Positions 1-64,000 of a stretch of DNA of 64,000 nt are shown piece by piece. The DNA comes from Candidatus Hodarchaeota archaeon. GTDB lineage: Archaea > Asgardarchaeota > Lokiarchaeia > Sigyniarchaeales > SOKP01. The position numbers and the translations under genes are program-made. Under the pieces are notes generated by a model, which saw nothing but the letters and a program-made list of their open reading frames with translations, had not been told where the DNA came from and did no database searches. Each line of letters starts with the position of its first letter. Position 1 is the first letter of the stretch. The stretch lies in contig JBHLJY010000010.1 in the NCBI GenBank assembly GCA_048887225.1, positions 23,838-87,837 of the forward strand. Direction: 5' to 3'.

Positions 1-207
1 TTTGGATCCTTCAGCAATCATTTTCTTTTTTGCTAAAGATATTATGATCTTCGTAATTCCTTCATTATTAATATTTATTGATGATTTAGCAAATCTGGAA
101 TTGATATAAGAAATTATTTTTTTTATTTCAAATACTCGATTTTTATTTAAGTAATCTTTAATTACCTCAAATACAATGTCTTCATGCTTTACTGAGATCC
201 GTTTCAT
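1..207 (-). CDS. Partial gene (runs off window start); probable winged-helix DNA-binding protein
   Basis: Own translation: ATG at 207 directly abuts the TAA of 208..2208 (TAAATG); 69 open codons MKRISVKHEDIVFEVIKDYLNKN...KKKMIAEGSK. The wHTH call is resemblance only. Confidence 0.6.
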   Translation of the reverse strand, partial: MKRISVKHEDIVFEVIKDYLNKNRVFEIKKIISYINSRFAKSSININNEGITKIIISLAKKKMIAEGSK

Positions 208-2208
208 TTAATTACACCACTCATCAATATATTCTTGTTGATTAGTATTCTCTGAATCCGATTCCTTTAATTTCACTATTCCATCAAAGATTTTCTGTCT
301 TTCTTCAGGTGTAAAAGAGAGCATGTTTTTTATAAATTCTACTTTATCTTTATCATCAAGGTCAAAGTCTTCTATTTTTTCCCAGAATTCGTCTGATATT
401 GCAGTAACATCTAAATCATAAAATAAAGCAGGTTTTTCAAGAGCATTTTTATCATTTAAAACTCTGAGAAGATTTTTATTTTCCACATATTCTTTTATGT
501 TCGTCGATTTGATAATATTTTTATCGGAACTCTTAATTAAAGGTTTAGTATTAAGTGTTTCTTTTTGAGTTGACTTAGCTATTGTTTTACTTCTTGTTTT
601 ATAGTAATGCATTGAAGTAGCTGTGATTATACTTAAAGAACAAATAATTATTGCGAGAATTAATAAGATAAATATATTGATATAATCGATTCCATCATCA
701 ACGTCACTCTTACTGCTTGATATTGGAAAAAAATCAAATGATTTTATCTCGCCAGTAAGAGCAAAAATCGATGTATGATTTATTGAAACAACTATTAAAC
801 CATTACCAAGATCGGTAAACTGAATTTCTTCCCATGCTCCATCTCCATCATTGGCATCAGAATTAAACCAACATACTTTTATATTGTTATATTTATTGCG
901 ATCGAATATGATTGTAATATTAATAGGAGCTTCATGGGTTTGATCTAAATTATCAGTATCGTTAAGTTCTAACTCTATAAATACAATCTCGTTATCAAGA
1001 GGGTCATACGTTGGAGTTTCGTTAAAAGCAGAAAAAAATACTTTGGTGTCATCTATAAGCGCAATTGAAATATTAACATCAACATTATCAACACCATAGG
1101 GTTCAATTTCTAATTCATTTATTCCAGCAAACATTATTTTTGTATAATAAGTATTATTCTCAATTATATTCCCAAAACACCCATTTGCTTCAGTAATAGA
1201 AAATACATTACCAACTATGGTGTTCCATGAGACATTATTATAATTAGTATAATATAAATAAATTCCATATGTGTTATTATTAATGATGTTTGCCGAAATA
1301 GTATTATTGTTACTATATGATAATTTAATCCCTTCTGCGTTGTTGATTACAGTGTTTCTCGAGATGTTGTTATTATCACAGAAGAGTAAAAATATTCCGT
1401 TTCCGTTGTTCTCATTTGCGGTGTTTCCCCAAATGAAGTTATTATTGCTACCTAAACATAATGCTATCCCCCATATCGCATTAGAAGATAAATCATTGAG
1501 GATAATCTGATTATTAGTACTAGAATCTAAGTATATCCCATATATATTATTAAACACTCGATTCTTGTAAATTATGTTATTATCGCTATTAGATAAATAT
1601 ATCCCAATGTTATTATACGCAGTATTTTCCGAGACTGTGTTATTAGATATAGTGTTATTATCGCTATTATATAGAATTATTCCATGTTGTAGGTTTCTAT
1701 TTACGATATTATTAAAAATGGTGTTATTATTACTAAATTCTAAAAGGATACCATGTTTATTATCAAACGAGCAGTTATTATTAATTAAAGTTCCATTATT
1801 AACATTAATCAATTTGATTCCTGCATCGCCCCATAATGATCCTGAATTATAAACTGTACAATTTACAATTCTGAAATAAGCACTTGAATTCTCAATAATA
1901 ATACCACTATCCGAACCCCCAGCGTCTATTTTTATGTTTTCGATAACATAAGGATCATCCCAACTTCCATTGCCTCTACACCAATCATAGCTGGCAGCAA
2001 TCGACCAATTAGCATCAGTAATATGAATAAATGTAAAATTATTCCACGTTTTAGAAGTTTTTGCGCGATTCCTGCTAACATTGCTATTATTATTTTGTAT
2101 ATTTTCTTCAGTTTCTATTATATTACTGTTTAAATTACTACTGATAACACTTGATAAAACAAAAAAAGCAATTAAAGCAATTATAAATATTTCTTTTTTT
2201 CTTTTCAT
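208..2208 (-). CDS. Single-pass membrane protein with right-handed parallel beta-helix (NosD/CASH-like) ectodomain and cytoplasmic tail
   Basis: Signal-like N-terminus (MKRKK + hydrophobic), many GIxLxxSxNNxIxxN repeats, GxGSWDDPYVIEN motif, TM helix near aa 510-535, charged C-terminal domain. Confidence 0.8.
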   Translation of the reverse strand: MKRKKEIFIIALIAFFVLSSVISSNLNSNIIETEENIQNNNSNVSRNRAKTSKTWNNFTFIHITDANWSIAASYDWCRGNGSWDDPYVIENIKIDAGGSDSGIIIENSSAYFRIVNCTVYNSGSLWGDAGIKLINVNNGTLINNNCSFDNKHGILLEFSNNNTIFNNIVNRNLQHGIILYNSDNNTISNNTVSENTAYNNIGIYLSNSDNNIIYKNRVFNNIYGIYLDSSTNNQIILNDLSSNAIWGIALCLGSNNNFIWGNTANENNGNGIFLLFCDNNNISRNTVINNAEGIKLSYSNNNTISANIINNNTYGIYLYYTNYNNVSWNTIVGNVFSITEANGCFGNIIENNTYYTKIMFAGINELEIEPYGVDNVDVNISIALIDDTKVFFSAFNETPTYDPLDNEIVFIELELNDTDNLDQTHEAPINITIIFDRNKYNNIKVCWFNSDANDGDGAWEEIQFTDLGNGLIVVSINHTSIFALTGEIKSFDFFPISSSKSDVDDGIDYINIFILLILAIIICSLSIITATSMHYYKTRSKTIAKSTQKETLNTKPLIKSSDKNIIKSTNIKEYVENKNLLRVLNDKNALEKPALFYDLDVTAISDEFWEKIEDFDLDDKDKVEFIKNMLSFTPEERQKIFDGIVKLKESDSENTNQQEYIDEWCN

Positions 2209-2597
2209 ACAGTTTAGTTCTTTATTTTAGTAAATCTATTTTGATTATCTTGGTTTGAAATTAGCTTAAAACTAAGTGTTTTACTCAAATTCCTATGATA
2301 ATATTTTTTTTTCAAATTTTTTTTAATACTAATGATAACTAATTCTTCTTAATAAAGATTGTGCGATATTGATCATCACTCCTTATTATTCCCCAGAAAG
2401 GTTTTTAGTCAATATTGATAAGATTTAATCTAAGGAATGTAGAATAAAAAAATGGAAATTTAAAAAAGGAAGGTTTCTGACAATAAATATCTAAAATCAA
2501 TAGATATTTAAATATATGCAATTATTATGCAGATGGGATTAAGTAAGAATATAAAGTCATAAAAAAAACAAGAGTAAAATTTGAAAAATGAGAAAAA

Positions 2598-5231
2598 ATG
2601 GCTTATCAAAAAGAAAATTTTCGTGAAAAATATAGAGATTTGTTTGAATATTCATTAGATTTAATTTACCTTCATGATTTAAAAGGTACTATCTTGGATG
2701 CAAATAACACAACATTAACGAGTTTTGGCTATAATCAAGAAGATCTCTCGAACATTTCCTTTATAGATTTAATCGATAATGAGCAGGTAACAAAATTTTT
2801 TAATGCTTTAAAAGAAATTGAGGAAAATGGAAAATCTTTGAAAAAATACGTATACAAAATCAAAAGAAAAGATGGAAATTATCTTTATATTAAAACACAT
2901 GGAATACCGCTCAGGAAAAACGATGTAATTTATGCTATATTAAATATTGGAAATGATATCACTGAGCGCATGATTAAAAAAAAAACCCTAAAAGAATCTG
3001 AAGAAAGATATCGGCTTTTCTTGGAAAATGCAAATGATTTAATTTCCATTATTAACGAGAAATTTGAATTTAAATACATCAACGAAAAAGTTCATAAAAA
3101 ATTAATGGGATATTCAAATGAAGATTTAATAGGTAAGTATGTATTAAAATTTATCCATCCAGATGATGTTGAAAAAGTCAATGAAGCTGTAAATAAAGCT
3201 TTGGAAAGTGCCGAAGCAAATGTAGAAATAAGATTTCGAAATAAAAAAGGGGATTATATTTGGCTTGAAGTTAGGGGAAAGGTATTTTTCGATAATAATG
3301 ACCAAAAAGGTCTTTTAATTTCAAGAGATATTTCAGAGCGCAAAAATACGGAACAAAGGTTAAAAGAATCCGCAGAAAAATACCGCCTTATCACGGAAAA
3401 TGCAAATGATTTAATTGTTATCCTAGATGAAAAATTTAAAGTTGAATACGTTAATGAACAAGTTGTTTCGAAATTTTGGGGATACTCAAAAGAAGAAATA
3501 GTCGGTAAATCTTCATTAGAATTCATACATCCAGACGATCATAAAATTGCTATTGAATCCCTTAAGAAAGGATTTATAGATGGCGCAGGCTCTGCAGAAA
3601 TAAGGCTTAAAAATAAAATGGGAGATTGGTTATGGTTCGAATGTCTGGGAAATATATTTCTTAATACAAAAGGCGAATCAAAAGCTCTAATCATTTGTAG
3701 AGATGTGGATGAAAAATATAAAACAAATCAAACACTAAAAGAATCTGAAGAAAAATACCGGCTTATCTCTGAAAATGCAAATGATTTAATTGTAATTTTA
3801 AATAATAAATTTATAGTTGAATACGTTAATGAACAAGTTGTCTCGAGATTATGGGGATATTCAGGAAAAGAAATAGTCAGTAAATCTGGATTAGAATTCA
3901 TACATCCCGACGATCATATAATTGCTCTTGAAGCCTTTAGGAAAGCGCTTATAGATGGCGTAGGCTATACAGAAATAAGGCTTAAAAATAAAATTGGAAA
4001 TTGGTTATGGTTTCAAATTAGTGGAACTAAATTTCTTAATAATAAAGGTGAAGTAAAGCTTCTCATAATTGGAAGAGATGTGAATGAAAGATATACAACA
4101 GAGCAAAAATTAAAAAATTCAGAACGAGATCTTAAGGAGCGAGTTAAAGAACTCACTTGTTTATACGAATTATCAAAGCTTCTTGAAAATCCAAATCTTT
4201 CTTTAGAAGAAATAATAAAAAAAACTCTCAATTTAATTCTATCTGCATGTAAATTTCCTAATTCTACATGTGTGAAGATTATATTTAATACTAATGAGTT
4301 TAAAACGAGTAATTTTATGGAGACAGAATATGAATTATCAATGAGTATTGAAGTCCAAAAAAAAGAATTGAACATTAAACTTTATCATCTTGATGATAAA
4401 CCATTTCTCAAGGAAGAAGAAAATTTAATAATGGATATCGGAAAGCGATTAAAAGCTATTATTGAGAAAATACAAGCTGAGGATAAATTACGACAATTTA
4501 TTTCCTTAGTTTCTCACGAATTACGAAATCCAATATCAGTACTTGTACAGACATTAAACAACTTGGAAAAGTACAAGGATAAAATTTCAAAAGAAATGAA
4601 AATCAAATTAAATGAAGCTCTCTCTCGAAATGTTAAATTACTATTTGATTTAGTAGAAGATCTTTTAATAACTTCTAGAATTGATGAGAAAAGAATAAAG
4701 TTAATCTGGAGAGAGTACCGACCTTATCAAATTATTCGTGATTTGATAGAGCTAATGAATCCCATTCGAGAGATGAAAGAAATAACTATTGAGCTTAATA
4801 TAGATAAAGAACTTCAATTATTCGGAGATTACAGAAGAATAAGTCAAATTTTTAGAATTTTACTCGATAATGCCTTAAAATACTCCTATGAAAAGTCAAA
4901 GATAATCATTAATACTGTGGATCATTACAAAGGAAAATATAATTCACAGGAGATTGATGGTGTATTATTTCAATTCAAAGATTTTGGATTAGGCATCAGT
5001 GAAGAAGATTTACCACATTTATTTGAGCGTTTCTTCAGAGCAAGAAACGTGGAAACTATTTCTGGAACAGGTTTAGGATTAGCTATTGCAAAAGAATTAA
5101 TAAATCTTCATTATGGAGAAATATTTGTTGAGAGTAAGTATGGAATAGGAACGACTTTTTCGGTATTTCTCCCAAGATTGGAAAAGTTCTTAGAAAACGA
5201 AATAAATGGTCAATTAATAAGTATAAAATAG
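2598..5231 (+). CDS. Cytoplasmic multi-PAS (4x PAS/PAC) sensor histidine kinase
   Basis: Repeated PAS signatures (ENANDLI, FIHPDD, RD), H-box SHELRNP, N-box LLDNALKY, G1 DFGLGI, F-box FERFFR, G2 GTGLGL; no TM helix. Confidence 0.95.
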   Translation: MAYQKENFREKYRDLFEYSLDLIYLHDLKGTILDANNTTLTSFGYNQEDLSNISFIDLIDNEQVTKFFNALKEIEENGKSLKKYVYKIKRKDGNYLYIKTHGIPLRKNDVIYAILNIGNDITERMIKKKTLKESEERYRLFLENANDLISIINEKFEFKYINEKVHKKLMGYSNEDLIGKYVLKFIHPDDVEKVNEAVNKALESAEANVEIRFRNKKGDYIWLEVRGKVFFDNNDQKGLLISRDISERKNTEQRLKESAEKYRLITENANDLIVILDEKFKVEYVNEQVVSKFWGYSKEEIVGKSSLEFIHPDDHKIAIESLKKGFIDGAGSAEIRLKNKMGDWLWFECLGNIFLNTKGESKALIICRDVDEKYKTNQTLKESEEKYRLISENANDLIVILNNKFIVEYVNEQVVSRLWGYSGKEIVSKSGLEFIHPDDHIIALEAFRKALIDGVGYTEIRLKNKIGNWLWFQISGTKFLNNKGEVKLLIIGRDVNERYTTEQKLKNSERDLKERVKELTCLYELSKLLENPNLSLEEIIKKTLNLILSACKFPNSTCVKIIFNTNEFKTSNFMETEYELSMSIEVQKKELNIKLYHLDDKPFLKEEENLIMDIGKRLKAIIEKIQAEDKLRQFISLVSHELRNPISVLVQTLNNLEKYKDKISKEMKIKLNEALSRNVKLLFDLVEDLLITSRIDEKRIKLIWREYRPYQIIRDLIELMNPIREMKEITIELNIDKELQLFGDYRRISQIFRILLDNALKYSYEKSKIIINTVDHYKGKYNSQEIDGVLFQFKDFGLGISEEDLPHLFERFFRARNVETISGTGLGLAIAKELINLHYGEIFVESKYGIGTTFSVFLPRLEKFLENEINGQLISIK
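3361..4095 (+). repeat. Intragenic ~375-nt tandem duplication (PAS3/PAS4)
   Basis: Near-identical DNA at a 375-nt offset, e.g. gaaaatgcaaatgatttaattgt, gttgaatacgttaatgaacaagttgt, cagaaataaggcttaaaaataaa. Confidence 0.85.
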
Positions 5232-5264
5232 AAAAAAATAACGTGTAATTAAGGTTGAAAAAAA

Positions 5265-5642
5265 ATGAACCCGCTAATACTTATAGTTGATGATAATGTT
5301 GATTTGTTATTAAATCTACAAATGACCTTGGAATTCAATAATTATAAAGTTCTTTCCGCAGAAAATGGAAAAGAGGCTTTAAAAATTCTCAAAGAAATTG
5401 ATTACCTTCCAGAACTCATTATAAGTGACATTATGATGCCTAAAATGAATGGATATGAATTATTCAAGACTGTATCCAAAAATTCGCGTTGGAATAGTGT
5501 TCCCTTTTTATTTTTGAGTGCATACTCTCCTACAAAAGAAGATATAATAGATAATAATATCAATACCAATGATATTATCATTAAACCATTTAAAGAAGAT
5601 GAGTTACTCAGAATTATTTCTGATAAAATAACTATGAAATAA
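5265..5642 (+). CDS. Stand-alone response regulator receiver (CheY-like)
   Basis: ILIVDD, ISDIMMPKMNG (phospho-Asp), FLSA, KPF. Confidence 0.93.
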   Translation: MNPLILIVDDNVDLLLNLQMTLEFNNYKVLSAENGKEALKILKEIDYLPELIISDIMMPKMNGYELFKTVSKNSRWNSVPFLFLSAYSPTKEDIIDNNINTNDIIIKPFKEDELLRIISDKITMK

Positions 5643-5716
5643 GAGAAAAATTTTTTCTCTTTAAAATTTATAGATCTAAAATAGTAAAAAATAAAACAAA
5701 AAAAAGTTGTAAAAAT

Positions 5717-6601
5717 TTGAATCCGTTAATACTTATAGTAGATGATAATATTGATTTATTATTAAATCTACAAATGACCTTGGAATCCAATGATTATGAA
5801 GTTCTTTCCGCAAAAAATGGAATAGAAGCTATAGAAATTCTCATAGAACTTGATCGCCTTCCAGAAATCATTATAAGTGACATTATGATGCCTAAAATGA
5901 ATGGATATGATTTATTTAAATCTTTATCAGAAAATCCAATTTGGAATCGTATTCCATTTATATTTTTATCTGCTCGAGATGCGCCTGAAGATATTAGATT
6001 TGGAAAAATGTTAGGTATCGATGATTATATTATTAAACCATTTAGAGAAGAGGATTTACTCGCAATTGTTGCTGGAAAAATTTCTCGAAATAGAAACATT
6101 GAATTAATTAATAAAAAAATAGAAGAAATGTTCTCATCCTTGAAAATAGACATAACTCCTTCAATTTCTGATAAAGAAAAAAGTCATATTATTTTGTTAT
6201 GTATGTATTGGGATGATAAATATGGTCCTAAATTAATATCTCATTTTCCTAGAGATATAAATTTGCCATTTAAAATGGAAAAAGTAGGACAACAGTTATT
6301 TAATGCCATAACAACTCTTTATGGGTATGAAGATATAACCAAAGCTGAAGGAATTTTACTTAATATTGAAAATATTAAAATGAATGGATTTATTTTCTTC
6401 GATTCATATAAAGATGTTACTGTAAGAGGGGGAGAGCAACAATATATGATAGGATTAGTTGCTTCCAAGATAAATTATTTTGAATCTTTAAAAATAAAGG
6501 AAATTTTTATAGAAATATCTTTAAAAATAAAAGAGAAGGAAAATTGGGAAATAGAAAAATACTGGGAAAAACTTTCAACCATTTTATCTTACCATTTTTA
6601 A
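5717..6601 (+). CDS. Receiver domain fused to C-terminal uDENN/longin-like domain
   Basis: REC aa 1-122 (D55). C-terminus has the uDENN/longin strand-GP motif LCMYWDDKYGPKLISHFP and the motif KDVTVRGG (R237). Confidence 0.8.
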   Translation: MNPLILIVDDNIDLLLNLQMTLESNDYEVLSAKNGIEAIEILIELDRLPEIIISDIMMPKMNGYDLFKSLSENPIWNRIPFIFLSARDAPEDIRFGKMLGIDDYIIKPFREEDLLAIVAGKISRNRNIELINKKIEEMFSSLKIDITPSISDKEKSHIILLCMYWDDKYGPKLISHFPRDINLPFKMEKVGQQLFNAITTLYGYEDITKAEGILLNIENIKMNGFIFFDSYKDVTVRGGEQQYMIGLVASKINYFESLKIKEIFIEISLKIKEKENWEIEKYWEKLSTILSYHF

Positions 6602-6688
6602 ATGTCATATATGCTTTTAATAAAGAAAATAGATAAAGCAAAAAAGTTGTTGATATAGAATAAATTGATTAAAAAATCAGGTATTAAT

Positions 6689-7204
6689 ATGAAAAAGAGT
6701 GTTAAAATCATTATCGCTGGAGACGGCGGAGTTGGAAAGACTACTTTCTTGCACAGATTCATCACCGGCAAATTTTACTCTAAGTTCGAACTGACTAAAG
6801 GTGTCTCCTTTTTTAATAAAGATTTGAAAATAAATAGAGAAGTCTACCAATTGATATTATGGGACTTTGCTGGACAACTTCAATTTAGAGAGCTTCTACC
6901 AGATTTTGTTAAAGGTTTGGTTGGTGCAATCCTTATGTTTGATTTATCTAGATTTGACACTTTAAAGAGATTAGATAATTGGGTAAAAATGATTAACAAA
7001 GAACAAATTGTTCCAATAATCATCGTAGGAGGCAAGTACGATTTAGTAAAGGATGAGATAGAGACTATTCTGAATATAGACAATATTATCTTAAACTTTC
7101 TAATGAACAACGACACATGTTTCTCTTATTTAAAAACATCCTCAAAAACTGGATATAATGTAAAAAAAGCGTTCGATTTATTAATTTATGAACTCATTTT
7201 ATAG
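6689..7204 (+). CDS. Rab/Ras-like small GTPase
   Basis: G1 GDGGVGKT, G2 Thr (LTKGVSF), G3 WDFAGQ, G4 GKYD, G5 SSK. ATG at 6689 preferred over the TTG at 6665. No C-terminal prenylation motif. Confidence 0.93.
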   Translation: MKKSVKIIIAGDGGVGKTTFLHRFITGKFYSKFELTKGVSFFNKDLKINREVYQLILWDFAGQLQFRELLPDFVKGLVGAILMFDLSRFDTLKRLDNWVKMINKEQIVPIIIVGGKYDLVKDEIETILNIDNIILNFLMNNDTCFSYLKTSSKTGYNVKKAFDLLIYELIL

Positions 7205-7454
7205 GTTGTTTAAAAAATTTCGATAAATATTTAATACAGATTTTATCGTTCCAATTGACTTTAATTTTAAAAAATGTCGTTGTCAACTACAAGATCATTA
7301 TTGGGAAAATAAATAAAAAAGCTTCAATAAGATTTTCGTTTCTTATTTTCCTTTGAAGTTTAAGTTTATACAATCTATATTTTAATTTATAAATTATAAA
7401 TGGTAAAAATCACTTTCTTAAATAATAGACATTACATGAAATTTGGGAATAAAA

Positions 7455-7994
7455 ATGATTAGCGATAAATTAAAATTAGATGATATAGACCGTAAAATAA
7501 TATCATTAGTTCAAGAATATCCAGATATGACGCACACACAAATAGCAGAAAAAATCGAACGGTCGCAACCTACGGTTGGAATGCGAATTAAGAAGCTTGA
7601 AAAGTCGGGGGTTTTACAATTCCAGCCAGGAATAAATTTTAAAAAAGTTGAGCTTTTTTTAGCAACTGTTGAATTAAATACAAAAGATCCCGATATAGTA
7701 ATGGATATGGCAAAATGTTGTCCATTTATGCTCAATGCATTTAGAGTTAGTGGTGAGCATAATGTATGCGTTCTTTTGGCGAGTTCAAACCTAGAAAAAC
7801 TTGAAAACGTTGTTAATTACCATTTTCGTGGTAAACCAGATGTAAGTAGGGTTTCAATGGAAGTCATAACGGAGATTGCAAATGATTTAATAATGCCAAT
7901 AGATTTTGATTCTGAAATCCATGAACCAACATTAGAAAGTGGCTGTGGCGAGAAATGTAAATTTCTCATTGCTAAAAAAGAAGGTAGGATTTAA
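7455..7994 (+). CDS. Lrp/AsnC family transcriptional regulator
   Basis: LDDIDRKII...HTH...RIKKLEKSG, then a RAM domain (SGEHN). ATG at 7455 is the likely start (ORF track uses 7443). Confidence 0.9.
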   Translation: MISDKLKLDDIDRKIISLVQEYPDMTHTQIAEKIERSQPTVGMRIKKLEKSGVLQFQPGINFKKVELFLATVELNTKDPDIVMDMAKCCPFMLNAFRVSGEHNVCVLLASSNLEKLENVVNYHFRGKPDVSRVSMEVITEIANDLIMPIDFDSEIHEPTLESGCGEKCKFLIAKKEGRI

Positions 7995-8008
7995 AAAAAA
8001 GAATTCAC

Positions 8009-8587
8009 TTATTCTTCTTTTTCGATATCTTGAAACTTAAACTTTGGTAAATCTTCCTTTAAATGACAATCTGGTCCGCAATATCGACCGTTAAAATTCT
8101 CAATTTGGAAGTCAATAGGGACAACAAAGTCGTGAATGCTGTCTATTAAAATATTAGTTTTTACGTTAATTACGTCGTTATCTTTACGAAAGCATAAATC
8201 AATCAATCTCTCAATAGTTTGTAGGTCGGAAGCTGAAATAAAACACAAGAGATTGAATTCTCCGCTGATTTTAAAAGCATGATTAATAAAAGGGCAGTCT
8301 TGAATTTTTTCTACAATCTTATCAACATCTTTTGTAGATATAAATACAATCGCAACTTTAATATCAACTTTCTTGATATTAAATCCAACTTGTTTTGTTA
8401 GGAGATGTTTACGCTCTAGTTTTATTATTCTAGCTCCTACTGCTGGTTGACTCTTTTCAATTTCTTTCGCTATATCTGAGTGTGTAATGTCTGGATCTTT
8501 TTCTATCATCTCGATGATTTTTTTATCATCGTCATCAATACTTAATAACTCATTAAAATTTTTTTTCTTCATGGTCATTATGAACAT
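8009..8587 (-). CDS. Lrp/AsnC family transcriptional regulator (paralogue, convergent)
   Basis: IDDDDKKII, SQPAVGARIIKLE, SGEFNL; alignable with 7455..7994. Confidence 0.9.
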   Translation of the reverse strand: MFIMTMKKKNFNELLSIDDDDKKIIEMIEKDPDITHSDIAKEIEKSQPAVGARIIKLERKHLLTKQVGFNIKKVDIKVAIVFISTKDVDKIVEKIQDCPFINHAFKISGEFNLLCFISASDLQTIERLIDLCFRKDNDVINVKTNILIDSIHDFVVPIDFQIENFNGRYCGPDCHLKEDLPKFKFQDIEKEE

Positions 8588-8722
8588 AACTCCTAATAAT
8601 AAAAATTTAGTTTTTACACTTAAAAATCTTTTTAAGTGGATTGCTGTTAATTAATAAAATTATTTGAAGTTATTATTTTATTTTATAAATTTCTGAAAAA
8701 AAATAAAAACAAATAATAAACT

Positions 8723-9241
8723 CTATAATACTTCAAGTATGGCGTCTATGTCGAGCCAGCCCTGTTTTGCGTGGATTAATGTCCCATCAGTATCAACAAC
8801 AAATTGTCCAGGACCTTGTTGCTCCCACCCTTCGTATTCACCATGTTCTATTCCGGCTTTTAAGGTTTCTTTCAGCTTACTCCTTACCTGTTTTATTGCT
8901 TCAGATGTCATCATACCCAATCCATAATCTTTGTATAATTCATCTTTTGAGCTGGGAATTACTGGAAAACTGATATTTTTCTTTTCAATAAATTCTTTTG
9001 CTACTTTTTCACCAGACTGCGTTATATATAATATTTTAGCTCCTTTATGAATAATCTCAAATAATCTAGCTAACAATCTATTTAGGTCTAAATGGCAAAT
9101 AGGACATCCAAAATATCTTGAAAAAATTATAACGATTTTTTGTTTACCTATTTCCTCCGCTAAATCAATTGTACCTGCATTATATGAGTCCAATTTAAAT
9201 AAAGGTGCCTTATCTCCAACTTTTATTTCATTTACGCCCAT
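8723..9241 (-). CDS. Peroxiredoxin-like AhpC/TSA (redoxin) protein
   Basis: VGDKAPLF, RYFGCPIC (CxxC), PGQFVVDTDG. Confidence 0.85.
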   Translation of the reverse strand: MGVNEIKVGDKAPLFKLDSYNAGTIDLAEEIGKQKIVIIFSRYFGCPICHLDLNRLLARLFEIIHKGAKILYITQSGEKVAKEFIEKKNISFPVIPSSKDELYKDYGLGMMTSEAIKQVRSKLKETLKAGIEHGEYEGWEQQGPGQFVVDTDGTLIHAKQGWLDIDAILEVL

Positions 9242-9442
9242 ATTTTTTCACTTAAAAATTTGATTTCATCTAAAAGTTACAAATTTAATTTTTAAAATTC
9301 AATAGATATATTTTTTTCTTAAAGAAAATAAATATTTCATATTAAATTCATTAAAAGGTTTTAATATTTAATTTTAATATTTAATATAAGATAAAAATAT
9401 AGTAAATCAATTCATTTAATGTTAAAATTCGAATAGAAAAAA

Positions 9443-10249
9443 GTGATTTATAAATTGGTAAAAAAAGAGTATATTTGCGACGCAGGTAAGAAAAGTAAAA
9501 TTGTTATTGAAGATTTTACTGTTCAGATTAAAGAAGGTTCAACATTAATATTAGGATTTGCGGGTATTGGTTTAATAGGCCCTATTATAGCAAATCAACT
9601 CATAGAACAAGTCCCAGACATCAAAGAAATAGGATTTCTTGTTTCAGATTATTTACCACCAATATCTGTGTTTTATGAAGGTGTTTTAAAACATCCATTT
9701 CGATTACTTTATTCTCCTACACACAACATAATTGTTGGTGTTTGCGAAGTACCTTTCCAAACTCCATCTGCGTATAATGACTTGGCAAAGACTATATGTA
9801 ATTGGGCATTATCAGAAGACGTTCATGCAAAAGAAATTGTCATTTTTCAAGGCATACCGCAGCGGGGGATAATAGACGATTATCCCGTTTATTATGCTGC
9901 CGAAGCTGAGATGATAGATATCCTTGAAAAGCATGGTATTGCGAAAGTTGAAAAAGGAATTATCGTCGGCCCTGAAGCGACTGTTTTAAATGAAGCTTTA
10001 ACTAATAGATTAAGATCTTATGCTCTCTTTACACCTGTGTTAGAAATTCCTACGCCAGAAGGTGCAGCTGCGATAATTGAAGTCTTAAACGATATTTATA
10101 ATTTAAAACTTGATACATCTAAGCTTATAGAGGAAGGAAAAGAAATTAAAGCCAAAATGTTAGAATTAGCACAGAAAGCGCAACAATATCAGAGACAACA
10201 ACAACTTCCAGAAACGGGGAAAGAGGGATATACCCAATATTTTCAATAG
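9443..10249 (+). CDS. PAC2-family proteasome assembly chaperone-like protein
   Basis: GFAGIGLIG, PPIS...HPFRLLY, PTPEGAA, LIEEGKEI. True start may be the TTG at 9455 after the GTGAT SD. Confidence 0.85.
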   Translation: MIYKLVKKEYICDAGKKSKIVIEDFTVQIKEGSTLILGFAGIGLIGPIIANQLIEQVPDIKEIGFLVSDYLPPISVFYEGVLKHPFRLLYSPTHNIIVGVCEVPFQTPSAYNDLAKTICNWALSEDVHAKEIVIFQGIPQRGIIDDYPVYYAAEAEMIDILEKHGIAKVEKGIIVGPEATVLNEALTNRLRSYALFTPVLEIPTPEGAAAIIEVLNDIYNLKLDTSKLIEEGKEIKAKMLELAQKAQQYQRQQQLPETGKEGYTQYFQ

Positions 10250-10341
10250 TCTAAATTTTTATTATAAAATTTAAATGTGAACAATCCTGCCCAAAAAAAT
10301 CGATAAAACTTGTTAAATTTGAACCCTACTAACTAATTTAT

Positions 10342-10758
10342 TTAACTTATTGCTAACCCTACAAAGATTAAAGTAAAGATTATCATAATGATAAAATAGA
10401 TAATTAATCCAATTATAAATAAATAAACAATAATTCCGAGTACGAGTGTTATACTCTCTTTATATTCTTTACTATAGATTTTTGAAGCTATATAGGTGCC
10501 GATAAGAAGATTAATTAATGTTGATATTATCAATGCTAAAAAAAAACCATAGATGATAAAACTGAAGCTAATGAGAAGTATAATGTTAACAACGAACCAA
10601 AATAAATTCAATATTTTAGTCGACTTATTAATATTGCCCCAATCTTTCGTTATTAATCTCCATCTTGTTATAAATATACTAAGTAGAAATAGTATTATTG
10701 AGGTTGCAATAGCAATAATTATATTTAATATTATTATGTTAGGACTTTTAACGAGCAT
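10342..10758 (-). CDS. Hypothetical 4-TM membrane protein
   Basis: Four hydrophobic segments. Confidence 0.65.
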   Translation of the reverse strand: MLVKSPNIIILNIIIAIATSIILFLLSIFITRWRLITKDWGNINKSTKILNLFWFVVNIILLISFSFIIYGFFLALIISTLINLLIGTYIASKIYSKEYKESITLVLGIIVYLFIIGLIIYFIIMIIFTLIFVGLAIS

Positions 10759-10799
10759 TATCAGATTTTTATCAATTATTTCAAATTATATTTAAATAT

Positions 10800-11357
10800 C
10801 TAATTATTTTCTTTTATTTTCCTTAAAAGAGTTTTTTTAACCTCATCAAAATCGGATAATACTACGATTCCCTCCATCCTTTTCAATTTTTTTATATTTT
10901 CAAGTTCGATATCTCTTATTTTTAAAATTAGGGGTGAACCATCTGGTCTGGCCGTTACAATAGGTTCTAAGTGTTGATCTGAAGGGAATAAATATACAGG
11001 AATGCCTCCTTTTATTGTTTGAGCTACGCAATTTGTTATTAAAGTGTCAGCAATTCCAACTACAATTTTTGCTACAGTATTCGCGGAAACAGGGCATACT
11101 AAGAAGAGATCATATTTTCCAAGCTGAAGTGGTCCTGCTATAAAGGGTTTATTTGGAGTGATTTCAACTTTAACATTTTTTATAACTTCATTTAAATATT
11201 CCCACTGTTTATAGATCTTAACAACTACAGCACCCTCTTTTGATATTATTACAGTAATTTTAATATCTTGGTTCTCTTGCAAAGATTTCATTAAATCTAT
11301 AGATTCTTTTAGAACATATCCCGTTCCAGTAATTCCCCATACAATTTTGAAGGTCAT
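10800..11357 (-). CDS. Archaeoflavoprotein (AfpA-like, HFCD flavoprotein family)
   Basis: WGITGTG, PVSANTVAKIVVGIADTLITN, PSDQ. Confidence 0.8.
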   Translation of the reverse strand: MTFKIVWGITGTGYVLKESIDLMKSLQENQDIKITVIISKEGAVVVKIYKQWEYLNEVIKNVKVEITPNKPFIAGPLQLGKYDLFLVCPVSANTVAKIVVGIADTLITNCVAQTIKGGIPVYLFPSDQHLEPIVTARPDGSPLILKIRDIELENIKKLKRMEGIVVLSDFDEVKKTLLRKIKENN

Positions 11358-11506
11358 ATTAAAAATATTTAAAATTTGAATTTTGTTATTTCTTCTAATA
11401 AATAGTAAAGGATTAAATTAAAATTTTTAAAATTTAAACAAAACAAATAAAAGATTAGGAGTTATATAGCAATAGTTGAGAATTAAAAATTAATGGTAAA
11501 TCGTAT

Positions 11507-12733
11507 ATGAGTCCTTCTAAGTATGCCTATTTAGATTATAACGCAACTACACCAATGGACCCACGAGTGATCGAAGAAATAAATAAACATTTTAAGGAAA
11601 CATATGGTAATGCTTCAAGTTTACATTCAATGGGTCAGAGAGCACATCATGTAATGGAGCAATCTAGAGAGACGATTGCCTCATTAATTAATGCCGATAA
11701 TGAAGATATTTTTTTCACATCATCAGGTACTGAAGCAGACAATCTTGCTATTAAAGGTGTAGCATTCAAATGCAAAGATCGTGGCAATCATATTATTACA
11801 TCGTCGATAGAGCATCATGCGGTCGAAAATCCCTGTAAAGAACTCGAGAAAGAGGGCTATAAAGTTACTTTTTTGCCAGTTGATAAATATGGATTAATTG
11901 ATTTGAATGAATTTGAGAATACTATAACTGACAAAACAATTTTAATTACCATTATATTTGCCAATAATGAAATTGGTACTATAGAGCCAATTAAGGAGAT
12001 AGGGGAGATCGCAAAAAAACATGATATAATTTTTCACACGGATGCTGTCCAAGCGATTGGAAAAATTCCGATAGATGTCCAAGATATGAATATTGATTTA
12101 TTATCTGCGAGTGCTCATAAGCTCTACGGTCCTAAGGGGATTGGTATGCTCTATATCCGTAATAAGGGAAAGAGAAAAGGATGGGGCAAATATATTGAGC
12201 CACTTATGCACGGAGGAGGACATGAAAGAAAAATGAGGCCTAGTACTGAAGCTGTTCCTTTAATAGCAGGTTTTGCTAAGGCTGTCGAACTTTGTAGAGA
12301 AGATATGACAAAAGAAATGGAGCGGCAAACAAAACTTCGAGATAAAATCATTAAAACCGTTACTGAAAATATTGAAGATAGCTATTTGAATGGTCATCCA
12401 ACGCAACGTCTCCCAAATAATGTTAATTTAGGCTTTCAGTTCATAGAAGGTGAATCGATTTTACTAAGTTTAGACATAGAAAATATAGCAGCTAGTACGG
12501 GTTCGGCATGTTCTTCAAAATCATTGGAAGCTTCTCACGTTTTATTGGCGATAGGCTTAAAACCAGAAGAAGCGCATGGTTCATTAAGGATTTCATTTGG
12601 TAGATTTACAACTGAAGAGGATATTGATTATTTTCTTGAAAAGCTACCTCCAATCATTGAACGGTTAAGAAATATGTCGCCGCTCAGGAAGGGAGTTAAA
12701 TATATGTTTGATGAAACTGAGCATCATCACTGA
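11507..12733 (+). CDS. iscS: Cysteine desulfurase IscS/NifS
   Basis: YLDYNATTP, HTDAVQ, SAHK (PLP lysine), STGSACSS catalytic Cys. Confidence 0.96.
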   Translation: MSPSKYAYLDYNATTPMDPRVIEEINKHFKETYGNASSLHSMGQRAHHVMEQSRETIASLINADNEDIFFTSSGTEADNLAIKGVAFKCKDRGNHIITSSIEHHAVENPCKELEKEGYKVTFLPVDKYGLIDLNEFENTITDKTILITIIFANNEIGTIEPIKEIGEIAKKHDIIFHTDAVQAIGKIPIDVQDMNIDLLSASAHKLYGPKGIGMLYIRNKGKRKGWGKYIEPLMHGGGHERKMRPSTEAVPLIAGFAKAVELCREDMTKEMERQTKLRDKIIKTVTENIEDSYLNGHPTQRLPNNVNLGFQFIEGESILLSLDIENIAASTGSACSSKSLEASHVLLAIGLKPEEAHGSLRISFGRFTTEEDIDYFLEKLPPIIERLRNMSPLRKGVKYMFDETEHHH

Positions 12734-13269
12734 TGAATCTTCCTAAATTCATCCTCTAAAATACTCATAAAATACATATTTACAAAATTTCCTTCTATCA
12801 TATAGTGGTCCCTTAAATTTCCTTCTTCAATAAATCCACACTTTTTATAAACGTAGATTCCAATTTGATTATCTTCGGCAACATATAGATAAACTTTATG
12901 AAGCTGATGCTCATTAAAGGCATGATCAAGAAGCAAATTAACTGCACGAATACCATGCCCCTTGTTTCTTTCACTTTTATTACCAATGGTTATAGAGAGA
13001 CAACCGTGTTTAGAAGGCCAATGAATCTGTTCAATCGCAACATTACCTAAATAAGTTCCAGTTTCATTTTCTATCGCGTAGAAAAAATCAACTTTACTTT
13101 TTATCTTACTTTCAAGCCATTCAGCTTCCTCCTCTCGTGTGAAAGGTTTAGTAAAATACGCATAACGGTAAACGACTTCTGGGTCATTTACCCACGTCAT
13201 AATCTTATCAAGATCATCCATAGTTAAGGGTCTAATTTTTGTCTCTTTATATTCGAGCAACTTTAACAC
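12727..13269 (-). CDS. GNAT (RimJ/RimL/SpeG-like) N-acetyltransferase
   Basis: RNKGHG acetyl-CoA motif, N..GI.VYKKCGF.EEG. Confidence 0.88.
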   Translation of the reverse strand: MLKLLEYKETKIRPLTMDDLDKIMTWVNDPEVVYRYAYFTKPFTREEEAEWLESKIKSKVDFFYAIENETGTYLGNVAIEQIHWPSKHGCLSITIGNKSERNKGHGIRAVNLLLDHAFNEHQLHKVYLYVAEDNQIGIYVYKKCGFIEEGNLRDHYMIEGNFVNMYFMSILEDEFRKIHQ

Positions 13270-13477
13270 CTAAATTATTTTGTATTTTAATGAAAATTAC
13301 AGAATTTATACTCTTTTAGATAGCAAAAAAGTTAAAGATTTTCTTTTTTAAAATTAAATGGGGATAACCTCAAATTTAAATCGATTTTTTTTCTTATTTT
13401 AAAAAAGCTAATTTTTTCGTTTCCAAAATTGATAAATTTCGTAAAAATTAATTTATTGGCGAGATTTGTTTGAAATA

Positions 13478-15730
13478 ATGAGTACTGAGAAATTTATATT
13501 CAACAATAAAACAATCGCAATCGAAGAAAAAAAAGAGTTGGATTCTTCTTACAAAATAAAATCTTATAAGAAAAAAATGGAAATGATTGAAAAAAAGAAA
13601 ATTCCTCAAAAAGAGATTTTGGAAGTTATTAATCACTTATTCACGAAAAATCCATTTCTCTCAAAAAAAACTAAAAATTCTGTATCAAAAATAATTTATT
13701 CTAAAGAGGACAGTATAATTATTGCTATAACCAACCACGGAAAAGAGTTTATTTGGAATCGGGACAAATTTATTAGGGAATATGGCTGGTTTTTCTTTGT
13801 TTCTGAGACCGAAGATGGAAGTGCCCCAAAAAAGAAAGCGAAAAAAGTAAATAAAGAAGAAGTCACTGTTAGCACAAATGAATATGAGTTTAAAGACAAC
13901 AAGATTCTACTAAAACAAAAAGAAAATATGCGAGGATTGTATAAAACTAAAGAATATTTCAAGTATTTTAAACTCGTAAATTCGAAAAAAATCCCTCAAA
14001 AACCAATTAAAGAGGTATTGGATGAGTTTTTTGCAGATGATAAAATCCTAGAAAAGGAAAAGTTAACTGTTCAAAGAATCAATTATTATATTGATGAGAA
14101 AGTAATAGTCATTAAATCTATTATTGGAGATAAAATGTATGAAAATCTTGAATGGTTAGTTAAGCAACATGGATGGTACTTCTATATCACAGGTGTGCCC
14201 GTCGGAGATAGTGCTATTTCACTTGCTATTGATAAAATTGAGAGAAGATTTAATGCTGATTATTTTAAAAATATTAGTCTTAATGATCACAGTGAATCAG
14301 AAAAAATTAGAGTTTCAATTTATCCTCTTGTCTTAAGACCTAATCATAACTGTATAATTCTAGGATTAGGTGAAATCACGATCTTGTTAGATTGCGGAAT
14401 TGATTTAGAACATTATTCTCGATATATTGAAGATTATCTCGCATATTTACCTCAGTATATTAAAGACGCTGAAGGAGGTGTTGGGATTGATGAATCTGAA
14501 AATGAAAATGAAACAATTGCTTTCACGCCTAAACTTGACGCTATCTTTATCTCCCATAGTCATTTCGATCATATTTCTGGTCTAAAAGATTTAATCAAAA
14601 AATATCCTGATATTCCAATTCTCTGTTCTCGCATTACCTTGGATTTATATCTGCTTAGAGATTCAGAGTTCTTGAAGCAGTATAGCCACGATATTATTGA
14701 AGACGAGGAATATCAGAAAGTTATCAGAAATGTAATTTATGTAGAAAACGGAGATAAGATGGAATTCAAGAATCGAAATTGTTTTTTATCCTTTTTCCAT
14801 GCAGGACATATGCCAGGCGCTTTAATGCTAATGGCTAAAATTAATGATTTTAGATTCCTTTATACAGGAGATTATACTTATTATGATATTACACCTTTTG
14901 CAGGAACCCAAAGATTTTTGGAGCAAATTTCGAGACCGCTGGACTTTCTCTTAATTGATGCCTCATGTGCATATGAGGAATTTGGTGATCCATCACATCA
15001 ATTTCAAGATTTAATTCTTTTCTTAGAACAAAAAGCAGAATATGGAGATAATTGCCTAATCGGTGCTGACCCATCAAGCCTCGCAGTTAGTTTTATGCTG
15101 ATATTTTGGCGTCATTTTCGCAAGCTTCAATTAAAAAAAGGGTATGAAAAGAGACCTAATATTTACGTTGATCAAATGGTTCGAAAGAACATTCAAGTAC
15201 TAAATCATCGTTATGAATATATTTATGGTCCTATCTCGAGATTAATTCGAGATAAAGCCAATCCTTTTAATTCTATTAAAATAAGATGGTTCGATCTCGA
15301 AGATTTAGAATTTCTACGAAAAAAGAATAACATCATAATTTCTCATCCTCCCGATCTTTCATATGGAATTATTAGAAATATAATTAATGTGATCGGGAGA
15401 AATTCACATAATATAGTATATCTCTCAGGAGCAATTCACGAGCAACCGGGATTAGATCTTATTGGAGGTGCAGATGAAATATCCTTTTCAGAAACTTGGA
15501 AAGTGCCAATTAGAGCTTTATTGTTAAACACGTTTGCACCTCAATTGAAGATTAAGCTTCATGGAGACAAAAAACAATTAACAGAAATGATAAAAAATCT
15601 TGAACCTAAAGAAGTATGTTTTTTTCACCAAAGTCCCGTTAAACTATATGAGGTTGTGGAATATGTAAAAGATTTAGGTGTAGAAAAAGTGAGCGTGCCT
15701 CAAAAAAGAAAATTTATAGTATTAAATTGA
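13478..15730 (+). CDS. MBL-fold beta-CASP ribonuclease-like protein with duplicated N-terminal domain
   Basis: LLDCG, SHSHFDH, AGHMPGA, YTGDY, LHGD, FFHQ; two ~115-aa N-terminal repeats. ATG at 13478 (ORF track uses 13466). Confidence 0.85.
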   Translation: MSTEKFIFNNKTIAIEEKKELDSSYKIKSYKKKMEMIEKKKIPQKEILEVINHLFTKNPFLSKKTKNSVSKIIYSKEDSIIIAITNHGKEFIWNRDKFIREYGWFFFVSETEDGSAPKKKAKKVNKEEVTVSTNEYEFKDNKILLKQKENMRGLYKTKEYFKYFKLVNSKKIPQKPIKEVLDEFFADDKILEKEKLTVQRINYYIDEKVIVIKSIIGDKMYENLEWLVKQHGWYFYITGVPVGDSAISLAIDKIERRFNADYFKNISLNDHSESEKIRVSIYPLVLRPNHNCIILGLGEITILLDCGIDLEHYSRYIEDYLAYLPQYIKDAEGGVGIDESENENETIAFTPKLDAIFISHSHFDHISGLKDLIKKYPDIPILCSRITLDLYLLRDSEFLKQYSHDIIEDEEYQKVIRNVIYVENGDKMEFKNRNCFLSFFHAGHMPGALMLMAKINDFRFLYTGDYTYYDITPFAGTQRFLEQISRPLDFLLIDASCAYEEFGDPSHQFQDLILFLEQKAEYGDNCLIGADPSSLAVSFMLIFWRHFRKLQLKKGYEKRPNIYVDQMVRKNIQVLNHRYEYIYGPISRLIRDKANPFNSIKIRWFDLEDLEFLRKKNNIIISHPPDLSYGIIRNIINVIGRNSHNIVYLSGAIHEQPGLDLIGGADEISFSETWKVPIRALLLNTFAPQLKIKLHGDKKQLTEMIKNLEPKEVCFFHQSPVKLYEVVEYVKDLGVEKVSVPQKRKFIVLN

Positions 15731-15820
15731 ATTTAGCAGATTCTTAATTAATTATTTATCAATATTTATGAGATTTTAGAAAATTTCAATAAATATGAGA
15801 AATTGATATTTTATCATTTA

Positions 15821-15856
15821 TAAACATTAAATTTTAAATCCTATGACCCTATTTAG
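15821..15856 (+). promoter_or_regulatory. Upstream element of iscU-1, duplicated in front of iscU-2
   Basis: taaacattaaattttaaatcct-n5-cctattt matches 16286-16320 taaacattaagttttaaatcct-n5-cctattt. Confidence 0.6.
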
Positions 15857-15891
15857 ATATGGGAAAAATATTTTTATCAAGGTATTAAGAA

Positions 15892-16272
15892 ATGTACTCA
15901 GATAAAGTAATGGAACATTTTAAGAATCCTAAGAATATGGGGGAAATGAAAGACGCAGATTCAGTAGGTGAAGTTGGAAATCCTGTGTGTGGAGATTTAA
16001 TGTATATTTACATTAAAGTTGGAGAACGAGACGGTCAAGAAATCATAGATGATATTACATTTCAAACTTTTGGGTGTGGAGCTGCGATTGCTACTTCGAG
16101 TATGGTAACTGAAATGGCAAAAGGGAAATCTTTAGATGAGGCAATGGAAATAACCCGCAATGACGTTGCCGATGCATTAGATGGGCTCCCTCCGATTAAA
16201 ATGCATTGTAGTAATTTAGCAGCTGACGGATTGCATGATGCTATTAATAAATATCGTGAAAAACAAAAATAA
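15892..16272 (+). CDS. iscU: Fe-S cluster scaffold IscU/NifU-N
   Basis: YSDKVMEHF.NP.N.G, NPVCGD, FGCGAAIA, KMHCS. Confidence 0.96.
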   Translation: MYSDKVMEHFKNPKNMGEMKDADSVGEVGNPVCGDLMYIYIKVGERDGQEIIDDITFQTFGCGAAIATSSMVTEMAKGKSLDEAMEITRNDVADALDGLPPIKMHCSNLAADGLHDAINKYREKQK

Positions 16273-16343
16273 TTTCTCTTTTTCTTAAACATTAAGTTTT
16301 AAATCCTTAAAGCCTATTTTTAAATTATAATCTAGAATTCATT

Positions 16344-16742
16344 TTGAGGTGTCTAACAATATTATATTCAGATAAAGTACTTGAACATTTCAAGAATCCT
16401 AGAAACATGGGAGAAATGGAAGATGCTGACGCGGTCGGAACCGCAGGTAGTGCGGAATGTGGTGATTATATGCATGTTTATATTAAAGTTAAAGAAGTAG
16501 GCGGTCAAAAAATAATCGATGAGATCACATTTCAGACTTTTGGTTGCGCAGCAGCTATAGCCTCATCCAGCATTGCCACAGAGATGGCAAAAGGTATTTC
16601 TTTAGAAGAGGCCGAAAAAATTACGAAAATGGAAATAGTTGAAGCTTTAAATGGTTTACCCGAACCAAAAATTCATTGCAGTGTAATGGTTGCAGATGGA
16701 TTGAAGGAAGCGATTAGAGTTTATCGAGAAAAGCGAAAATAA
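16344..16742 (+). CDS. iscU: Second IscU/NifU-N paralogue (start uncertain: TTG 16344 or ATA 16359)
   Basis: YSDKVLEHF, AECGD, FGCAAAIA, KIHCS. Confidence 0.92.
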   Translation: MRCLTILYSDKVLEHFKNPRNMGEMEDADAVGTAGSAECGDYMHVYIKVKEVGGQKIIDEITFQTFGCAAAIASSSIATEMAKGISLEEAEKITKMEIVEALNGLPEPKIHCSVMVADGLKEAIRVYREKRK

Positions 16743-16781
16743 CAATTTAATCAAAATATAGTATTAACATTAAGAAAAAAT

Positions 16782-17699
16782 ATGAGTAAATCTTCTCCTA
16801 GCGGTCATTTGTTTCAATATCGAACAGTCGCTAAAAAGCGACTAATAATATCGTTAGCGATAACTTTAACAGTTATGATTATTGAAATAATTGGTGGAAT
16901 AATTACGAATAGTATCGCCTTAATAAGTGATGCTGGACACATGTTTACTCACGCATTTGCCATAAGCATAGGTTTATTCGCAATCATAATAGCACGAAAA
17001 CCTCCTTGTCATCACAAAACCTATGGAATGTATCGAGCCGAAGTATTAGCTGCATTTATTAATGGACTCTTTCTTATTCCGATTGTAGGATTAATAATAT
17101 ATGAGTCAATTATGAGAATTTCATATCCACAAGAAATAAATAGTTTTTATATGTTATTGATAGCTTTTATTGGACTTGGAGTAAACATTTCAAGTATTAT
17201 TATTCTTCGAGGAAGCCGTGATAAAAGCCTAAATATTAGAAGTGTGTTTTATCATATGATAGCAGATGCAGCTTCTTCAATAGGCATTGTATTTGCTTCA
17301 ATTATAATATTTACTACTGGTTGGACTATCATTGATCCTATAGTAAGTTTAGGGATAGCTATTGTAATTCTTTATTGGGCATGGGGCATATTAAAGGAGT
17401 CTACAAGAATCCTATTAGAAATGGCTCCTAAAGGGATGAATATAGATACTATTAATGCGGATTTAAAAAGTAATTTTTATGAGATTAAAGAGCTTTATAA
17501 CGCTCATTTGTGGACAATTTGTCCAGGGATGTTAGTTTTTTCAGCTTATCTAAAGTTAAATGATGACATAATTAAAGATCTAAATCAGGAAGACCTAATT
17601 AGAAGAATCAATGATTATTTATTCAAAAGATACGAAATTATTGAATCAACAATTCAATTAATGTCCAAAAATAATGTTGAGAAATGTAATATTATCTAA
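16782..17699 (+). CDS. Cation diffusion facilitator (CzcD/ZitB-like Zn/Co/Cd exporter)
   Basis: SIALISDAGHM, TYG.YRAEVLAA, H.IAD, HLW. Confidence 0.92.
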   Translation: MSKSSPSGHLFQYRTVAKKRLIISLAITLTVMIIEIIGGIITNSIALISDAGHMFTHAFAISIGLFAIIIARKPPCHHKTYGMYRAEVLAAFINGLFLIPIVGLIIYESIMRISYPQEINSFYMLLIAFIGLGVNISSIIILRGSRDKSLNIRSVFYHMIADAASSIGIVFASIIIFTTGWTIIDPIVSLGIAIVILYWAWGILKESTRILLEMAPKGMNIDTINADLKSNFYEIKELYNAHLWTICPGMLVFSAYLKLNDDIIKDLNQEDLIRRINDYLFKRYEIIESTIQLMSKNNVEKCNII

Positions 17700-17719
17700 T
17701 TTATTACAAGAATTTAGAT

Positions 17720-18184
17720 TCAATATTGATTTTTGTGGAGCAAATTTTTGTATGCTTTCGCACAATGTTTACAACAAAAATTCAACTCCTTACCATGAAT
17801 AGTTTCAATATAAAAGTTATTATAAAGATTAACTCCGCAACTTGCGCAAGCTTTTAATTTTGATTGGACTGCAACTTCTATTAAATTATCAAATCGTGAA
17901 AATATTCTGTCAATAAATTCCGATCCTGAAGTCGTAAGCTGAAATCCTTTTGACCGCTTAGAATTGGGACTTAGAACATCCTCAATATAACCCTCTGATT
18001 TGAGGTCATTTAAAAAATCATAGATGCCAGTTGGACTTGCAGTTGTCCCCAAATCTTTCTCAAGAAGCTTTATGATTTGATATCCAGTTATAGAGTTTTT
18101 TGATTTTAATAACAATAATATATAGAATCTTGTTATACTTTGAACTTTTATCTTATGTTTTTTGCTCATTTCAATAACTTTCAA
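17720..18184 (-). CDS. PadR-type wHTH regulator with C-terminal TRASH metal-binding domain
   Basis: TGYQIIK...IY..L..L...GYI, then CASCG...FCCKHC. Confidence 0.85.
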   Translation of the reverse strand: MKVIEMSKKHKIKVQSITRFYILLLLKSKNSITGYQIIKLLEKDLGTTASPTGIYDFLNDLKSEGYIEDVLSPNSKRSKGFQLTTSGSEFIDRIFSRFDNLIEVAVQSKLKACASCGVNLYNNFYIETIHGKELNFCCKHCAKAYKNLLHKNQY

Positions 18185-18270
18185 AATTTATAATTTTTAA
18201 AACTCACTCCTATGTATTTTATAAGGATACAAGATATTAAACATTTCGTATATATCTCATAATAGTTATA

Positions 18271-18294
18271 TTTATATACTAGTTAGTATATAAA
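18271..18294. promoter_or_regulatory. Perfect 11-bp inverted repeat; probable operator
   Basis: tttatatacta-gt-tagtatataaa between the divergent regulator and the copper genes. Confidence 0.65.
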
Positions 18295-18315
18295 AAGATC
18301 AAAAATGGTGATAAT

Positions 18316-18597
18316 ATGATTTTTGACGAGATGCATGAAGATGCGTATCATATGATGGATTGGTGGATTTACTTATTCGGTCCATTTTGGTGGATCTTTA
18401 TGTTGCTTGGATGGGTGATTTATTTCGTGGTTAGTATAATTATTGCTTATTATGTCCATAAAGATGCCATAAGGAGAGGAATTACTAGTTCTGAAGCATG
18501 GTTAATAATAGCTTTTATCTTTAATGTTGTAGGTTTGATACTTTATTTATTAGTAAGAAGTAATTATAGCCAGAAACAGAAGGAGAAGACTAGATGA
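18316..18597 (+). CDS. Small His/Met-rich membrane protein (PLDc_N-like 2-3 TM)
   Basis: GGTGAT SD; N-terminus EMHEDAYHMM; DA..RG...W......N.VGLILYL motif. Confidence 0.75.
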   Translation: MIFDEMHEDAYHMMDWWIYLFGPFWWIFMLLGWVIYFVVSIIIAYYVHKDAIRRGITSSEAWLIIAFIFNVVGLILYLLVRSNYSQKQKEKTR

Positions 18598-18893
18598 TTT
18601 TTGACCACATGAATGATCACATGGATGAATCTATGATGAGTTGGAGTTCATATATGTGGTTTTATATAATTTTGGGATTATTTATTTTTTTTATAATTGC
18701 CATTATCCTTATTTATTTAGTAAATCGAGGATCGCGTAAGGATAAAGAAATTACAAAATTAAGTCAAGAGTCCATACAAGATGGTGTAGCTGAGGAGATG
18801 CAGAGCAAAAATCTATATTTTTGTCCTAATTGTGGTGAAACATTGGAAGATAAAGCTTTAAGATATTGTCCATTGTGTGGTAGTGAAATATAA
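18594..18893 (+). CDS. Small His/Met-rich single-TM protein with C-terminal zinc ribbon
   Basis: MIFDHMNDHMDESMM, TM helix, CPNCG...CPLCG; overlaps the upstream stop by 4 nt. Confidence 0.78.
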   Translation: MIFDHMNDHMDESMMSWSSYMWFYIILGLFIFFIIAIILIYLVNRGSRKDKEITKLSQESIQDGVAEEMQSKNLYFCPNCGETLEDKALRYCPLCGSEI

Positions 18894-19000
18894 ACTTAAT
18901 TTAAATTATTCCATAAACGCTTATATTTACAAAATATAATAAAAACCAATAAATAATTAATTAAATAATGTGTATGTGAGAAAAATGAGAGTGATTTTAT

Positions 19001-22000
19001 ATGGAAGAACCGACTGAAGATGATATAAATATTAAACTTGGTGGTATGACATGTGCCAACTGTGCCTTAAAAATAGAGAATAAGTTGAAAAATCTAGATG
19101 GAGTCAGTAGTGCTGTAGTAAATTTTGCTAACGAAGAAGCGACGGTTCAATATAATCCTAATATAACAGACTATAATGTTTTTAATAAAGCTATAAAAGA
19201 TTTAGGATATAAGGCCTCATTATCTAAAATTGATATTAAAGTTATTGATGAGCTTTCAGAAGAAAAATTTGAGAATTTATTAGAGAATGTAAAAAATATA
19301 AGTGGAATACATAATATAAGAGGTAATTATAGGGCGGGTAAACTTTTCATAGAATTTAACGAGCTAAAGATTGATGAAAATGGCGTATATTCAAAAATAA
19401 AACAATTCGGATATAAAATTGAGAAATCTGCTGGTGCTATGGATAAAGAGATCGAAAAGCATAAAAAAGAATTAAAATATCGACGACGAATTTTTATAAC
19501 TTCTTTAATTTTTTCGCTAATAATTACGCCTATAAGTTGGTTTATAGTAGAATCATTCGAAAGAAACTTAATCTTATTCTTTTTAGCCACAATAAATTAT
19601 GCTATATCAGGATCGTTTTTTTTAAAAGGTGCGTATAAGTCTTTAAAAAATAAATCTACCAACATGGATGTACTAGTAGCGTTAGGAACTACAACAGCGC
19701 TTGTTTACTCGATATTAACGACTTTTTTTATATCTGGAAGAACATTTTATGAAGCCATGAGTATGATTCTTACTTTCTTATTGATAGGAAAATACCTTGA
19801 ACACAAAACTAAAGGCCAAACATCTGAAGCTATTAAGAAATTAATCGGTTTACAACCGAAATCCGCAACAATCTTAAAAGATGGTCAGGAAATAGAGATC
19901 CCTCTTGAAGAGATTGAAATAGGAGATATTTTAGTGGTACGACCTGGTGAAAAAATCCCTGTTGATGGTATAGTAATTCAAGGTAAAACTAAAGTAGATG
20001 AGTCAATGATAACAGGTGAAAGCAAATACGTTAAAAAGGAAGTTGATAGCGAAGTAATTGGTGCGACAGTAAACCAAACTGGTTTAATTCATATGAGAAC
20101 CGAGAAAATTGGAAAAGATACATTATTATCTCAAATCATTGATTTTGTAAAGCAAGCTCAAAGTAGGAAAGCTGCAAAGCAACAATTAGCCGATAAAGTC
20201 AGTAATTATTTCGTACCTCTTGTTATTATAATTGCTATAGGATCGTTTTTATATTGGTATTTTATTGGATCTCTTATGTACCCAGAACTTCAAAGTTCAA
20301 GACTCGAAACAGCTTTATTAGTATTTACTTCCGTAGTAGTTATTGCCTGTCCATGTGCTTTAGGATTGGCTATACCGACAGCTGTGATGGTTGGAACGGG
20401 GAAAGGTGCTGAAAATGGGCTCTTAATAAAGGGAGGCGATTCCTTAGAATCTATAAATAACGTAAATACCATTGTATTTGATAAGACTGGAACATTAACT
20501 GTTGGAAAACCAAAAGTTTCTGTGATCTTTGCTGAAAAAGATTTGAAAGGTCAAGGCTATGATACAAAAAAATTATTATATTATGCTGGAAGTGCTGAAA
20601 TGGGATCAGAACATCCGCTCAGTTTGGCTATAATTGAAGAAGCTAACCAACAAGGACTTTCGCTCGAAACTCCTTCAGAATTTGATGCTATTCCAGGTAA
20701 AGGAATCTCAACAAAAATAGATGGTAAAATTCTACTAATTGGAAATGAAAGACTAATGTTAGATAAAAATATCCCAGTAAATGGTTATTCGAATAAATTT
20801 AATGAGTTTCAGCAGCAAGGAATAACTTCAATTTTAGTCAGTATTGATAATGAAGTGAAGGGGATTATAGGTATTTCAGATAAAATTAAAGATCAAGCAC
20901 CTTACGCTTTAGATCAATTACGAGGAATGGGGCTAGATATTTATATGCTTACAGGGGATAATAAACAAACCGCACTAACTATAGGAAAAGAATTAAAAAT
21001 TGACGAAAAACATATTTTAGCAGAGGTCTTACCAAACGAAAAAGCTCTTACAATTAAAGAACTTCAAGATTCTGATGAAAATATAAGAGTAGGCATGGTT
21101 GGTGATGGAATAAACGACGCACCTGCTTTAGCCCAAGCTGATGTAGGTATAGCTGTAGGCTCAGGTACAGATGTCGCTATTGAAACAGCAGATATAGTAT
21201 TAATGAGGGGTGATCTAAGAAATGTCGTTTCTGCGATTAAATTATCTAAAAAAACCTATAAAAAGATGATAACAAATCTATTTTGGGCTTTCATCTATAA
21301 TATCATTGGAATTCCACTCGCCGCAGGATTATTATATAGCTTAACAGGATATTTCTTGCCTCCATATCTTGCAGCAGTATTTATGGCTACAAGTTCAGTT
21401 TCGGTCGTTTCCAATGCGTTGTTTTTAAAAAGATTTGAACCAAAAACTGAGCAGCAAATTGAAGAAGAAAGATTATTACTTGAGGAAAAAGTAATTGATC
21501 CGATATGTGGAATGGAAATAATACCTAGTCAATCAATTGAGTATAAATTTAAAGGTGAAAAATATTATTTTTGCAGTTCATCGTGCGAAATTGAATTTAA
21601 ACAGAATCCTGGAAAATATAAAGACTTTGACAATATTGATCCTAAACTTATGCATGTGATAAAAGAAGATTTAGACGAGGGAGAATTAGTAATTGATCCT
21701 GTGTGTGGAATGAAAGGAAAGCCAGAAGACTGGATTGAACACGAACACATAGGAGAAAAATATTATTTCTGTAATCCATCTTGTCTACAAAAATTTAAAG
21801 AAACTCCTGAAAAATTTATAAAAAAGAAAGAAAATAATGAATTAAAAGAAAAAACTAAAATTGAGGATGATAAGAAAATGGGAAATTTAGAATGTACTAA
21901 TTGTAGCGTTAAATTGGAACTTCCTCAACATTGTGGGAAGCCTATGCATAAAGAAGGTGACCAACTTGTGTGTTGGATGGGACCCGAATGTGGTTCTCAA

Positions 22001-22045
22001 CCCATCCCTGAACACTGTGGAGCGCCTATGGATGTTAAAGAATAA
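19001..22045 (+). CDS. copA: Cu(I)-translocating P1B-type ATPase with two C-terminal YHS/TRASH domains and a Cys/His tail
   Basis: [37 protein letters not shown]/MxxSS Cu(I) signatures; DPxCGM...YYFC x2. Confidence 0.95.
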
Positions 22046-22198
22046 AATATGTATTATTTTTAGAATATATATAATATATATTTTTAACATCTAAATCAAG
22101 CTTTAACAGATTATTTTATAATTTATAACTAAAATTATTAATAGATTTAAAAGTTTCTTTACATTGATAAGGAATTAAGATAAATGAGATGATAATAA

Positions 22199-23194
22199 AT
22201 GAGATACTACCATGATATTTTAAAGCTAGTTGGTAACACACCTTTAGTTCGTATTAACAAAATTAATCCTAATAAAAATGTTCTCATGCTGGCCAAATTA
22301 GAGAAATCAAATCCAGCTGGTTCTGTTAAAGATAGAATTGCCGTAAGTATGATTGAAGTAGCTGAAACCGAGGGCATTTTAACTAAAGATAAAATTATTA
22401 TTGAACCTAGTTCTGGGAACACTGGTATTGGTTTAGCAATAGTTTGTGCTGTCAAAGATTATAATCTAGAAATCGTTATGCCAGAGAATATGTCTCTTGA
22501 GCGTAGGAAAGTTATGACAGCGTACGGGGCTAAAATTACATTGACTCCTGGAGATAAAGGTATGAATGGTGCTGAAGATTATGTGAAAAAAGTAGTCAAA
22601 AAAAATCCAGAAAAATATTTTTATCCTAATCAATTCGCAAATGAGAATAATCCTCTTGCGCATTATAGATATACAGCTGAAGAAATTTTAGAGGATACTG
22701 ATGGTGAAATTGATTACTTCATCGCTGGATTAGGAACTTCTGGCACTTTAATGGGTGTTTCAAAAAGATTAAAGGAACACAATCCAAATATAAAAATAAT
22801 CGCAGTTGAGCCCGTTGCTGGTGCTCCTATTCAAGGTTTAAAGAGTTTAGAAACATCATATGTTCCAGAAATTTACGATGATTCAAGAATAGATGAAAAA
22901 ATATACGTCGCAATGGAGGATGCGGAACATGCTTCACGAATGTTATCACTTCAAGAAGGGATCTTTACCGGTATTAGTTCAGGAGCTGCAATGCATGTAG
23001 CTATTCAGATTGCCATAGGGATGGAATCTGGGACTTTAGTTGTTTTGCTTCCTGATGGTGGTGAAAAGTATATCTCTCACCCTATATATATGCCCGAGAA
23101 ATGCTTGCAATGTGTGAAGAAATGTAAAATATCTACATTATGGGACGAAGATTACATAAAATCTATTTCTGAATGGTGGACTGATACCCCATAA
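22199..23194 (+). CDS. PLP-dependent cysteine synthase (CysK/CysM family)
   Basis: NPAGSVKDR, SSGNTG, GTSGT, PDGGEKY. Confidence 0.93.
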   Translation: MRYYHDILKLVGNTPLVRINKINPNKNVLMLAKLEKSNPAGSVKDRIAVSMIEVAETEGILTKDKIIIEPSSGNTGIGLAIVCAVKDYNLEIVMPENMSLERRKVMTAYGAKITLTPGDKGMNGAEDYVKKVVKKNPEKYFYPNQFANENNPLAHYRYTAEEILEDTDGEIDYFIAGLGTSGTLMGVSKRLKEHNPNIKIIAVEPVAGAPIQGLKSLETSYVPEIYDDSRIDEKIYVAMEDAEHASRMLSLQEGIFTGISSGAAMHVAIQIAIGMESGTLVVLLPDGGEKYISHPIYMPEKCLQCVKKCKISTLWDEDYIKSISEWWTDTP

Positions 23195-23304
23195 ATTATA
23201 TGTCTAAATAAAATATTATTTTTTAATTTTATAAAATTCAAATAAAAATTTTTAAAAAGTTACTAAAATAAGATTTAAATATATATAAGATAATCTAAAA
23301 AATT

Positions 23305-23583
23305 ATGAAGTCAGAAAAAGAAATCGATAAAGATCATCTTTTAGATTACATAAAAAAAGCAATTAAATTGCTGTGTGAAAAGAATATCTCTGACCTTGTC
23401 ATTTTATCATCTTATAAGATAAATTCTGTATTAAAGGAGAATTACGGTATTGACATAAAAGTCGATAAAATTGGGAGAATCTTAAGTAATATAGCTAAAC
23501 GTAATCAACTAAAAAGACTCAATACTAATATTCCTAAATATAAATTAAAAATATCTAATTTCTCCAGTTTAAAATTCTTCTAA
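23305..23583 (+). CDS. Small hypothetical protein (possible wHTH)
   Basis: 92-aa basic ORF in an intergenic gap, normal codon style. Confidence 0.55.
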   Translation: MKSEKEIDKDHLLDYIKKAIKLLCEKNISDLVILSSYKINSVLKENYGIDIKVDKIGRILSNIAKRNQLKRLNTNIPKYKLKISNFSSLKFF

Positions 23584-23655
23584 AATGCTTTACTCTTTAT
23601 ATATTGGCTTATAAAACTAATAGAAAAATATTTTAAAAAAATTCGAATCTATCTA

Positions 23656-24981
23656 CTATTTCGTTATATAATTGATAATTTTTTGTAATTTTTGAGAGGC
23701 TTTACTCATTTGTAAATAAAGTTCATTAATACTATTTAATTCTGTATTCAATTTTTCAATATCATTTGCAAAATTCTGTTCCAAGGAAGAGAGATCTGCT
23801 GATACAATATTCTCTATCTCGTTAGAGAAATTCTCTAACTCATTTGAGATTGTCGAGATTTTTTCTATAGTGTTGTTTATCTTTTCTTCTAATTTGAATG
23901 TTATATTGTTAGTATTATTAATTTCTTCTGTAATTCCTTTAATATTATTTTCAATTTTATTTAAGATATTATTAGAATTAATTTCCACAAGATTTATTAA
24001 ATCATTTGAAATTTCGTCTTTAGATATAGAAAATTGGGTTTTTAAGTCCTTTTGAGCGTCAATTCGAGGATCTACATATTTAGCTATATTTTCTTTAAAG
24101 TTGTTTGAAATTTCATCTAAATTTCTTTTAAACCAAGTTTCCACTTTAGACATTCCATTAGAGATTTTATTTTTCATAATACTTGTTGCATTTCTTATAA
24201 GTTTCGAACCGATCAATGATCCTTCTTTAATATCTTTAGTCCAATTACCTAATTGAGATTTAAAGTTGTCCATAAATATATCTGCGAATTTTGAAGCCCC
24301 TTCTTGAAATCCTGAAATTATTGGCTCAACTTCAAGCAAAGTTTCTTCTGGTGCAGGGATCTCTTGAAGTTCACTCGGAGTTGGTTCTGTTAATTCATTG
24401 ATTTCTTTGATTAAGATTGGGGCTTTCTTTTGGGTGTCTTCTACAAATTTTTGAACCCATTTAAAGTACTCAAGAGTATTTGGCAATTCTAACTCGTACA
24501 CAACTTTATGATATTCAGTATTTTTTTCATCTGAATAATCATTTAATCTAAATATTTCAAAACCTAATTTTCCCTCTTTACCCATTAAAGTATGGTCGAA
24601 AACTATATAAAAACCATAAGGTTTATTAACATTCTGGAAAAAATGGTGATTTTTAATCGCCGAGTCACTGAAAAACAAAGACCAACCTGGATGTGATGAG
24701 TACCAACCTACGATATTCATATTGTGGCTAGCATATTTATTTTCAATTTGAGTAAATGTATTATAATCTTCTGAGGTTAAACCTAAGGAAACCTCTTTCC
24801 CATGAGTTATAGGTATGGCATTAATAAGATCTATATCTTTATCGTTTAATTTACCAATACAAATTCCCATTACTTCAACACTTTCATCTAGAGCATCGTT
24901 CCCAAATCTTAAAACATGTGTAATCATGTTTCTAAACGCTTCCCTTTTAATATATACTTTCCCGTCTTTTATATTTATCAC
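23656..24981 (-). CDS. MPN domain + long coiled coil, JAMM motif degenerate (MPN-)
   Basis: EVMG...GWYSSHPGWSLFFSDSA: the first His and the Asp of HxH-x7-S-x2-D are lost. Confidence 0.85.
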   Translation of the reverse strand: MINIKDGKVYIKREAFRNMITHVLRFGNDALDESVEVMGICIGKLNDKDIDLINAIPITHGKEVSLGLTSEDYNTFTQIENKYASHNMNIVGWYSSHPGWSLFFSDSAIKNHHFFQNVNKPYGFYIVFDHTLMGKEGKLGFEIFRLNDYSDEKNTEYHKVVYELELPNTLEYFKWVQKFVEDTQKKAPILIKEINELTEPTPSELQEIPAPEETLLEVEPIISGFQEGASKFADIFMDNFKSQLGNWTKDIKEGSLIGSKLIRNATSIMKNKISNGMSKVETWFKRNLDEISNNFKENIAKYVDPRIDAQKDLKTQFSISKDEISNDLINLVEINSNNILNKIENNIKGITEEINNTNNITFKLEEKINNTIEKISTISNELENFSNEIENIVSADLSSLEQNFANDIEKLNTELNSINELYLQMSKASQKLQKIINYITK

Positions 24982-25148
24982 CTTTTTTTAAATTGGAATA
25001 TGATAGTATTCAAATCCTTTAAGAAGGAATAGGTTATTCAAATTTTTACTTATATCCTTTTTATTTAAAATATTAGTATTAAATAAGAAATTTAAATATA
25101 AAACATTTAATCTAAAATGAATAGTAAATATAAAAAAAAACTCTTCTA

Positions 25149-25673
25149 TTAGTACCAATAATCTAAAAGTTGATGATCCAGTGCGGTTTTGAGGTCATCC
25201 ACTAAATCAGACCAATCAAGCCGAGGAAATTCCATATCTAATTCTATACCATACTTTTCCTTAACTTCTTTTTTTAATGCTCTGATAATAAATTTCTGAT
25301 AATCATTAAAACTACGTTTATACGTCTCAAGAACGATATGAATATCAATAAAACCCTCTTCATACAAAATCTTTTTTAGTTTGTCATATATATATATACG
25401 TTCATTGTAAAATCTATGACGTTTATTAATATTATGAAGCTCCCAAACTTCTACAGAAAATAAAACTGGTGTTTCTATGCCTTCTAGTCTAATTTCTTCA
25501 GCTAGAATATCTATAGATGAATGACCATAATCGGATTCTCCGATATTATGCTTATTCATAAAATCGCGCACCCGCTTATTTTTGATTATGTTATCGTACT
25601 TTAACTTGTTAATTTTATTTAAATATACTTGTTCAGTACCAAATTTGTCAGTATGAAACATTTTATTTAACAT
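25149..25673 (-). CDS. Hypothetical protein
   Basis: 174-aa ORF, no recognised motif. Confidence 0.6.
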   Translation of the reverse strand: MLNKMFHTDKFGTEQVYLNKINKLKYDNIIKNKRVRDFMNKHNIGESDYGHSSIDILAEEIRLEGIETPVLFSVEVWELHNINKRHRFYNERIYIYDKLKKILYEEGFIDIHIVLETYKRSFNDYQKFIIRALKKEVKEKYGIELDMEFPRLDWSDLVDDLKTALDHQLLDYWY

Positions 25674-25941
25674 AAATCGAATTGCTCGTTCATGAGTGAT
25701 ACTTCCGTTTGAGCATTTTCTGCAATAAAATTAATCCTATAATTAATTCTCTTTTTTTTCATTTCTATCTTATCTCTTGAACTAAATATATGATTCAACC
25801 TAAGACTAAATTGAAAAAAAAGAAAAAAAAGTTATATTGTTACTCTTTAAAAATTGCTTTTCGCTTCATAAATGCAATTAAAGAGAGTATGGCAATAAAC
25901 GCAAATAGCAGATTGTATATTTTAAGAAAGAGAATTACTCA

Positions 25942-27204
25942 TCAATTTTTAAACTCAGAGTCTGGAGGTATATCACAATCAACAAAAGCGTAGGCAAAGA
26001 TTTTTGAGTTCTTTCCAATTTTCACTCCTGGCAATAATTTTGCACCAGATTCAATAATTACGTTTTTTCCAATTTCTACATTCCCAGTTCTAAAATTAGA
26101 GACAGTTCCCTCATGAGTAAGGATCGTTGCACCGCTTTTTATTACAACACCCTCTTCAATTGTAATTTTTTCAGGATAATATGTGTCAAAGTGAACGTTA
26201 TCTTCGATTTTAACACTTTTTCCTATTTTAACTCCCGCTTTTCTTAAAAGTGTTTGTCTAAAACTCTGACTTACTAATGGCGATTTTTGCCATTCGATAT
26301 ACATATTATTAAACATTGTCTTGAAATGGTCACCTTTCGGAAATATCAATTTGCTCATATAATCATGTAGCGTAAAATCTAAGCTTTCAACTCTTCTTTT
26401 TGGTAATTTTCTATTTGCATTTTTTTCAATCTTAATGGAGCCATCAATTCCCTTCGCCATTGTATTTTCTTTTAAATCCGATGTTAAAAAACCCGGAGTT
26501 AAAATAGAATTATCTCCCATTTGAGTGCCAGGTAAGACAATAGAACCAAAACCAATAAGACAATTCTTTCCAATTTTAACTTCACCAACGTATAATTCCC
26601 CATCAATACATTCATGACAAAAAATTGAGGCACCCATTCCCATAACCACATTATCACCAATGTCAACTAACTCTGGAAAATAAGGATCTACAACATTGCT
26701 AGATGAAAGATAAACTTTTGAACCCAATTTTGCTCCCATACTTTTTAAATGATGAGCTTTGATTTCTGGGAGCCCAACATACGAACTTATAATATTAAGG
26801 GCATCCTTTATTCTCCACATACTAATTTTCTCAGTCTTTTTATTATTATACTCTTTTAATTCTTCTGTAGTTGCTGGTCGAATTCTTCTTCCATTTTCAC
26901 CATCACGGCTAAGAATTGAATTTTTATATAACTTTTCAATCAATTCTGCATGTATTTCTTTAATGTAGGTTTTATCGTCTAAATTTCGTGGAAATTCACT
27001 TTCTTCTTCAGGATCAATCAATAATGGGTTATAAAATTCCATATTTTTGATTAATGGATACATTTCCACAAGTTTTTTTAAACTAGGCGGGATCACTTTA
27101 TCCACTTTTTTCTTCCATTGTCTTTGACGTCGTTCTTGTTCTTCTTTCCATTGTTGAAACTTTTTTTGTTGATCTTTGAACCAATCTTCAATTTTATTGA
27201 ACAT
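25942..27204 (-). CDS. Acyltransferase-like protein with two left-handed beta-helix (hexapeptide) domains
   Basis: GAKLGSKV..DPYFPE..IGDNV...IFCHE and GVKIGKSV..DTYYPE..IEEGV...ILTHE. Confidence 0.85.
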   Translation of the reverse strand: MFNKIEDWFKDQQKKFQQWKEEQERRQRQWKKKVDKVIPPSLKKLVEMYPLIKNMEFYNPLLIDPEEESEFPRNLDDKTYIKEIHAELIEKLYKNSILSRDGENGRRIRPATTEELKEYNNKKTEKISMWRIKDALNIISSYVGLPEIKAHHLKSMGAKLGSKVYLSSSNVVDPYFPELVDIGDNVVMGMGASIFCHECIDGELYVGEVKIGKNCLIGFGSIVLPGTQMGDNSILTPGFLTSDLKENTMAKGIDGSIKIEKNANRKLPKRRVESLDFTLHDYMSKLIFPKGDHFKTMFNNMYIEWQKSPLVSQSFRQTLLRKAGVKIGKSVKIEDNVHFDTYYPEKITIEEGVVIKSGATILTHEGTVSNFRTGNVEIGKNVIIESGAKLLPGVKIGKNSKIFAYAFVDCDIPPDSEFKN

Positions 27205-27387
27205 TTTAAAAAGTATATTCCCTCATTTTTAATCTATATTCTATAATATCAAATAATTTTTAAATAGTGAAATTAAAAGTTAGCGAAATAATAAAAAAAT
27301 ACGGAAATAAAAAATATAAAATAGAAAACTATACTAAAAACAAAAAAAAGGAAATTTAATAGTTTAATTTAAATCTTTACTTAGAAT

Positions 27388-27507
27388 TTAGACCACTATT
27401 CCATATGCTACTCCTAATACGGTGATTACTATAACTACTGTGAGAATTAGAAAGAGAATTATCCAGATAATAAACAGTATTATTATTAAAGCGAGAAGAT
27501 TAAACAT
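27388..27507 (-). CDS. 39-aa hydrophobic microprotein (not in ORF track)
   Basis: Own translation MFNLLALIIILFIIWIILFLILTVVIVITVLGVAYGIVV*. Confidence 0.45.
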   Translation of the reverse strand: MFNLLALIIILFIIWIILFLILTVVIVITVLGVAYGIVV

Positions 27508-27583
27508 TTATTGATAAAATTAAATAATCCTTAAACTAATATGATAATTAATTCAAATTAAGAAGTAAGTGAAAATAGAAAAA

Positions 27584-27802
27584 ATGCAATATTGTATAAA
27601 TTGTGGAGAAGTAATTTCGGAACATCAATTTGATAATTTTAACGGGATGTGTTCTGCTTGTATTCGCCTGAATTTAAGCCGAAAAAGGTCGCTCTCAGAT
27701 AATATGTCGGTGTCTAAATTTCTTTTAATTGTCTCAATTGTAATTCTTTTATTAGTTATATCAGGAATTATTATAGGCATTCTTTTTGTTCTCATGTCCT
27801 AA
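27584..27802 (+). CDS. Small zinc-finger protein with C-terminal TM anchor
   Basis: CINCG...CSAC then a hydrophobic C-terminal helix; ATG at 27584. Confidence 0.7.
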   Translation: MQYCINCGEVISEHQFDNFNGMCSACIRLNLSRKRSLSDNMSVSKFLLIVSIVILLLVISGIIIGILFVLMS

Positions 27803-27872
27803 TAATTCAATCAATTCAAGAATCTCTAAAAAGTTATATGATCATATTAGATTTATAATTTTTTTAGATAGA

Positions 27873-28766
27873 TTACTCAATTAATAGTTCTTTGATTTTC
27901 TTTCTTGAATTTTCTATATCCAATAGAGCAGAAGAATTAGTAATGCTCAAAAGATCTGCCCAAATATTTAACTCTTGAGAATTATATTCTGAGATCTCTT
28001 TAGTCTCCCTTAAATCCTTATAATAGGGCTCCATTTTTTTTACTTGGAATTGATTAGCTCCACCATTCTTTCTCAAATTATTATAGCCTTCGATAGAAAT
28101 TCCCGATTTATGTTTTTTATAATCATTTATTACAAAATAATTATTCCATAATTTATTATCAATAGGCGGGACAACTAAGATTGGAATATTTCTATTTAAT
28201 TTTCCATGAAGATTATCTCTTAGATAGTCTCCTACTGAAGCTTCAAAACCAAATATAGATATAAAGATAATTTGTGGGATTATCTTAGAATACTGTTTAA
28301 GCTCTTTTTTATGCAGTAATTGAGTAAATTTCTTCACTTCACCAGTTAATTTAAGCATCTGAATTAATTTTAATGGTTGTATTTTCTTATTTGTAAAAAT
28401 AAAGGTAATTTTTAGATTACTATTTTCTTTTTCGACCTCATCAGAATATTGATCTTCGATTCTAATTTTATCATTTAGTTTTTCAAAATAATTTCTTGAA
28501 CTCTTAGAAATAGAATTAGAAATCTGTTCTTCAACTTCGTTTATAATTAAATCAGCAATTCGTTGCTGAAATGCATTATTAAATGCAAAATTGTGATTTC
28601 TAAATATCCTTATAGAATTATTTTTTGAGATAATAATTTTACTCTCGATTAAATCTATGTAAGGGCTATATATTTTCTGCCATATCTCCCCTGAACCGTC
28701 CATTTCTAATAATGAGAAAGGATAATTTCTCAAAATATTAGATTTACTTTCTGTATGTATTGTCAT
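27873..28766 (-). CDS. Hypothetical protein, possibly a degenerate PD-(D/E)xK/Mrr-like fold
   Basis: 297-aa ORF; IFISIFGF resembles the restriction-endonuclease-fold C-terminal motif (weak). Confidence 0.55.
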   Translation of the reverse strand: MTIHTESKSNILRNYPFSLLEMDGSGEIWQKIYSPYIDLIESKIIISKNNSIRIFRNHNFAFNNAFQQRIADLIINEVEEQISNSISKSSRNYFEKLNDKIRIEDQYSDEVEKENSNLKITFIFTNKKIQPLKLIQMLKLTGEVKKFTQLLHKKELKQYSKIIPQIIFISIFGFEASVGDYLRDNLHGKLNRNIPILVVPPIDNKLWNNYFVINDYKKHKSGISIEGYNNLRKNGGANQFQVKKMEPYYKDLRETKEISEYNSQELNIWADLLSITNSSALLDIENSRKKIKELLIE

Positions 28767-28858
28767 TTGTTTTACACATCTTTTTAAATTTTAGAATGTT
28801 TTTTTCTGGTTAAACAAATCTAAATTATTTTTGGATTTAATTCTTTAATCAATCCTTC

Positions 28859-29101
28859 TTAACCATAATTAACAATATATATAGAATTTGTTAAATTAAA
28901 TTTTTCAATTCTAATATTGTTTATTGATCCTTCCTTCCTTGAATCTTGGAGTGGTGTTTTGATAACAAATTTTATATCGTTTAAATATAAGTTATCATAA
29001 AAAATTCCATTATTCTTATTAAAATCAACAAATTTACTTAAATGGTTCTCTAAAATTCTCAAACTTCTCTTCTCATTATTTTGGTTAAATCTACTACACA
29101 T
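28859..29101 (-). CDS. Small hypothetical protein
   Basis: 80-aa ORF co-oriented with 27873..28766. Confidence 0.4.
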   Translation of the reverse strand: MCSRFNQNNEKRSLRILENHLSKFVDFNKNNGIFYDNLYLNDIKFVIKTPLQDSRKEGSINNIRIEKFNLTNSIYIVNYG

Positions 29102-29609
29102 TGTTTTATTTATATTCCTTGAAACACCAATAAATTAAATCTCATAATATCTTAAATTTCAAATGACTACTGTCAAAAAAGCCATAAGATATTTGTCACT
29201 TTCATTGTCGAAATAATTAAGAACGACAATGCTACAAGAGATTCGATTTAAGAAAAAATCTTAAACTTAAAAATTTTAAGGATCTCAAATTTTTTTTGTG
29301 TCTGTATTAATAGTAGTAATAATGATATTTATAATTAACGCTAAATAGTTCTAATTTATTAAAACTCAGCAGACCTAAATTTTTTTTTATTAAAATTTAA
29401 AAGCTGAAATTTTTTTAAGTTTAACCTCTCAAAATCCCCATCTTTAAATAATATCTCTATTTTCTTACTTAGATTTATAGTCTGGAATAATATCTAAAAG
29501 AAAAGATCCCCAAGATTCTGTAAATCAAATCATATTATAATTTATAATAAGTAAAACTTATACCATTGAAATTTTATTTTATTATTGAAAAAGAAATAAA
29601 ATCTAGACT

Positions 29610-30620
29610 ATGATAGAGAAATTTTTAGTTATATCTTATTTTGATATGCACATAGGGCCTAATATCCTTTACAGTAATTCAGATTTTAGTAATGTCTATG
29701 AATTTCCTGATTTAACGAAAATATTGGATTTTATTGATGAGGATGGTACTTTTTTATTTTCTTTTAGAAAATTTCAAACTATTAATACTGTTTTTTATAT
29801 GAAATCTGACAATGCAAGGGGAGGAAAAGATCTACTTATGATTTCTTGTGTAATCCAAGCCTCATATTTTAAAAATGAACTAACTGATATTCTTCAATAC
29901 TTAGAATCAAAGAAACCTCTTTTGGAAAAATTTGTAGCTGAATTGAAAGCACTCCCGAATTTTAACTTAGTTCTACACAAATATAAAAAAAATCCGACCA
30001 TAAAGCAATTTACAGAATATTGTGAAAAAGAAAAAGTAGATTTTTTTTCTATTTATGATAGATTTTTTGATCTAATTTACCCAGAATCTGAAATCAGAAT
30101 CATCACCCAAGATATTAATCTTCAAAAAAAAATTTTACTATTAGGACCTAAAGGTTCTGGTAAAGATACATTTTTAAGATCCATTGAAGCGCTCCAATTT
30201 TATAGTCAAAGCAAATTAGATATTCCCACTAGGATTCTAGGTATAATAATTGATAATATTATTTTGTCTAATACATTTGAATTTTTAAATGGCAAAGTCG
30301 GATTAGATATCGCTCAAGCGGTAATTTTTCTTATTAAAAATATCGATAAAATTACCTGTAATGAAGTCAATTCATTAATAGAAAAATTTATTTCTTCCTA
30401 TTCAAGCCAGAAGTTTGGAAAAGTTCCGCTTTTAATTATAAATAATGTCTTTAAAGATAAGACACCTTTAAGAGAAAAAGAGATAAAAAAAAATATTTCT
30501 ATCCTTAAAAGATTAAAAAAAGAAAAAATTCCAATTAAATATTATTCACTAAATGTTTTTAAAAAAGACCCGAAATTATTAGAACCTTTAAAGTGGTTAA
30601 TTAAAGAGATTTTTACTTAA
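29610..30620 (+). CDS. uDENN/longin-like domain fused to a degenerate Ras/Arf-like G domain
   Basis: N-term SYFDMHIGPNILY and KSDNARGG (R70); C-term KILLLGPKGSGKDT, AQAVIFLI, VPLLIINN. Confidence 0.75.
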   Translation: MIEKFLVISYFDMHIGPNILYSNSDFSNVYEFPDLTKILDFIDEDGTFLFSFRKFQTINTVFYMKSDNARGGKDLLMISCVIQASYFKNELTDILQYLESKKPLLEKFVAELKALPNFNLVLHKYKKNPTIKQFTEYCEKEKVDFFSIYDRFFDLIYPESEIRIITQDINLQKKILLLGPKGSGKDTFLRSIEALQFYSQSKLDIPTRILGIIIDNIILSNTFEFLNGKVGLDIAQAVIFLIKNIDKITCNEVNSLIEKFISSYSSQKFGKVPLLIINNVFKDKTPLREKEIKKNISILKRLKKEKIPIKYYSLNVFKKDPKLLEPLKWLIKEIFT

Positions 30621-31027
30621 TCATTATTATTTTTCAAAAGAGGAAATGCTAGAGCCATTGTATCAGTGATTTTAATTAAAAAAAGCAAAATTTTCCAGAG
30701 CTAGCTGAAGTTATTATAAACTTTATCAAAAACAATCCATAATTGGAATATTACTTTTTTTGCTTTAGAAAATAAATTTGGATATTTGGAAGTTAAAATC
30801 TATATGGTAGTAAATTATTTGAATTTGTACCTACATTTATAAAAAGGATTTTAATATTTTCGAGATTAAATAAAAGAAATAGAATTATCATTTCAAAAAA
30901 ATCATAAAGATACTCTTTAAATTTATTCATTATTCAAAAATTGCGTTAATAATATATAAATCAAGACTCAGTTAAGAAAAACTGAATTATTCAGTATTGA
31001 ACATTGGATATTAAAGATATAATTGAC

Positions 31028-32518
31028 TTATTCGCTCCCTCCCTCTGTATTGTGTAATTTATTTGATAATTCTCGTTTTTGAGCTTCTAATTCTTTTATT
31101 TTATTTGATAATTCTTGTTTTTGAGTTTCTAATTCTTTTATTTTATTATTTAAAGAATTAATAGAACTTTCCAAGTGGGATGTATTTGAGGTTAAATTGG
31201 ATAAAAAAGTCTGAGTTTCATTTTGTAAATCACTAAATTTTTTTGTTAAAATCTCGATTTGTTCTTTAATATTTTCTCTAAATTTTTCTTGAAATCCTTT
31301 TAATTTGTCTGAAGTTAACTTTTCTATTGATTTTATTTTTTCAGATAAATTTTCTAAAGATAAATGTTGTTGATCTAAATTTTCTGAAGATCTAACGTTT
31401 TTATTAGTCATTTCTGTTAAAATCTTTGAATTTTCATCTAAAATTTGCACAATTTTATTTAGTGAAATTTTAATCTTTTCTTTAAATAATTCATTTATCT
31501 TTAGAGGAAGTTCTTCTTTTAATTTAACCATCAAATTTTCAATATCTTCTCGATCTTTATCAAAAGTTTCAAATCGATCATCTATATAGACTTCAAGCTC
31601 ATTTAGCTTATCTATTAATGAAAATTTAAAATTATTCTGAATAGTATCAAGCCCTTGTTTTAAGCTGTCTTTTAACTCTATTAAATCACCTCTTATTTGT
31701 AAATTATTCTCCATCGTAATTTTTATAATTTCCTGACTCCAAGAGTTAAAATAATTTATTAGTGGTTCAATTGAAAATTGTAAAAAATTTGAAATCCCAT
31801 TATATAAAGCTGAGAATATTTCTTTTAGTTTTAATTCGGGTTTGGCTGCTAATAATTCGCTTTTGTCAGGAAAGAAAATTTCGCCAAAAAGATCCGGAGT
31901 TTCATTGATTTCTAAAATTGGTGGCTCTTGGGAGTGAATAATATTTATTAATTCCATTAATTTAATGTAAAACTCCATATTATCGGGATGTTCTACTCTT
32001 GTTTCTACTTCGTGATATTTTGATTTTGAACCCTTCGAAGGATCGTCAAGTCTGAAAGTTCTAAAACCCAAATCTTCTGGATTTTCTAAATAAGTATGAT
32101 CAAAAACAATCCCGATGGCGCTTGGATTTGGAGTTTGCCAACCAAGTTGATTGAGAATATCTGTTCCTGAAAAAAATATTTGTAAGCCAGGGTGGCTATG
32201 ATACCAACCTACTGTAAACCAATTTTTCTCGGCAAACTCTTCATCCACTTGAGCAAAAGTTATATAATCTTCAGGTGCAAATGCAACTTCAATCGACCCT
32301 CCATGTGAAATCGGAACAGCTTCTTCAACAATAACATTTTTTATTACTCCTTCGCCTTCAAGATGCCCAATTAACATACCCATTACTTCTCTATATTGTC
32401 TAGGATCTCTCGCTCTATTACCAAAACGTAGAGTATGAACTAACATTTTGTAATATGCTAACGGTTTGATCACAACTATTTCATTAGTATCATTTAGCTT
32501 TGAACGGCTTTTACTCAA
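31028..32518 (-). CDS. MPN+/JAMM metalloprotease domain + long coiled coil
   Basis: EVMG...GWYHSHPGLQIFFSGTD is an intact JAMM motif. Confidence 0.88.
   Translation of the reverse strand: MSKSRSKLNDTNEIVVIKPLAYYKMLVHTLRFGNRARDPRQYREVMGMLIGHLEGEGVIKNVIVEEAVPISHGGSIEVAFAPEDYITFAQVDEEFAEKNWFTVGWYHSHPGLQIFFSGTDILNQLGWQTPNPSAIGIVFDHTYLENPEDLGFRTFRLDDPSKGSKSKYHEVETRVEHPDNMEFYIKLMELINIIHSQEPPILEINETPDLFGEIFFPDKSELLAAKPELKLKEIFSALYNGISNFLQFSIEPLINYFNSWSQEIIKITMENNLQIRGDLIELKDSLKQGLDTIQNNFKFSLIDKLNELEVYIDDRFETFDKDREDIENLMVKLKEELPLKINELFKEKIKISLNKIVQILDENSKILTEMTNKNVRSSENLDQQHLSLENLSEKIKSIEKLTSDKLKGFQEKFRENIKEQIEILTKKFSDLQNETQTFLSNLTSNTSHLESSINSLNNKIKELETQKQELSNKIKELEAQKRELSNKLHNTEGGSE
31058..31147. 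repeat. 42-nt tandem repeat (two heptads per unit) at the coiled-coil end
   Basis: tttatttgataattctYgtttttgagYttctaattcttttat x2; protein NKIKELETQKQELS/NKIKELEAQKRELS. Confidence 0.85.
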
Positions 32519-32641
32519 ATATATTCACTTTTTTTGAAATATAGATTTGTTAATTCTTAATATTATTAATATAATTTAACTGATTTAAATTTTCAATATA
32601 ACTATTTGAAGAATAAAAAAGAGTAAAATTAATCGCTAATA

Positions 32642-33328
32642 CTAATGCTCATGAGGTAATGGCTTTCCGCAAAAAGGGCAAAATTTGAAGTCTATATCTT
32701 TCCCGCAATATGGACAGAATTTAGATATTTCTTCCGCGACCTCTTCTGAAGGTGTCTCCACAGATACTTCTTCTTTCGGAGGGGCTCCTGGAATTGTGGG
32801 TAATTGTCGTTTTGTTTTCATTGTAGGTGCTGATACTTTTTCTTCCTTTGCTCTCTCAGCTGCCACCCTTTCTTTGAAAGCTATGCGCTGTTCTTCAATC
32901 ATATCCTCTTGAGTTTTCTCACCTTCTTGCTTAACCCAACCAGGACCTTTAGAAGGTCGTTTTATCTCGCTTTCGGGAACTTTTTCTAATTCAACCTCTT
33001 TTGTTTCAGCAATGGGTACCTTTGCTTTTTTCTCTTGTTTTCTCTCAAGTGCCTGTTTTACCAAGGCTTGTGAGGTCTTCATAATTTGATGAGGATTAAT
33101 GTTAGGTATCATTACAGTTCTTAATACCCAGCCAACAAGGTAATTCTGATTTGGATATTCCCTTTCTGCTGCTAATTCTGTGTCTTTAAATACATATGAA
33201 TCAATCACATCTTTACCTTTTAGAATTCGGGAGGCCCATTTATTATTAATCAAACCAAGTTGCAATCGATAAGATGTCCCGGCTATTCCAAGCTGACCAG
33301 TTAATGGAATAAAACCTTGTTCAGTCAA
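32642..33328 (-). CDS. Hypothetical protein with charged linker and C-terminal zinc ribbon
   Basis: CPYCG...CPFCG; GTGAT SD then TTG start. Confidence 0.8.
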   Translation of the reverse strand: MTEQGFIPLTGQLGIAGTSYRLQLGLINNKWASRILKGKDVIDSYVFKDTELAAEREYPNQNYLVGWVLRTVMIPNINPHQIMKTSQALVKQALERKQEKKAKVPIAETKEVELEKVPESEIKRPSKGPGWVKQEGEKTQEDMIEEQRIAFKERVAAERAKEEKVSAPTMKTKRQLPTIPGAPPKEEVSVETPSEEVAEEISKFCPYCGKDIDFKFCPFCGKPLPHEH

Positions 33329-33520
33329 ATTAAATCACACTTTTTTTATATGAATAAAAATCCTATTTTCAACTGGAATTTGTTATAATTTGAATTATAA
33401 TTATGATAATAATATAATTTTAATAATTAAATAATTTTATATTCAAGAAAAAACATAAATAAAAAAAATATTATTATGAGTAAAAAAGCTTATAAAAATA
33501 AAAAAAACATCCATTAAAAA

Positions 33521-34477
33521 ATGACCGTTATTATTCCAAAAAAGGCTTATTTAACTGTTGTAGCAGCTTCTATTAGATATGCTAACGCTAAGATTCCTTT
33601 TGATGATTGGTTAGAAATTTATGGTATTTTTACTGGAAAGACTTCCAAAGATGGTGAAGATTTAATAATTACAGAAGCATATAATATAACACATCAAGTT
33701 AGAAAGGAAGAGGATATAATAGACAAAGTATTTTGGTCTGACGAAGATTATATTTCATTTAGCATAATTGACGACGAAGCTTTTTCAAAAGGTGAATATA
33801 CTGTAGGATGGTTTCATTCTCATCCAGGTCATAGAGTTATGATGACTAGTTTGGATATTCGTACTACAGCAACTTATCAAAAATTTAATCCTCTCGCAAT
33901 ATCCCTTGTATTTAATCCTGAACGATTAATTAAACAACGTGAACCAGCAGTAAAAAGAGGAGATCCAGATATTAAATTAAAAAACGATCCTGGGTTTAAG
34001 ATTTTTAGTTTAGATGATCCTGAAATGCTTGATTCAAATTATCACGAAGTAAATGATTATAGGATTGAGGGATTTGAAAGCATGGAACAATTAGTTGAGA
34101 AATCTCAAAAATTTGCCTTGGATATAACTAATCTCTTTCCGAAAGATGATATTATTAAAAGCTATAAGAAGTTCGTAAAAAGTAATATAAAGCAGTTAAA
34201 TTCATTATTAATGGGAACTGAAGAATATTTGAAAACATTGGCATTAAAAGGTGAAAAGAGTAGGATTCCTGAAGTTTTAGAAACACAAGGAAAAGATATT
34301 AAAAAATTTGTAGCTGAAACATTCATGAAAATAGAAAATATAAAAGATTTCATGGATTATCTTGAATATAAAGAAAGAGAGGCTATAATTCCAAAAGTAA
34401 ATGATGTCTTATCTAGATGGGATGATGCTATTTCTAATTTGGATCATCAATTAAACGAATTATCAAGAAAATTTTAA
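33521..34477 (+). CDS. Third MPN/JAMM protein with helical C-terminus
   Basis: EIYG...GWFHSHPGHRVMMTSLD (both His and the Asp retained). Confidence 0.85.
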   Translation: MTVIIPKKAYLTVVAASIRYANAKIPFDDWLEIYGIFTGKTSKDGEDLIITEAYNITHQVRKEEDIIDKVFWSDEDYISFSIIDDEAFSKGEYTVGWFHSHPGHRVMMTSLDIRTTATYQKFNPLAISLVFNPERLIKQREPAVKRGDPDIKLKNDPGFKIFSLDDPEMLDSNYHEVNDYRIEGFESMEQLVEKSQKFALDITNLFPKDDIIKSYKKFVKSNIKQLNSLLMGTEEYLKTLALKGEKSRIPEVLETQGKDIKKFVAETFMKIENIKDFMDYLEYKEREAIIPKVNDVLSRWDDAISNLDHQLNELSRKF

Positions 34478-34577
34478 TATTTTGCGTATTGATAATAATA
34501 TTATTGATAGTTGGTTTGTATCCAAAATTTTTTAATTTCTTTTATTTTACTAAAGTTAAAAGTTTCTTAGACTTATA

Positions 34578-36788
34578 ATGAAAAAGATTAATTTTCCATT
34601 TACAGCGATATTAGGACAAGACAAAATGAAAATGGGCTTAATTTTAAATGTAATTGATCCTCAAATTGGTGGAGTTTTATTAACAGGTCACCAAGGGACT
34701 GGGAAGTCAACCGCCGTGAGATCTTTAGTGGAAGTTATGCCAAAAATAGAAACAATTGAAGACTGTCAATTTTCTTGCGATCTAAAATCAAATATCGATG
34801 ATCTCTGTGCTTCCTGTCGCGAGAAAAAGGAAAAAGGAAAATTAAAAACATATATTCGAGAAATGAAAATTGTGAACCTACCTCTTGGGGTTACTGAAGA
34901 TATGGTATGCGGAAGTTTATCCATTGATAAAGTTCTTACAGAAGGAACTTCAGAACTTCATCCAGGCTTATTGGCTAAAGCAAATCGAGGGATTTTATAT
35001 GTCGATGAAATTAATCTATTACAAGATCATATAGTTGATGTTCTATTAGATGCTGCAGCCTCAGGAGTTAATATAATCGAAAGAGAAGGAATCTCTGTTA
35101 TGCACCCCTCTAGGTTTGTACTAGTTGGCTCAATGAATCCTGAAGAAGGAGAATTAAGGCCTCAAATAGCCGATCGATTAGGTTTGGAGGTAAAAATTAA
35201 GGCGCCTCGTGATCCTGTTTTACGGGCTGAAATTACAAAGCGAGTAATAGAATTTGATGACAATCCGAAAGAATTCGTAAAAAAATTTGATAAGAAACAA
35301 GAACAACTAAAGCAAAAAATTATTAAGGCAAGAGATATAATAAAAGAAGTTCAGATTCCAGCGAAGATTTATGAATTAGTATCAAAAATCGTTAATGATC
35401 TCGGGATTTTCTCACAAAGAGCAGATATCACTTTCATTAGATGTGCTAGAGCTCACGCTGCTTTAAATAATAGAAGGAAGATTGAACAGGAGGATCTCAA
35501 TGTTGCTATGGATTTAGTTTTCGAGCATCGTATTGCATCATTACATTATGAACTGACACCTAAAGAGATAAAAGCAAAAATTACCGAAGTTTACGGAAAA
35601 ATTGAAGAAGCATACGAAGACCCAAAAATATATAAGTCAAATCCGGAAACTGAAGGGCCTTTAAAGCACGATGATGCTGCGCAAGAAGAATTCAAACGGC
35701 AATCTGTTGATCCTGATAAAGTAGATGTTGGAGAAACGAAAGAACAAAAACTTCCTCCTCCTAAATATCCAGATAAGAAAAAGAGAAAAGCAAGACCAGC
35801 AGGTGGCTGGAAAGTTAAGGATATACCAATTGAAGAAGCGGATAATTTTAATTTATCAGATGATGATTTTGATATAATCCCCTTTATTTATAAGATGGAA
35901 AAAAAAATGACTTCTATTTTAGATAATATTCGCAAGGATCGTAGAATTTCTGATTATGGAGGTCGGGGGATTGGTCGTAGAATTAAAATAGCGTCATCTC
36001 AAAAAGGAAGATACGTATCGTATCGAAGTCCTAGAGGTCAACAACCAAAAAGTATTGCATTAGATGCTACAATAAGGAATTACTTAAAAAATATTATTTA
36101 CAATCAAACGGAAATTAACTTTCCGATTAGATTTAATAAATACGATTTGATGGATAAAATTTACGAATATCGGGCACCTTTAGCGCTATTTTTTGTCCTT
36201 GACAGTTCAGCGTCAATGTACTATGTTATTAAACAAATGACTGATGTTATTTTATCTTTACAAAAAGAAGGATATAGGAAAAGAGATAAAATTTGCCTTA
36301 TAATCTTTAGAGGTAAAGAAGCAGTTGTTTTGCAGAAACCTACTGTTAATTTTAAATATGCAGTAAATAAGTTAAAAAAAATAGAAGGAAAATCATATAC
36401 ACCAATGGCAGCTGCTTTAAGGAAGGTTATGGATTTAATAAAAGTAGAGAGAATGAAAAATCGAAATATAGTTCCTGTAATTTTTATTTGTTCAGACTGT
36501 GGTGCTAATATTTCAGCGAAATATCCTGAGTTGATTGCTCAAATCGAAAGTGACTATGCTGTGGTTATTCAAGAATTAAAGGAATTGACCAAAAAACTGA
36601 CAAAACAAAAAGTTCACATAGTTGTGTTAGAACCAAAGAAATCATATGCAACGCAAGCACTCGGTGTACATCCATATTCTGCTGATAAAATAAAAAAAAA
36701 TTTTAAGAAGTATGGTAATGCTGAGATATATAAGTTCGATCGTTATAATCCGTCTTCTTTGATCCTTGAATTAAAAAAGATTCTTTAA
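34578..36788 (+). CDS. ChlI/ChlD-like AAA+ ATPase fused to VWA domain
   Basis: FPFTAILGQ, GHQGTGKS, YVDE, MNPEEGELR; MIDAS DSSAS...T...SD. Confidence 0.9.
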   Translation: MKKINFPFTAILGQDKMKMGLILNVIDPQIGGVLLTGHQGTGKSTAVRSLVEVMPKIETIEDCQFSCDLKSNIDDLCASCREKKEKGKLKTYIREMKIVNLPLGVTEDMVCGSLSIDKVLTEGTSELHPGLLAKANRGILYVDEINLLQDHIVDVLLDAAASGVNIIEREGISVMHPSRFVLVGSMNPEEGELRPQIADRLGLEVKIKAPRDPVLRAEITKRVIEFDDNPKEFVKKFDKKQEQLKQKIIKARDIIKEVQIPAKIYELVSKIVNDLGIFSQRADITFIRCARAHAALNNRRKIEQEDLNVAMDLVFEHRIASLHYELTPKEIKAKITEVYGKIEEAYEDPKIYKSNPETEGPLKHDDAAQEEFKRQSVDPDKVDVGETKEQKLPPPKYPDKKKRKARPAGGWKVKDIPIEEADNFNLSDDDFDIIPFIYKMEKKMTSILDNIRKDRRISDYGGRGIGRRIKIASSQKGRYVSYRSPRGQQPKSIALDATIRNYLKNIIYNQTEINFPIRFNKYDLMDKIYEYRAPLALFFVLDSSASMYYVIKQMTDVILSLQKEGYRKRDKICLIIFRGKEAVVLQKPTVNFKYAVNKLKKIEGKSYTPMAAALRKVMDLIKVERMKNRNIVPVIFICSDCGANISAKYPELIAQIESDYAVVIQELKELTKKLTKQKVHIVVLEPKKSYATQALGVHPYSADKIKKNFKKYGNAEIYKFDRYNPSSLILELKKIL

Positions 36789-36842
36789 TGGCAAATCTAA
36801 GTTCTAAAATTTATTTTTTAATACTAATTTAAGGTTAATATA

Positions 36843-38078
36843 GTGAAATCCATTTTAGTTGTGGGATTTAACACGCGTCCATTAGCATATTCCCTGAAAA
36901 ATGCGGGGTATGAGGTATATGCTGTAGATTTTTTCGGTGATCTGGATTTATATCCAAATATAAAGGATTGCATAATTGTTATTAAGAAGCTGCAGACTAA
37001 TTATTCACTAATTAAAGATAGATATAGCAAATTTTTAGCTGAATTTACTATAGATTTAATGCAAATGTACCCTAAGATAAATTATATCTTAATTAGCAGT
37101 GGTTTAGACGATTCATATAAAGAAAGAGAAATGATTCTAAATGAGATAAAAAAAAGCAAATATAAGATTTTAAGCCTTAATAACAAAATAGATACAATTA
37201 AAAAAGCTCGAAATATTGAAAATATTTATAATATTTTAAAATCTAAAGAGTATCACGTTCCTTTAACGTACTCCTTTGAGGAGTTTAAATCCAAAATCTA
37301 TAAATTTGAATTTCCTTTTATTTTTAAAAAAAAAAAAGGATCTGGTGGGATTAATGTCAACAAGATTGAAAACGAGAATCAATTATCTTTTTTTATAAAG
37401 AAGCAAAAAATCAAGCGCTTTAATCCATCAGATTGGCTAATTCAAGAATATATAAAAGGATTGCCTATTAGTTGTACGGTTATATCAAATGGTTTAGAAT
37501 GTGAAGTAATCTCGATCAATAGACAACTTATTGGATTAAAATTTCTAAATCCTCCTAAAGAATTTATGTATTGTGGTAATATAGTTCCTGCTAATATAAT
37601 TAAAGAGGATGAAAAATTAATTTCTGAGATTTCAGTATTTTTAACTAAAACGCTCGGTTTAAGGGGTATAAATGGATTTGATTTTGTATTGAAAGATCAT
37701 TATCCTTATCTGATGGAGATCAATCCAAGAATACCTGGTTCTATTAATGTTTCGGAAACTGTTTTGAATTTAAACTTATTAGATTTACATATAAAAAGTT
37801 TTATAAATTCTAAATGGGAATTTATTAAAAATACAATTAACTGTACTAAACCTAAAGGATTTGCAACTAAATTGATAATGTTTGCTCCAAAAGAAATTGA
37901 TAAGGAAGTAATACCAAAAATAAATCAACTTGAAAATGTATACGATAAAACTGAACCAAAAACAGTATTAAAAGACGAACCTTTATGTACAATATTATAT
38001 AAAGATAAAAATTTTTCAGAATCTTATTTTGGAGCGTTAAAAATTGTAAATGAAATAAAGAAAATTATAGGGGATTAA
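36843..38078 (+). CDS. ATP-grasp domain protein (COG2232-like)
   Basis: D.FGDLD, KGSGG, IQEYIKG, GFDF, EINPR. Confidence 0.85.
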   Translation: MKSILVVGFNTRPLAYSLKNAGYEVYAVDFFGDLDLYPNIKDCIIVIKKLQTNYSLIKDRYSKFLAEFTIDLMQMYPKINYILISSGLDDSYKEREMILNEIKKSKYKILSLNNKIDTIKKARNIENIYNILKSKEYHVPLTYSFEEFKSKIYKFEFPFIFKKKKGSGGINVNKIENENQLSFFIKKQKIKRFNPSDWLIQEYIKGLPISCTVISNGLECEVISINRQLIGLKFLNPPKEFMYCGNIVPANIIKEDEKLISEISVFLTKTLGLRGINGFDFVLKDHYPYLMEINPRIPGSINVSETVLNLNLLDLHIKSFINSKWEFIKNTINCTKPKGFATKLIMFAPKEIDKEVIPKINQLENVYDKTEPKTVLKDEPLCTILYKDKNFSESYFGALKIVNEIKKIIGD

Positions 38079-38255
38079 TCATTACTTCATATTTGCTTTA
38101 ATTTTGCTATAAGTTGATAATCAAAACTATACTTGAAAAAAATTAAAATTATATTTTATTAAGAATGCTATTATTATATTTATTTAGAATAAAAAAGTTA
38201 ATACTATATATTTTTAAAATGGAATGAAAGATTTTCGTTAAAGTTTAGTGGCCTA

Positions 38256-39083
38256 ATGATGGAAACGGAAGATTTAAAAAGCAAAATTAAAACTTTATAT
38301 GACACAATTAATAATCTTAAGGATTCTCTAAATCTAAAAGATGATCAATTAAATACAATGCAATCTACATTGAATTTAAAAGATGAACAAATAAAGACAC
38401 TAGAAAACTCGTTAAAATTAAAAGAAGAAAAAATAGATACTCTAGAAAAGACGGTAAAACTTAGAGAAGAAGAAATAAAATCTACAGCGGACTCAACAGT
38501 TGATAAGGAATTAGTAGATGAAAAAGAAAAAAAAATTGAAGACCTTCAAAAAGAAGTTGAAATATTAAACGATGAATTAAGCAAACTAGACGAAGAAATC
38601 GAACAATTAGAATTAGAAAACAAAAAATTAAAAGAAATAAGTTCTAGTTCCTCGGATTCAAAAATAATCGATTTCACAAATATTGTAATTAGTAAATCAG
38701 AGATTATAGAGAAAATGCGAGAAATTCTTCAAAAAGCCCTCCATAGTGTAACAATTGTAGTTCCTACTATAACAGATTTACAAGATCTTTATCTATATGA
38801 AGTAAGATCTTCCGTTAATATGAAAATCTCATGTGAAATTAATCCTGGAATTGAAGAAAACACTGAATTATTGGATGAATATGAAAGCCTTGATAACATC
38901 TCTCTAAGGAATTTTGAAGGAAGTGATAGGTATGTCATAATAAGAGATGGCGAGGAGTTGTTATTATGTATAATTGGTAAAAACGAAGATAATCATTTAG
39001 TCTTTCACACGAGTGATTCCGCCCATATAAAACTTCTAAATTCCCTCACAATGGAGGCATGGTTGAGAAGCAGAAAGATATAA
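38256..39083 (+). CDS. Coiled-coil protein with C-terminal PLD-like/TrmB-like domain
   Basis: 14-aa repeats (LKDEQIKTLENSLK-like); C-terminus A.HSVTIVVP...IIRDGEE. Confidence 0.7.
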   Translation: MMETEDLKSKIKTLYDTINNLKDSLNLKDDQLNTMQSTLNLKDEQIKTLENSLKLKEEKIDTLEKTVKLREEEIKSTADSTVDKELVDEKEKKIEDLQKEVEILNDELSKLDEEIEQLELENKKLKEISSSSSDSKIIDFTNIVISKSEIIEKMREILQKALHSVTIVVPTITDLQDLYLYEVRSSVNMKISCEINPGIEENTELLDEYESLDNISLRNFEGSDRYVIIRDGEELLLCIIGKNEDNHLVFHTSDSAHIKLLNSLTMEAWLRSRKI

Positions 39084-39111
39084 AATTTTTGCTCTTTCTT
39101 TTTTAATATAT

Positions 39112-39963
39112 TTAAAGCTCTATAAAAGATCTTTTTCTTTTATTAAAAAATGTTAATTGATTATACCCAATTTCTTTAATTAATTCAATTATTTTTTTAA
39201 ATTGATAAGCAAGTTCATTAGGCTCATGTGCGTCAGATCCTAATAATATTGGGATATCTAACTCGTACATTTTTTTTATGATATCTTCACTTGGGTATTG
39301 TTCTTTGATATCTTTTCTAAATCCAGCAGTATTAATTTCTACAACTAGATCTCTCTTTTTAATGAGATCCAGCGCTATAGAAACTTCATCACAAATTAAT
39401 TTTTTTACATTCTCACTAGGAAATTTATTGAATTTTTTAGGTAAATCAAAATGACTAACAATATCTAAATCAAATTCCGTTGAATTTAGCATTTTTTGCA
39501 TAGTATGATAGTATTGCAAAAAAACATTATCAGGCCCTAAAGAATTATACTGTTTTAAAAATCTATTATCATCCATTCCCCAAGGGCCATCTTCTGAGAG
39601 TAATACATGTACAGATCCGAAAATATAATCTAAACGCGATTTAATTTTATTCAGATGAACATTAAGTCCGTCTAATTGGCCTTCTATAAAATCAATTTCA
39701 AATCCTATTTTTATATCAATTTTTTCATGGTACTTTTCTTTTAAATATTCGATTGTTGAGATATAAGTCTCAATTTCGTTCAAAATCATAGCATAATCCT
39801 CTATAGGAATTTCGTCGATTCCTATTAAATAATCATATGGAAAATGATCGCTCATGCCTATTAGGTCTAAATCCAACTCAACAGCTTTTTTAATATAATC
39901 CTCCAGTGATCCAATAGCATGATGACACATTGAATTATGAGTATGCCAATCTTGCAACTTCAT
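39112..39963 (-). CDS. Histidinol-phosphatase, PHP family (HisJ/HisK-like)
   Basis: DWHTH, SDH, GFEID, GSVH, SHFD, EINT, GSDAH. Confidence 0.9.
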   Translation of the reverse strand: MKLQDWHTHNSMCHHAIGSLEDYIKKAVELDLDLIGMSDHFPYDYLIGIDEIPIEDYAMILNEIETYISTIEYLKEKYHEKIDIKIGFEIDFIEGQLDGLNVHLNKIKSRLDYIFGSVHVLLSEDGPWGMDDNRFLKQYNSLGPDNVFLQYYHTMQKMLNSTEFDLDIVSHFDLPKKFNKFPSENVKKLICDEVSIALDLIKKRDLVVEINTAGFRKDIKEQYPSEDIIKKMYELDIPILLGSDAHEPNELAYQFKKIIELIKEIGYNQLTFFNKRKRSFIEL

Positions 39964-40002
39964 TTTATTATTAAATTAAATTTATTAGAAAGATTAAATG
40001 AA

Positions 40003-40917
40003 TCAAATACTTTCTATTTTTCTTCTTTCTTCCTCTAATTTCCTCTCTCTCTTCCACTCTTTTCTTTCCTTATGTGTCATATGCTGATCATACCTTTTAA
40101 TATAAAGTTCTTCGTATTTTTTTCTTAAATCCTCTACATCTTCAATATGTCCTAGAACATCTTCAAGGCCATCTTCGAAAAATCGGTTTTTTTTGAATTT
40201 TTTTGCTGGGATGCCGAGATAAATCCAACCGGCTTCTAAATCCTGCCCCACAATAGTTACAGAATTAGCAGCTAGAACGCTATTTTTTCCTATGTGAGTA
40301 CCAGGCATAACAACGGCATGGGCTCCTATTCTAACATTATCTTCGATAATTGTTTTTCGTATTATTAATAGATTACCTACAATAACAGCAGATTGAACAA
40401 TGCTTCCTTGCCCTACAACAACATTTTTTCCGAATTCAATGAATTCGCAGTCTACCCAACCTTCAAAAAGAGAATTAGAAAATTTGGTTCTCACACCGAA
40501 TAATTTAAAAGCAATATTGTCTAAAAAAGGAAATGGAAATTTATGTGCAAGCCAGATCGGCCATCTCTTAATAGTATTACGCATACTCCAATAACGATAA
40601 TCCTTATCTGAAGACTCTCTTATAAATACGCCCTCCTTTGGTTTGTGAATTGCATTAACGATTACAAGTAAAATTTTAGCAAAAATTAACGAGGTAAATA
40701 CTGCAGTAATATACATTAGAAAACAGAGAAGTGGAAAAAAAATGTAAAAATGAATTGGCCTTATTGGATCCCACAAAATTTGCCAATAATACCAAAATTC
40801 AAGTAAAACAGGGATCATCGATACCCATATAAGAAATATGTAAAAAACTAAATATCTTTTTTTTACTAAAATTGTTGGAGTAAATGGTCCTACTCTCATA
40901 GAAGTTGGAACTGACAT
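40003..40917 (-). CDS. Membrane-anchored hexapeptide (LbH) acyltransferase-like protein 3
   Basis: Two TM helices, PKEG, FGV, IEFGKNVVVGQG, IGKNSVL, GIPAK. Confidence 0.85.
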   Translation of the reverse strand: MSVPTSMRVGPFTPTILVKKRYLVFYIFLIWVSMIPVLLEFWYYWQILWDPIRPIHFYIFFPLLCFLMYITAVFTSLIFAKILLVIVNAIHKPKEGVFIRESSDKDYRYWSMRNTIKRWPIWLAHKFPFPFLDNIAFKLFGVRTKFSNSLFEGWVDCEFIEFGKNVVVGQGSIVQSAVIVGNLLIIRKTIIEDNVRIGAHAVVMPGTHIGKNSVLAANSVTIVGQDLEAGWIYLGIPAKKFKKNRFFEDGLEDVLGHIEDVEDLRKKYEELYIKRYDQHMTHKERKEWKRERKLEEERRKIESI

Positions 40918-40933
40918 TTTTCAAAATCTCTGG

Positions 40934-41857
40934 TTACAATTTAATTCTATCCTTTTTATCATTTTCAATACTTATTTTATGTTCTACTAATATTGCTCGT
41001 TCTTCATCAACACTTCTTCTTGTCAATTTCGTTTCTTCTGCGAGCTTATTTGGTTTTAATTTAATTGCTGGAATTCCAAAATAAATCCATTCTTGTTCTA
41101 AAAATTGGTTAAAAATTGTAGCAGAAATAGCACCTAGGAGTGAATCTCTTCCTGTAATAGTACCTGGTGAAACGCAAGCCATTCCCCCTACAACAGTATA
41201 ATCATCAAATATTACTCTTTTGATTATTAAATATTTTCCAACTACCATTGAGCTCATGACAACAGCACCTTGCCCTATCATAACATTTCGACCAAATTTA
41301 ATAAATTCAATGTCACACCATGAATCTTGGAGATGGCTTGAGAAATCCATTTTCACTCCAAACCATCGGAAAGCTAACGCATCCATCCATGGTAAAGGGC
41401 AATTTCTCATAAGCCACATCACTAACTTCTTTAATTCTGTTCGAAGACACCAAAATTCAAAATCTTTATCACCCTTCTGCGCTAGAAAAACACCTTCTCT
41501 TGGATTATGAAAAAGGTTTATTAAAATTAAAAATAATTTTGAGAAAAATATGCAACCATATATGAAAATAAATACCATAGAAAGTATAGCAATTGGTAAA
41601 ATGCAAATTGTAAAAATCCAAGGATACCAGTTCTCTGTTATTGGAGTTAATAGCCTAAAATATTCATAACTGTAGATTGCTACGAGTAAACCACTAAACC
41701 AAAAAATTGGGATATATATAAAGAGAAATTTTATACTAACTCTGCTAATAGCACTACTTGTTGTGAAGTCTAATGAATAATCATTTATATCATTATTTTC
41801 TAAATGAATTATTCCGTTCTTTTTTGTTTCAGTTGATTTTTTACTCGATTCACTCAT
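40934..41857 (-). CDS. Membrane-anchored hexapeptide (LbH) acyltransferase-like protein 2
   Basis: Two TM helices, PREG, FGVKM, IKFGRNVMIGQG, GIPA. Confidence 0.85.
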   Translation of the reverse strand: MSESSKKSTETKKNGIIHLENNDINDYSLDFTTSSAISRVSIKFLFIYIPIFWFSGLLVAIYSYEYFRLLTPITENWYPWIFTICILPIAILSMVFIFIYGCIFFSKLFLILINLFHNPREGVFLAQKGDKDFEFWCLRTELKKLVMWLMRNCPLPWMDALAFRWFGVKMDFSSHLQDSWCDIEFIKFGRNVMIGQGAVVMSSMVVGKYLIIKRVIFDDYTVVGGMACVSPGTITGRDSLLGAISATIFNQFLEQEWIYFGIPAIKLKPNKLAEETKLTRRSVDEERAILVEHKISIENDKKDRIKL

Positions 41858-42734
41858 AAGATATTTTCAAATCTTTATTTTTTTCTAAATCCTCTTCAGT
41901 AATTTTTAAAAAATCCATAATTTTCTTCTTAAAAATTTTACGGGCTGGAAGACCAAAATAATAATTATTTCCTTTTGTCGTTTGATTTTTCCCAAAAGAG
42001 CCAAGTGGTAAAATATAAGAATTATCTTTTAATTCGCAGCCTGGACCAACGATGTTGAAGGCAGTGCAAGTAACATTATTTCCTATCTTTATTTCAAAAT
42101 AAGGAATTCTCCCAAATATCCCCTCAACTGTATGAGAACATATTGCTGAGTTTACGCCTATATAACAGTTATCTCCAACATCAATAAATTTGTCAGCAAC
42201 TATTTCCTCCTCAATCGTAGTCCCTTTTCCTATTTTGTTTGATCCCACAAAATTAAAAAACCAATTAGCCAACCAGGGGAATAGACCTTTAGTAAACACA
42301 TTTTTACCATATTTAATTAAAAATGATCGAATATGGTAATAATTTAAGGTATCGGATGGAAAATTTCGAAGAATAATCCCATCCTGAGTTGGACATTTTC
42401 TTTCAGTAAATCTCCAGAGTATACGTGTTAATAACCCGATAAAAAATAAATGTAGAAGATAGCAACCAATAACAATTAAAGGCATCGAAATCAAAGCTAA
42501 TAAAGGTTTAAAGTTTGTGAAAAGAGAAGAAAAATTATTGTTCTCTAAATAAAAAGGTTTGAAAAATAGCAACACATATAACATAAAAATAATTCCAGGA
42601 AGGAAATACGATCCTAGATAAATAATGGCAAAAAAGGGTAAATAATAATGAAATTGTAGGTTGACCCCATGTTTTTCTTCCTCATCTTTTTTTTCCGATT
42701 TACTTGGTATTAAATTTTCATTTGATATAGCCAC
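41850..42734 (-). CDS. Membrane-anchored hexapeptide (LbH) acyltransferase-like protein 1
   Basis: Two TM helices, PTQDG, KIGKGT, VGDNCYIG, SH..EG, GLPAR. Confidence 0.85.
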   Translation of the reverse strand: MAISNENLIPSKSEKKDEEEKHGVNLQFHYYLPFFAIIYLGSYFLPGIIFMLYVLLFFKPFYLENNNFSSLFTNFKPLLALISMPLIVIGCYLLHLFFIGLLTRILWRFTERKCPTQDGIILRNFPSDTLNYYHIRSFLIKYGKNVFTKGLFPWLANWFFNFVGSNKIGKGTTIEEEIVADKFIDVGDNCYIGVNSAICSHTVEGIFGRIPYFEIKIGNNVTCTAFNIVGPGCELKDNSYILPLGSFGKNQTTKGNNYYFGLPARKIFKKKIMDFLKITEEDLEKNKDLKISYE

Positions 42735-42929
42735 AATTCCTCACATTTAAATCAGAATCATAATTACTTCTCAATTTTAATAAATTAAAAATTGATATCT
42801 TAGTAGAATTTTAACTATTTATTTTTAAAATTTTTCCAACTATTAAATTTTGAAATATATTTTTTAATTTTTTATGATTTTTGATTTTAATAATCTATTT
42901 AAACTATTTCTTTTATTGATTATAAATAA

Positions 42930-43325
42930 ATGGATAATAAATGTAGAGATTGTGGAATTTGCTGTTTAAATACAAATATGATTCTTTCTGAGCAAGATAT
43001 TAGTTTAATTCTAAAAAATTATGCTTCAAATGATTTACGACGACAAGATTTTATATTTAGAAATAAAAAAGGTCATTTTCAATTAAAATGCATTGAAAAT
43101 CATTGTGTTTTTTTTGATACTATAACTAAAACATGTAAAATCTATTACGCTCGTCCTCAAGGATGTAGATTTTATCCTTTAATTTATGATTACGAAAAAA
43201 GAAAATGTATTTTTGATAAAGATTGTCCAAGAACTCATTTGTTTTATCAAAAAATCGATGAACCCGAAAGAGCGTGCGAAAAAATTAAGAAATTCATAAA
43301 GAAGCAATTGCTTATTAATATTTAA
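42930..43325 (+). CDS. YkgJ-family CxxCxxCC (Fe-S/Zn) protein
   Basis: CRDCGICC...C.FF...C.IY..RP.GCR.YP. Confidence 0.88.
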   Translation: MDNKCRDCGICCLNTNMILSEQDISLILKNYASNDLRRQDFIFRNKKGHFQLKCIENHCVFFDTITKTCKIYYARPQGCRFYPLIYDYEKRKCIFDKDCPRTHLFYQKIDEPERACEKIKKFIKKQLLINI

Positions 43326-43340
43326 AAAACAGATTTACTC

Positions 43341-44012
43341 CTAAGATTTTTTATATTGGTCCATATATCCTTTAATATATTTATAGACCTCCTCAGCAGG
43401 TTGAAAAATTCCAAAGTGTCCTTCACATAAAATTTCTGCTTTTAAATCCAATAACTTTTGCATTGATTTTTGATAATCGTCTAAATTAGAGCCAAAACTT
43501 TTCATAAAAGGACCATGGATGTCTTGCCCGAATAAAATTTTTGTTGTCTCTATTTCTACATACACAGCAATCGAGCCAGGGGTATGCCCTGGAGTGTGAA
43601 TACATTGAAATTCATAATCCCCTAGTTTTAAAATCTCAATTTCTTCAGTAAATCGTTTCTCCAATTTAATTGGTTTATAATCAACACCATACCAAGAGGC
43701 GGCCGTTTTACGGTCATATCCTTTTTGTTCAATAGCATCAGCATCTAAATCATGGGCGTAAAATTTAATCCTCTCATTGAGTGTAACTTTTAATTCATAA
43801 CAGATAGCAATATGATCTATATGGCAATGTGTTATAATGCAATGTTTTATATGTTTTGGATTTAATCCAAGGTTATTGATTTTTTTCACTATTAAATAGA
43901 GATTCATACCACAATCGATTAAAACAAGACCATCACTGCTATTCGTATCTACTAAATATACGGAACAGCCAGAATCTCCTAAGTGATATACATTTTTTAC
44001 TATTTTTTGCAT
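43341..44012 (-). CDS. MBL-fold hydrolase
   Basis: THCHIDH, TPGHTPG, GH. Confidence 0.9.
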   Translation of the reverse strand: MQKIVKNVYHLGDSGCSVYLVDTNSSDGLVLIDCGMNLYLIVKKINNLGLNPKHIKHCIITHCHIDHIAICYELKVTLNERIKFYAHDLDADAIEQKGYDRKTAASWYGVDYKPIKLEKRFTEEIEILKLGDYEFQCIHTPGHTPGSIAVYVEIETTKILFGQDIHGPFMKSFGSNLDDYQKSMQKLLDLKAEILCEGHFGIFQPAEEVYKYIKGYMDQYKKS

Positions 44013-44075
44013 CTTAAGTCCATTTTTTCTAATTTAATTGTGAGTTGGAATTTTTTAAATTAAATTTATGGTTAT

Positions 44076-44891
44076 TTAATCTCTATCCAAATAAACCTTC
44101 TTATATAATAAAATTGTAGAGACAAATGCGACTCCAGTTGAAAATAGAACATCAGAAGCGTAATGATCGCCCGTTACAATTCTTGAAATTCCTAAATATA
44201 AACCCCAGCTAATAACGAGGATTGTAATTATTATTCTTTTAGGGTTCTTCCATTTTCGTTCCTTAAATAATATCAATAATGGTAAAAACATCCAGCCCAT
44301 TGAAGTGTGACCTGAAGGAAAAGACACATTTCCTTCTAAGCCACTTCTCGGTCCGGGTGGTAAAAACCAAGGAGTGTAATTTGAATAATCAGACGATAAA
44401 TCATTGTATCGAACTCTTCCACACAAAATTTTTGTTATTTGGACAAAAATCAATGGATTTATAATTGCTAACATAATAATTACAATTGCGATTTTTTTGA
44501 AATTTCTCCAATCTCTATTATAGGTAAATATGAGAAATAATAAAATTGCAAAAGTAATTCCTCCTCCAAAAGCGATGAACCAGATATTACTAAAAATTAA
44601 TGCTAAAACTAAAATGATTACTCCAATCATTAGAATTATAAAAGCTGCGATTTTTTGCTTTTTCAATTCTTGTTGATAACTACCAATTATTATCGCGATG
44701 GCTATAGCAATTATTCCGTAACCAGGAGCTTCGCCATAATATTTTCCTATCTCTGCCCAACTTGATTCTCTATTCACAACAGCTTTAGATATTTCTAAAT
44801 CTGAAAATCCAAAAATAATTGCTAGGATTATCCAAACAATGATAATAGAAATTAATAGTTTAATTAACGATTCTTCAATATTCAATTCCAT
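44076..44891 (-). CDS. PAP2-family membrane phosphatase
   Basis: K.L.GR.R, SFPSGH, SRI..GDHY.SDV. Confidence 0.92.
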   Translation of the reverse strand: MELNIEESLIKLLISIIIVWIILAIIFGFSDLEISKAVVNRESSWAEIGKYYGEAPGYGIIAIAIAIIIGSYQQELKKQKIAAFIILMIGVIILVLALIFSNIWFIAFGGGITFAILLFLIFTYNRDWRNFKKIAIVIIMLAIINPLIFVQITKILCGRVRYNDLSSDYSNYTPWFLPPGPRSGLEGNVSFPSGHTSMGWMFLPLLILFKERKWKNPKRIIITILVISWGLYLGISRIVTGDHYASDVLFSTGVAFVSTILLYKKVYLDRD

Positions 44892-44985
44892 TTAATTCAC
44901 AATAAATTGATTTATTTAGAAAATAATAAAAAAAATAATTAATTTTACCTCTAAAATTTGATTACTTAATATTTTTCTTAAAAAC

Positions 44986-45804
44986 TTGATGAGAATGGAA
45001 GATAAAGAGAAAAAGCCTTTTTTAGAGAGACTTAAGAATTATATTAAGAATTTATTTGACTTTTCTCAGTATGATGTGAAAACATTAATTTATATGATTA
45101 TTTTTGTTTTTTTAATTGGTATATCACTGTTCTTATTGTACTATATTTTTTTTGTCGATAAGACTTTTTTATATAGAATTGTTGTAGAATGGTTTGTTAA
45201 TCCTATTTATGCATTGGCATTTTGGGGTATTCTCCTTTTCATTGCTATAATGGCTATTCAAGGATTATTGGTACCTATACCATCCGAAATTGTACTCTTA
45301 GCTGCGGGGATGATCTGGGGATATTTTATAGGGGGGATTATGGGAATTATTGGATCTATGGCCGCTGGATTATTGTGTTTTTATGTGAGTAGAAAGGGTG
45401 GCCGACCTTTGGCAGAGAAATTTGTCGGTAAGAGCGCGCTCGATATGGCAGATGCTTTAATTCAAAAATATGGAACGGGCGCGATCATAATAGCGAGATT
45501 TTTACCCTTTGTTGCGTTTGATCCTATCTCGTACGCAAGTGGATTAGTAGAAATGGATGCAAAAAAATATTCATTAGGAACTTTTATTGGTTCTATTCCC
45601 CGAGCGTTTTTTTATTCTTGGTTAGGTGCTAATTTAGGTATTCGACCTCCAATTGATTTTGATGAATTACCTTTGTCTGAAATCGAAGCACAAGCAGCTT
45701 TATTTAATAATATCTTACTACTTATTTTAGCTGTATTGGTTGTAATATTTATTGCTTATTATGCGTTTAGTAAATATTGGGAGAAAAAAACAAGAAATTT
45801 ATAA
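44986..45804 (+). CDS. TVP38/TMEM64 (DedA/VTT) membrane protein
   Basis: PIPSE, G...G, ARFLPFVAFD.ISYASG. Confidence 0.9.
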   Translation: MMRMEDKEKKPFLERLKNYIKNLFDFSQYDVKTLIYMIIFVFLIGISLFLLYYIFFVDKTFLYRIVVEWFVNPIYALAFWGILLFIAIMAIQGLLVPIPSEIVLLAAGMIWGYFIGGIMGIIGSMAAGLLCFYVSRKGGRPLAEKFVGKSALDMADALIQKYGTGAIIIARFLPFVAFDPISYASGLVEMDAKKYSLGTFIGSIPRAFFYSWLGANLGIRPPIDFDELPLSEIEAQAALFNNILLLILAVLVVIFIAYYAFSKYWEKKTRNL

Positions 45805-45960
45805 AACAAAATTATTAATAAAAAATCTGTTTTTAATTCGAGTTTTAGACGGAAAATAGATTGAAAAATCTAAAGATCTTTTTAAACTTTTCTTTTTAAT
45901 TGGATTTTTAAATATAAATTTTATTTAATCTATTAGCTAAGAAAATAGCTTTTAATTATT

Positions 45961-46203
45961 ATGTATAATGACTACGATGGTATTTTAAAAGAAAGTTTGA
46001 TCCAAGACTTTCATTGGTACGAAGAAGAGTTTGATTTAATATTTAAAAACAAAAATAATTATACAGTAAAAGATTTACAATTAGCTAATTTGATATTAGA
46101 GAAATTAGCGAAAATACTAGGGATATGTCAAAGCGAGCAATTAATGGATTCTTTAGCTAATACAATAAGCAATATTAAAAAAAGATATCCTAACTTTTTC
46201 TAA
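45961..46203 (+). CDS. Small helical hypothetical protein
   Basis: 80-aa ORF in an intergenic gap. Confidence 0.6.
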   Translation: MYNDYDGILKESLIQDFHWYEEEFDLIFKNKNNYTVKDLQLANLILEKLAKILGICQSEQLMDSLANTISNIKKRYPNFF

Positions 46204-46333
46204 TTTATAATTTCTCCTTTTTAATTGATTTTAATCTCGAGAAAGCGCTTACATAAATTATTTATATTTAGTATAATATTAAAAGAAGAGATTATTTCAA
46301 TTAAAATAATAACGGAACAATAAATATACAATT

Positions 46334-47428
46334 ATGGAAAGACTAATCATAGTTCATTGGAGTAAAAGTATCGGTCCCGAACCTATTATTCAGTATCCTC
46401 CAGCACCACATTTTCCGTCAAAAGATTTATTCCTAAAAATATGGGCTTTACATGAATTAGATAAAGATTCCATTATAATTGAATTCATTCCTGAAATGGA
46501 ACAAGATCAATATATCTCTATTATCCAAGAATATGAAGGAGAGATCTATTTCTTAGTAATAGCATATGACAAAAATGTTAAACTTGAAAAAATTATCAAA
46601 GGATATCCAAACATTTCAGATATTCTAGCAATCGTCAGTAAAAATCTAATTGAATTAGTAAATACAAATAAAATTACACGAGCGATCTCTGAAGCATTTT
46701 ATACTATAAGAGATTATTCCAAGCTTGAAAAAGAAGAAAATTTATTGAACTTTTTCAAAGATAAAATAAAATATACGATATTGCAGATTTTAAGAAATGG
46801 GATGATTTCTAAAACTGAATTAAGCAAAATTTTAAGAACAGAGTATGGATTTTCTACGTTAAATATTGATCTACTACTGATCTCATTTATTCGTGAAAAC
46901 CTAATTGTAAAGCAAAATGTTCCAGGAAGTAAAGAATGTTATTTTTTAATAAAAGATCTCGTATGTACAAGAATACCTCCTAAAAGTTTACCTTATTCTA
47001 AAATTGAAGATGAGATTATTGGAGATTATGAAGAAAGATTAATTAATTTTTATACAAATTACGACTGTGCGTCTGATATTGAAAGCAAAACCATTATTAA
47101 TTTTTTAATGGATAAAGACAATTATCGCTTGCTTAGAAAATTGAGAGAAAAAAGTTTATCGGTAAGTGAATGCCTGGATATTTTAAATAATAAAGGAGAT
47201 TTATTTAATGAACTTATGGAAAAAAAAATTATTTACGAAGCAAAGGGGAAGGTATTGCTTTATTCGGATGTGCGTTTCATAAAGTTTACGCCTTTTTATC
47301 TTATTGATAAATTATCAAAGCGATATAAAGACCAAGAAATTTCATTTGAGGAGTATAAAACTCATATTAAACTCTTAACTGAACGATATAATATTAAAAA
47401 CTCTTTAATTGATTATGAAATAATTTAG
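46334..47428 (+). CDS. uDENN/longin-like + winged-helix protein (NPRL2/3-like architecture)
   Basis: LIIVHWSKSIGPEPIIQYP N-terminal motif; ILQILRNG.ISKTEL...ENLI wHTH-like segments. Confidence 0.7.
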   Translation: MERLIIVHWSKSIGPEPIIQYPPAPHFPSKDLFLKIWALHELDKDSIIIEFIPEMEQDQYISIIQEYEGEIYFLVIAYDKNVKLEKIIKGYPNISDILAIVSKNLIELVNTNKITRAISEAFYTIRDYSKLEKEENLLNFFKDKIKYTILQILRNGMISKTELSKILRTEYGFSTLNIDLLLISFIRENLIVKQNVPGSKECYFLIKDLVCTRIPPKSLPYSKIEDEIIGDYEERLINFYTNYDCASDIESKTIINFLMDKDNYRLLRKLREKSLSVSECLDILNNKGDLFNELMEKKIIYEAKGKVLLYSDVRFIKFTPFYLIDKLSKRYKDQEISFEEYKTHIKLLTERYNIKNSLIDYEII

Positions 47429-47643
47429 TTTAACGGAAAAAAGTAAAATTCGAGTGAAGGAATTAGTAAAAACACTTTTTCTTTATATTACATTTATAAG
47501 TTTTTAATTAATATTAATGAAAATTGCGATGAGTATTATTTTTTTTAATAAAATAGCAAATTTATATTATAATAAAAAACTAATAATTTTTTTACAATGA
47601 ATTATGATTTTCATATAGAAAGAGAACAAAATTTTGAGTAATT

Positions 47644-48186
47644 ATGGAAGATAATGCAGAATCTGACGAAGATTGGAATTACCACTTCTTAAAAGAGCTT
47701 GTAGAAGATGTAAAAGAAAATAGTAACTTAATTCAATGTATTTCTTGTGGAAAGTGTGTTGGCGAATGCCCAGCTTCAAAAATCTCAGATTTCAACATAA
47801 GAAGAATTATCCAAAAAATCTTACGAGGCGATAAAAGCGTTTTAAAAGATTCTGATATATGGTATTGTTTTCTCTGCGAAAGATGTAAAAGAGTGTGTCC
47901 AAGAGAAGGAATAAATATTCCACTACTCATCTTAAATTTAAGAAATGAAAGTTTCAAAAAAGGATATGGACCTCGATATAACGACCTAAGAAAGTATGTC
48001 GAAATGGCCGAGAAGTTTCTAACAATCGGCACTGTATTGGAAGATCCGTTAGATGGCTCGTTATCCAAAAAACGAATAGATGAATTAAATGAGATTTGTA
48101 ATTTCGCAAGAATAAAATATGTTTTTAAAGCGAGTGGAGCAGGTAAAGCAAATAAAAAAAGAAATAAAAAAAAAGCCAGAAAATAA
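47644..48186 (+). CDS. hdrC: Heterodisulfide reductase subunit C-like
   Basis: CISCGKCVGECP; IWYCFLCERCKRVCPR. Confidence 0.85.
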   Translation: MEDNAESDEDWNYHFLKELVEDVKENSNLIQCISCGKCVGECPASKISDFNIRRIIQKILRGDKSVLKDSDIWYCFLCERCKRVCPREGINIPLLILNLRNESFKKGYGPRYNDLRKYVEMAEKFLTIGTVLEDPLDGSLSKKRIDELNEICNFARIKYVFKASGAGKANKKRNKKKARK

Positions 48187-48215
48187 GAAAAGCGAATCAT
48201 ATAATGATTTTTTAG

Positions 48216-49226
48216 ATGGAAAATAATAATTTAGCATTAAATTTAGAGGAAATTGAAAAAAAATATCCTGAAAATCCGTTAGATTTCTTTAGAGGAAAAA
48301 AAATATGCTTATTTAAAGCATGTCTAGAGAAATATTTCCCAGGTGTGCGATTTGGAATTCAGGATTTATTAGAAGAATTAGGATTGGATGTTTTAACCTG
48401 TAAAAATCAATCTTGTTGTTCAGGAACTTTTTTTCAAAGGAATTTGATCACAAGAGCCCAATTTGCAGCCATTAACGAGAGAAACCTTAATGAAATTAAT
48501 CATCAAGCAGATTTTCTTTTAGTAAGTTGTAATGGTTGTTATAATTCTCTCTTAAGAGGAAGGGATTTTTTAAAAGATCCAAATATTAGAAAGAAAACAC
48601 AAGACATTTTAAATGGAGTAAAGATGAAAATGGGTGGTGAAAAATATTCTGGACAATACGATATTTTAAAAAATCCAAAATTACGAATAATTCATGACTT
48701 AGATTTTCTTTATTTAATTAGGAAAGATATTGTTAATGTTTTAAAATATGATTTGAAACATATTAAAATTGCTGTCCATTATGGATGCCATTATTTAAAT
48801 CTGGACCGAGACAAAGATACAAACACTTATTTAAAAGATAAAACTAAACTAGATGAGCTCATTCGACTTTTTGGAGGTATTCCCATCGATTATCAAGAAA
48901 GAGAATCATGCTGTGGATGGGGGGCAAGTCAAATAGTGCTCCATCCTGAAAAAGCCTTAAGGGTAACTTATAAAAAGCTAAAAAGTGCCGAGAATGTTAA
49001 TGCGTGTTTTATTTTAATGCCATGTCCTACTTGTTTGTATACTTTAAGTAAGCCAGAATTTCGAGAGAAAATGTGTAAGATGTTTGATAATAAATTAGAA
49101 ATTGCCACAATTCATTTAAACGAATTAATAGCAATATTAAGAGGGTGTGAAGAAGAGCGATGCATCACATTAAGAAGGAAATCTCCTAGGTTTGATCTTA
49201 TTTATTCTACAATTACTCAAGAGTAA
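48216..49226 (+). CDS. hdrB: Heterodisulfide reductase subunit B-like (CCG domains)
   Basis: SCCSG, CNGC, HYGCH, CCGWG, CPTC. Confidence 0.88.
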   Translation: MENNNLALNLEEIEKKYPENPLDFFRGKKICLFKACLEKYFPGVRFGIQDLLEELGLDVLTCKNQSCCSGTFFQRNLITRAQFAAINERNLNEINHQADFLLVSCNGCYNSLLRGRDFLKDPNIRKKTQDILNGVKMKMGGEKYSGQYDILKNPKLRIIHDLDFLYLIRKDIVNVLKYDLKHIKIAVHYGCHYLNLDRDKDTNTYLKDKTKLDELIRLFGGIPIDYQERESCCGWGASQIVLHPEKALRVTYKKLKSAENVNACFILMPCPTCLYTLSKPEFREKMCKMFDNKLEIATIHLNELIAILRGCEEERCITLRRKSPRFDLIYSTITQE

Positions 49227-49299
49227 AAATTTGGATTAAATTATTATAATTCTCTTTTTAAAACACAAGTTCAGCATAAACTTATATTGAAATAATTTA

Positions 49300-49695
49300 T
49301 TAATCTTCTTCAATTGCGAAGCGCGGACAACTGTCCACACACAAAAGGCATGCGATACATTTTTCTTCGGTGTATTCTAATCGTTCCTCATCGTTCATAT
49401 ATAACGCATCAGTAGGGCATAAGGAAACACAAGCGCCACAATCTATACATTGTTCGAAATCTAACTTAACTCTACCTTTTTTATTTATGATTGCTTTGTT
49501 TTCTTCAAGGGCCTCTGCAATAATTTCTATTTTATCGTCAGGTACGTCCAATAATAAAGTTACACCACTTGAAATCAAGGAAAACTTAAGTATATTGAAA
49601 CTTATATCGTGTTTTAAAATATCATTAATAATTTTAGAGTAGTCATCTATTTCTTTTATTAGTTCTAATGGTAAAGTAACATTTATTACAGTCAA
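49300..49695 (-). CDS. NIL + ferredoxin protein (MA1822-like, homocysteine synthesis Fe-S subunit)
   Basis: CIDCGACVSLCP and CIACLLCVDSCP; directly downstream of DUF39-CBS. Confidence 0.85.
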   Translation of the reverse strand: MTVINVTLPLELIKEIDDYSKIINDILKHDISFNILKFSLISSGVTLLLDVPDDKIEIIAEALEENKAIINKKGRVKLDFEQCIDCGACVSLCPTDALYMNDEERLEYTEEKCIACLLCVDSCPRFAIEED

Positions 49696-49698
49696 ATT

Positions 49699-51171
49699 TT
49701 ACATCAACTCCTCCGAAGTTATAATTCCTAGTACTTTTTTATTATCATCTATGACTGGCAATGCCGAAATGTTATTAGCTCTCATTTTTCGTGCTGCAAC
49801 ATCAAGTGGATCGTTATCAGTTGTGGTAATAACTCTTCTTGTTATAATGTCTTTTAGTTCATGTTTATCTTCTGCTAATGCCTTAGTAATGTCAAAACTA
49901 GTAACAATTCCTTGTAAAGTATTTTTATAATCTATTACAACAATGTGATTGATGTTACTTTTTATAATTTTTTCGGCAACGCTTTTAATATCGCTGTCAT
50001 TATAACAAATCTCTGCTCTCTTTTTTAAATCCTTTACAAATTTAATTTCTTTAGTTTGCTTCATTGGTGTGAATATAGTATCCGTTGGCAATGTTTCAGC
50101 AGGAGGATTCAGAAAAAATTCTCCTTGTTGTATCCACTTTTTAAGAGTTTCAGCAATTTTCTTTGCGTGATAAAACGATGATAATGACGAGCATTTAATG
50201 CTTTTTCCATTCAACTCAATATATCCACTTTTCAATTCTTTATAACTTACCTGCCTGGGTTTTGGTCTGCCTCTTCTAGGGACGCCATAATCCACTACAT
50301 CAGTTAAAAGTTCTTTATCGCTAATTGCTGTCTTTCTGGCTAAACCCTCGTTTAATATAGGAATGGGAATTCCAACCCCAACAAACAATGATGTACCATA
50401 TTTTTCATAGGTAACACCTCGCAAATATTCATCATTCATTTGTTTTAATTCTCCTTTAACAAATAAAGTCCCAAATCTATTCGATGGGTCATGCTGAGTT
50501 CCCTCTCCTATAATATATCCAATCCCGCCCCCAAGAAAGATTCTGGTTCCAATACCGATAGTTTCGTAATTAGGATCGTTACTTAGAGGACTTAATGCAC
50601 CAGCACCAGCAAAATGAGCGTTTCCGTATCGGGGTAAAAGTTTTCCCATATATGTATATAAAGTTCTTTCAGAGCTGTTTACAGCGCATACATACCTTTG
50701 ATAAGCATTTCTAGGATTGCATAAAACAGCTTGGTTTATATCATGAATAGTGAATTCTGTATCTACTTCAGCTAAAGGGTAACAGTCCGTAGTGTAGGAA
50801 GTTCCTCTTAATCTTATTGGTTTTCCAGCAACAAGATCTTCAATCACATGACCACCTCCATATTCGAATGGTCTTAAATCTGCCATTCTCGTACAACCTA
50901 TATAACAATCTACCGCTGCATTACCGTGGTAAGCATGGACATCGTTTAGCCAGAGATGTTCAAATTTTATCGGAGGATCAGCATGTCCAAAATTTAGAAA
51001 AGCACCACTTGAACACATAGGTCCGAAAGTACCAGTTGTGACTACATCTATTTCTTCAGCGGCTACCTTTGTCCCTTCTTCCTCAACAATTTTTACCATC
51101 TCTTCGGCTGTAACTACAACAATATCACCATTTTTTATTTTTTCATTAATTTCTGCATAATTTTTAGTCAA
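49699..51171 (-). CDS. L-aspartate semialdehyde sulfurtransferase (DUF39 + CBS pair; MA1821-like homocysteine biosynthesis)
   Basis: EINEKI..G..VV.TAEE, DVVTTGTFGPMCSSG, YGGGHVIEDLV, NPRNAYQ; C-terminal CBS pair. Confidence 0.92.
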   Translation of the reverse strand: MTKNYAEINEKIKNGDIVVVTAEEMVKIVEEEGTKVAAEEIDVVTTGTFGPMCSSGAFLNFGHADPPIKFEHLWLNDVHAYHGNAAVDCYIGCTRMADLRPFEYGGGHVIEDLVAGKPIRLRGTSYTTDCYPLAEVDTEFTIHDINQAVLCNPRNAYQRYVCAVNSSERTLYTYMGKLLPRYGNAHFAGAGALSPLSNDPNYETIGIGTRIFLGGGIGYIIGEGTQHDPSNRFGTLFVKGELKQMNDEYLRGVTYEKYGTSLFVGVGIPIPILNEGLARKTAISDKELLTDVVDYGVPRRGRPKPRQVSYKELKSGYIELNGKSIKCSSLSSFYHAKKIAETLKKWIQQGEFFLNPPAETLPTDTIFTPMKQTKEIKFVKDLKKRAEICYNDSDIKSVAEKIIKSNINHIVVIDYKNTLQGIVTSFDITKALAEDKHELKDIITRRVITTTDNDPLDVAARKMRANNISALPVIDDNKKVLGIITSEELM

Positions 51172-51307
51172 TTTATCACCAATTTTCTTTTTTATTATAG
51201 TTAATATTATAAACTATATTTTATTTATAAATAATTAAGATAGAAAATATCCATTTATAACATATAATATGTTCTATTTGAATTAAAATTCTTAAAAAGG
51301 AATAAAA

Positions 51308-51868
51308 ATGCCAATACTTCCAGACTTAAAAGAAATTAAGACTATTAGGAGAAAGTTAAATTTAACCCAAGAAGATTTACATAGAAAGTTAAAAATCCCT
51401 CAAGCAACAATTTCAAGAATAGAAAATGGGATCGGAAATCCTTCATATCTAGCTGTAAAAGTAATATTTGACTTTTTAGAACATGAAAGATTAAGGCGAA
51501 AAAAATTAGAGCTAAAGGCAGAAAATGTTATGACTCGGAATATTATCTCAATTAATTCTAAAGCTTCAATAAAAGACGCAGTAATTTTAATGAATAAACA
51601 TAATGTCTCACAAATACCAATCCTCGAAGGTGGAAAAAACCTGGGAAGTATTACATCAAAAAAAATTCAAAAATCTATTATAGATAGATCCGAATTGATA
51701 AATGCCGAAGTTGATTTAATTAAAGAACTGCCGTTCCCTGAGATTGAAGAGGATTGGGAAATTAAAGATGTGTCTAATTTACTTACTAATTATTCAGCAG
51801 TTTTAGTAAAAAAAAATAATAAATATATTGGGATTATTGCAGATGCGGATTTATTACAAATATCATAA
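51308..51868 (+). CDS. XRE-HTH + CBS-domain transcriptional regulator
   Basis: RRKLNLTQ...QATISRIENG..NPS; CBS SQIPI; divergent from the homocysteine genes. Confidence 0.9.
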   Translation: MPILPDLKEIKTIRRKLNLTQEDLHRKLKIPQATISRIENGIGNPSYLAVKVIFDFLEHERLRRKKLELKAENVMTRNIISINSKASIKDAVILMNKHNVSQIPILEGGKNLGSITSKKIQKSIIDRSELINAEVDLIKELPFPEIEEDWEIKDVSNLLTNYSAVLVKKNNKYIGIIADADLLQIS

Positions 51869-51889
51869 ACACTTAGATTAGGAAGATTA

Positions 51890-52303
51890 TTATTTTGCCG
51901 TTCTTTTGTTATATTCGTCAGGTTTTCCTCCATTTTCTATATACTCTGCATATTTCCTCAAACACTCTATAAACATATCTGCTGCTATTCCAAGAACCAT
52001 TTCTTGCTCAGCTTCTTCAAATTCAGCCCAAAGGGTGGTTTCTGTGGCATCTCCCTTAGGATTTAGTATATAACCAAGAGCAGTGATAGGGCTTCCTTCC
52101 TGTCTTGCGGACAATCTCTCGTGAGGTATAGTTTCGACTCGAAAAGAGTGCACATCCCCCACAGTTGATTTAAATAAGTATTCACCTTCACCGAGTTTTT
52201 CTACTTTTTTGACCACTAAATTCCATCTTGCATATTCCATATCATCATCAATAATTTTAAAAATAGTTTCAGCAGACGCTTTAATATCCATTTTTCTTTC
52301 CAT
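51890..52303 (-). CDS. SRPBCC/START-like protein
   Basis: IKASAETIF...WN...C-terminal helix LRKYAE. Confidence 0.7.
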   Translation of the reverse strand: MERKMDIKASAETIFKIIDDDMEYARWNLVVKKVEKLGEGEYLFKSTVGDVHSFRVETIPHERLSARQEGSPITALGYILNPKGDATETTLWAEFEEAEQEMVLGIAADMFIECLRKYAEYIENGGKPDEYNKRTAK

Positions 52304-52454
52304 TTTTGGAATTTCTAAATCAACTCCTTAAATTTTTGATAATTTTAAGAATTTTATTATGTTCCATTGCTTTAAAGTTTTATAAAAATTTGTTGAGTTA
52401 TTTGATGAGAATGAGAAATTTTAAAGATTTATTAATTTAAAAATTAATTTCTAG

Positions 52455-52901
52455 TTAAGATTTACCTCCTTCAATTATTACTAAAATACTGCCAATTATT
52501 ATACCAAAGAAACCAATGAATGGTATAATAACTATATTTACACCCCCCATCCCAGAAGTATTTATAAAGATTGCTAAGCCAGCGTATTGCGATATAAGAT
52601 AAAAAACAATAACAACAATTGAGCTCACCCCATAAGCCCTAACTTGTTTTCCTTCATTCGAAATAATTATAATGCTACACATTATTATTAGTATTGTAAA
52701 AACAATTCCACTAATATCAATAGTCAATATTACTCCAGTAATGCTCATAGTATTAAAAATCATTAAACCAAATAACCAATAAATAATTATTATAGAAATA
52801 TTTGCTGTGCTATTGGTAATAAATAACACTGGTAAAAACACCGAAACAAACTCCATATATCCTCCTATTTTACCTAAATTTGCCATCGTTGTAAAAACCA
52901 T
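52455..52901 (-). CDS. Hypothetical membrane protein
   Basis: Multiple hydrophobic segments. Confidence 0.65.
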   Translation of the reverse strand: MVFTTMANLGKIGGYMEFVSVFLPVLFITNSTANISIIIIYWLFGLMIFNTMSITGVILTIDISGIVFTILIIMCSIIIISNEGKQVRAYGVSSIVVIVFYLISQYAGLAIFINTSGMGGVNIVIIPFIGFFGIIIGSILVIIEGGKS

Positions 52902-52996
52902 ATTAAATCCTGATTTAATAAATACAACAATTTGAGTGCTTATAATTATTTTTATTCAAACTAAAAATCTTTATTAAAATAGAAATTTTAATAGGT

Positions 52997-53953
52997 GTGA
53001 AAAAGTATTCTAGAGAGAAATTATTAAATGCTTCTGATTCAACCCGTAGTTCAATTGCGATTATTTTATTAATATTAACAACAATACTCTGGGGCTCTAC
53101 CTTTATAATTACGAAAACTATAATTCAAGAGGTCCCAATCTTCTTATATCTTGGATTGAGGTTTCTTATTGCTCTTATAGGCTTTGCTCCTTTCTTTCCC
53201 CGTCTAAAGGATATAAATAAAAGAATAATTGTTTTTGGAATTGTTGTTGGATTGTTATATTTTTTTGGGATGGTCTTTCAAACATATGGCCTTCAAACAA
53301 CATCAGCAGGAAAAGCAGGATTTATTACGGGATTAAATGCAGTTATAGTTCCAGTTTTAGCATGGATTTTCTTTAAAAAACCAATCAACAAAAGAATATG
53401 GATCGCAGTCCCTCTATCAGTATTAGGTTTAGCTTTGTTAATGTTCGAAAGTGTAAGTGGTGTAATAATTGGTGATTTCCTTGTTTTAATCTGTGCCTTC
53501 TTTTTTGCTCTTTTTATTATATTTAATGATAAATATGTAAGGCTTGTTGATGTATATTTATATACAATTATTCAATTAATCGTAATTACTTTATTTTGTT
53601 TTCTTTTTTCCCTTCTCATAAACGAGTATAAGTCATATGATTTAATGTCAGCAAAATTAGATTTTTGGCTTATTATGTTGTATATGGGTTTTGTTGTATC
53701 GACATTAACATTCTTTTTTCAAAATTGGAGCCAAAAATATCAAGATCCATCGAAAACAGCTATTATTTTTACTCTTGAACCTGTATTTGCAGTTCTTTTC
53801 GCAAGCTTCTTAATTGGAAGGGAAGTATTATCATTGCAGAGTTGGATTGGATGTGGCTTGATTTTTTTTGCAATTCTTATAACAGTTTTAAAATCAGGAG
53901 AAAAAACAATATTCTCTGATGAAAATAAATTACATTATCAAATGACACAATAA
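52997..53953 (+). CDS. DMT/EamA family transporter
   Basis: LWGSTF, RF, GLQTTSAGKAGFITG, LEPVFA. Confidence 0.92.
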   Translation: MKKYSREKLLNASDSTRSSIAIILLILTTILWGSTFIITKTIIQEVPIFLYLGLRFLIALIGFAPFFPRLKDINKRIIVFGIVVGLLYFFGMVFQTYGLQTTSAGKAGFITGLNAVIVPVLAWIFFKKPINKRIWIAVPLSVLGLALLMFESVSGVIIGDFLVLICAFFFALFIIFNDKYVRLVDVYLYTIIQLIVITLFCFLFSLLINEYKSYDLMSAKLDFWLIMLYMGFVVSTLTFFFQNWSQKYQDPSKTAIIFTLEPVFAVLFASFLIGREVLSLQSWIGCGLIFFAILITVLKSGEKTIFSDENKLHYQMTQ

Positions 53954-54056
53954 GTTCAGAATAATCACATTTAAATAAGTGGAATAATATTTAATAACTA
54001 TCATATTATCATACATATCATATTGTTAAAAATATTTTTTTGTCGGATGACTTATT

Positions 54057-54170
54057 ATGTGTTATTACACAAATTATTGTAGGAAAGAAGATTTATTAAA
54101 AGAAAAAACAACATTAGAAGAAGTTCCTTTAGAAGAAGTAGTTCCTGAACTTGAAACTCCAGAAAAATAA
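54057..54170 (+). CDS. 37-aa acidic microprotein (not in ORF track)
   Basis: Own translation MCYYTNYCRKEDLLKEKTTLEEVPLEEVVPELETPEK*; followed by T-tracts. Confidence 0.55.
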   Translation: MCYYTNYCRKEDLLKEKTTLEEVPLEEVVPELETPEK

Positions 54171-54181
54171 TTAAAACTTTA

Positions 54182-54205
54182 TTTTTTTAATTTTCTTTTT
54201 TTTTT
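54182..54205 (+). terminator. Oligo-T archaeal terminator-like tract
   Basis: tttttttaattttcttttttttttt directly after the microprotein stop. Confidence 0.45.
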
Positions 54206-54398
54206 AATCACTGATTTATAAGAAGAATCGAAAATATACATGATAAATTACTCAATTTTTTATTACCAAACATTTATATTTTCATATTTTTTTTTATATT
54301 AATAATTAGACATATTTAACTAAACAATTCGTGTCTAAATAAGAATATATTTATAATTTGAAATAAACTTTAAACCAAATCAGCTCGGGAGAAAAAAG

Positions 54399-54563
54399 AT
54401 GGCTTCACAAAAATTGAAATCAAAACCAGGAATATATGTTTGTGAAAAGTGTGGCAATTCAATGCTCCCGAGGATGCTTGCCGTAAAAAAATCTAAAACT
54501 TTTAATTTCACTAGAATTCTTCAGTGTAACGTCTGTCGTCATTATATTGAAATAAATAAATAG
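54399..54563 (+). CDS. 54-aa zinc-ribbon microprotein (not in ORF track)
   Basis: Own translation MASQKLKSKPGIYVCEKCGNSML...RILQCNVCRHYIEINK*; GGGAG upstream. Confidence 0.7.
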   Translation: MASQKLKSKPGIYVCEKCGNSMLPRMLAVKKSKTFNFTRILQCNVCRHYIEINK

Positions 54564-54671
54564 ATTTAAATACCTTAAAAATCCGAATATAATTTATAAA
54601 TTTCTTATTAAATAAAATGAAATTAATTAGTAATATCTATAATAATTAAAAATAAATGGGATGAATTCTAA

Positions 54672-55376
54672 ATGCTTTCTATTGAAGGTTGGATTGATGG
54701 AATTACTGCCTCAGGAGTTGTATTAATTGGCTGTTTCATTGGATTGTTTTTCATTTATAAATCGAGAAAATTGGAAGCTAATCTTCTTTTTTATTTGGCG
54801 TTACTTGGTGTATTAGCAGGACTCGCATTCCTAGGCGTGTTTCTAGATTTCTTAATAGTTCTTTTAACAGGTAAAAACATGGATACCCCATATGGAATAG
54901 TTGGTCTTTTAAGCTATATCTGGGTTGCGCCTCTTATCGTACTCGCAATACATATTGGTGGTGAACTAATGACACCCCAAAAAAAATGGTATATTACATC
55001 AATATATATTGTTCTTATGATTGTTTTTGAAGTACTTTTATTTATGGATATAAGGGGATCTTTTAATTTAACACCTCCAAGTAAACCAGGTGAAGCGTTA
55101 ATTGATTATAATCTTAAATTAACATCTTACGCAGGATTTTTAATGATTATTTTTATAGCATCAGTAATAATCTTTTTAGGAATCGGATTTTTGATAAAGG
55201 GAATTCAATCAACAGGCGCATTACGAAAGCAATTTTTATTGTTGTCAATAGGCGTTTTTCTATACGCTGTCTTTGGATTTCTTGAATCTTTAACTGAACC
55301 TGGTTTTTTATTAATTATTATTCGAATTGGTTACATTAGCGGACCATTTGTTATGTATTTTGGCTTGAGAGGTTAA
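54672..55376 (+). CDS. Multi-pass (about 7-TM) membrane protein
   Basis: About seven hydrophobic helices, no soluble domain. Confidence 0.75.
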   Translation: MLSIEGWIDGITASGVVLIGCFIGLFFIYKSRKLEANLLFYLALLGVLAGLAFLGVFLDFLIVLLTGKNMDTPYGIVGLLSYIWVAPLIVLAIHIGGELMTPQKKWYITSIYIVLMIVFEVLLFMDIRGSFNLTPPSKPGEALIDYNLKLTSYAGFLMIIFIASVIIFLGIGFLIKGIQSTGALRKQFLLLSIGVFLYAVFGFLESLTEPGFLLIIIRIGYISGPFVMYFGLRG

Positions 55377-55484
55377 AGTATCAAATTAACAACATCTTTT
55401 TATTTATTCTTTAACTCAAATTTTTTTTATGCTATGGAACATATTCTTTAAATGAATATTAATAAATATTAACTCTAATTTTCA

Positions 55485-56453
55485 ATGCTAAACTATACAC
55501 AATTATGTAATAATATTTATTTAACAAAAGAGCGCAAGAAGAGATTTAATCTTCTAAATAGTATTGTCATTGAGGAAAATAAAAATTCTGGGGCAGTCTT
55601 AATTGATACGAATTATCCATTTGGAGTTATTGATCATCTTTATACTCGAATCAAAAGCCCAGCAAAAGCTCTCATCTTTTCTCATTGTCATACAGATCAT
55701 ATGGCACATGGTTTTTATCATCAAGAGAAGTACCATACACCACTATATTGTCCGGTACAGGAAAAGGATTACATATTATCTATAGATTCCTTGATTGAGA
55801 ATAACGGTTTCAAAAAGCTTGGATTAAAAGAACAATATGTGAAGATGGTACAGGAGTCTATGAAATTTAAAGAAGCTAAAAGCGTTAATATATTCAATCC
55901 AGGACATGATGTCCTCGAATATTCTTCTGTGGAATTAGAAACCATCCATATTCCTGGACACTCTCCAGGGCATACCGCGTTTCTTATCCGTTCCATTCAA
56001 GATGAAGAAAATCGTAAAGTCTTATATGTTAGTGATATCGGGAGTCATCCGTATTACGGCGATCTCAACTGTGATTTAAGAGAGTATCGGAAATCCATAG
56101 CTAAATTAGAACAAATATATCTCTCGGACGATTATATTCTTGTGCCCGCTCATGGTACTGTTTATATCAAAAAAAACGAAGAATTTTTCGAAAGGATTAG
56201 AGCAAGAATTAGAGTAAAAGGGGAGAAAGTTCTAAGTAACCTTAGTAAAACGAAGTCTAAATCAATCAAAGAGCTTGTATTTGAAGGAACACTTTCTGAC
56301 GATCTAGAGCAAATGGAGCAACTGTATAAAGATTTGCACCTCTTATGGGATGGAGGGGAAATTCATCAACATCTCCTTGAGTTTATTGCGCAAGGTATTG
56401 TTGAAAAAACTAAAGAAGTGGACTTCTTAAACGATAAATATATTTTGGTATAA
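55485..56453 (+). CDS. MBL-fold hydrolase
   Basis: SHCHTDH, PGHSPGH, SD, PAHG. Confidence 0.88.
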   Translation: MLNYTQLCNNIYLTKERKKRFNLLNSIVIEENKNSGAVLIDTNYPFGVIDHLYTRIKSPAKALIFSHCHTDHMAHGFYHQEKYHTPLYCPVQEKDYILSIDSLIENNGFKKLGLKEQYVKMVQESMKFKEAKSVNIFNPGHDVLEYSSVELETIHIPGHSPGHTAFLIRSIQDEENRKVLYVSDIGSHPYYGDLNCDLREYRKSIAKLEQIYLSDDYILVPAHGTVYIKKNEEFFERIRARIRVKGEKVLSNLSKTKSKSIKELVFEGTLSDDLEQMEQLYKDLHLLWDGGEIHQHLLEFIAQGIVEKTKEVDFLNDKYILV

Positions 56454-56471
56454 AATTAAGTAGGTTAAGAA

Positions 56472-57890
56472 ATGGCGCAAATCAAAATTGGAATTGTTGG
56501 AGCAGGTTCAGCCGGTTTATTTGCTGCAAATGAACTCGGGAATTCTTATTTAAAAGATATTGAGATAAAGATTTTTGATCAAGGTCCCGAAATTGATAAA
56601 CGTTATTGTCCACTGAAAGAAGAGGAGCTTGCGTGTGCTCAATGTTATCCTTGTAAAATTATGAGCGGAGTTGGAGGAGCTGGGGCATATTCTTCGGGAA
56701 TTTTAAATTTGAATAAAAAAATTGGGGGACGTTTAGGCGAATTATGTGAAAAAGCTAATTTAAATGTTGAGGAGGTAATACAGGGCATAGACGATTTTTT
56801 TGTCCAAAATGGAGCTTCAAATAAAATATTTGACCCCTTTGAAGAATCTAAAAAAGAAAAATTAAAAGAATTAAGAAGAAAATGCGTTTCAGTTGATATT
56901 AGGTTTGTTGCAGTTAAACAAAGATTGTTGGGCTCTAATAATACCCCAAAAGTTATTAACTCAATTCAAAAGCACTTGGAATCAAATTTTAATGTTCAAA
57001 TTATTCCAAATACAAAGATTATAAGATTTGATGAGAACAAGAATCTTTACTTTGAGAATGGTGAAAAAGAGAATTTTGATTATTTGCTTTTAGCTCCAGG
57101 AAGATGGGGTATGATCTGGTTAGCTGAGATTTGTGATAAACTAAGCTTTAAGACATTTTATGAACCTTTAGATATCGGAGTGAGGGTTGAGGTACCTTCG
57201 ATCATCATGGATGAAGTGTGTCATATTCAAAGAGATCCTAAATTTCATATAATAACTCCAACATATAATGATTTTGTTCGAACATTTTGCGTAAACCATA
57301 AAGGTCATGTGGTTAAAGAAACATATGAAAAAAAGATTGCGGGTGTAAACGGACATCAATTTACAACTGATGGAAAATCAGAAAATACTAATTTTGCTTT
57401 CCTTATTCGGCAACGTTTAACGAGCCCTCTTGAAGATACTACCGAATATGGGCGTTCTATTTCAAAACAAACATCAATTTTAGGAGGCTATAAGCCTTTA
57501 ATTCAAACATTAGGAGATCTTCGTAGTGGTCATCGCTCACGACAATCCCTTATTGACAAAAATCCTGTACAACCAACATTAAAAGACTCAACCCCAGGAG
57601 ATATTGCTATGGCTTACCCATATCGTTTTGTTACTGACATTTTAGAGGGTCTAAAAAACCTTGATAAAGTAATCCCCGGGGTAAACAATAATAGTACTCT
57701 GATATATGCTCCTGAGTTTAAGCGTAGTGCTAAAAGCATTGATACAAACAATTTTTTAGAATCAAATCAAATTAAAAACATTTTTTTTGCAGGAGATGGC
57801 GCTGGTTTATCCCGAGGAATTGTAGGTGCCGCTGTTACAGGTATAATTGCGGCAGAAGGGATTATTAACAAGATAAAAAGCAGTTTGTAA
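56472..57890 (+). CDS. FAD-dependent oxidoreductase (COG2509-like)
   Basis: IVGAGSAG, C..C.PC..MSGVGGAG, DIGVRVE, RTFC, VNGH, AGDGAG.SRG. Confidence 0.88.
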   Translation: MAQIKIGIVGAGSAGLFAANELGNSYLKDIEIKIFDQGPEIDKRYCPLKEEELACAQCYPCKIMSGVGGAGAYSSGILNLNKKIGGRLGELCEKANLNVEEVIQGIDDFFVQNGASNKIFDPFEESKKEKLKELRRKCVSVDIRFVAVKQRLLGSNNTPKVINSIQKHLESNFNVQIIPNTKIIRFDENKNLYFENGEKENFDYLLLAPGRWGMIWLAEICDKLSFKTFYEPLDIGVRVEVPSIIMDEVCHIQRDPKFHIITPTYNDFVRTFCVNHKGHVVKETYEKKIAGVNGHQFTTDGKSENTNFAFLIRQRLTSPLEDTTEYGRSISKQTSILGGYKPLIQTLGDLRSGHRSRQSLIDKNPVQPTLKDSTPGDIAMAYPYRFVTDILEGLKNLDKVIPGVNNNSTLIYAPEFKRSAKSIDTNNFLESNQIKNIFFAGDGAGLSRGIVGAAVTGIIAAEGIINKIKSSL

Positions 57891-57974
57891 TAAAGACTTC
57901 AGCCTTTTCTCTTTTTTTATTTGTTTTTTTGAATAATTCAAAAATTTTTTTGACATCTATTTAAAAGCAATTTA

Positions 57975-58115
57975 AAAGAGAAAAGAAGGGTACTCGTAAT
58001 CCAAGCAAAATCTATAAAAATGAGGGAGAGAATTAAACTCCATAAAAGAGTTTAATAGAGGGCGAAATCCAATGTTATGCTTAGATTATCGTTGAATAAT
58101 TTCCCTTCCTTGATC
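57975..58115 (-). ncRNA. Candidate structured non-coding RNA (~130 nt)
   Basis: Three nested helices of 9, 11 and 9 bp whose two mismatches become G-U pairs only on the minus strand; TATA-like AAACTTATAT ~30 nt upstream; U-tract at the 3' end. Confidence 0.5.
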
Positions 58116-58160
58116 TATTATTTATTGTCTTATTAATAAATATAAGTTTATTAGACTTTT

Positions 58161-58179
58161 TATGTTCTATTAGAACATA
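58161..58179. promoter_or_regulatory. Perfect palindrome tatgttcta-t-tagaacata
   Basis: 9-bp arms just upstream of the TATA-like box of the candidate ncRNA. Confidence 0.55.
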
Positions 58180-58289
58180 CAAATCTGGTTATAAAATGAA
58201 ATCAATTTATTTTCACATTTTATGAAAGAATAAGGTCGTATAAAGTCAATTTATGTTTTTAATAAAAAATTTTTAAGTAAATTATTCGT

Positions 58290-59093
58290 TTATAAAAGTT
58301 CTAAAATTCTAATTTTCATTCCATCTTTAGCGGCAATAATTTTCTTTATATTTGTTTGCTCTTTTAACTTTTTTACTTGGCTTGGGACGTGATTTTTTGT
58401 AGATCGTGGTCCATCCATAAAAGATCCGAAATGAGTTATTATTAAACTCTCAAGTGGAGGATTTATTTTGTTTAAAAAAGGAATAACCTCATCTGTGCAT
58501 AAATGCCGTTTACAAGTTATTGAATCAGGTCTTAAAAGATTTAAAATTAAAATATTAACACCACTAAATTGTTCTGTAAATCCATCGAAAACCATGGTGT
58601 CACTGGAGTAAGCTAATGAGTAATCCTTAAGATTAAATCTTATTCCAAATCCCTCAATATTAGGTGAATGAATTACTTTGGTCCCAATTATTTCCACACC
58701 TTTATAATTAAATTTATCACCTGCTTTAAAAGAAATAACATCTTTAAGCATATTTTGATGATATTTTGATATAAACTTAAGAGTGTCTTTTGTTGTTATT
58801 AAAGTCCCTTTTTTAAAGTAATTATAGCTTCGATCATGTAATACCTCTCTTGAGGCCTCTATAATTGCATTGATATCGTTAAAATGGTCAATATGAACAT
58901 GTGTTACTATAAATAATTCTGTTTTAATCGGGTCCTCGTTATATTGATTAATTTTTACAATTGCCCCTGGGCCAGGATCTATGTGTGCTTGAATCCCATT
59001 GAATTTATATAAATACCCTCCTGTGGCTCTATGTTGGGTCCTGATATGATGCCTCCCCCCGCCAGATCCTAGGATAATTAATTCATCTTCCAT
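58290..59093 (-). CDS. MBL-fold hydrolase (PhnP/RNase Z-like)
   Basis: LGSGGGR, IDPGPG, THVHIDH, YSSDT, HL, THFG. Confidence 0.88.
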   Translation of the reverse strand: MEDELIILGSGGGRHHIRTQHRATGGYLYKFNGIQAHIDPGPGAIVKINQYNEDPIKTELFIVTHVHIDHFNDINAIIEASREVLHDRSYNYFKKGTLITTKDTLKFISKYHQNMLKDVISFKAGDKFNYKGVEIIGTKVIHSPNIEGFGIRFNLKDYSLAYSSDTMVFDGFTEQFSGVNILILNLLRPDSITCKRHLCTDEVIPFLNKINPPLESLIITHFGSFMDGPRSTKNHVPSQVKKLKEQTNIKKIIAAKDGMKIRILELL

Positions 59094-59130
59094 TTTTCTA
59101 CAGCTCTAATCTAATTTTAATCTTTTACAA

Positions 59131-61377
59131 TTAAATTTTTGCCATTAAATTAAGTAAATATTCATCAATTTTCTTTAGTACTGGTCTTAGTCTCTTGGTT
59201 AGGATGTTTTGAATTTCATATTTTGACAAATATTTTTCATTATTATTTCGTAATTCATCTACGGTTGATTTTGCTATAAATTCCCCCATTTTTCCAAGAT
59301 CTACTAATTTACAGTGAATTTTATTTTTTCTACTAAATTTTTTAATAGGACTTTCTAGTGGAATTTTAAATATATGTCTAGAGCTTCTCTTTATTTGGAT
59401 TTGTTTAGTCATAATATTTGAATTCAATAGTGCTACTAGATAGTATGCTTCATCAATGTTTTCTGTGGCATAAAAGCTTAAATCTCCAGTAACTAAATAA
59501 TTTCCGTGAATTATCGCTGAATTTAGAATTGAGCCTGAATTATTGTAAACAACTTTAATTTTGGATAATTGTCTTTTATTTATCAATTTTGACCATCGAT
59601 TTAAGTTATCCATCAAAGATTTATGGCTAGTTGTGCTTTTCTTTAATTTTAAATAGATCTTATTAATTTTATCATAGAAATTTTTAGCATATGGCAATAA
59701 TTGGTTGTAATTAAAGCTCAAATCTACTTTTGAAAGAGGTAAAAAAACTTTGAAATAATCAAATATATAGAATTTTACTAATTCTGTACTTTTAACTATT
59801 TTAAAAAGATATTTTTCTTCAACAATTTCGTTTTCAAACTCCTTTTTATTCCAAGGCGTTTTAGATCTTTTAAAAATTCTTTCGTCAGGATTTATCTTTA
59901 ATAAAAAATCGTTTATATTATCAACTGTAACGAATATTAAATTTCTTGGATTTAAATCTGCTCCCTTATGAAATAAATTTTTGTAATAACTCTCTCCAGA
60001 GAGGAATAATTTATTTCTTTGTTTTTTTAGAATTAGTTTTTTAGTATAAAATTTATTTCCTTTTTTTTCAATAGAATAAGGAACTAAAGTCTTAATTTCT
60101 TTCAGTTTTAATTCTATATCAGTAAAGTAATTTATATTATTATTTTCATTTTTTAATGTGAAATGATAATCTGGCACTTCTAAATTCAAATTTAGTTGAG
60201 TTTTTTCGGATTTTTGAGCTAAAATGCATAAAAAATCAATGTTAAATATTTTTTCAATCTTTTTATTAAACGTCCAGATTTTAACATTCTTAAATCCTTT
60301 AAAATTGCGAAATCGAGATGCATGGGAGCCAGTTATTACACCTTTGGGTATTACAAAAAATATTTTGCCATTCTTTTTCATAAAAAGATTTTTCGATTGA
60401 TAGAAGAAAAGTGCTGAAATTTCAATATTAAGAATATTTTTTGGTCTTGGTTTAACTTCAAGTTGTTCTGCTAACTTTTTTATTTTTTCTTGTAAAGAAG
60501 AAGATTCTATATCTCTGAAAGTATACCATGGTGGGTTTCCTATTACGAGATCAAATATTTTTTTTTCATTTTGAAATAAAGAATCTACTACATACAAATT
60601 AATATGTAAGTCCTCACAGGTTGATAGATCTTTAAGAAATATTAAGAAATTAATTTTAGAGATAAAAATTGCGATTGGATTAAAGTCAAAGCCATAAACA
60701 TTATTAATTGCTAAAATTTTTTCTAGTTCGTTTTTATTAGCTGAAATTATTTTTTTTAATATTTCAATCAAGAAATTTCCTGACCCACAACAAGGATCAA
60801 GAACCGACTCTCCAAAATTATAAGCTTCGCTAATCATCTTTTTTACTAAAAATGGAGGAGTATAATATTCACCTGATTTATGTCTAATTATTGGAGAGAT
60901 TATGTTTTGAATCAAATAATCAAATTTATATTCAAGATTAATATCCAAATTAAAGGTATATTCAGCTAGATTGCTAATGAGTGATCTGTATGAACTAAAA
61001 TCTGGGTTTTCATATAATTTAATTAATGGAAGAAAATACTCAAAATTAAATAAATTAAGACATTTGAAATTTTCTTTAATAAATCTTTGGCAATTTTCAA
61101 AAAATTCGATGTTTATATTTTTATAATTAATAGATTTATTTTTATTTATAACAAATTTAAAGATAAAAATATGTCCGATGAAATATATCAGAGAAAAAAT
61201 AATATATAATTCTACATTTACGCTTTTTGGACCATATATCAATTGAAAATCATTATACCAGCTTTTGAAATGATTATCTTTGTTAATTTTTTCTTTAAGT
61301 ATAAAATCCTTTAAGTTTTTAATTTCCTCATCTAATTTAAAATTACTATTTTTAAAATATCCTAAAGTACTAAACAA
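59131..61377 (-). CDS. N6-adenine DNA methyltransferase with C-terminal target-recognition region
   Basis: GEYYTP, LDPCCGSGNF (SAM motif I), IGNPPW (motif IV), ALLNS. Confidence 0.9.
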   Translation of the reverse strand: MFSTLGYFKNSNFKLDEEIKNLKDFILKEKINKDNHFKSWYNDFQLIYGPKSVNVELYIIFSLIYFIGHIFIFKFVINKNKSINYKNINIEFFENCQRFIKENFKCLNLFNFEYFLPLIKLYENPDFSSYRSLISNLAEYTFNLDINLEYKFDYLIQNIISPIIRHKSGEYYTPPFLVKKMISEAYNFGESVLDPCCGSGNFLIEILKKIISANKNELEKILAINNVYGFDFNPIAIFISKINFLIFLKDLSTCEDLHINLYVVDSLFQNEKKIFDLVIGNPPWYTFRDIESSSLQEKIKKLAEQLEVKPRPKNILNIEISALFFYQSKNLFMKKNGKIFFVIPKGVITGSHASRFRNFKGFKNVKIWTFNKKIEKIFNIDFLCILAQKSEKTQLNLNLEVPDYHFTLKNENNNINYFTDIELKLKEIKTLVPYSIEKKGNKFYTKKLILKKQRNKLFLSGESYYKNLFHKGADLNPRNLIFVTVDNINDFLLKINPDERIFKRSKTPWNKKEFENEIVEEKYLFKIVKSTELVKFYIFDYFKVFLPLSKVDLSFNYNQLLPYAKNFYDKINKIYLKLKKSTTSHKSLMDNLNRWSKLINKRQLSKIKVVYNNSGSILNSAIIHGNYLVTGDLSFYATENIDEAYYLVALLNSNIMTKQIQIKRSSRHIFKIPLESPIKKFSRKNKIHCKLVDLGKMGEFIAKSTVDELRNNNEKYLSKYEIQNILTKRLRPVLKKIDEYLLNLMAKI

Positions 61378-61534
61378 AGATTATTACTCCATTTACCTTT
61401 TTAAACTTATTAATGTATTTATCATTATCATTAAAAAATTAATGTTATTATTAAACGAGAATTAAATCAAAATTTTTAATTAATTAACATTACCTAATTT
61501 AATATTAACAAGGAAAAAAAGAGATATTCTTATT

Positions 61535-62161
61535 TTGACTACAAGTGAAATTAAACTTTCTAAAAATCTTGAAAATGGAAAGAAATTCTCTTGTAAAATG
61601 TGCGGGACCTGTTGTAGAGGTCTTCACGAGGGAGAGGTGTATCTTTATAGAGCTGACATAGTTAGACTGGCAAAACATTTAAAATTAAAAGGTAGATTAG
61701 GTTTAAGAACATTTGCCAGAAAATATGCAAAAATAATTGATGAATCATTTTATTGGAAAGAACCTGGAGCAAAAAAAGGACGAAATTATAAATTTAAGAC
61801 TTTAGCTTTTAGGTTTACGGGAGACGACGATCATTGCTATTTTTTAGATGAGAATAATTTATGTACTGTTCATAAAGCAAGACCGTTTCAATGTCGTTGT
61901 TTCCCTTGGTGGCGCATGATGGTGAACTCATCTTCTGGCTGGAAAAATTTGATTAATTATTCAAAAAAATGTCCAGGTTTACATGATTCTCTTTCAGAGA
62001 ATCATAGAGGGAAGTTTTATTCTAGAGAAGAAATCTTAAAATGGGCAAAAAGAGAGTATAAGATTGAAAAAAAATTTTTCTTGGAAATGAAAAATAACAA
62101 TTTTGACATTTTCAAAGTATATGATTTTATTTCTGAAATAGAAGAAATTAATCAACAATAA
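61535..62161 (+). CDS. YkgJ-family CxxCxxCC protein
   Basis: CKMCGTCC, C.FL..NLC.VH.ARP.QCR.FPWW, CPG. Confidence 0.88.
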   Translation: MTTSEIKLSKNLENGKKFSCKMCGTCCRGLHEGEVYLYRADIVRLAKHLKLKGRLGLRTFARKYAKIIDESFYWKEPGAKKGRNYKFKTLAFRFTGDDDHCYFLDENNLCTVHKARPFQCRCFPWWRMMVNSSSGWKNLINYSKKCPGLHDSLSENHRGKFYSREEILKWAKREYKIEKKFFLEMKNNNFDIFKVYDFISEIEEINQQ

Positions 62162-62320
62162 CTTTCTATTTTTGTGGTAACTCACATATTTCTTTTATAA
62201 TTAACACAAATTAGTTTTATAATTACTTTATTTATCTATTATTTTTTATTACAAATAATTATTAAAATTCTAAAGGTTATATAAATCATAGAGAACTTCG
62301 CATTAGTGAGAAAATAAAGT

Positions 62321-64000
62321 ATGAAGATAGGATTATTCATATGTGATTGTGGAAAAAATATAAGCGGTGTTATTGATACATCTGAATTAAAAGAACATTT
62401 TAAGGATTATCCTGATATTTTTGTTTTTGGCAATCAATATTTATGTTCTGAATTGGGTCTAAATGAATTAATAGACGAGATAAAGAAACAAAAAATTTCT
62501 CGTGTGGTTATAGCAGCGTGTTCCTTTAAATTACATGGTCTTTTATTTCAAAAGACAATAGAACAAGCGGGGATTAATAGGTTTCTTATCGCTTTTGCAA
62601 ATATTCGTGAGCAAAATTCTTGGGTACATCCAGATGAACCAGATAAAGCCACGCAAAAAGCTCTTGATCAAATCAATATGGCAATAGCACAAGTTAAACT
62701 TTTAGAACCGTTAAAAGTTCAATATTCCAGCATCACACCAACAACCTTAATTATTGGTGGTGGAATTTCGGGAATTAAAGCGGCATTTCTAATTGCGAAT
62801 GCGGGGTATAAAGTTTATCTAGTAGAAAGAGATCTTACAATTGGAGGTCATATGGCCCTTTTTGATAAGACTTTTCCCACATTAGATTGTAGTATATGTA
62901 TTTTAGGACCATTAATGAGCGAGGTTAAAGACCATCCTAATATTGAATTATTAACGTATTCAGAAGTGGAGAAAATAGAAGGCTATGTTGGCAATTTCGA
63001 TGTTACCATCAAAAAAAATCCCCGCTTTATTGTTGAAGATAATTGCGTAGGATGTTTCGATACATGTCGAGTGGTCTGTCCCATTGATATTGAAGATACT
63101 TTTTATCCACGAAAGGCTATTGATATTCCATATCCACAAGCGATTCCACTTTACCCTAATATAATGGAAGAATATTGCATTGGATGTAAGGCTTGTGAAC
63201 AAGCATGTGGAGATAGAGAAGCAATTGATTTCGATCAAAAACCAGAGGTTTTTAATATAAAAGTTGGAACGATAATTGTCGCAACTGGTTTTAAAACATT
63301 CGATCCAACTTTATTATCAGAATTAAATTACCATAAATATAGTGATGTTATAACTACCATGCAAATGGAACGATTATTAAATAGTGATGGTCCAACTAAA
63401 GGAAAAATTGTAAGACCATCAAACGGTGAACCCCCGAGAAAGGTTTCTTTTATTTTATGTGTTGGTTCAAGAAATAAGAAAATTCATCGCGAATATTGTA
63501 GCCAAGTTTGTTGTAATGTGGCAATAAAACAGGCTATTTTATTAAAAAAAGAATATCCTGATATTAAAATTAATATCTATTTTACAGATATTAGAGCTGT
63601 AGGAAAAAATTGTGAAGAATTCTATAATAGAGCTCGTGAAGTTTTTGGAATAAGGTTCATAAAAAGTAATGTTTCAGCAATATTGAAAAGCGATATTTCT
63701 GATGAGGTATTAGTTCGAGGAGAAGACGTTATCGAAAATCGACTTTTCGAGAATAAAACTGATTTAGTAGTTTTGGCCGTAGGTATCGAACCTGCAGACG
63801 GAACTGATGAATTAAGTAAATTATTGAATATTTCTCAAGATCCTTATGGATTCTTTCTTGAAAAACATTTAAAGGTAAAACCTTCAGAAACCTCTGTAAA
63901 TGGAATATTTTTAGCGGGAATGATACAAGGACCTAAAGATATTCCTACAAGCATTGCTCACGCTGAAAGTGCTGCTGCAAAGGCTGTTGCTTTAATAGCA
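62321..64000 (+). CDS. hdrA: Heterodisulfide reductase subunit A (partial, runs off window end; absent from ORF track)
   Basis: Own translation: MKIGLFICDCGKNI, AACS, NIREQNSWVH, IIGGGISG, DKTFPTLDCSICILGP, two ferredoxin motifs, CVGSR, YCSQVCC, QGPKDIP. Confidence 0.95.
   Translation, partial: MKIGLFICDCGKNISGVIDTSELKEHFKDYPDIFVFGNQYLCSELGLNELIDEIKKQKISRVVIAACSFKLHGLLFQKTIEQAGINRFLIAFANIREQNSWVHPDEPDKATQKALDQINMAIAQVKLLEPLKVQYSSITPTTLIIGGGISGIKAAFLIANAGYKVYLVERDLTIGGHMALFDKTFPTLDCSICILGPLMSEVKDHPNIELLTYSEVEKIEGYVGNFDVTIKKNPRFIVEDNCVGCFDTCRVVCPIDIEDTFYPRKAIDIPYPQAIPLYPNIMEEYCIGCKACEQACGDREAIDFDQKPEVFNIKVGTIIVATGFKTFDPTLLSELNYHKYSDVITTMQMERLLNSDGPTKGKIVRPSNGEPPRKVSFILCVGSRNKKIHREYCSQVCCNVAIKQAILLKKEYPDIKINIYFTDIRAVGKNCEEFYNRAREVFGIRFIKSNVSAILKSDISDEVLVRGEDVIENRLFENKTDLVVLAVGIEPADGTDELSKLLNISQDPYGFFLEKHLKVKPSETSVNGIFLAGMIQGPKDIPTSIAHAESAAAKAVALIA

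Follow-up and report, generated by a model that had tools for sequence, protein, structure and literature searches.

The analysed stretch of Asgard archaeal DNA (the window, 64,000 nucleotides) carries four genes on its plus strand: a sensor histidine kinase of 877 residues (2598..5231), a stand-alone receiver of 125 residues (P0002, 5265..5642), a response regulator of 294 residues (P0003, 5717..6601) and a small GTPase (P0004, 6665..7204). The four co-oriented open reading frames were all present where the first-pass annotation had placed them, separated by gaps of 33, 74 and 63 nt, and the strings LCMYWDDKYGPKLISHFP and KDVTVRGG as well as residues D55 and R237 were verified in the sequence. 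Downstream lie a gene for an AsnC/Lrp-type regulator on the same strand (7443..7994; Pfam HTH_24 and AsnC) and, as context, a second AsnC/Lrp-type gene on the minus strand (8009..8587; Pfam). The former is 44–52% identical to a divergent AsnC gene which precedes the conserved gene cassette described below at 46 loci. A scan for sigma-70 promoters and hairpin terminators returned 37 sites where 39.6 were expected and detected no terminator, a result which is uninformative for an archaeon with 28% GC.

The kinase consists of four PAS domains followed by HisKA and HATPase_c (Pfam PAS_3 1.1e-53, HATPase_c 1.8e-24), as had been proposed; it is probably soluble, Pfam having matched exclusively cytoplasmic-type domains. 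The phospho-acceptor, to judge by the H-box SHELRNP, is H640 (codon at 4515). Its core is 47–56% identical to the kinase encoded immediately upstream of the receiver-longin gene at most related loci, and such a kinase gene directly precedes the receiver-longin gene in 62 of them. Within the window, 486 nt separate the upstream kinase gene, whose H-box is intact, from P0003, and the lone receiver gene occupies this interval. Moreover, kinase, receiver and longin domains are fused in single chains in two proteins (P0154 and P0156). The adjacency in 62 loci and these fusions support the assignment of the upstream kinase as the likely cognate partner of P0003.

The lone receiver P0002 (Response_reg 6.8e-22) shares 62% identity with residues 1–123 of P0003. 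It retains DD9-10, D55, S85 and K107 and has lost the family-specific block R94–Y104. The same gene is found on contigs L120 and L124, and a remnant of 66 residues persists in L118. By sequence comparison, P0002 is a recent tandem copy of the P0003 receiver.

P0003 starts with a CheY-like receiver (Pfam, residues 5–118, 1.4e-23) in which DD9-10, D55, S85 and K107 are all present. AF2 models place the receiver at residues 1–120, a long alpha5/linker helix at 111–141, a flexible stretch at 142–151 and a longin domain at 159–291. The region 138–294 was modelled with a pLDDT of 85, and the full-length model reached a pTM of 0.49, with no confidence in the orientation of receiver and longin and a poorly modelled conserved alpha4 block. 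Residues 138–294 gave no match in Pfam (E up to 0.1) or NCBIfam; modelling and structural comparison identified them as a longin. The earlier description of a receiver with a non-HTH output domain proved correct. The receiver-longin family comprises at least 83 cluster representatives, all from Asgard archaea where the source is named. Among 38 aligned members (49–93% identity) the phospho-acceptor D55 (5879..5881) as well as K107, W165, G170, P171 and R237 are invariant. This genome harbours exactly one receiver-longin gene; other longin-containing genes exist in it.

The longin domain (residues 138–294, 6128..6601) belongs to the FLCN/NPRL2/SMCR8/C9orf72 class. Its topology is beta-beta-alpha-beta-beta-beta-alpha-alpha without the N-terminal helix of roadblock proteins, and its best structural matches are almost all subunits of longin GAP complexes. 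The original label uDENN/longin thus stands in its second half; uDENN is valid only at the level of the fold, because the longin stands by itself and no DENN core accompanies it. Core DENN and dDENN modules are absent from P0003, whose chain stops three residues past the last longin helix, and structural matches to DENND1 span just the N-terminal 140 residues of that protein. Neither a DENN nor an NPRL2-specific C-terminal domain follows the longin, and the genome lacks a second gene of this sequence family. A roadblock/MglB identity of the output domain was also considered and was rejected in view of the longin topology and the far lower rank of MglB among the structural matches.

Two motifs, a strand of the form F-x-x-x-x-G-P and a loop of the form D-x-x-x-R-G (D-x-x-A-R-G for FLCN and SMCR8 in the first-pass annotation), turned out to be family invariants. 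The first forms a hairpin connecting strands 1 and 2 of the longin (W165-D166-x-x-x-G170-P171, 6209..6229; modelled strands 159–166 and 170–177), in which D166 is almost invariant in the 38 sequences and the invariant G170-P171 pair, the GP motif of GAP-type longins, stands at the start of strand 2. The second, D233-x-x-x-R237 (6413..6427), lies in the loop 233–239 joining strands 4 and 5 (modelled as 222–232 and 240–249), with a nearly invariant D233 and with R237 as candidate arginine finger. Profile-profile alignment (hhalign) with Asgard longins of the Folliculin family (PF11704) aligned GP with GP and R237 with an invariant arginine, that of the motif D-x-x-A-R-G-G-E in Asgard longins which reach the Pfam Folliculin cut-off. 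The arginine-finger loop of FLCN reads D-S-L-A-R-G. R237 is a candidate equivalent of FLCN R164, NPRL2 R78 and SMCR8 R147, an assignment based on transitive profile alignment, loop position and a published statement on related Asgard longins. The kinship of P0003 to Folliculin and NPRL2 is visible by profile-profile and structural comparison only: P0003 matched neither Folliculin (PF11704) nor NPR2 (PF06218) in Pfam at E up to 0.1, and a PF11704 search of this genome gave no match. Likewise, the sole match of the longin-domain profile among PDB chains was a chance proteasome hit (E 1.3), and a phmmer search of PDB with Asgard PF11704 proteins (L130, L127) retrieved no FLCN chain.

The fourth gene product, P0004, is a Rab-like (RasL) small GTPase (Pfam Ras 3.7e-32) with Rab9A, Rab4A and Rab6B as nearest solved relatives (PDB, E ~1e-22). 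Its translation probably starts at the ATG at 6689, to judge from the 171-residue form called in this way elsewhere. The predicted G motifs are present (G1 GDGGVGKT, G3 WDFAGQ, G5 SSK), and a Rab-like character is borne out by these motifs together with Rabs as top PDB matches; G4 is non-canonical, reading GGKYD against NKxD and against TKxD in the consensus of the family. According to Vargova et al., Rabs and Asgard RasL proteins do not form a specific sister pair. P0004 is one of 46 Ras-family matches in this genome, and its close orthologues are restricted to 80–85% identity, the next relatives falling to 57%.

The order of kinase, receiver, receiver-longin and Rab-like GTPase genes is limited to the window and contigs L120 and L124 (proteins 85–93% identical), and the view that P0004 is the wired target was not borne out, as the conserved partner of the receiver-longin gene is a Rag/Arf-like GTPase. 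A co-directional cassette of genes for an ArsR-type regulator, a Gtr1_RagA/Arf-type GTPase, a PAS kinase and a receiver-longin protein was found at 52 of 80 species-representative loci, or at 52 of the 67 with sufficient upstream sequence. The same GTPase also adjoins the regulator gene in divergent (L121/L122), convergent (L102, L106, L115; in the window's own genus) and kinase-less (L076) layouts. Across 61 genomes of the family, 48 possess both regulator and GTPase, four only the regulator, one only the GTPase and eight neither; in genus g8 neither was found in four of five genomes, two of which are 100% complete. Furthermore, in P0127 an Arf-type GTPase is fused to a longin of the P0003 family that shares 34% identity and has preserved WDExxGP and DETVRGG. 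Synteny, co-occurrence and fusion together argue strongly for a link between this longin family and a small GTPase.

In the genome studied here the cassette is split. Kinase and P0003 genes are interrupted only by the duplicate receiver, and the orthologues of the ArsR and Rag-like GTPase genes lie ~24 kb upstream of P0003 on the minus strand (G000:C10:4482-5389). This GTPase gene (G000:C10:4482-5027) is the single cassette-GTPase orthologue of the genome (52% identity to that of L012, Pfam Gtr1_RagA 1e-21, ArsR neighbour); it encodes 181 residues and no C-terminal roadblock domain. Because the candidate client is ~24 kb away on the opposite strand, co-regulation is not evident in this genome.

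Based on sequence and context, we consider it the most likely account, and slightly more probable than not, that P0003 is a phosphorylation-controlled, GAP-type longin regulator of the Rag-like GTPase encoded together with the ArsR-type regulator. The soluble PAS kinase (2598-5231) would respond to a signal in the cytoplasm, perhaps a redox or stress cue, by phosphorylating D55. Phosphorylation would probably be transmitted through the alpha4-beta5-alpha5 face of the receiver and the long alpha5 linker helix and would alter how the longin domains pair or how exposed they are. A longin dimer might then bind the small GTPase and stimulate GTP hydrolysis by insertion of R237, which would be located beside the W-D-x-x-x-G-P hairpin. 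The conserved client would be the Rag/Arf-like GTPase, whose gene, together with the ArsR gene, stands directly upstream of the kinase in most Asgard genomes. The lone receiver (5265-5642) would most likely compete for, or drain, phosphoryl groups of the same kinase. The DENN and NPRL2 C-terminal domains of eukaryotic heterodimeric longin GAPs are missing from P0003, a feature which runs counter to the GAP reading.

A direct action of P0003 on P0004, the Rab-like GTPase whose gene (6665-7204) follows after 63 nt, instead of or besides the Rag-like GTPase, appears unlikely, and P0004 is at most a possible second client. Both genes are co-oriented, no terminator-like hairpin was detected in the short gap by the scan, itself uninformative at 28% GC, and the layout is retained in L120 and L124, which derive from other samples; in addition, a Helarchaeota genome contains two paralogous receiver-longin loci (L005, L025) with Ras-family GTPase genes at most three genes away. 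Against this, the adjacency is confined to relatives at least 85–90% identical, and none of the 29 loci from genomes of the family has a P0004-like gene within 1.5 kb. An 83% orthologue of P0004 (L125) is located elsewhere, with Fe-S and CCG genes next to it and no regulator gene, a 73% relative of P0003 (L121) adjoins the ArsR/Rag-like pair instead, and a 69% relative (L118) has no GTPase gene nearby. Given the 46 Ras-family matches in the genome, a few chance adjacencies are estimated among ~115 loci, and an AT-rich TATA-like sequence ahead of the P0004 start makes a promoter of its own possible. A complex prediction for two longin domains with P0004, GTP and Mg scored 0.00 and 0.01 (mark 0.32) and counts neither way.

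It is similarly improbable, in our judgement, that the longin binds its small GTPase as a GEF, as a nucleotide-state-specific effector or scaffold, or as a sequestering partner set by phosphorylation, comparable to platforms of the MglB/RomR or TRAPP/Mon1-Ccz1 type. Many longin and roadblock platforms are indeed GEFs or scaffolds and not GAPs. The GP motif, however, occurs in GAP-type longins and is missing from the longins of FNIP2, NPRL3, TRAPP, adaptin and DENND (PMC12290439). Throughout the P0003 family the GP motif, the tryptophan of the WD pair and the arginine are invariant and D166 is nearly so, and the top structural matches are subunits of GAP complexes.

Lineage-specific rewiring, a still more doubtful scenario, would combine both clients: after the Rag-like genes had split off, the kinase/receiver-longin pair might have recruited a second receiver and a rapidly evolving Rab-like GTPase, so that one phosphorylation-gated longin would control the Rag/Arf-like GTPase in trans and the Rab-like GTPase in cis. 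If true, this would parallel, in a prokaryote, the activity reported for C9orf72-SMCR8 on Arf and potentially Rab proteins, and it would offer a natural experiment on shifting GAP specificity. Finally, some longins, for instance in SNAREs and adaptor sigma subunits, play no part in GTPase regulation, but it is very improbable that the P0003 longin is a clientless dimerisation or protein-binding module (e.g. for ArsR or AsnC regulators) linked to the GTPase by shared regulation only, since the synteny survives several rearrangements, regulator and GTPase genes are kept and lost jointly across genomes, a longin of the same sequence family is fused to a GTPase and the catalytic-type motifs are invariant.

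The preferred assignment of P0003 to the Rag-like GTPase bears on two published questions. Tran et al. (2024) point out that the lack of operons generally prevents Asgard small GTPases from being paired with their roadblock or longin regulators; the receiver-longin family supplies a concrete candidate regulator-GTPase pair with a defined upstream kinase. It has also been asked which GTPases, ArfR or Rag/Gtr, pair with Asgard longins that have a GP motif and an arginine finger (PMC12290439, Traffic 2025), and the cassette is a candidate answer. By analogy, the receiver-longin/Rag-like system looks like a small, His-Asp-gated prokaryotic forerunner of the FLCN/GATOR1-Rag switch. With one receiver-longin gene and one cassette-GTPase orthologue, this genome is a handy test case, and the Rab-like neighbour could provide an internal control for specificity.

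The fusion class itself is already published, and the window brings no new principle beyond it. Liu et al. (bioRxiv 10.1101/2020.10.19.343400, a 2020 preprint) show in Fig. 5c that Asgard "NPRL2-like longin" domains occur as fusions with domains of two-component signalling, the same architecture of receiver and NPRL2/FLCN-like longin as P0003 in the same group of organisms, and propose that growth of Asgard archaea is regulated by two-component systems with "eukaryotic" regulators. The sections of that preprint on the fusions give no GTPase partner, conserved cassette or motif analysis, unlike the present work, and it is also noted there that most ESP genes lie outside conserved neighbourhoods. 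The first-pass annotation had left open whether the exact operon was already described; neither this operon nor the cassette of ArsR, Rag/Arf-like GTPase, kinase and receiver-longin genes was found in the literature searched.

Eukaryotic longin GAP complexes comprise FLCN-FNIP2 acting on RagC/D, NPRL2-NPRL3 of GATOR1 acting on RagA/B and C9orf72-SMCR8 acting on Arf and possibly Rab proteins. In contrast to these, P0003 lacks a DENN or NPRL2-type C-terminal domain as well as a partner subunit with a different longin, and it carries the WD..GP motif and the arginine on one chain. Its predicted input is His-Asp phosphorylation, whereas eukaryotic longin GAPs receive theirs from amino-acid sensing complexes, and the Rag-like client of 181 residues is without the C-terminal roadblock domain of eukaryotic Rag proteins. 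The GP motif has been described as specific to GAP-type longins (PMC12290439), and the spacing of W33-D34 and G38-P39 in C9orf72 equals that of W165-D166 and G170-P171 in P0003. The Asgard FLCN/SMCR8-type longins of the same study resemble P0003 in combining a GP motif with an arginine finger (a candidate in P0003); the terms "receiver" and "response regulator" do not occur in it, and gene neighbourhoods are not mentioned. A comparable prokaryotic circuit is MglA/MglB/RomR/RomX of Myxococcus xanthus, which, in the accounts drawn on here, likewise unites a small GTPase, a regulator of the roadblock/longin superfamily and a receiver-domain protein. There, MglB is a roadblock protein and not a GP-motif longin, and the GTPase is of the MglA type and not Rag/Arf-like; receiver and roadblock reside on separate proteins, whereas P0003 joins receiver and longin in one chain.

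The four co-oriented open reading frames described by the first-pass annotation are present in the window, and the sequence strings it quoted as well as Asp55 and Arg237 of the regulator occupy the positions it assigned. The first gene (2598–5231) codes for an 877-aa histidine kinase with four PAS domains, HisKA and HATPase_c, an intact H-box (H640) and, according to Pfam, solely cytoplasmic-type domains. It is followed by a 125-aa stand-alone receiver, P0002 (5265–5642), and by the 294-aa regulator P0003 (5717–6601), in which the receiver spans residues 5–118 and the C-terminal 155 residues gave no match in Pfam or NCBIfam. The fourth gene (6665–7204) encodes a Ras-family GTPase, P0004, with Rab9A, Rab4A and Rab6B as closest solved structures. 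P0002 retains the phosphorylation residues, and the family-invariant block R94-G96-L99-G100-D102-D103-Y104 is gone from it. Its 62% identity to the P0003 receiver, together with the occurrence of its gene in the related loci L120 and L124 and of a 66-aa remnant (L118:7723–7923) in a 69% relative, indicates a lineage-specific tandem duplicate.

An AF2 model of P0003 residues 138–294, obtained from 37 family members, showed a mean pLDDT of 85 and the topology E-E-H-E-E-E-H-H of a longin domain. Structural matches (scores in brackets) were the longin of Lst4 (12.5), the Lokiarchaeal longin 8yqg (11.7), the active FLCN complex (11.5), C9orf72-SMCR8 (11.1), GATOR1 (11.0) and longins of DENN, TRAPP and SNARE proteins (9–10). 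The ESM Atlas neighbours were consistent with this result, comprising a Heimdall cluster in part matching Pfam Folliculin, an Asgard cluster in part matching NPR2, eukaryotic SMCR8 and C9orf72, and Asgard GTPase-longin fusions. W165, G170, P171 and R237 are the same in each of 38 aligned family sequences, which show 49–93% identity to P0003; D166, D167 and D233 are near-invariant. The 'GP motif', located at the end of the loop preceding strand 2 and beside the arginine finger, is found in FLCN, NPRL2, SMCR8 and C9orf72 and is absent from FNIP2, NPRL3 and the TRAPP, adaptin and DENND longins (PMC12290439). W165-D166 and G170-P171 of P0003, located at the strand 1–2 hairpin, show the same spacing as W33-D34 and G38-P39 of C9orf72 (PMC12290439).

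Arg237 was compared with Asgard proteins at or above the Pfam Folliculin cut-off, which have C-L-A-x-x-D-E-x-x-G-P in common and an invariant D-x-x-A-R-G. Alignment of both families by hhalign (probability 82%, E 1e-5) placed GP on GP and R237 on the invariant Arg of D-x-x-A-R-G. This profile alignment suggests R237 as a candidate counterpart of FLCN R164, NPRL2 R78 and SMCR8 R147. The models, invariant residues and hhalign result thus bear out the fold class and motifs of the longin/uDENN domain predicted by the first-pass annotation, but a DENN core is absent, so that the output is a stand-alone longin. A role of this domain as GEF, effector or scaffold instead of GAP appears unlikely.

The adjacent Rab-like GTPase had been proposed as the target of this putative GAP or GEF, but the synteny of kinase, receiver, receiver-longin and Rab-like genes was not conserved across relatives, whereas that with a different GTPase was. 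L120 and L124 repeat the window layout and encode regulators 90–93% identical to P0003. Close orthologues of P0004 are confined to 80–85% identity, the next relatives showing 57%, and a P0004-like gene within 1.5 kb was found in none of 29 loci from genomes of the same family. An 83% P0004 orthologue lies among Fe-S and CCG genes with the regulator absent (L125), a 73% sister of P0003 stands head-to-head with an ArsR/Rag-like pair (L121), and in L118 kinase, receiver remnant and regulator are followed by a CBS protein. With 46 Ras-family matches in this genome, we estimate that a few adjacencies would arise by chance among ~115 loci. We regard P0004 as an improbable client of P0003. The Asn of the G4 motif NKxD is missing from P0004, which has GGKYD, and from the 37 relatives aligned with it; the family consensus is TKxD, with Lys and Asp kept. 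Of the four receiver-longin paralogues in Helarchaeota LW55_61, two (L005, L025) lie no more than three genes from a GTPase gene, which is of the Ras family and not Rag-like. A CxxCxxCC protein is encoded at one of the two loci; the second has an additional receiver plus a 157-aa protein that lacks annotation.

The conserved neighbour is a Rag/Arf-like GTPase. Genes for an ArsR-HTH protein (~111 aa), this small GTPase (~182 aa; Pfam Arf 2e-21, Gtr1_RagA 3e-15), the PAS kinase and the receiver-longin protein form, in this order, a fixed co-directional cassette in 52 of 80 species-representative loci (52 of 67 when only loci with ≥3.6 kb of upstream sequence are counted), usually preceded by a divergent AsnC gene. 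The GTPase gene remains adjacent in a divergent layout (L121/L122), in a convergent one in three genomes of the window's genus (L102, L106, L115), and next to the regulator without intervening kinase in L076. A metagenomic protein of 360 aa, P0127, fuses an Arf-type GTPase to a longin with 34% identity to that of the window, retaining WDExxGP and DETVRGG; in its G3 motif, DLGGH, His replaces the catalytic Gln. In genus g8 neither the regulator nor the GTPase gene was found in four of five genomes, two of them 100% complete; in the fifth the two genes are adjacent. That the longin serves no GTPase at all is very hard to believe, with regulator and GTPase occurring together in 48 of 61 family genomes (Fisher p 1e-6, related genomes not being independent); a further 4 have only the regulator, 1 has only the GTPase, and in 8 neither was found. 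A full Asgard cassette is also present in L039 (DATKTW010000054.1), labelled 'Candidatus Nanopelagicaceae bacterium' (Actinomycetota); in the tree it groups within Promethearchaeota sequences, and it is probably a mis-binned contig.

In the present genome, the window's receiver-longin gene is the only one, and the cassette GTPase has a single orthologue, which shows 52% identity to L012 and 76% to L121 and has Gtr1_RagA (1e-21) as best Pfam match. Its gene (L088, G000:C10:4482–5027, minus strand, outside the window) forms a pair with a gene for a 115-aa ArsR protein. SfsA and CysRS genes border the pair, which spans G000:C10:4482–5389 (minus strand) and lies ~24 kb upstream of the regulator. 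The G1 (GLDNSGKT) and G3 (WDLGGQ) motifs of this GTPase are Arf-like. Arf proteins have NKxD as G4; the HKFD found here corresponds to the Rag/Gtr form. A C-terminal roadblock domain is absent. Best PDB matches were 8yl2 and 8zla ('GTP-binding protein', 342–385 aa), followed by Arf/Arl proteins, and RagA was the sole eukaryotic match spanning the whole G domain. P0003 falls into a well-supported eight-row clade outside the large cassette clade, with mixed contexts: a Rab-like gene downstream, a divergent ArsR/Rag pair, or neither. Tree position and contexts indicate that the cassette was split here and that the Rab-like neighbour arrived late. A cysteine desulfurase and a ~755-aa metallo-beta-lactamase-fold protein (11507–15730), a few kb from the regulator, recur near that of a 68% relative (L123:3120–6984); the wider neighbourhood of the clade has thus been inherited vertically.

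Downstream of the cassette, HSP20, a thioredoxin reductase-like flavoprotein and two thioredoxin-domain proteins recur in many loci (e.g. L012:7664–10378), and the window contains a peroxiredoxin (AhpC/TSA, 8723–9241) after an AsnC pair; these neighbours hint that redox or stress may be the input signal. Further window genes encode a PAC2-family protein (proteasome assembly chaperone-like, 9443–10249), a heavy-metal P-type ATPase with HMA and YHS domains (19001–22045), a 496-aa JAB/MPN-domain protein (31028–32518) and an Eco57I/MmeI-like N6 DNA methylase (59131–61377).

In 62 related loci the receiver-longin gene is immediately preceded by one for a histidine kinase, the kinase cores showing 47–56% identity to that of the window, and P0154 and P0156 combine kinase, receiver and longin on one chain. 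We lean towards a mechanism in which the PAS kinase would transfer phosphate onto D55 of P0003, thereby altering how the longin domains pair or how exposed they are; the longin would then act as arginine-finger GAP towards the Rag-like GTPase. In the full-length model (pTM 0.49, domain orientation not confident), alpha5 extends as a 31-residue helix (111–141) followed by a flexible link. Residues 88–102 (window 5978–6022) showed pLDDT <50 and no helix; R94 to Y104, in the alpha4 region, is better conserved than any other part of the receiver outside the active site, and may be an element that depends on a partner or on phosphorylation.

The receiver-longin fusion class is already published by Liu et al., who proposed that Asgard growth control runs through such two-component systems. 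In full-text searches covering Asgard histidine kinases, response regulators, GTPases and longins, no description of the cassette turned up. Tran et al. reported that MK-D1 GTPases lie generally outside operons with roadblock or longin genes, and the question which GTPases are served by Asgard GP-motif longins was raised without mention of receivers (PMC12290439). A single P0003 chain carries both WD..GP, as in C9orf72, and the Arg, as in SMCR8 and FLCN, so that a homodimer could suffice to provide what eukaryotic heterodimers share between two subunits.

Follow-up and report, generated by a model that had tools for sequence, protein, structure and literature searches.

The window analysed here, a 64,000-nucleotide stretch from a Candidatus Hodarchaeota archaeon, carries two paralogous genes for MPN-domain proteins, referred to as A and B, together with a set of neighboring genes. 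These are located as follows, with coordinates given as positions in the window.

31028..32518, minus strand: gene A, a JAMM-intact MPN+ protein of 496 amino acids (open reading frame, translation, PF01398 at 50.2 bits)
23656..24981, minus strand: gene B, the MPN- paralogue of A with a degenerate JAMM motif, 441 amino acids (open reading frame, translation, PF01398 at 55.3 bits)
32642..33328, minus strand: Zn-ribbon protein of 228 amino acids, first gene of the Zn-ribbon-A-B unit (Pfam Zn_Ribbon_1 and DZR, alignment A3, AlphaFold2)
33521..34477, plus strand: gene C, a third MPN paralogue of 318 amino acids, divergently transcribed and with a shorter helical tail (PF01398 at 44.9 bits)
34578..36788, plus strand: ChlD-like AAA+-vWA fusion protein of 736 amino acids, syntenic with C (Pfam Mg_chelatase, AAA_lid_2, VWA_2)
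36843..38078, plus strand: ATP-grasp ligase-like protein of 411 amino acids, syntenic (PF02655, E 1e-31)
23305..23583, plus strand: conserved protein of 92 amino acids with no known family, convergent with B (synteny, 64-84% identity)
24982..31027, no strand assigned: insertion of 6,046 nucleotides between A and B, GC content ~24% (A-B gaps of 24 other loci, GC profile)

An earlier note on this DNA had proposed that A and B are paralogues, and BLASTP comparison confirms a full-length relationship far beyond chance, with 29% identity over 481 columns (E 2e-47) extending from the N-terminus to the tail ends. All of the shared motifs which that note listed (H.LRFGN, EVMG, PI.HG, IVFDHT, LGF..FRL.D, YH.V and PIL..EINE) are present in the alignment. 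Both proteins score above the curated Pfam cut-off for PF01398 (JAB/MPN) and share one plan, in which a conserved linker joins the MPN head to a helical tail of ~220-260 amino acids. The AlphaFold2 model of A (mean pLDDT 74.5) places the MPN domain at residues 14-195, followed by a low-confidence linker at 196-229 (pLDDT below 50) and by long helices at 231-315 and 319-492, so that the tail of ~250 amino acids proposed earlier, residues 231-492 of A, is correct. The features recognized within the two genes are the following.

32159..32200, minus strand: JAMM motif of A, HSHPGLQIFFSGTD, with H107, H109, S117 and D120 (codon translation)
24658..24699, minus strand: degenerate motif of B, SSHPGWSLFFSDSA, of the form SSH...SDSA, with S95 in place of the first His and A108 in place of the Asp (codon translation)
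31883..31927, minus strand: linker motif of A, EPPILEINETPDLFG, residues 198-212 (near-invariant or invariant columns of alignment A1)
24352..24426, minus strand: linker motif of B, KAPILIKEINE...LQEIPA, residues 186-210, corresponding to that of A (translation, alignment A2)
31055..31138, plus strand: tandem duplication of 42 nucleotides in the 3' end of gene A, giving two tail repeats of 14 amino acids (repeat family D1, 93% identity)

The exact codons bear out the contrast that had been drawn between an intact HSH-x7-S-x2-D motif in A and a B motif lacking two zinc ligands. Protein A combines the catalytic Glu E44 of its EVMG segment (nucleotides 32387-32389) with H107, H109, S117 and D120, which completes the catalytic set of Glu, two His, Ser and Asp, and none of these residues varies in alignment A1 of 79 sequences. 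Protein B retains the Glu (E36, in EVMG), the second His and the Ser, but translation of SSHPGWSLFFSDSA shows that it lacks two of the three zinc ligands, namely the first His and the Asp, and thus a complete catalytic motif. This genome therefore holds a paralogous pair in which one site is kept and the other lost, while in the wider family B has often, but not always, lost its site: the E-H-H-S-D set is intact in 117 of 118 A-family cluster representatives, and among the 119 representatives of the B family the complete motif is retained in 54 and degenerate in 65. As the basal B lineages are also intact in a tree rooted on A, B is an ancestrally active paralogue that has lost its site independently at least four times, and not a uniformly dead Rpn8-like subunit. 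Both subunits are apparently active in roughly half of the B family, and inactivity of the partner therefore does not define the system. The B protein of the window belongs to a clade in which 34 of 35 representatives are degenerate while conservation is kept over the full length; the loss is thus not specific to this strain, although the 54 intact representatives show that it is not uniform among the orthologues. Against an orthologue with 85% identity, the dN/dS of B as a whole is 0.21 (head 0.20, tail 0.21), values that indicate purifying selection on this protein.

Between head and tail, the A linker motif EPPILEINETPDLFG is a candidate docking motif, and the corresponding B linker has invariant columns in alignment A2 at the P188-equivalent position and at I191, E193, E196, L205, I208 and P209. 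The closest A orthologue (P0124) is 14 amino acids shorter than A, and some A orthologues terminate in a poly-lysine tail. Alignment-averaged hydrophobicity spectra of the tails peak at a period of 3.68 in A 231-315 and B 225-300 and at 3.58 in A 319-492 and B 300-441, with the switch from one to the other at matching positions in both proteins and with 10- to 20-fold lower power at 3.50. These values do not fit a canonical left-handed heptad coiled coil, with its period of 3.5, in either tail, and the stalk described in the earlier note is not of that canonical kind.

The two genes belong to a conserved neighborhood. In all 24 other related loci examined, A and B are translationally coupled neighbors with a gap of -8 to 12 nucleotides; only in this genome is it 6,046 nucleotides. 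The 6 kb between A and B, which had previously gone unremarked as an insertion, encode proteins of 174, 77, 297 and 80 amino acids, a hexapeptide-repeat transferase and a longin/Arf-like GTPase fusion (Pfam assignments), and the two halves of the insert are found on two other contigs of the congeneric genome G138 at 86-94% nucleotide identity. A repeat search found no repeats flanking the insertion. The insert breaks the operon, so that A and B can no longer be assumed to be co-expressed in this genome.

Directly upstream of A in each of the 24 related loci is the gene for the Zn-ribbon protein, whose folded N-domain (residues 1-105) belongs to no named family and is followed by a linker carrying short conserved motifs and by a CPxCG...CPxCG ribbon at the C-terminus. 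Gene C (33521-34477, plus strand), a third MPN paralogue missed in the earlier work, has the motif HSHPGHRVMMTSLD intact with Thr replacing Ser, lacks the Asp in genus g5, and is part of the cluster in related loci. Across the family the AAA+-vWA protein keeps 75-91% identity, and it scores 582 bits against TIGR02442, below the cut-off of that model; no CobN or ChlH was found in the 98%-complete genome. The ATP-grasp gene adjoins the AAA+-vWA gene in most related loci, and both appear tied to A and B by synteny alone. The same set of genes (Zn-ribbon, A, B, C, ChlD-like AAA+-vWA and ATP-grasp), in the same order, is found in most of the 24 loci. The 92-amino-acid gene directly follows B in 22 of these and lies a few kilobases away in the other two (L009, L010); Atlas matches of its product comprise only unnamed Promethearchaeota clusters. 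Ubiquitin-like proteins and E2 enzymes are encoded in the genome, with matches on contigs C2 and C3, and a canonical ubiquitin operon with its own 265-amino-acid MPN gene is present on contig C2. Genomic linkage of A and B to ubiquitin, E1, E2 or RING E3 genes was not found, nor was a PCI gene in the A/B cluster, with PF01399 giving only weak matches inside large proteins on other contigs.

Modeling of an A-B complex gave a median ipSAE of 0.61, compared with 0.02 for the best control, in runs that agree in at least 35% of contacts with a partner pLDDT of at least 65. The mark applied to such models is reached by 58 of 80 solved complexes and by 2 of 110 mismatched pairs, and the A-B model may pass it through likeness to the solved Rpn8-Rpn11 and BRCC36-Abraxas structures. 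In the predicted structure the first and the last MPN helix of each head form the contact (A 19-37 and 177-197 with B 16-31 and 164-190), and the tails are in contact between A 257-388 and B 247-375 at a constant offset and in register. At the level of the model, a helical bundle follows the MPN domain in both subunits; the tail lengths of A and B show no visible co-variation. These predictions suggest that A and B may form a physical heterodimer through their MPN heads and C-terminal helices. Of the hetero- versus homodimer comparison proposed earlier, the A-B side is supported by the score against the control, but the model cannot separate A-B from A-A or B-B dimers because close paralogues can also pass. 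The enzyme/pseudoenzyme pairing put forward in the same place is supported as well: gene coupling in 24 of 24 loci, the preserved motif of A, the frequent loss in B, the selection acting on B and the complex model all agree with it, but the notion of a uniformly dead B fails, given the intact representatives.

Comparison with known systems helps to place this pair. Foldseek matched the A model to Rpn11, BRCC36 and CSN5 structures at E values of 1e-9 to 1e-11, with BRCC36 (6gvw_B) as the top structural match (E 8e-12, 302 aligned columns including the post-MPN helix) and TM-scores of up to 0.75 on the target for Rpn11; CsRpn11 and CSN5 were also matched. A close parallel in design is BRCC36 with Abraxas or KIAA0157 (ABRO1), the core of the BRCA1-A and BRISC complexes, in which an MPN+ protein is likewise joined to a paralogous MPN- pseudo-enzyme, and mutations in BRCC36 helix alpha-1 break the dimer (PMC4579573). 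The same helix lies in the predicted A-B interface, and BRCC36-Abraxas resembles the predicted complex in the pairing of heads through MPN helices and in the packing of C-terminal helices. In contrast to that system, A and B would be of independent origin, their tails are 4-5 times longer and not heptad-based, the B motif is intact in ~45% of representatives, and no UEV (BRCC45-like) gene is seen in the cluster. A vWA domain, provided in BRISC by MERIT40, is present in the cluster, but as part of the ChlD-like fusion that is linked to A and B by synteny. Rpn11-Rpn8 and CSN5-CSN6 are also active/inactive MPN pairs with the first and last MPN helices at their interface, as predicted for A-B, and in sequence the A MPN core is closest to Rpn11 and CSN5. 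However, these pairs have short C-terminal bundle helices in place of rods of ~250 amino acids, and A and B have no PCI-domain partners in their cluster and are not orthologous to them.

The best sequence match of the A head is CsRpn11, the Rpn11 homologue of Caldiarchaeum subterraneum (E 7e-13; PDB 6fjv, 6fju and 6fnn; PMC6043591), and the two align at the active site over a nearly identical VGWYHSHPGL..F.S.TDI..Q stretch. CsRpn11 is an archaeal enzyme that processes ubiquitin, and in crystals it dimerizes with itself through helices H1 and H4 (PMC6043591). Unlike A and B, it is a short single protein encoded beside a ubiquitin/E1/E2/E3 operon, with neither a paralogous partner nor a rod, and its role in this genome fits the 265-amino-acid MPN protein on contig C2 and not A or B. 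The ESCRT-associated JAMM deubiquitinases AMSH, AMSH-LP and Sst2 share the JAMM isopeptidase core with A but match it weakly (E 1e-6 to 1e-4), much less than Rpn11, BRCC36 or CSN5; AMSH also differs in acting alone, with N-terminal MIT and helical regions and a second zinc site in Ins-2.

We give slightly better than an even chance to the reading in which A and B are subunits of one heterodimeric MPN complex, with A as the catalytic subunit and B becoming its non-catalytic partner. The heads would pair via the helices that open and close the MPN fold, and the tails would run next to each other in parallel and in register, making up a long and nearly straight helical rod. A would be the only obligatory catalytic center, a predicted Zn-dependent JAMM isopeptidase of the Rpn11/BRCC36/CSN5 type whose substrate is most likely ubiquitin or a ubiquitin-like tag, both of which the genome can make. 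B would have begun as a second active subunit and become a non-catalytic partner in this lineage and at least three others, serving as a scaffold and possibly as allosteric support, and the Zn-ribbon protein encoded upstream probably acts as an adaptor or as a third subunit.

A broader assembly comprising the Zn-ribbon protein, A, B, C, the AAA+-vWA protein and the ATP-grasp protein, whose substrate would not be ubiquitin but either a tag (peptide or amino acid) that the ATP-grasp enzyme produces or a protein handled by the ATPase, is unlikely. It would account for the common gene set and order, for the strong conservation of an AAA+-vWA protein in a genome without the CobN or ChlH of a chelatase role, and for the location of the ubiquitin operon elsewhere; Rpn10 in the proteasome lid and MERIT40 in BRISC are also vWA subunits that adjoin MPN dimers. 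Synteny within a single family is nevertheless weak functional evidence, the cluster shows no obvious tag gene, A and a ubiquitin-processing enzyme are almost identical across the active-site stretch, and in genus g4 the block of C and AAA+-vWA lies ~10 kb from Zn-ribbon-A-B (L059, L061, L062), so the two halves can separate. We regard it as unlikely that A and B work apart as homodimers, with A an active isopeptidase, B in a different and partly non-catalytic role, and their adjacency only the trace of a tandem duplication. Both BRCC36 (PMC4579573) and CsRpn11 (PMC6043591) crystallize as homodimers through the same helices, the complex test cannot tell a paralogue from a true partner, and this genome tolerates a 6-kb separation of A and B. 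Yet the short intergenic gaps are maintained family-wide, much longer than expected for a duplication remnant, the helical period changes at the same place in both tails, and repeated loss of catalysis in a fully conserved B fits a partner better than an independent enzyme.

Two further possibilities concern the rods and the fate of B. The tails could be amphipathic, apolipoprotein-like helices that anchor the MPN heads on a membrane or lipid surface and are not dimerization stalks, an option that we consider quite unlikely: the periods of 3.68 (11/3) and 3.58 in place of 3.5, the matches to apolipoprotein A-IV, A-I and apolipophorin III profiles and the poly-lysine end of some A orthologues would suit it, but the profile matches are weak and may reflect composition, hendecad periods are found in straight helical bundles too, no membrane-related gene is linked, and the complex model sets the tails against each other in register. 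Finally, it is highly improbable that B is a relic heading for loss in this genome, its active site gone, its operon disrupted and its original start replaced by GTG. Although the 6-kb insert, an N-terminus ~6 residues shorter than in the nearest orthologues and the two missing zinc ligands point that way, the frame is open for 441 codons, the degenerate motif is common to a clade of 34 cluster representatives conserved over the full length, and the low dN/dS extends through head and tail, although most of the divergence probably predates the insertion.

Of the 25 other genomes sampled from the same GTDB family (f1), 24 yielded a match to a full-length B profile, and the 125 genomes sampled from 26 other Asgard families yielded none; in the 25th family genome (G138), a contig end truncates gene A, and the assembly contains no B. 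Among the papers of the library searched, none was found that describes the A/B family. A and B are each monophyletic with a support of 100, and they group together against the four other MPN paralogues of the genome, this split having a support of only 76. On the phylogenetic evidence, A and B are probably sister clades and each other's nearest relatives, neither of them extending beyond a single GTDB family of Lokiarchaeia-type Asgard archaea. This sister grouping and one-family range stand against their being orthologues of eukaryotic Rpn11/Rpn8 or CSN5/CSN6. The pair would therefore be convergent with Rpn11/Rpn8, CSN5/CSN6 and BRCC36/Abraxas and not their ancestor, and the design of eukaryotic deubiquitinase complexes, in which an enzyme is joined to its dead twin, would have arisen separately in one archaeal family.

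The window is AT-rich (~28% GC) and lies on contig C10 of a source genome of 3.27 Mb that is 98% complete; the closest database proteins carry the label Promethearchaeota, which corresponds to Lokiarchaeia-type Asgard archaea. The following MPN genes of this genome are considered here, the first three in window coordinates:

31028-32518, minus strand: A, the MPN+ gene, ORF of 496 aa
23656-24981, minus strand: B, the MPN- paralogue, ORF of 441 aa
33521-34477, plus strand: C, a third MPN gene, 318 aa, 1 kb beyond A, motif HSH...TSLD intact
contig C2, ~176-181 kb: MPN paralogue of 265 aa in the canonical Asgard ubiquitin operon, beside genes for an E2 and a ubiquitin-like protein
contigs C3 (~16.5 kb) and C7 (~57.5 kb): two further MPN paralogues, of 541 aa and 370 aa (the three paralogues on C2, C3 and C7 are covered by loci L003, L005 and L006)

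Both A and B match the Pfam JAB/MPN family PF01398 above its cut-off. The earlier note had called them clear paralogues, and this is borne out by an alignment over their full length (29% identity, E 2e-47) in which every common motif that it listed is present. Direct translation of the two genes likewise agrees with its description of an intact JAMM site in A and a broken site in B. The active site of A reads EVMG followed by HSHPGLQIFFSGTD, and the equivalent in B reads EVMG followed by SSHPGWSLFFSDSA, so that two zinc-site residues, the first His and the Asp, are missing from B. PF01398 is found in six genes of the genome, and B alone is degenerate. The 541-aa and 370-aa types recur throughout the GTDB family, and the former has a helical-repeat C-terminal half without a confident Pfam match. 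In the related genus g5 (loci L052, L053, L055, L056) C has also lost its Asp ligand (SGFG) and B is again degenerate, which leaves A as the sole intact site of the cluster there.

Database searches place A and B each in a large family (42-92% identity, ~98% coverage), and the two are monophyletic with a support of 100 each. In a joint alignment the complete site, a Glu plus HxH-x7-S-x2-D (E-H-H-S-D), is present in 117 of 118 A representatives, the sole exception being a gap at the Glu, and in only 54 of 119 B representatives; the remaining 65 show about twenty different degenerate patterns. P0051 and P0190 are examples from a lineage with an intact B. Motif loss is therefore kept among the orthologues in the clade that holds the B of the window (34 of 35 representatives degenerate) but not across the family. 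On an IQ-TREE phylogeny of B rooted on A, the basal lineages are motif-intact and the intact or degenerate label changes at least four times, all changes being forced by well-supported branches. This pattern argues for an active ancestral B whose site has been lost repeatedly, whereas A has kept its own throughout. Compared with an 85%-identical orthologue, the dN/dS of B is 0.21 overall (0.20 in the head, 0.21 in the tail), which indicates that B is not decaying as a protein. At two loci from metagenomic relatives in which B is motif-intact (L010:5238-6461 and L009:5207-6413), two extra short MPN-like genes without a JAMM motif (P0244 and P0245, ~200 aa each) sit between A and the gene for a zinc-ribbon protein. 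We considered whether such dedicated dead MPN genes compensate for loss of the B site, and no clear correlation emerged: they were found solely in L009 and L010, and other B-intact genomes are without them.

To place the pair within the phylum, 150 Asgard genomes sampled evenly across it were searched with a profile of full-length B. Among 25 other members of the GTDB family of the window the profile matches 24, and in the 25th the sequence is cut off inside A. In the 125 genomes from 26 other Asgard families it finds no B, only MPN-domain-level matches that on inspection are other, shorter MPN genes; some NCBI records of A/B family members are labelled Hod-, Hermod-, Odin- or Thorarchaeota, at odds with this GTDB sample, and these labels are treated with caution. 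Confinement to one family indicates that the duplication is lineage-specific, and the likeness of A/B to Rpn11/Rpn8, CSN5/CSN6 and BRCC36/Abraxas is accordingly read as convergent. In the Rpn11/Rpn8- or BRCC36/Abraxas-like logic put forward in the earlier note, the combination of an intact with a broken paralogue stands, and it is read here as a convergent duplication within one family. Being lineage-specific, this duplication has no bearing on how the eukaryotic pairs arose.

An AlphaFold2 model of A, built from a 79-sequence alignment (mean pLDDT 74.5), places the MPN domain at residues 14-195, followed by a low-confidence linker (196-229) that nonetheless holds the almost invariant EPPILEINETPDLFG and by a tail of two very long helices (231-315 and 319-492). 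Foldseek matches the head to BRCC36 (6gvw_B, E 8e-12, 302 aligned columns including the post-head helix), with further matches to CSN5, to the Rpn11 homologue from Caldiarchaeum and to Rpn11 itself (TM-score, on the target, of up to 0.75). The first matches in profile searches with the A and B families are Rpn11, BRCC36 and CSN5, and the closest solved relative of A by sequence is the Caldiarchaeum homologue (E 7e-13), with a nearly identical active-site stretch. The model upholds a long helical tail for A, as in the coiled-coil stalk proposed previously, but not a heptad coiled coil: the family-average hydrophobic period is 3.68 in the first helix and 3.58 in the second, at matching positions in A and B, with very little power at 3.5. 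These periods also explain weak matches of the tails to apolipoproteins. The 3' end of A carries a 42-nt tandem duplication (window 31055-31138, copies 93% identical) that encodes two 14-aa tail repeats, and the nearest orthologue, P0124, is shorter by exactly 14 aa. The orthologues P0147 and P0152 are 110-130 aa longer, with an extended helical tail and a lysine-rich end of ~35 residues.

Association of the two proteins was evaluated with a complex model of full-length A and B that used both family alignments and three controls. The best control gave 0.02 and A-B a median ipSAE of 0.61, a mark that 58 of 80 solved complexes attain, as do 2 of 110 mismatched pairs; this pass may stem from likeness to solved MPN dimers, and the test can also pass paralogues of a true partner, so that A-A and B-B dimers are not told apart from A-B. 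Runs showed contact agreement of at least 35% and a partner pLDDT of at least 65. Confident contacts involve the first and last MPN helices (A 19-37 and 177-197; B 16-31 and 164-190), and in the tails A 257-388 pairs with B 247-375 at a constant offset, which points to a parallel, in-register rod in the model. The tail lengths of A versus B were uninformative as a sign of such pairing (r 0.05, 6 usable pairs). The crystal dimer of the Caldiarchaeum enzyme is built by the same helices as the predicted A-B interface (PMC6043591), and mutations in helix alpha-1 break BRCC36-Abraxas (PMC4579573).

The genomic context was compared across 24 loci, four of them on metagenomic or NCBI contigs and twenty in genomes belonging to the GTDB family of the window. 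Most share a cluster in which ATP-grasp, ChlD-like AAA+-vWA and C genes lie on one strand and the zinc-ribbon gene, A and B on the other, completed by a convergent ~92-aa gene after B, for whose product an Atlas search yields unnamed Promethearchaeota clusters only. In genus g4 the block of C and AAA+-vWA lies ~10 kb from the zinc-ribbon gene, A and B, and the firmly linked core is therefore these three genes and the 92-aa gene. Two further features of the window are relevant:

24982-31027: insert that splits A from B, 6,046 nt, ~24% GC
32642-33328, minus strand: zinc-ribbon protein with an N-domain, a linker and a C-terminal ribbon

A and B are translationally coupled in each of the 24 other loci, where their gap ranges from -8 to 12 nt; in the window it is 6,046 nt, and the insert there holds one gene for a hexapeptide-repeat transferase, one for a longin/Arf-like GTPase fusion and four small ORFs. 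G138, a congeneric genome, carries the insert as two halves on separate contigs (25951-27707 and 27851-30620 in window coordinates) with a nucleotide identity of 86-94%, and the flanking cluster genes show a lower identity of 76-78%. The C-terminus of A still adjoins B in L081, a locus from an 85%-identical relative. Taken together, the placement in G138 and the adjacency in L081 indicate that the split is recent and particular to the genome of the window. A mobile element was considered as its source, and neither convincing direct or inverted flanking repeats nor an integrase were seen. The absence of A and B from G138 is only apparent, as a contig of that assembly ends within A and the zinc-ribbon gene and C are intact. 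In L081 the ORF directly upstream of B (364-894) opens with 15 unrelated residues and continues as A from residue ~319 through its C-terminus, with a tRNA-binding-domain gene further upstream; it is either a truncated A or the product of a chimeric 2.4-kb metagenomic contig.

The N-domain of the zinc-ribbon protein (residues 1-105) is confidently folded by AlphaFold2 as a four-strand meander with two helices, the linker carries conserved short motifs, and the C-terminus is a double CPxCG ribbon. For the N-domain, no PDB match from Foldseek had an E below 0.1, the best Z from VIA-align among 48,161 chains was 6.5, which is what chance arrangements reach, and an Atlas feature search gave no usable match; we do not claim the fold as new. 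A profile of the domain brings together an unnamed Asgard family that comprises 130 clusters at the 50% identity level, is single-copy in the genome of the window and has distant copies in nine other Asgard families. In three clusters (P0263, P0330, P0256) the domain follows a Ras/Rab-like GTPase in a fusion protein, which offers a lead, rather than a finding, toward GTPase-linked targeting.

Since the genome encodes E2 enzymes as well as ubiquitin-like proteins, the latter near 63.2 kb of C3 and near 180 kb of C2, and since the A head is nearest to ubiquitin-cutting enzymes, the most economical reading is that A is a predicted ubiquitin or ubiquitin-like isopeptidase. Counting against a direct link to ubiquitin, the canonical operon on C2 has its own 265-aa MPN gene. 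A lid- or signalosome-type assembly finds no linked PCI partner, the PCI matches being weak and elsewhere in the genome. No gene of the cluster is better conserved than that for the AAA+-vWA protein (34578-36788, plus strand; 75-91% identity across the family). No CobN/ChlH large subunit of a classical chelatase was found in the 98%-complete genome, and the protein may serve something other than a chelatase; its one tie to A/B is synteny. A bolder reading, which we consider improbable, is that the whole cluster forms a single tag-editing machine, lid- or BRISC-like yet independent of eukaryotes, and coupled to trafficking controlled by small GTPases. Such a machine would consist of an MPN heterodimer of A and B carried by a non-heptad rod (~35 nm if fully extended, estimated from helix length), a third MPN subunit with two short dead MPN subunits added in some lineages, a zinc-ribbon adaptor whose N-domain is elsewhere fused to Ras/Rab-like GTPases, a ChlD-like AAA+-vWA motor and an ATP-grasp ligase, and it would have been caught during the loss of its second and third catalytic sites.

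In the eukaryotic JAMM deubiquitinases of the proteasome lid, the signalosome and BRISC/BRCA1-A, an enzyme is bound to a dead paralogue, and to our knowledge the origin of such pairs is known from end states only. Active/inactive MPN organisation was stated to be unknown in archaea in a 2018 study of an archaeal Rpn11 homologue (PMC6043591), and full-text searches, together with PMC10936438, 10.1101/2023.07.25.550441 and PMC6043591, gave no description of the A/B pair and none of later date than 2018. The closest design is BRCC36 with Abraxas or KIAA0157, an MPN+ with an MPN- subunit whose post-head helices pack together (PMC4579573), followed by Rpn11-Rpn8 and CSN5-CSN6. A/B differs from these pairs in its independent origin, in predicted rods that are four to five times longer and non-heptad, in a partner whose motif is intact in nearly half of the family, and in that no PCI or UEV partner was seen in the cluster. 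As read here, this Lokiarchaeia-type family shows the design of an enzyme with a dead paralogue arising independently and at all intermediate stages, from basal lineages in which both subunits are intact to lineages in which one is dead through at least four separate losses, A never being touched. It thus represents a natural series in which to test how the need for a second active site disappears and what a dead subunit then contributes, and its family-specific MPN expansion, with six genes per genome, joins the list of eukaryote-like systems in Asgard archaea.

Follow-up and report, generated by a model that had tools for sequence, protein, structure and literature searches.

Three tandem membrane-anchored beta-helix paralogues of an Asgard archaeon as probable subunits of one acyltransferase

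Do three adjoining genes, each encoding two transmembrane (TM) helices and one hexapeptide-repeat beta-helix (LbH) domain, supply three enzymes or the parts of one, and is their product a split form of the terminal module of the epsilon-poly-L-lysine synthetases (Pls)? Both questions are raised by three genes (named A, B, and C) in the window, the whole 64,000-nt stretch of Asgard archaeal DNA that was analysed (Table 1). B and C are 38% identical over 236 residues with the TM region included (E 8e-61), and A is 24% identical to C (E 5e-14) and 21% identical to B (E 3e-12). Two TM helices were found in each protein by hydropathy, and a P..G motif after TM2 and a terminal G.PA motif are common to all three in the alignment. 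The Pfam Hexapep model (PF00132) scores C at 42.3 bits, above its cut-off of 27, and A and B below it at 20.3 and 12.4 bits; profile comparison and an AF2 model of a fused relative place the beta-helix in all three unit types, each of which matches LbH enzymes in the PDB. Judged from these comparisons, A, B, and C are full-length paralogues, TM helices included, which bears out the original prediction of three tandem genes with the layout 2 TM, P..G, helix, LbH, and G.PA. The junctions that it described are exact by the ORF coordinates: A and B overlap by 8 nt (41850-41857), B and C are separated by 16 nt, and the PHP gene follows C after 39 nt. Contigs of two other studies span the A/B junction, with 9-nt in-frame deletions as the sole differences there, which rules out an assembly error as the source of the A/B split. 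The N-tails and post-TM2 segments of A, B, and C are rich in K/R and the TM1-TM2 loops are poor in them, which would place the LbH domains in the cytoplasm according to the positive-inside rule.

Table 1 Features of the triplet locus, in window positions.
Feature	Position	Strand	Product or motif	Description and basis
Gene A	41850..42734	-	294 aa, GTG start	2 TM + linker helices + LbH; sole His-bearing, putatively catalytic subunit
Gene B	40934..41857	-	307 aa	2 TM + linker + LbH; Ser at the His position
Gene C	40003..40917	-	304 aa	2 TM + linker + LbH; Ala at the His position
PHP gene	39112..39963	-	283 aa	PF02811 and NCBIfam histidinol-phosphatase matches
His201 codon of A	42132..42134	-	CSHTVEG	Translation and alignments
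CxxCxxCC (PF03692) protein gene	42930..43325	+	131 aa	Divergent from gene A; Pfam 45.1 bits

The three genes are retained together in related archaea. Gene C, the most conserved of them, has 735 homologues, the best 120 of the 735 at 71-96% identity and all named ones from Asgard MAGs. Orthologues of A, B, and C are 49-79% identical, those of A alone 49-73%, pointing to purifying selection on all three genes. Conservation of the triplet, on which the proposal had been made to depend, was borne out at all related loci that were examined: the type-I loci read (L032, L033, L035-L037, L062-L065) share the order A, B, C, with C after B in each. Two to three tandem triplets are often present in these loci, and a joint A-B polypeptide is common, with a length of 605-633 aa in L032, L033, L036, L037, L062, L064, and L065. 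A paralogous set has a fused C-A gene followed by B (12 loci, plus cluster C9 of this genome), and C-A-B triple fusions also occur (P0123, 805 aa; P0124; P0133, 797 aa), so that none of the loci and fusions examined departs from the cyclic order A>B>C>A. These true triple fusions came from a search for longer homologues; open frames of 962 and 780 aa, considered as further candidates, were rejected as stop-to-stop artefacts. MAFFT alignments in which single units or C-A fusions were matched to an incorrect repeat were dropped, and a staggered alignment was kept. Some A-B genes have no adjoining C gene (for example, A-B with DUF1295), indicating that the stoichiometry may vary. Eleven units were counted in this genome, and Loki-type Asgard genomes hold 10-14 genes of the family each. 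A protein atlas returned Asgard clusters plus one Myxococcota cluster and no functional lead.

The natural fusions also provided a view of the assembled fold, with AF2 models judged by pTM and element order. The modelled C-A-B fusion, which belongs to the paralogous set and is 41% identical to C, is predicted as one compact body (pLDDT 82.9, pTM 0.84) of three TM-TM-strand-helix-helix-LbH repeats, with disorder in the linkers only. A Foldseek search of the PDB returned soluble LbH enzymes only, with no match to the whole architecture and no Pls structure. The nearest solved folds, by sequence and by fold, are CoA- or ACP-dependent LbH acyltransferases, the best matches being galactoside/maltose O-acetyltransferases, CysE, LpxA/LpxD, PglD, and DapH. 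These soluble enzymes share the hexapeptide-repeat beta-helix with A, B, and C, but they have no membrane part and consist of three identical subunits with three active sites, whereas the Asgard proteins carry a TM hairpin at the N-terminus followed by a linker module, come as three different subunits, and hold one His among them.

The distribution of this His was followed across the family. Ordinary LbH enzymes are homotrimers, and the soluble LbH acyltransferases use a His general base and a thioester (CoA or ACP) donor. A catalytic His in every subunit, as in such homotrimers, was not found in the triplet; it is present in A only. His201 of A is invariant, together with its SH.VEG neighbours, in 13 A-type sequences at 31-73% identity, while B has Ser and C has Ala in the same column. 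The column holds His in all single-unit relatives (5 of 5 Asgard and 6 of 6 bacterial), in one of the two units of Loki-type pairs, in exactly one of the three units of Asgard triplets (A), and in one of the three units of bacterial triple-unit proteins (unit 2). Each cluster in this genome likewise has exactly one His-bearing unit. In Pls, too, one unit in three (unit 3) carries the His, invariant in 34 sequences, and His201 aligns with this single invariant residue (H625) of the Pls-type domain. The family may thus be read as a natural experiment, in which single-unit forms keep the His in every copy and three independent triplications (Asgard, bacteria, and Pls) keep it in one unit only. 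One His per three units argues for a heterotrimer of 1:1:1 composition and a single active site.

Collectively, the paralogy, the fixed gene order, the Rosetta-stone fusions, the compact body predicted for the triple fusion, and the His pattern support the obligate 1:1:1 membrane heterotrimer with a Pls-like layout of six TM helices and three LbH domains that had been proposed. We consider it probable, at roughly 0.6, that the three proteins are the unlike subunits of a single LbH acyltransferase, a membrane-anchored, pseudo-threefold ring with one active site; for the proteins encoded in the window, the 1:1:1 stoichiometry is extrapolated from fused relatives. In this model, the membrane bundle of six helices would be built from one hairpin of two long TM helices per subunit. 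Behind the hairpin, each chain would continue through a short strand and two linker helices into an LbH domain in the cytoplasm, and the LbH domains of the three chains would pack next to one another in the manner of ordinary LbH trimers. His201 of A would act as the general-base-type residue of the one active site, with B and C serving as scaffold or in substrate binding. The donor may be an acyl-CoA thioester such as acetyl-CoA, and the acceptor may be membrane-associated, for instance a lipid, a polyprenyl-linked glycan, or a product handed on to the helices in the membrane. Donor or acceptor would then distinguish the several paralogous sets of a genome from one another.

How such an enzyme relates to Pls was examined at several levels. 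To our knowledge, no part of the poly-lysine-type synthetases is less well understood than their membrane end. The epsilon-poly-L-lysine and delta-poly-L-ornithine synthetases are single-module NRPSs of the Pls/PosA family, and the sole cited model of their membrane end is an AlphaFold prediction that describes TM1-6 with C1-C2-C3, in an element order matching that found here (PMC10522769). Our AF2 model of a Kitasatospora Pls-type domain (pTM 0.87) has the same element order as the Asgard triple fusion: both contain three units of TM hairpin, short strand, two helices, and LbH domain, and both have one His-bearing unit in three. The direct search with the Pls/PosA terminal-domain model (TIGR02353, cut-off 423.1) gave 24.5, 26.2, and 34.9 bits for A, B, and C and 67.2 bits for the fusion P0123. 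The weak matches of A, B, and C are discounted on their own, because the model gives such matches in all 14 control genomes. Similarity beyond the hexapeptide repeats did emerge from hhalign, in which A, B, and C aligned with the Pls units at 85-97% probability in eight of the nine pairs (103-197 columns); the homology reaches the linker and TM region, and the alignment of B with Pls unit 1 takes in both TM helices. A bridging family of bacterial triple-unit proteins, scoring 181-184 bits on TIGR02353, strengthens the link. By profile comparison, the homology of A, B, and C to the Pls terminal domain is distant but real.

A common origin of the three-unit arrangement is not indicated. Profile scores are 106-441 within each system versus 31-81 between Asgard and Pls units, and the tree unites the Loki units in a single clade (98/94) with the Pls units outside a 97/93 group, by which the three-part design arose independently of Pls. 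The idea of a split Pls module is therefore not supported, given the Asgard units' own clade and direct matches of 24-35 bits that any LbH protein would give. Pls is one chain whereas the Asgard system is spread over three genes, or two, and the Asgard system is archaeal, has multiple paralogous sets per genome, and lacks an A or T domain, with carrier protein and PPTase missing genome-wide. In Streptomycetales, by contrast, every Pls-type domain examined is tied to a carrier domain in cis. Short TIGR02353 ORFs of this order, considered as carrier-free stand-alone forms, were rejected since they carry an N-terminal PP-binding domain; they sit beside an A-T-TE gene.

Carrier-free relatives do occur in other bacteria. 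The uncharacterised triple-unit proteins P0238 and P0222 (680-683 aa; Planctomycetales and Omnitrophota MAGs) share with the Asgard triplet the P..G motif after TM2, the lack of a carrier domain, and the His in one unit of three, and align with Asgard B and C at 97-99% probability over 160-190 columns. Unlike the Asgard units, theirs are fused, nearly alike (inter-unit scores 327-361), and closer to TIGR02353, and the tree makes their triplication separate from the Asgard one. Single-unit relatives of 222-233 aa are present in Methylophaga and in MAGs of Alphaproteobacteria, Gammaproteobacteria, Desulfobacterales, and Oligoflexia. The neighbours of the carrier-free bacterial relatives are sugar-nucleotide, glycosyltransferase, GMC-oxidoreductase, and FeeM (N-acyl-amino-acid-synthase) genes rather than NRPS genes.

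The gene content of the archaeon bears on the donor. As had been noted, no adenylation or thiolation domain was found in A, B, or C or nearby, and a profile search of the 98%-complete genome for PP-binding (PF00550) and ACPS/PPTase (PF01648) genes also found none, although these models give matches in 10-11 of the 14 control genomes. The suggested search for a stand-alone ACP gene accordingly came up empty in this genome. Eighteen genes of the acyl-CoA-ligase type (AMP-binding) are present, and the distance from one of these to a paralogous cluster is 3 kb. Without a carrier protein or PPTase in the genome, an acyl-CoA donor is likelier than NRPS-type polymerisation; of the acyl/aminoacyl transfer or polymer system initially envisaged, acyl transfer is favoured, and the aminoacyl and polymer parts become less likely. 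Most likely, the Asgard system is a carrier-free, independently evolved cousin of the polymer-making end of Pls.

These data also weigh on other readings of the triplet. It could be a genuine Pls-like polymerase, a heterotrimer making amide (isopeptide) bonds and extruding a poly-amino-acid or similar polymer via the six-helix bundle, with the monomer delivered in trans without a phosphopantetheinyl carrier (as aminoacyl-CoA, aminoacyl-tRNA, or ligase-made acyl-phosphate). The equal element order and 6-TM/3-LbH layout, the shared one-in-three His, the homology running into the TM and linker region, and the AMP-binding ligase genes are in keeping with this. We nevertheless regard it as unlikely, since the genome has no PP-binding or PPTase gene, the Streptomycetales domains keep their carrier in cis, the Asgard units fall in a separate clade, and the carrier-free bacterial relatives stand in glycan- or lipid-type rather than peptide-type contexts. 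Less credible still is a set of three separate homotrimeric membrane acyltransferases of different specificity, clustered by tandem duplication only. Homotrimers are the rule among LbH enzymes and presumably hold for the single-unit relatives in other Asgard families and bacteria, but the His retained by every single-unit relative is missing from B and C, and the A-B-C order and one-of-each make-up survive many whole-triplet duplications. The A-B, C-A, and C-A-B fusions, moreover, join unlike unit types in one chain, and the triple fusion is predicted as one folded body.

The loss of the His from two units in three could instead reflect a non-enzymatic structural or transport module, in which an LbH ring anchors or gates the six-helix bundle. 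A precedent exists in the gamma-CA/CA-like module of complex I in plant and protist mitochondria, a membrane-attached LbH heterotrimer with some subunits lacking catalytic residues. Its chains (7ar9, 7tgh, 8iuf, 9f5x) appear among the PDB matches as generic LbH sequence matches only, and it differs from the triplet in its zinc-site chemistry, its place in a respiratory complex, and the lack of such a TM hairpin per subunit. A gamma-carbonic-anhydrase reading of A, B, and C was rejected, as the alignments contain no zinc-binding His triad: A has a single conserved His in its LbH domain, and B and C are without one. With that site missing, the His and SH.VEG neighbours of A invariant in the 13 orthologues, and no respiratory-complex genes beside the A/B/C unit, a structural role is the least probable of the readings weighed here.

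The preferred single acyltransferase can be extended, with considerable doubt, to a broader function. The Loki-type Asgard archaea might possess a carrier-free three-subunit machine, evolved independently of bacteria, in which one catalytic and two scaffold LbH domains and a six-helix bundle couple a cytoplasmic thioester to a step that modifies or exports a molecule of the membrane or surface, for instance by acylating archaeal lipids or dolichol-linked glycans or by synthesising an unknown polymer. Such a machine would represent a major envelope activity of Asgard cells that has so far gone unrecognised. Asgard archaea are the closest prokaryotic relatives of eukaryotes, and a lineage-restricted, highly conserved, and strongly expanded membrane family is a candidate for Asgard-specific envelope or lipid chemistry. 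The triplet also offers the Pls-type building block pared down to its simplest separable state, with one histidine, no carrier, and a gene for each unit, and may be a tractable route to the workings of six-helix/three-beta-helix machines. The literature searched contained no paper on the Asgard triplet system or on a Pls structure.

The genes flanking the triplet were considered as possible partners. The PHP gene, which had been noted downstream of the triplet, matches NF005596 at 235 bits (cut-off 202) and TIGR01856 at 181.8 bits (cut-off 90.2); these profiles identify its product as a histidinol phosphatase of the HisJ type. Nine related loci have no PHP orthologue next to the triplet, and the gene is rejected as a partner. 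Orthologues of the PF03692 protein (46-53% identity) adjoin the A or A-B gene in L032, L033, L036, L037, and L062, and this CxxCxxCC protein, a frequent neighbour of gene A, is a possible partner. Asgard gene neighbourhoods are weak guides, and the recurring neighbours give only a hint of lipids. They comprise the CxxCxxCC protein, Zn-ADH, DUF1295, PAP2, and DedA.

Genes A, B and C and the PHP-domain gene are four tightly packed open reading frames on the minus strand, with an 8-nt overlap of A and B and gaps of 16 nt (B to C) and 39 nt (C to the PHP gene), exactly as originally noted. Both full-length similarity, which includes the hydrophobic N-terminal part, and hydropathy, which gives two transmembrane (TM) helices per protein, show that A, B and C are paralogues sharing a 2-TM layout. 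The pairwise identity is 38% between B and C (E 8e-61), 24% between A and C, and 21% between A and B, and among the three only C exceeds the Pfam cut-off for hexapeptide repeats. The N-terminal tails and the segments following TM2 are rich in K/R and the TM1-TM2 loops are poor in them, so by the positive-inside rule both termini and the left-handed beta-helix (LbH) are probably cytoplasmic.

Features of the window and of the compared loci
Feature	Location	Strand	Remarks
PHP-domain gene	window 39112-39963	-	283 aa; NF005596 235 bits, TIGR01856 182 bits
Gene C	window 40003-40917	-	304 aa ORF
Gene B	window 40934-41857	-	307 aa ORF
Antisense ORF	window 41220-41510	+	96 aa, opposite gene B
Gene A	window 41850-42734	-	294 aa ORF
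CxxCxxCC protein gene	window 42930-43325		divergent from A
MBL-fold hydrolase	window 43341-44012	-
PAP2 lipid-phosphate phosphatase	window 44076-44891	-
DedA/VTT-domain protein	window 44986-45804	+
A-B-C	window (G000 C10)		G000 unit cluster
A'-B' then DUF1295 membrane protein	G000 C30:13765-16461 (L221 6765-9461)		G000 unit cluster
Class II ribonucleotide reductase gene	G000 C30:9585-13313 (L221 2585-6313)	-	B12-dependent
[C''-A''] fusion then B''	G000 C9		G000 unit cluster
Two-gene pair	G000 C1		G000 unit cluster
Lone A-like gene	G000 C14:53728-54546 (in C14:52247-54546, L223)		G000 unit cluster; His-bearing
A+B then DUF1295	L033 15478-18238; L065 4909-7677
Split Pls-type system	L225 5262-12228		Streptomycetales G318
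Carrier-free 2TM-LbH locus	L226 7971-14604		Planctomycetales MAG
Single unit with extra N-terminal TM helices	L234 72-1979		635 aa; Oligoflexia MAG

The A/B junction is spanned by contigs of two other studies that differ there by 9-nt deletions only, so the split into two genes is genuine in this lineage. In these related sediment-metagenome strains, the in-frame deletions flank the junction (window 41840 and 41865); the low-complexity stretches that end A and begin B vary in length, and the two-gene split persists. The ORF antisense to gene B is almost certainly spurious: its apparent conservation in L032, L033 and L062 mirrors B on the opposite strand. The PHP gene was rejected as a component of the triplet, because no orthologue stands beside the triplet in any of the nine related loci. 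It belongs to the HisJ family, scores above the NCBIfam histidinol-phosphatase cut-offs, and looks like a housekeeping histidine-biosynthesis neighbor.

The source genome of the window (G000; C10:23838-87837), a 3.27-Mb, 98%-complete Asgard genome, holds 11 units (one TM pair plus LbH module each) at five places. Conservation of the triplet was confirmed by the unbroken order A, B, C in nine of nine related-genome loci, by tandem duplication of whole triplets (two or three copies) among them, and by fusions, A and B often being a single polypeptide of 605-633 aa. Twelve further loci carry a paralogous set consisting of a C-A fusion plus B. A search for longer proteins identified C-A fusions that closely resemble those genes of the window, as well as C-A-B triple fusions about 800 aa long, and a second triple-fusion cluster emerged from 1.84 billion representatives. 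The cyclic order A>B>C>A holds in every fusion, as expected for a ring made of three different neighbors.

The family is small and lineage-restricted. Searching 5.8 billion clusters with gene product C yielded 735 homologues; the top 120 share 71-96% identity with it, every named one being an Asgard MAG. Of the 121 genomes of the phylum, all 15 from the family of G000 and both from the sister family carry close orthologues, and four further families hold relatives at 25-29% identity only. Using a fused family member, phmmer retrieved only 564 proteins at E<=1e-3 from the 1.84 billion representatives. A literature search found no paper describing the Asgard family. The triplet is real and conserved, and represents a so far undescribed version, in three subunits, of the 2TM-LbH module found in the epsilon-poly-L-lysine and delta-poly-L-ornithine synthetases (Pls/PosA).

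For structure prediction, we used a natural C-A-B fusion of the paralogous set (P0123). A staggered alignment registers cleanly on it, with C-A fusions covering repeats 1-2 and A-B fusions repeats 2-3. The resulting AF2 model has a mean pLDDT of 82.9, falling below 50 only at the N-terminus (residues 1-18) and two inter-unit linkers. Each repeat consists of two long helices, a short strand, helices of ~20 and ~9 residues, and the beta-helix. The pTM of 0.84, which applies to the three-repeat chain of 805 residues, is high enough that the repeats are confidently placed relative to one another, and we infer a trimer-like packing from the model. A Foldseek search of the PDB matched soluble LbH acetyltransferases only and returned no solved protein with the triple 2TM-LbH architecture.

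Direct matches of A, B and C to TIGR02353, the model of the Pls/PosA terminal domain, reach 24-35 bits against a cut-off of 423, and were discarded as uninformative since similar weak matches arise in all 14 control genomes. Genuine Pls-type domains were therefore taken from Streptomycetales by TIGR02353 search (full-score domains in 111/201 genomes). Unit-level profile comparison gave 85-97% probability in eight of nine Asgard-Pls pairs, over 103-197 columns. These alignments continue into the linker helices, and the one between B and unit 1 also spans both TMs. The AF2 model of a Kitasatospora Pls-type domain (pLDDT 86.4, pTM 0.87) has the same element order as the P0123 repeats, three times over, in agreement with the AlphaFold description of PosA (PMC10522769). 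The link is strengthened by bridging bacterial proteins of 680 aa (Planctomycetales, Omnitrophota) that comprise three units and lack a carrier domain; they score 181-184 bits against TIGR02353 and match Asgard B and C at 97-99% over 160-190 columns. Collectively, the profiles, element order and bridging family show that the homology is real.

The original comparison with a split Pls-type module stands as to distant homology and common element order, but the triplet is not a fission of a Pls gene. Profile scores within systems (A-B 149, A-C 140, B-C 441; Pls units 106-173; bacterial triple 327-361) far exceed those between systems. The maximum-likelihood tree gathers the Loki-type units in one clade (98/94). 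It places the bacterial triple units in another (97/96), whose sister group is the single-unit Methylophaga proteins, and leaves the Pls units outside. A single 2TM-LbH unit therefore gave rise to the three-part design on at least three occasions.

The SH.VEG motif is invariant in A-type subunits, and its histidine (His201 in the window, codon 42132-42134) is replaced by Ser in B and Ala in C. The aligned position is H625 in unit 3 of the Pls-type domain, the sole invariant His of that whole domain; in the bacterial triple proteins it corresponds to the His in unit 2. It is retained in all single-unit relatives (five Asgard singles of other families and six bacterial), presumably homotrimers, and in one gene of each Loki-type pair; every unit cluster in G000 has exactly one His-bearing unit. 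In LbH acyltransferases, such a His is the general base at the subunit interface. With the His in one of three units, the simplest reading is that each three-part ring would contain one active site and two degenerate scaffold subunits.

No adenylation or thiolation domain was originally noted nearby, and profile search of the whole G000 detected neither a phosphopantetheine carrier domain nor an ACPS-type transferase, the models for which each match in 10-11 of 14 control genomes. G000 has 18 acyl-CoA-ligase-type genes. Unlike in this carrier-free genome, a carrier is linked to each of the Pls-type domains examined in Streptomycetales. Short Streptomycetales TIGR02353 ORFs, considered as stand-alone forms, were rejected owing to their N-terminal PP-binding domain; they adjoin an A-T-TE gene and a TauD dioxygenase. 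In L225, the gene for an 835-aa PP-binding plus TIGR02353 protein precedes a distinct C(partial)-A-T-TE NRPS gene and the gene of a TauD-family dioxygenase, an order also seen in L224. Given the carrier-free genome, its ligases and the carrier-tied Pls domains, an NRPS-like loading route is unlikely, and the donor is most plausibly a CoA thioester. The triplet is most likely an acyl-CoA-dependent membrane acyltransferase with a single active site. The original observation is confirmed, and its interpretation is supported in part: for the three-subunit 2TM-LbH variant, and not for a split Pls module. On contig C14, the lone A-like unit lies tail-to-tail, with a 4-nt overlap, to an ADP-forming acetyl-CoA-synthetase-type gene (CoA_binding_2 + Succ_CoA_lig), a possible link to CoA thioesters.

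Taken together, four settings in the gene context weakly suggest that the acceptor is a membrane lipid or a lipid-linked glycan rather than a peptide. The CxxCxxCC gene adjoins A in the window and five related loci, often accompanied by a Zn-dependent alcohol dehydrogenase. DUF1295 (PF06966), a steroid-reductase/ICMT-like membrane enzyme family, replaces C behind some A-B genes. PAP2 and DedA/VTT genes lie within 3 kb in the window. Carrier-free bacterial relatives neighbor RmlA-like nucleotidyltransferases, a dehydratase, a GT1-like glycosyltransferase, GMC oxidoreductases and an FeeM N-acyl-amino-acid synthase.

Three membrane/lipid-type genes occupy window 43341-45804 just upstream of the triplet, and in L035, the closest relative, DedA is immediately next to A. 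At least two genomes carry the A-B-DUF1295 cassette, in which A and B may be separate or fused; the DUF1295 neighbor in L065 is assigned from size only. L226, L233 and L234 (the latter two Oligoflexia MAGs) present triple, pair and single forms, recurrently beside GMC oxidoreductases, sugar-nucleotide enzymes, the GT1-like glycosyltransferase and FeeM. On C30, an intein that includes an HNH endonuclease domain interrupts the ribonucleotide reductase gene, which lies 450 nt from the A'-B' cassette.
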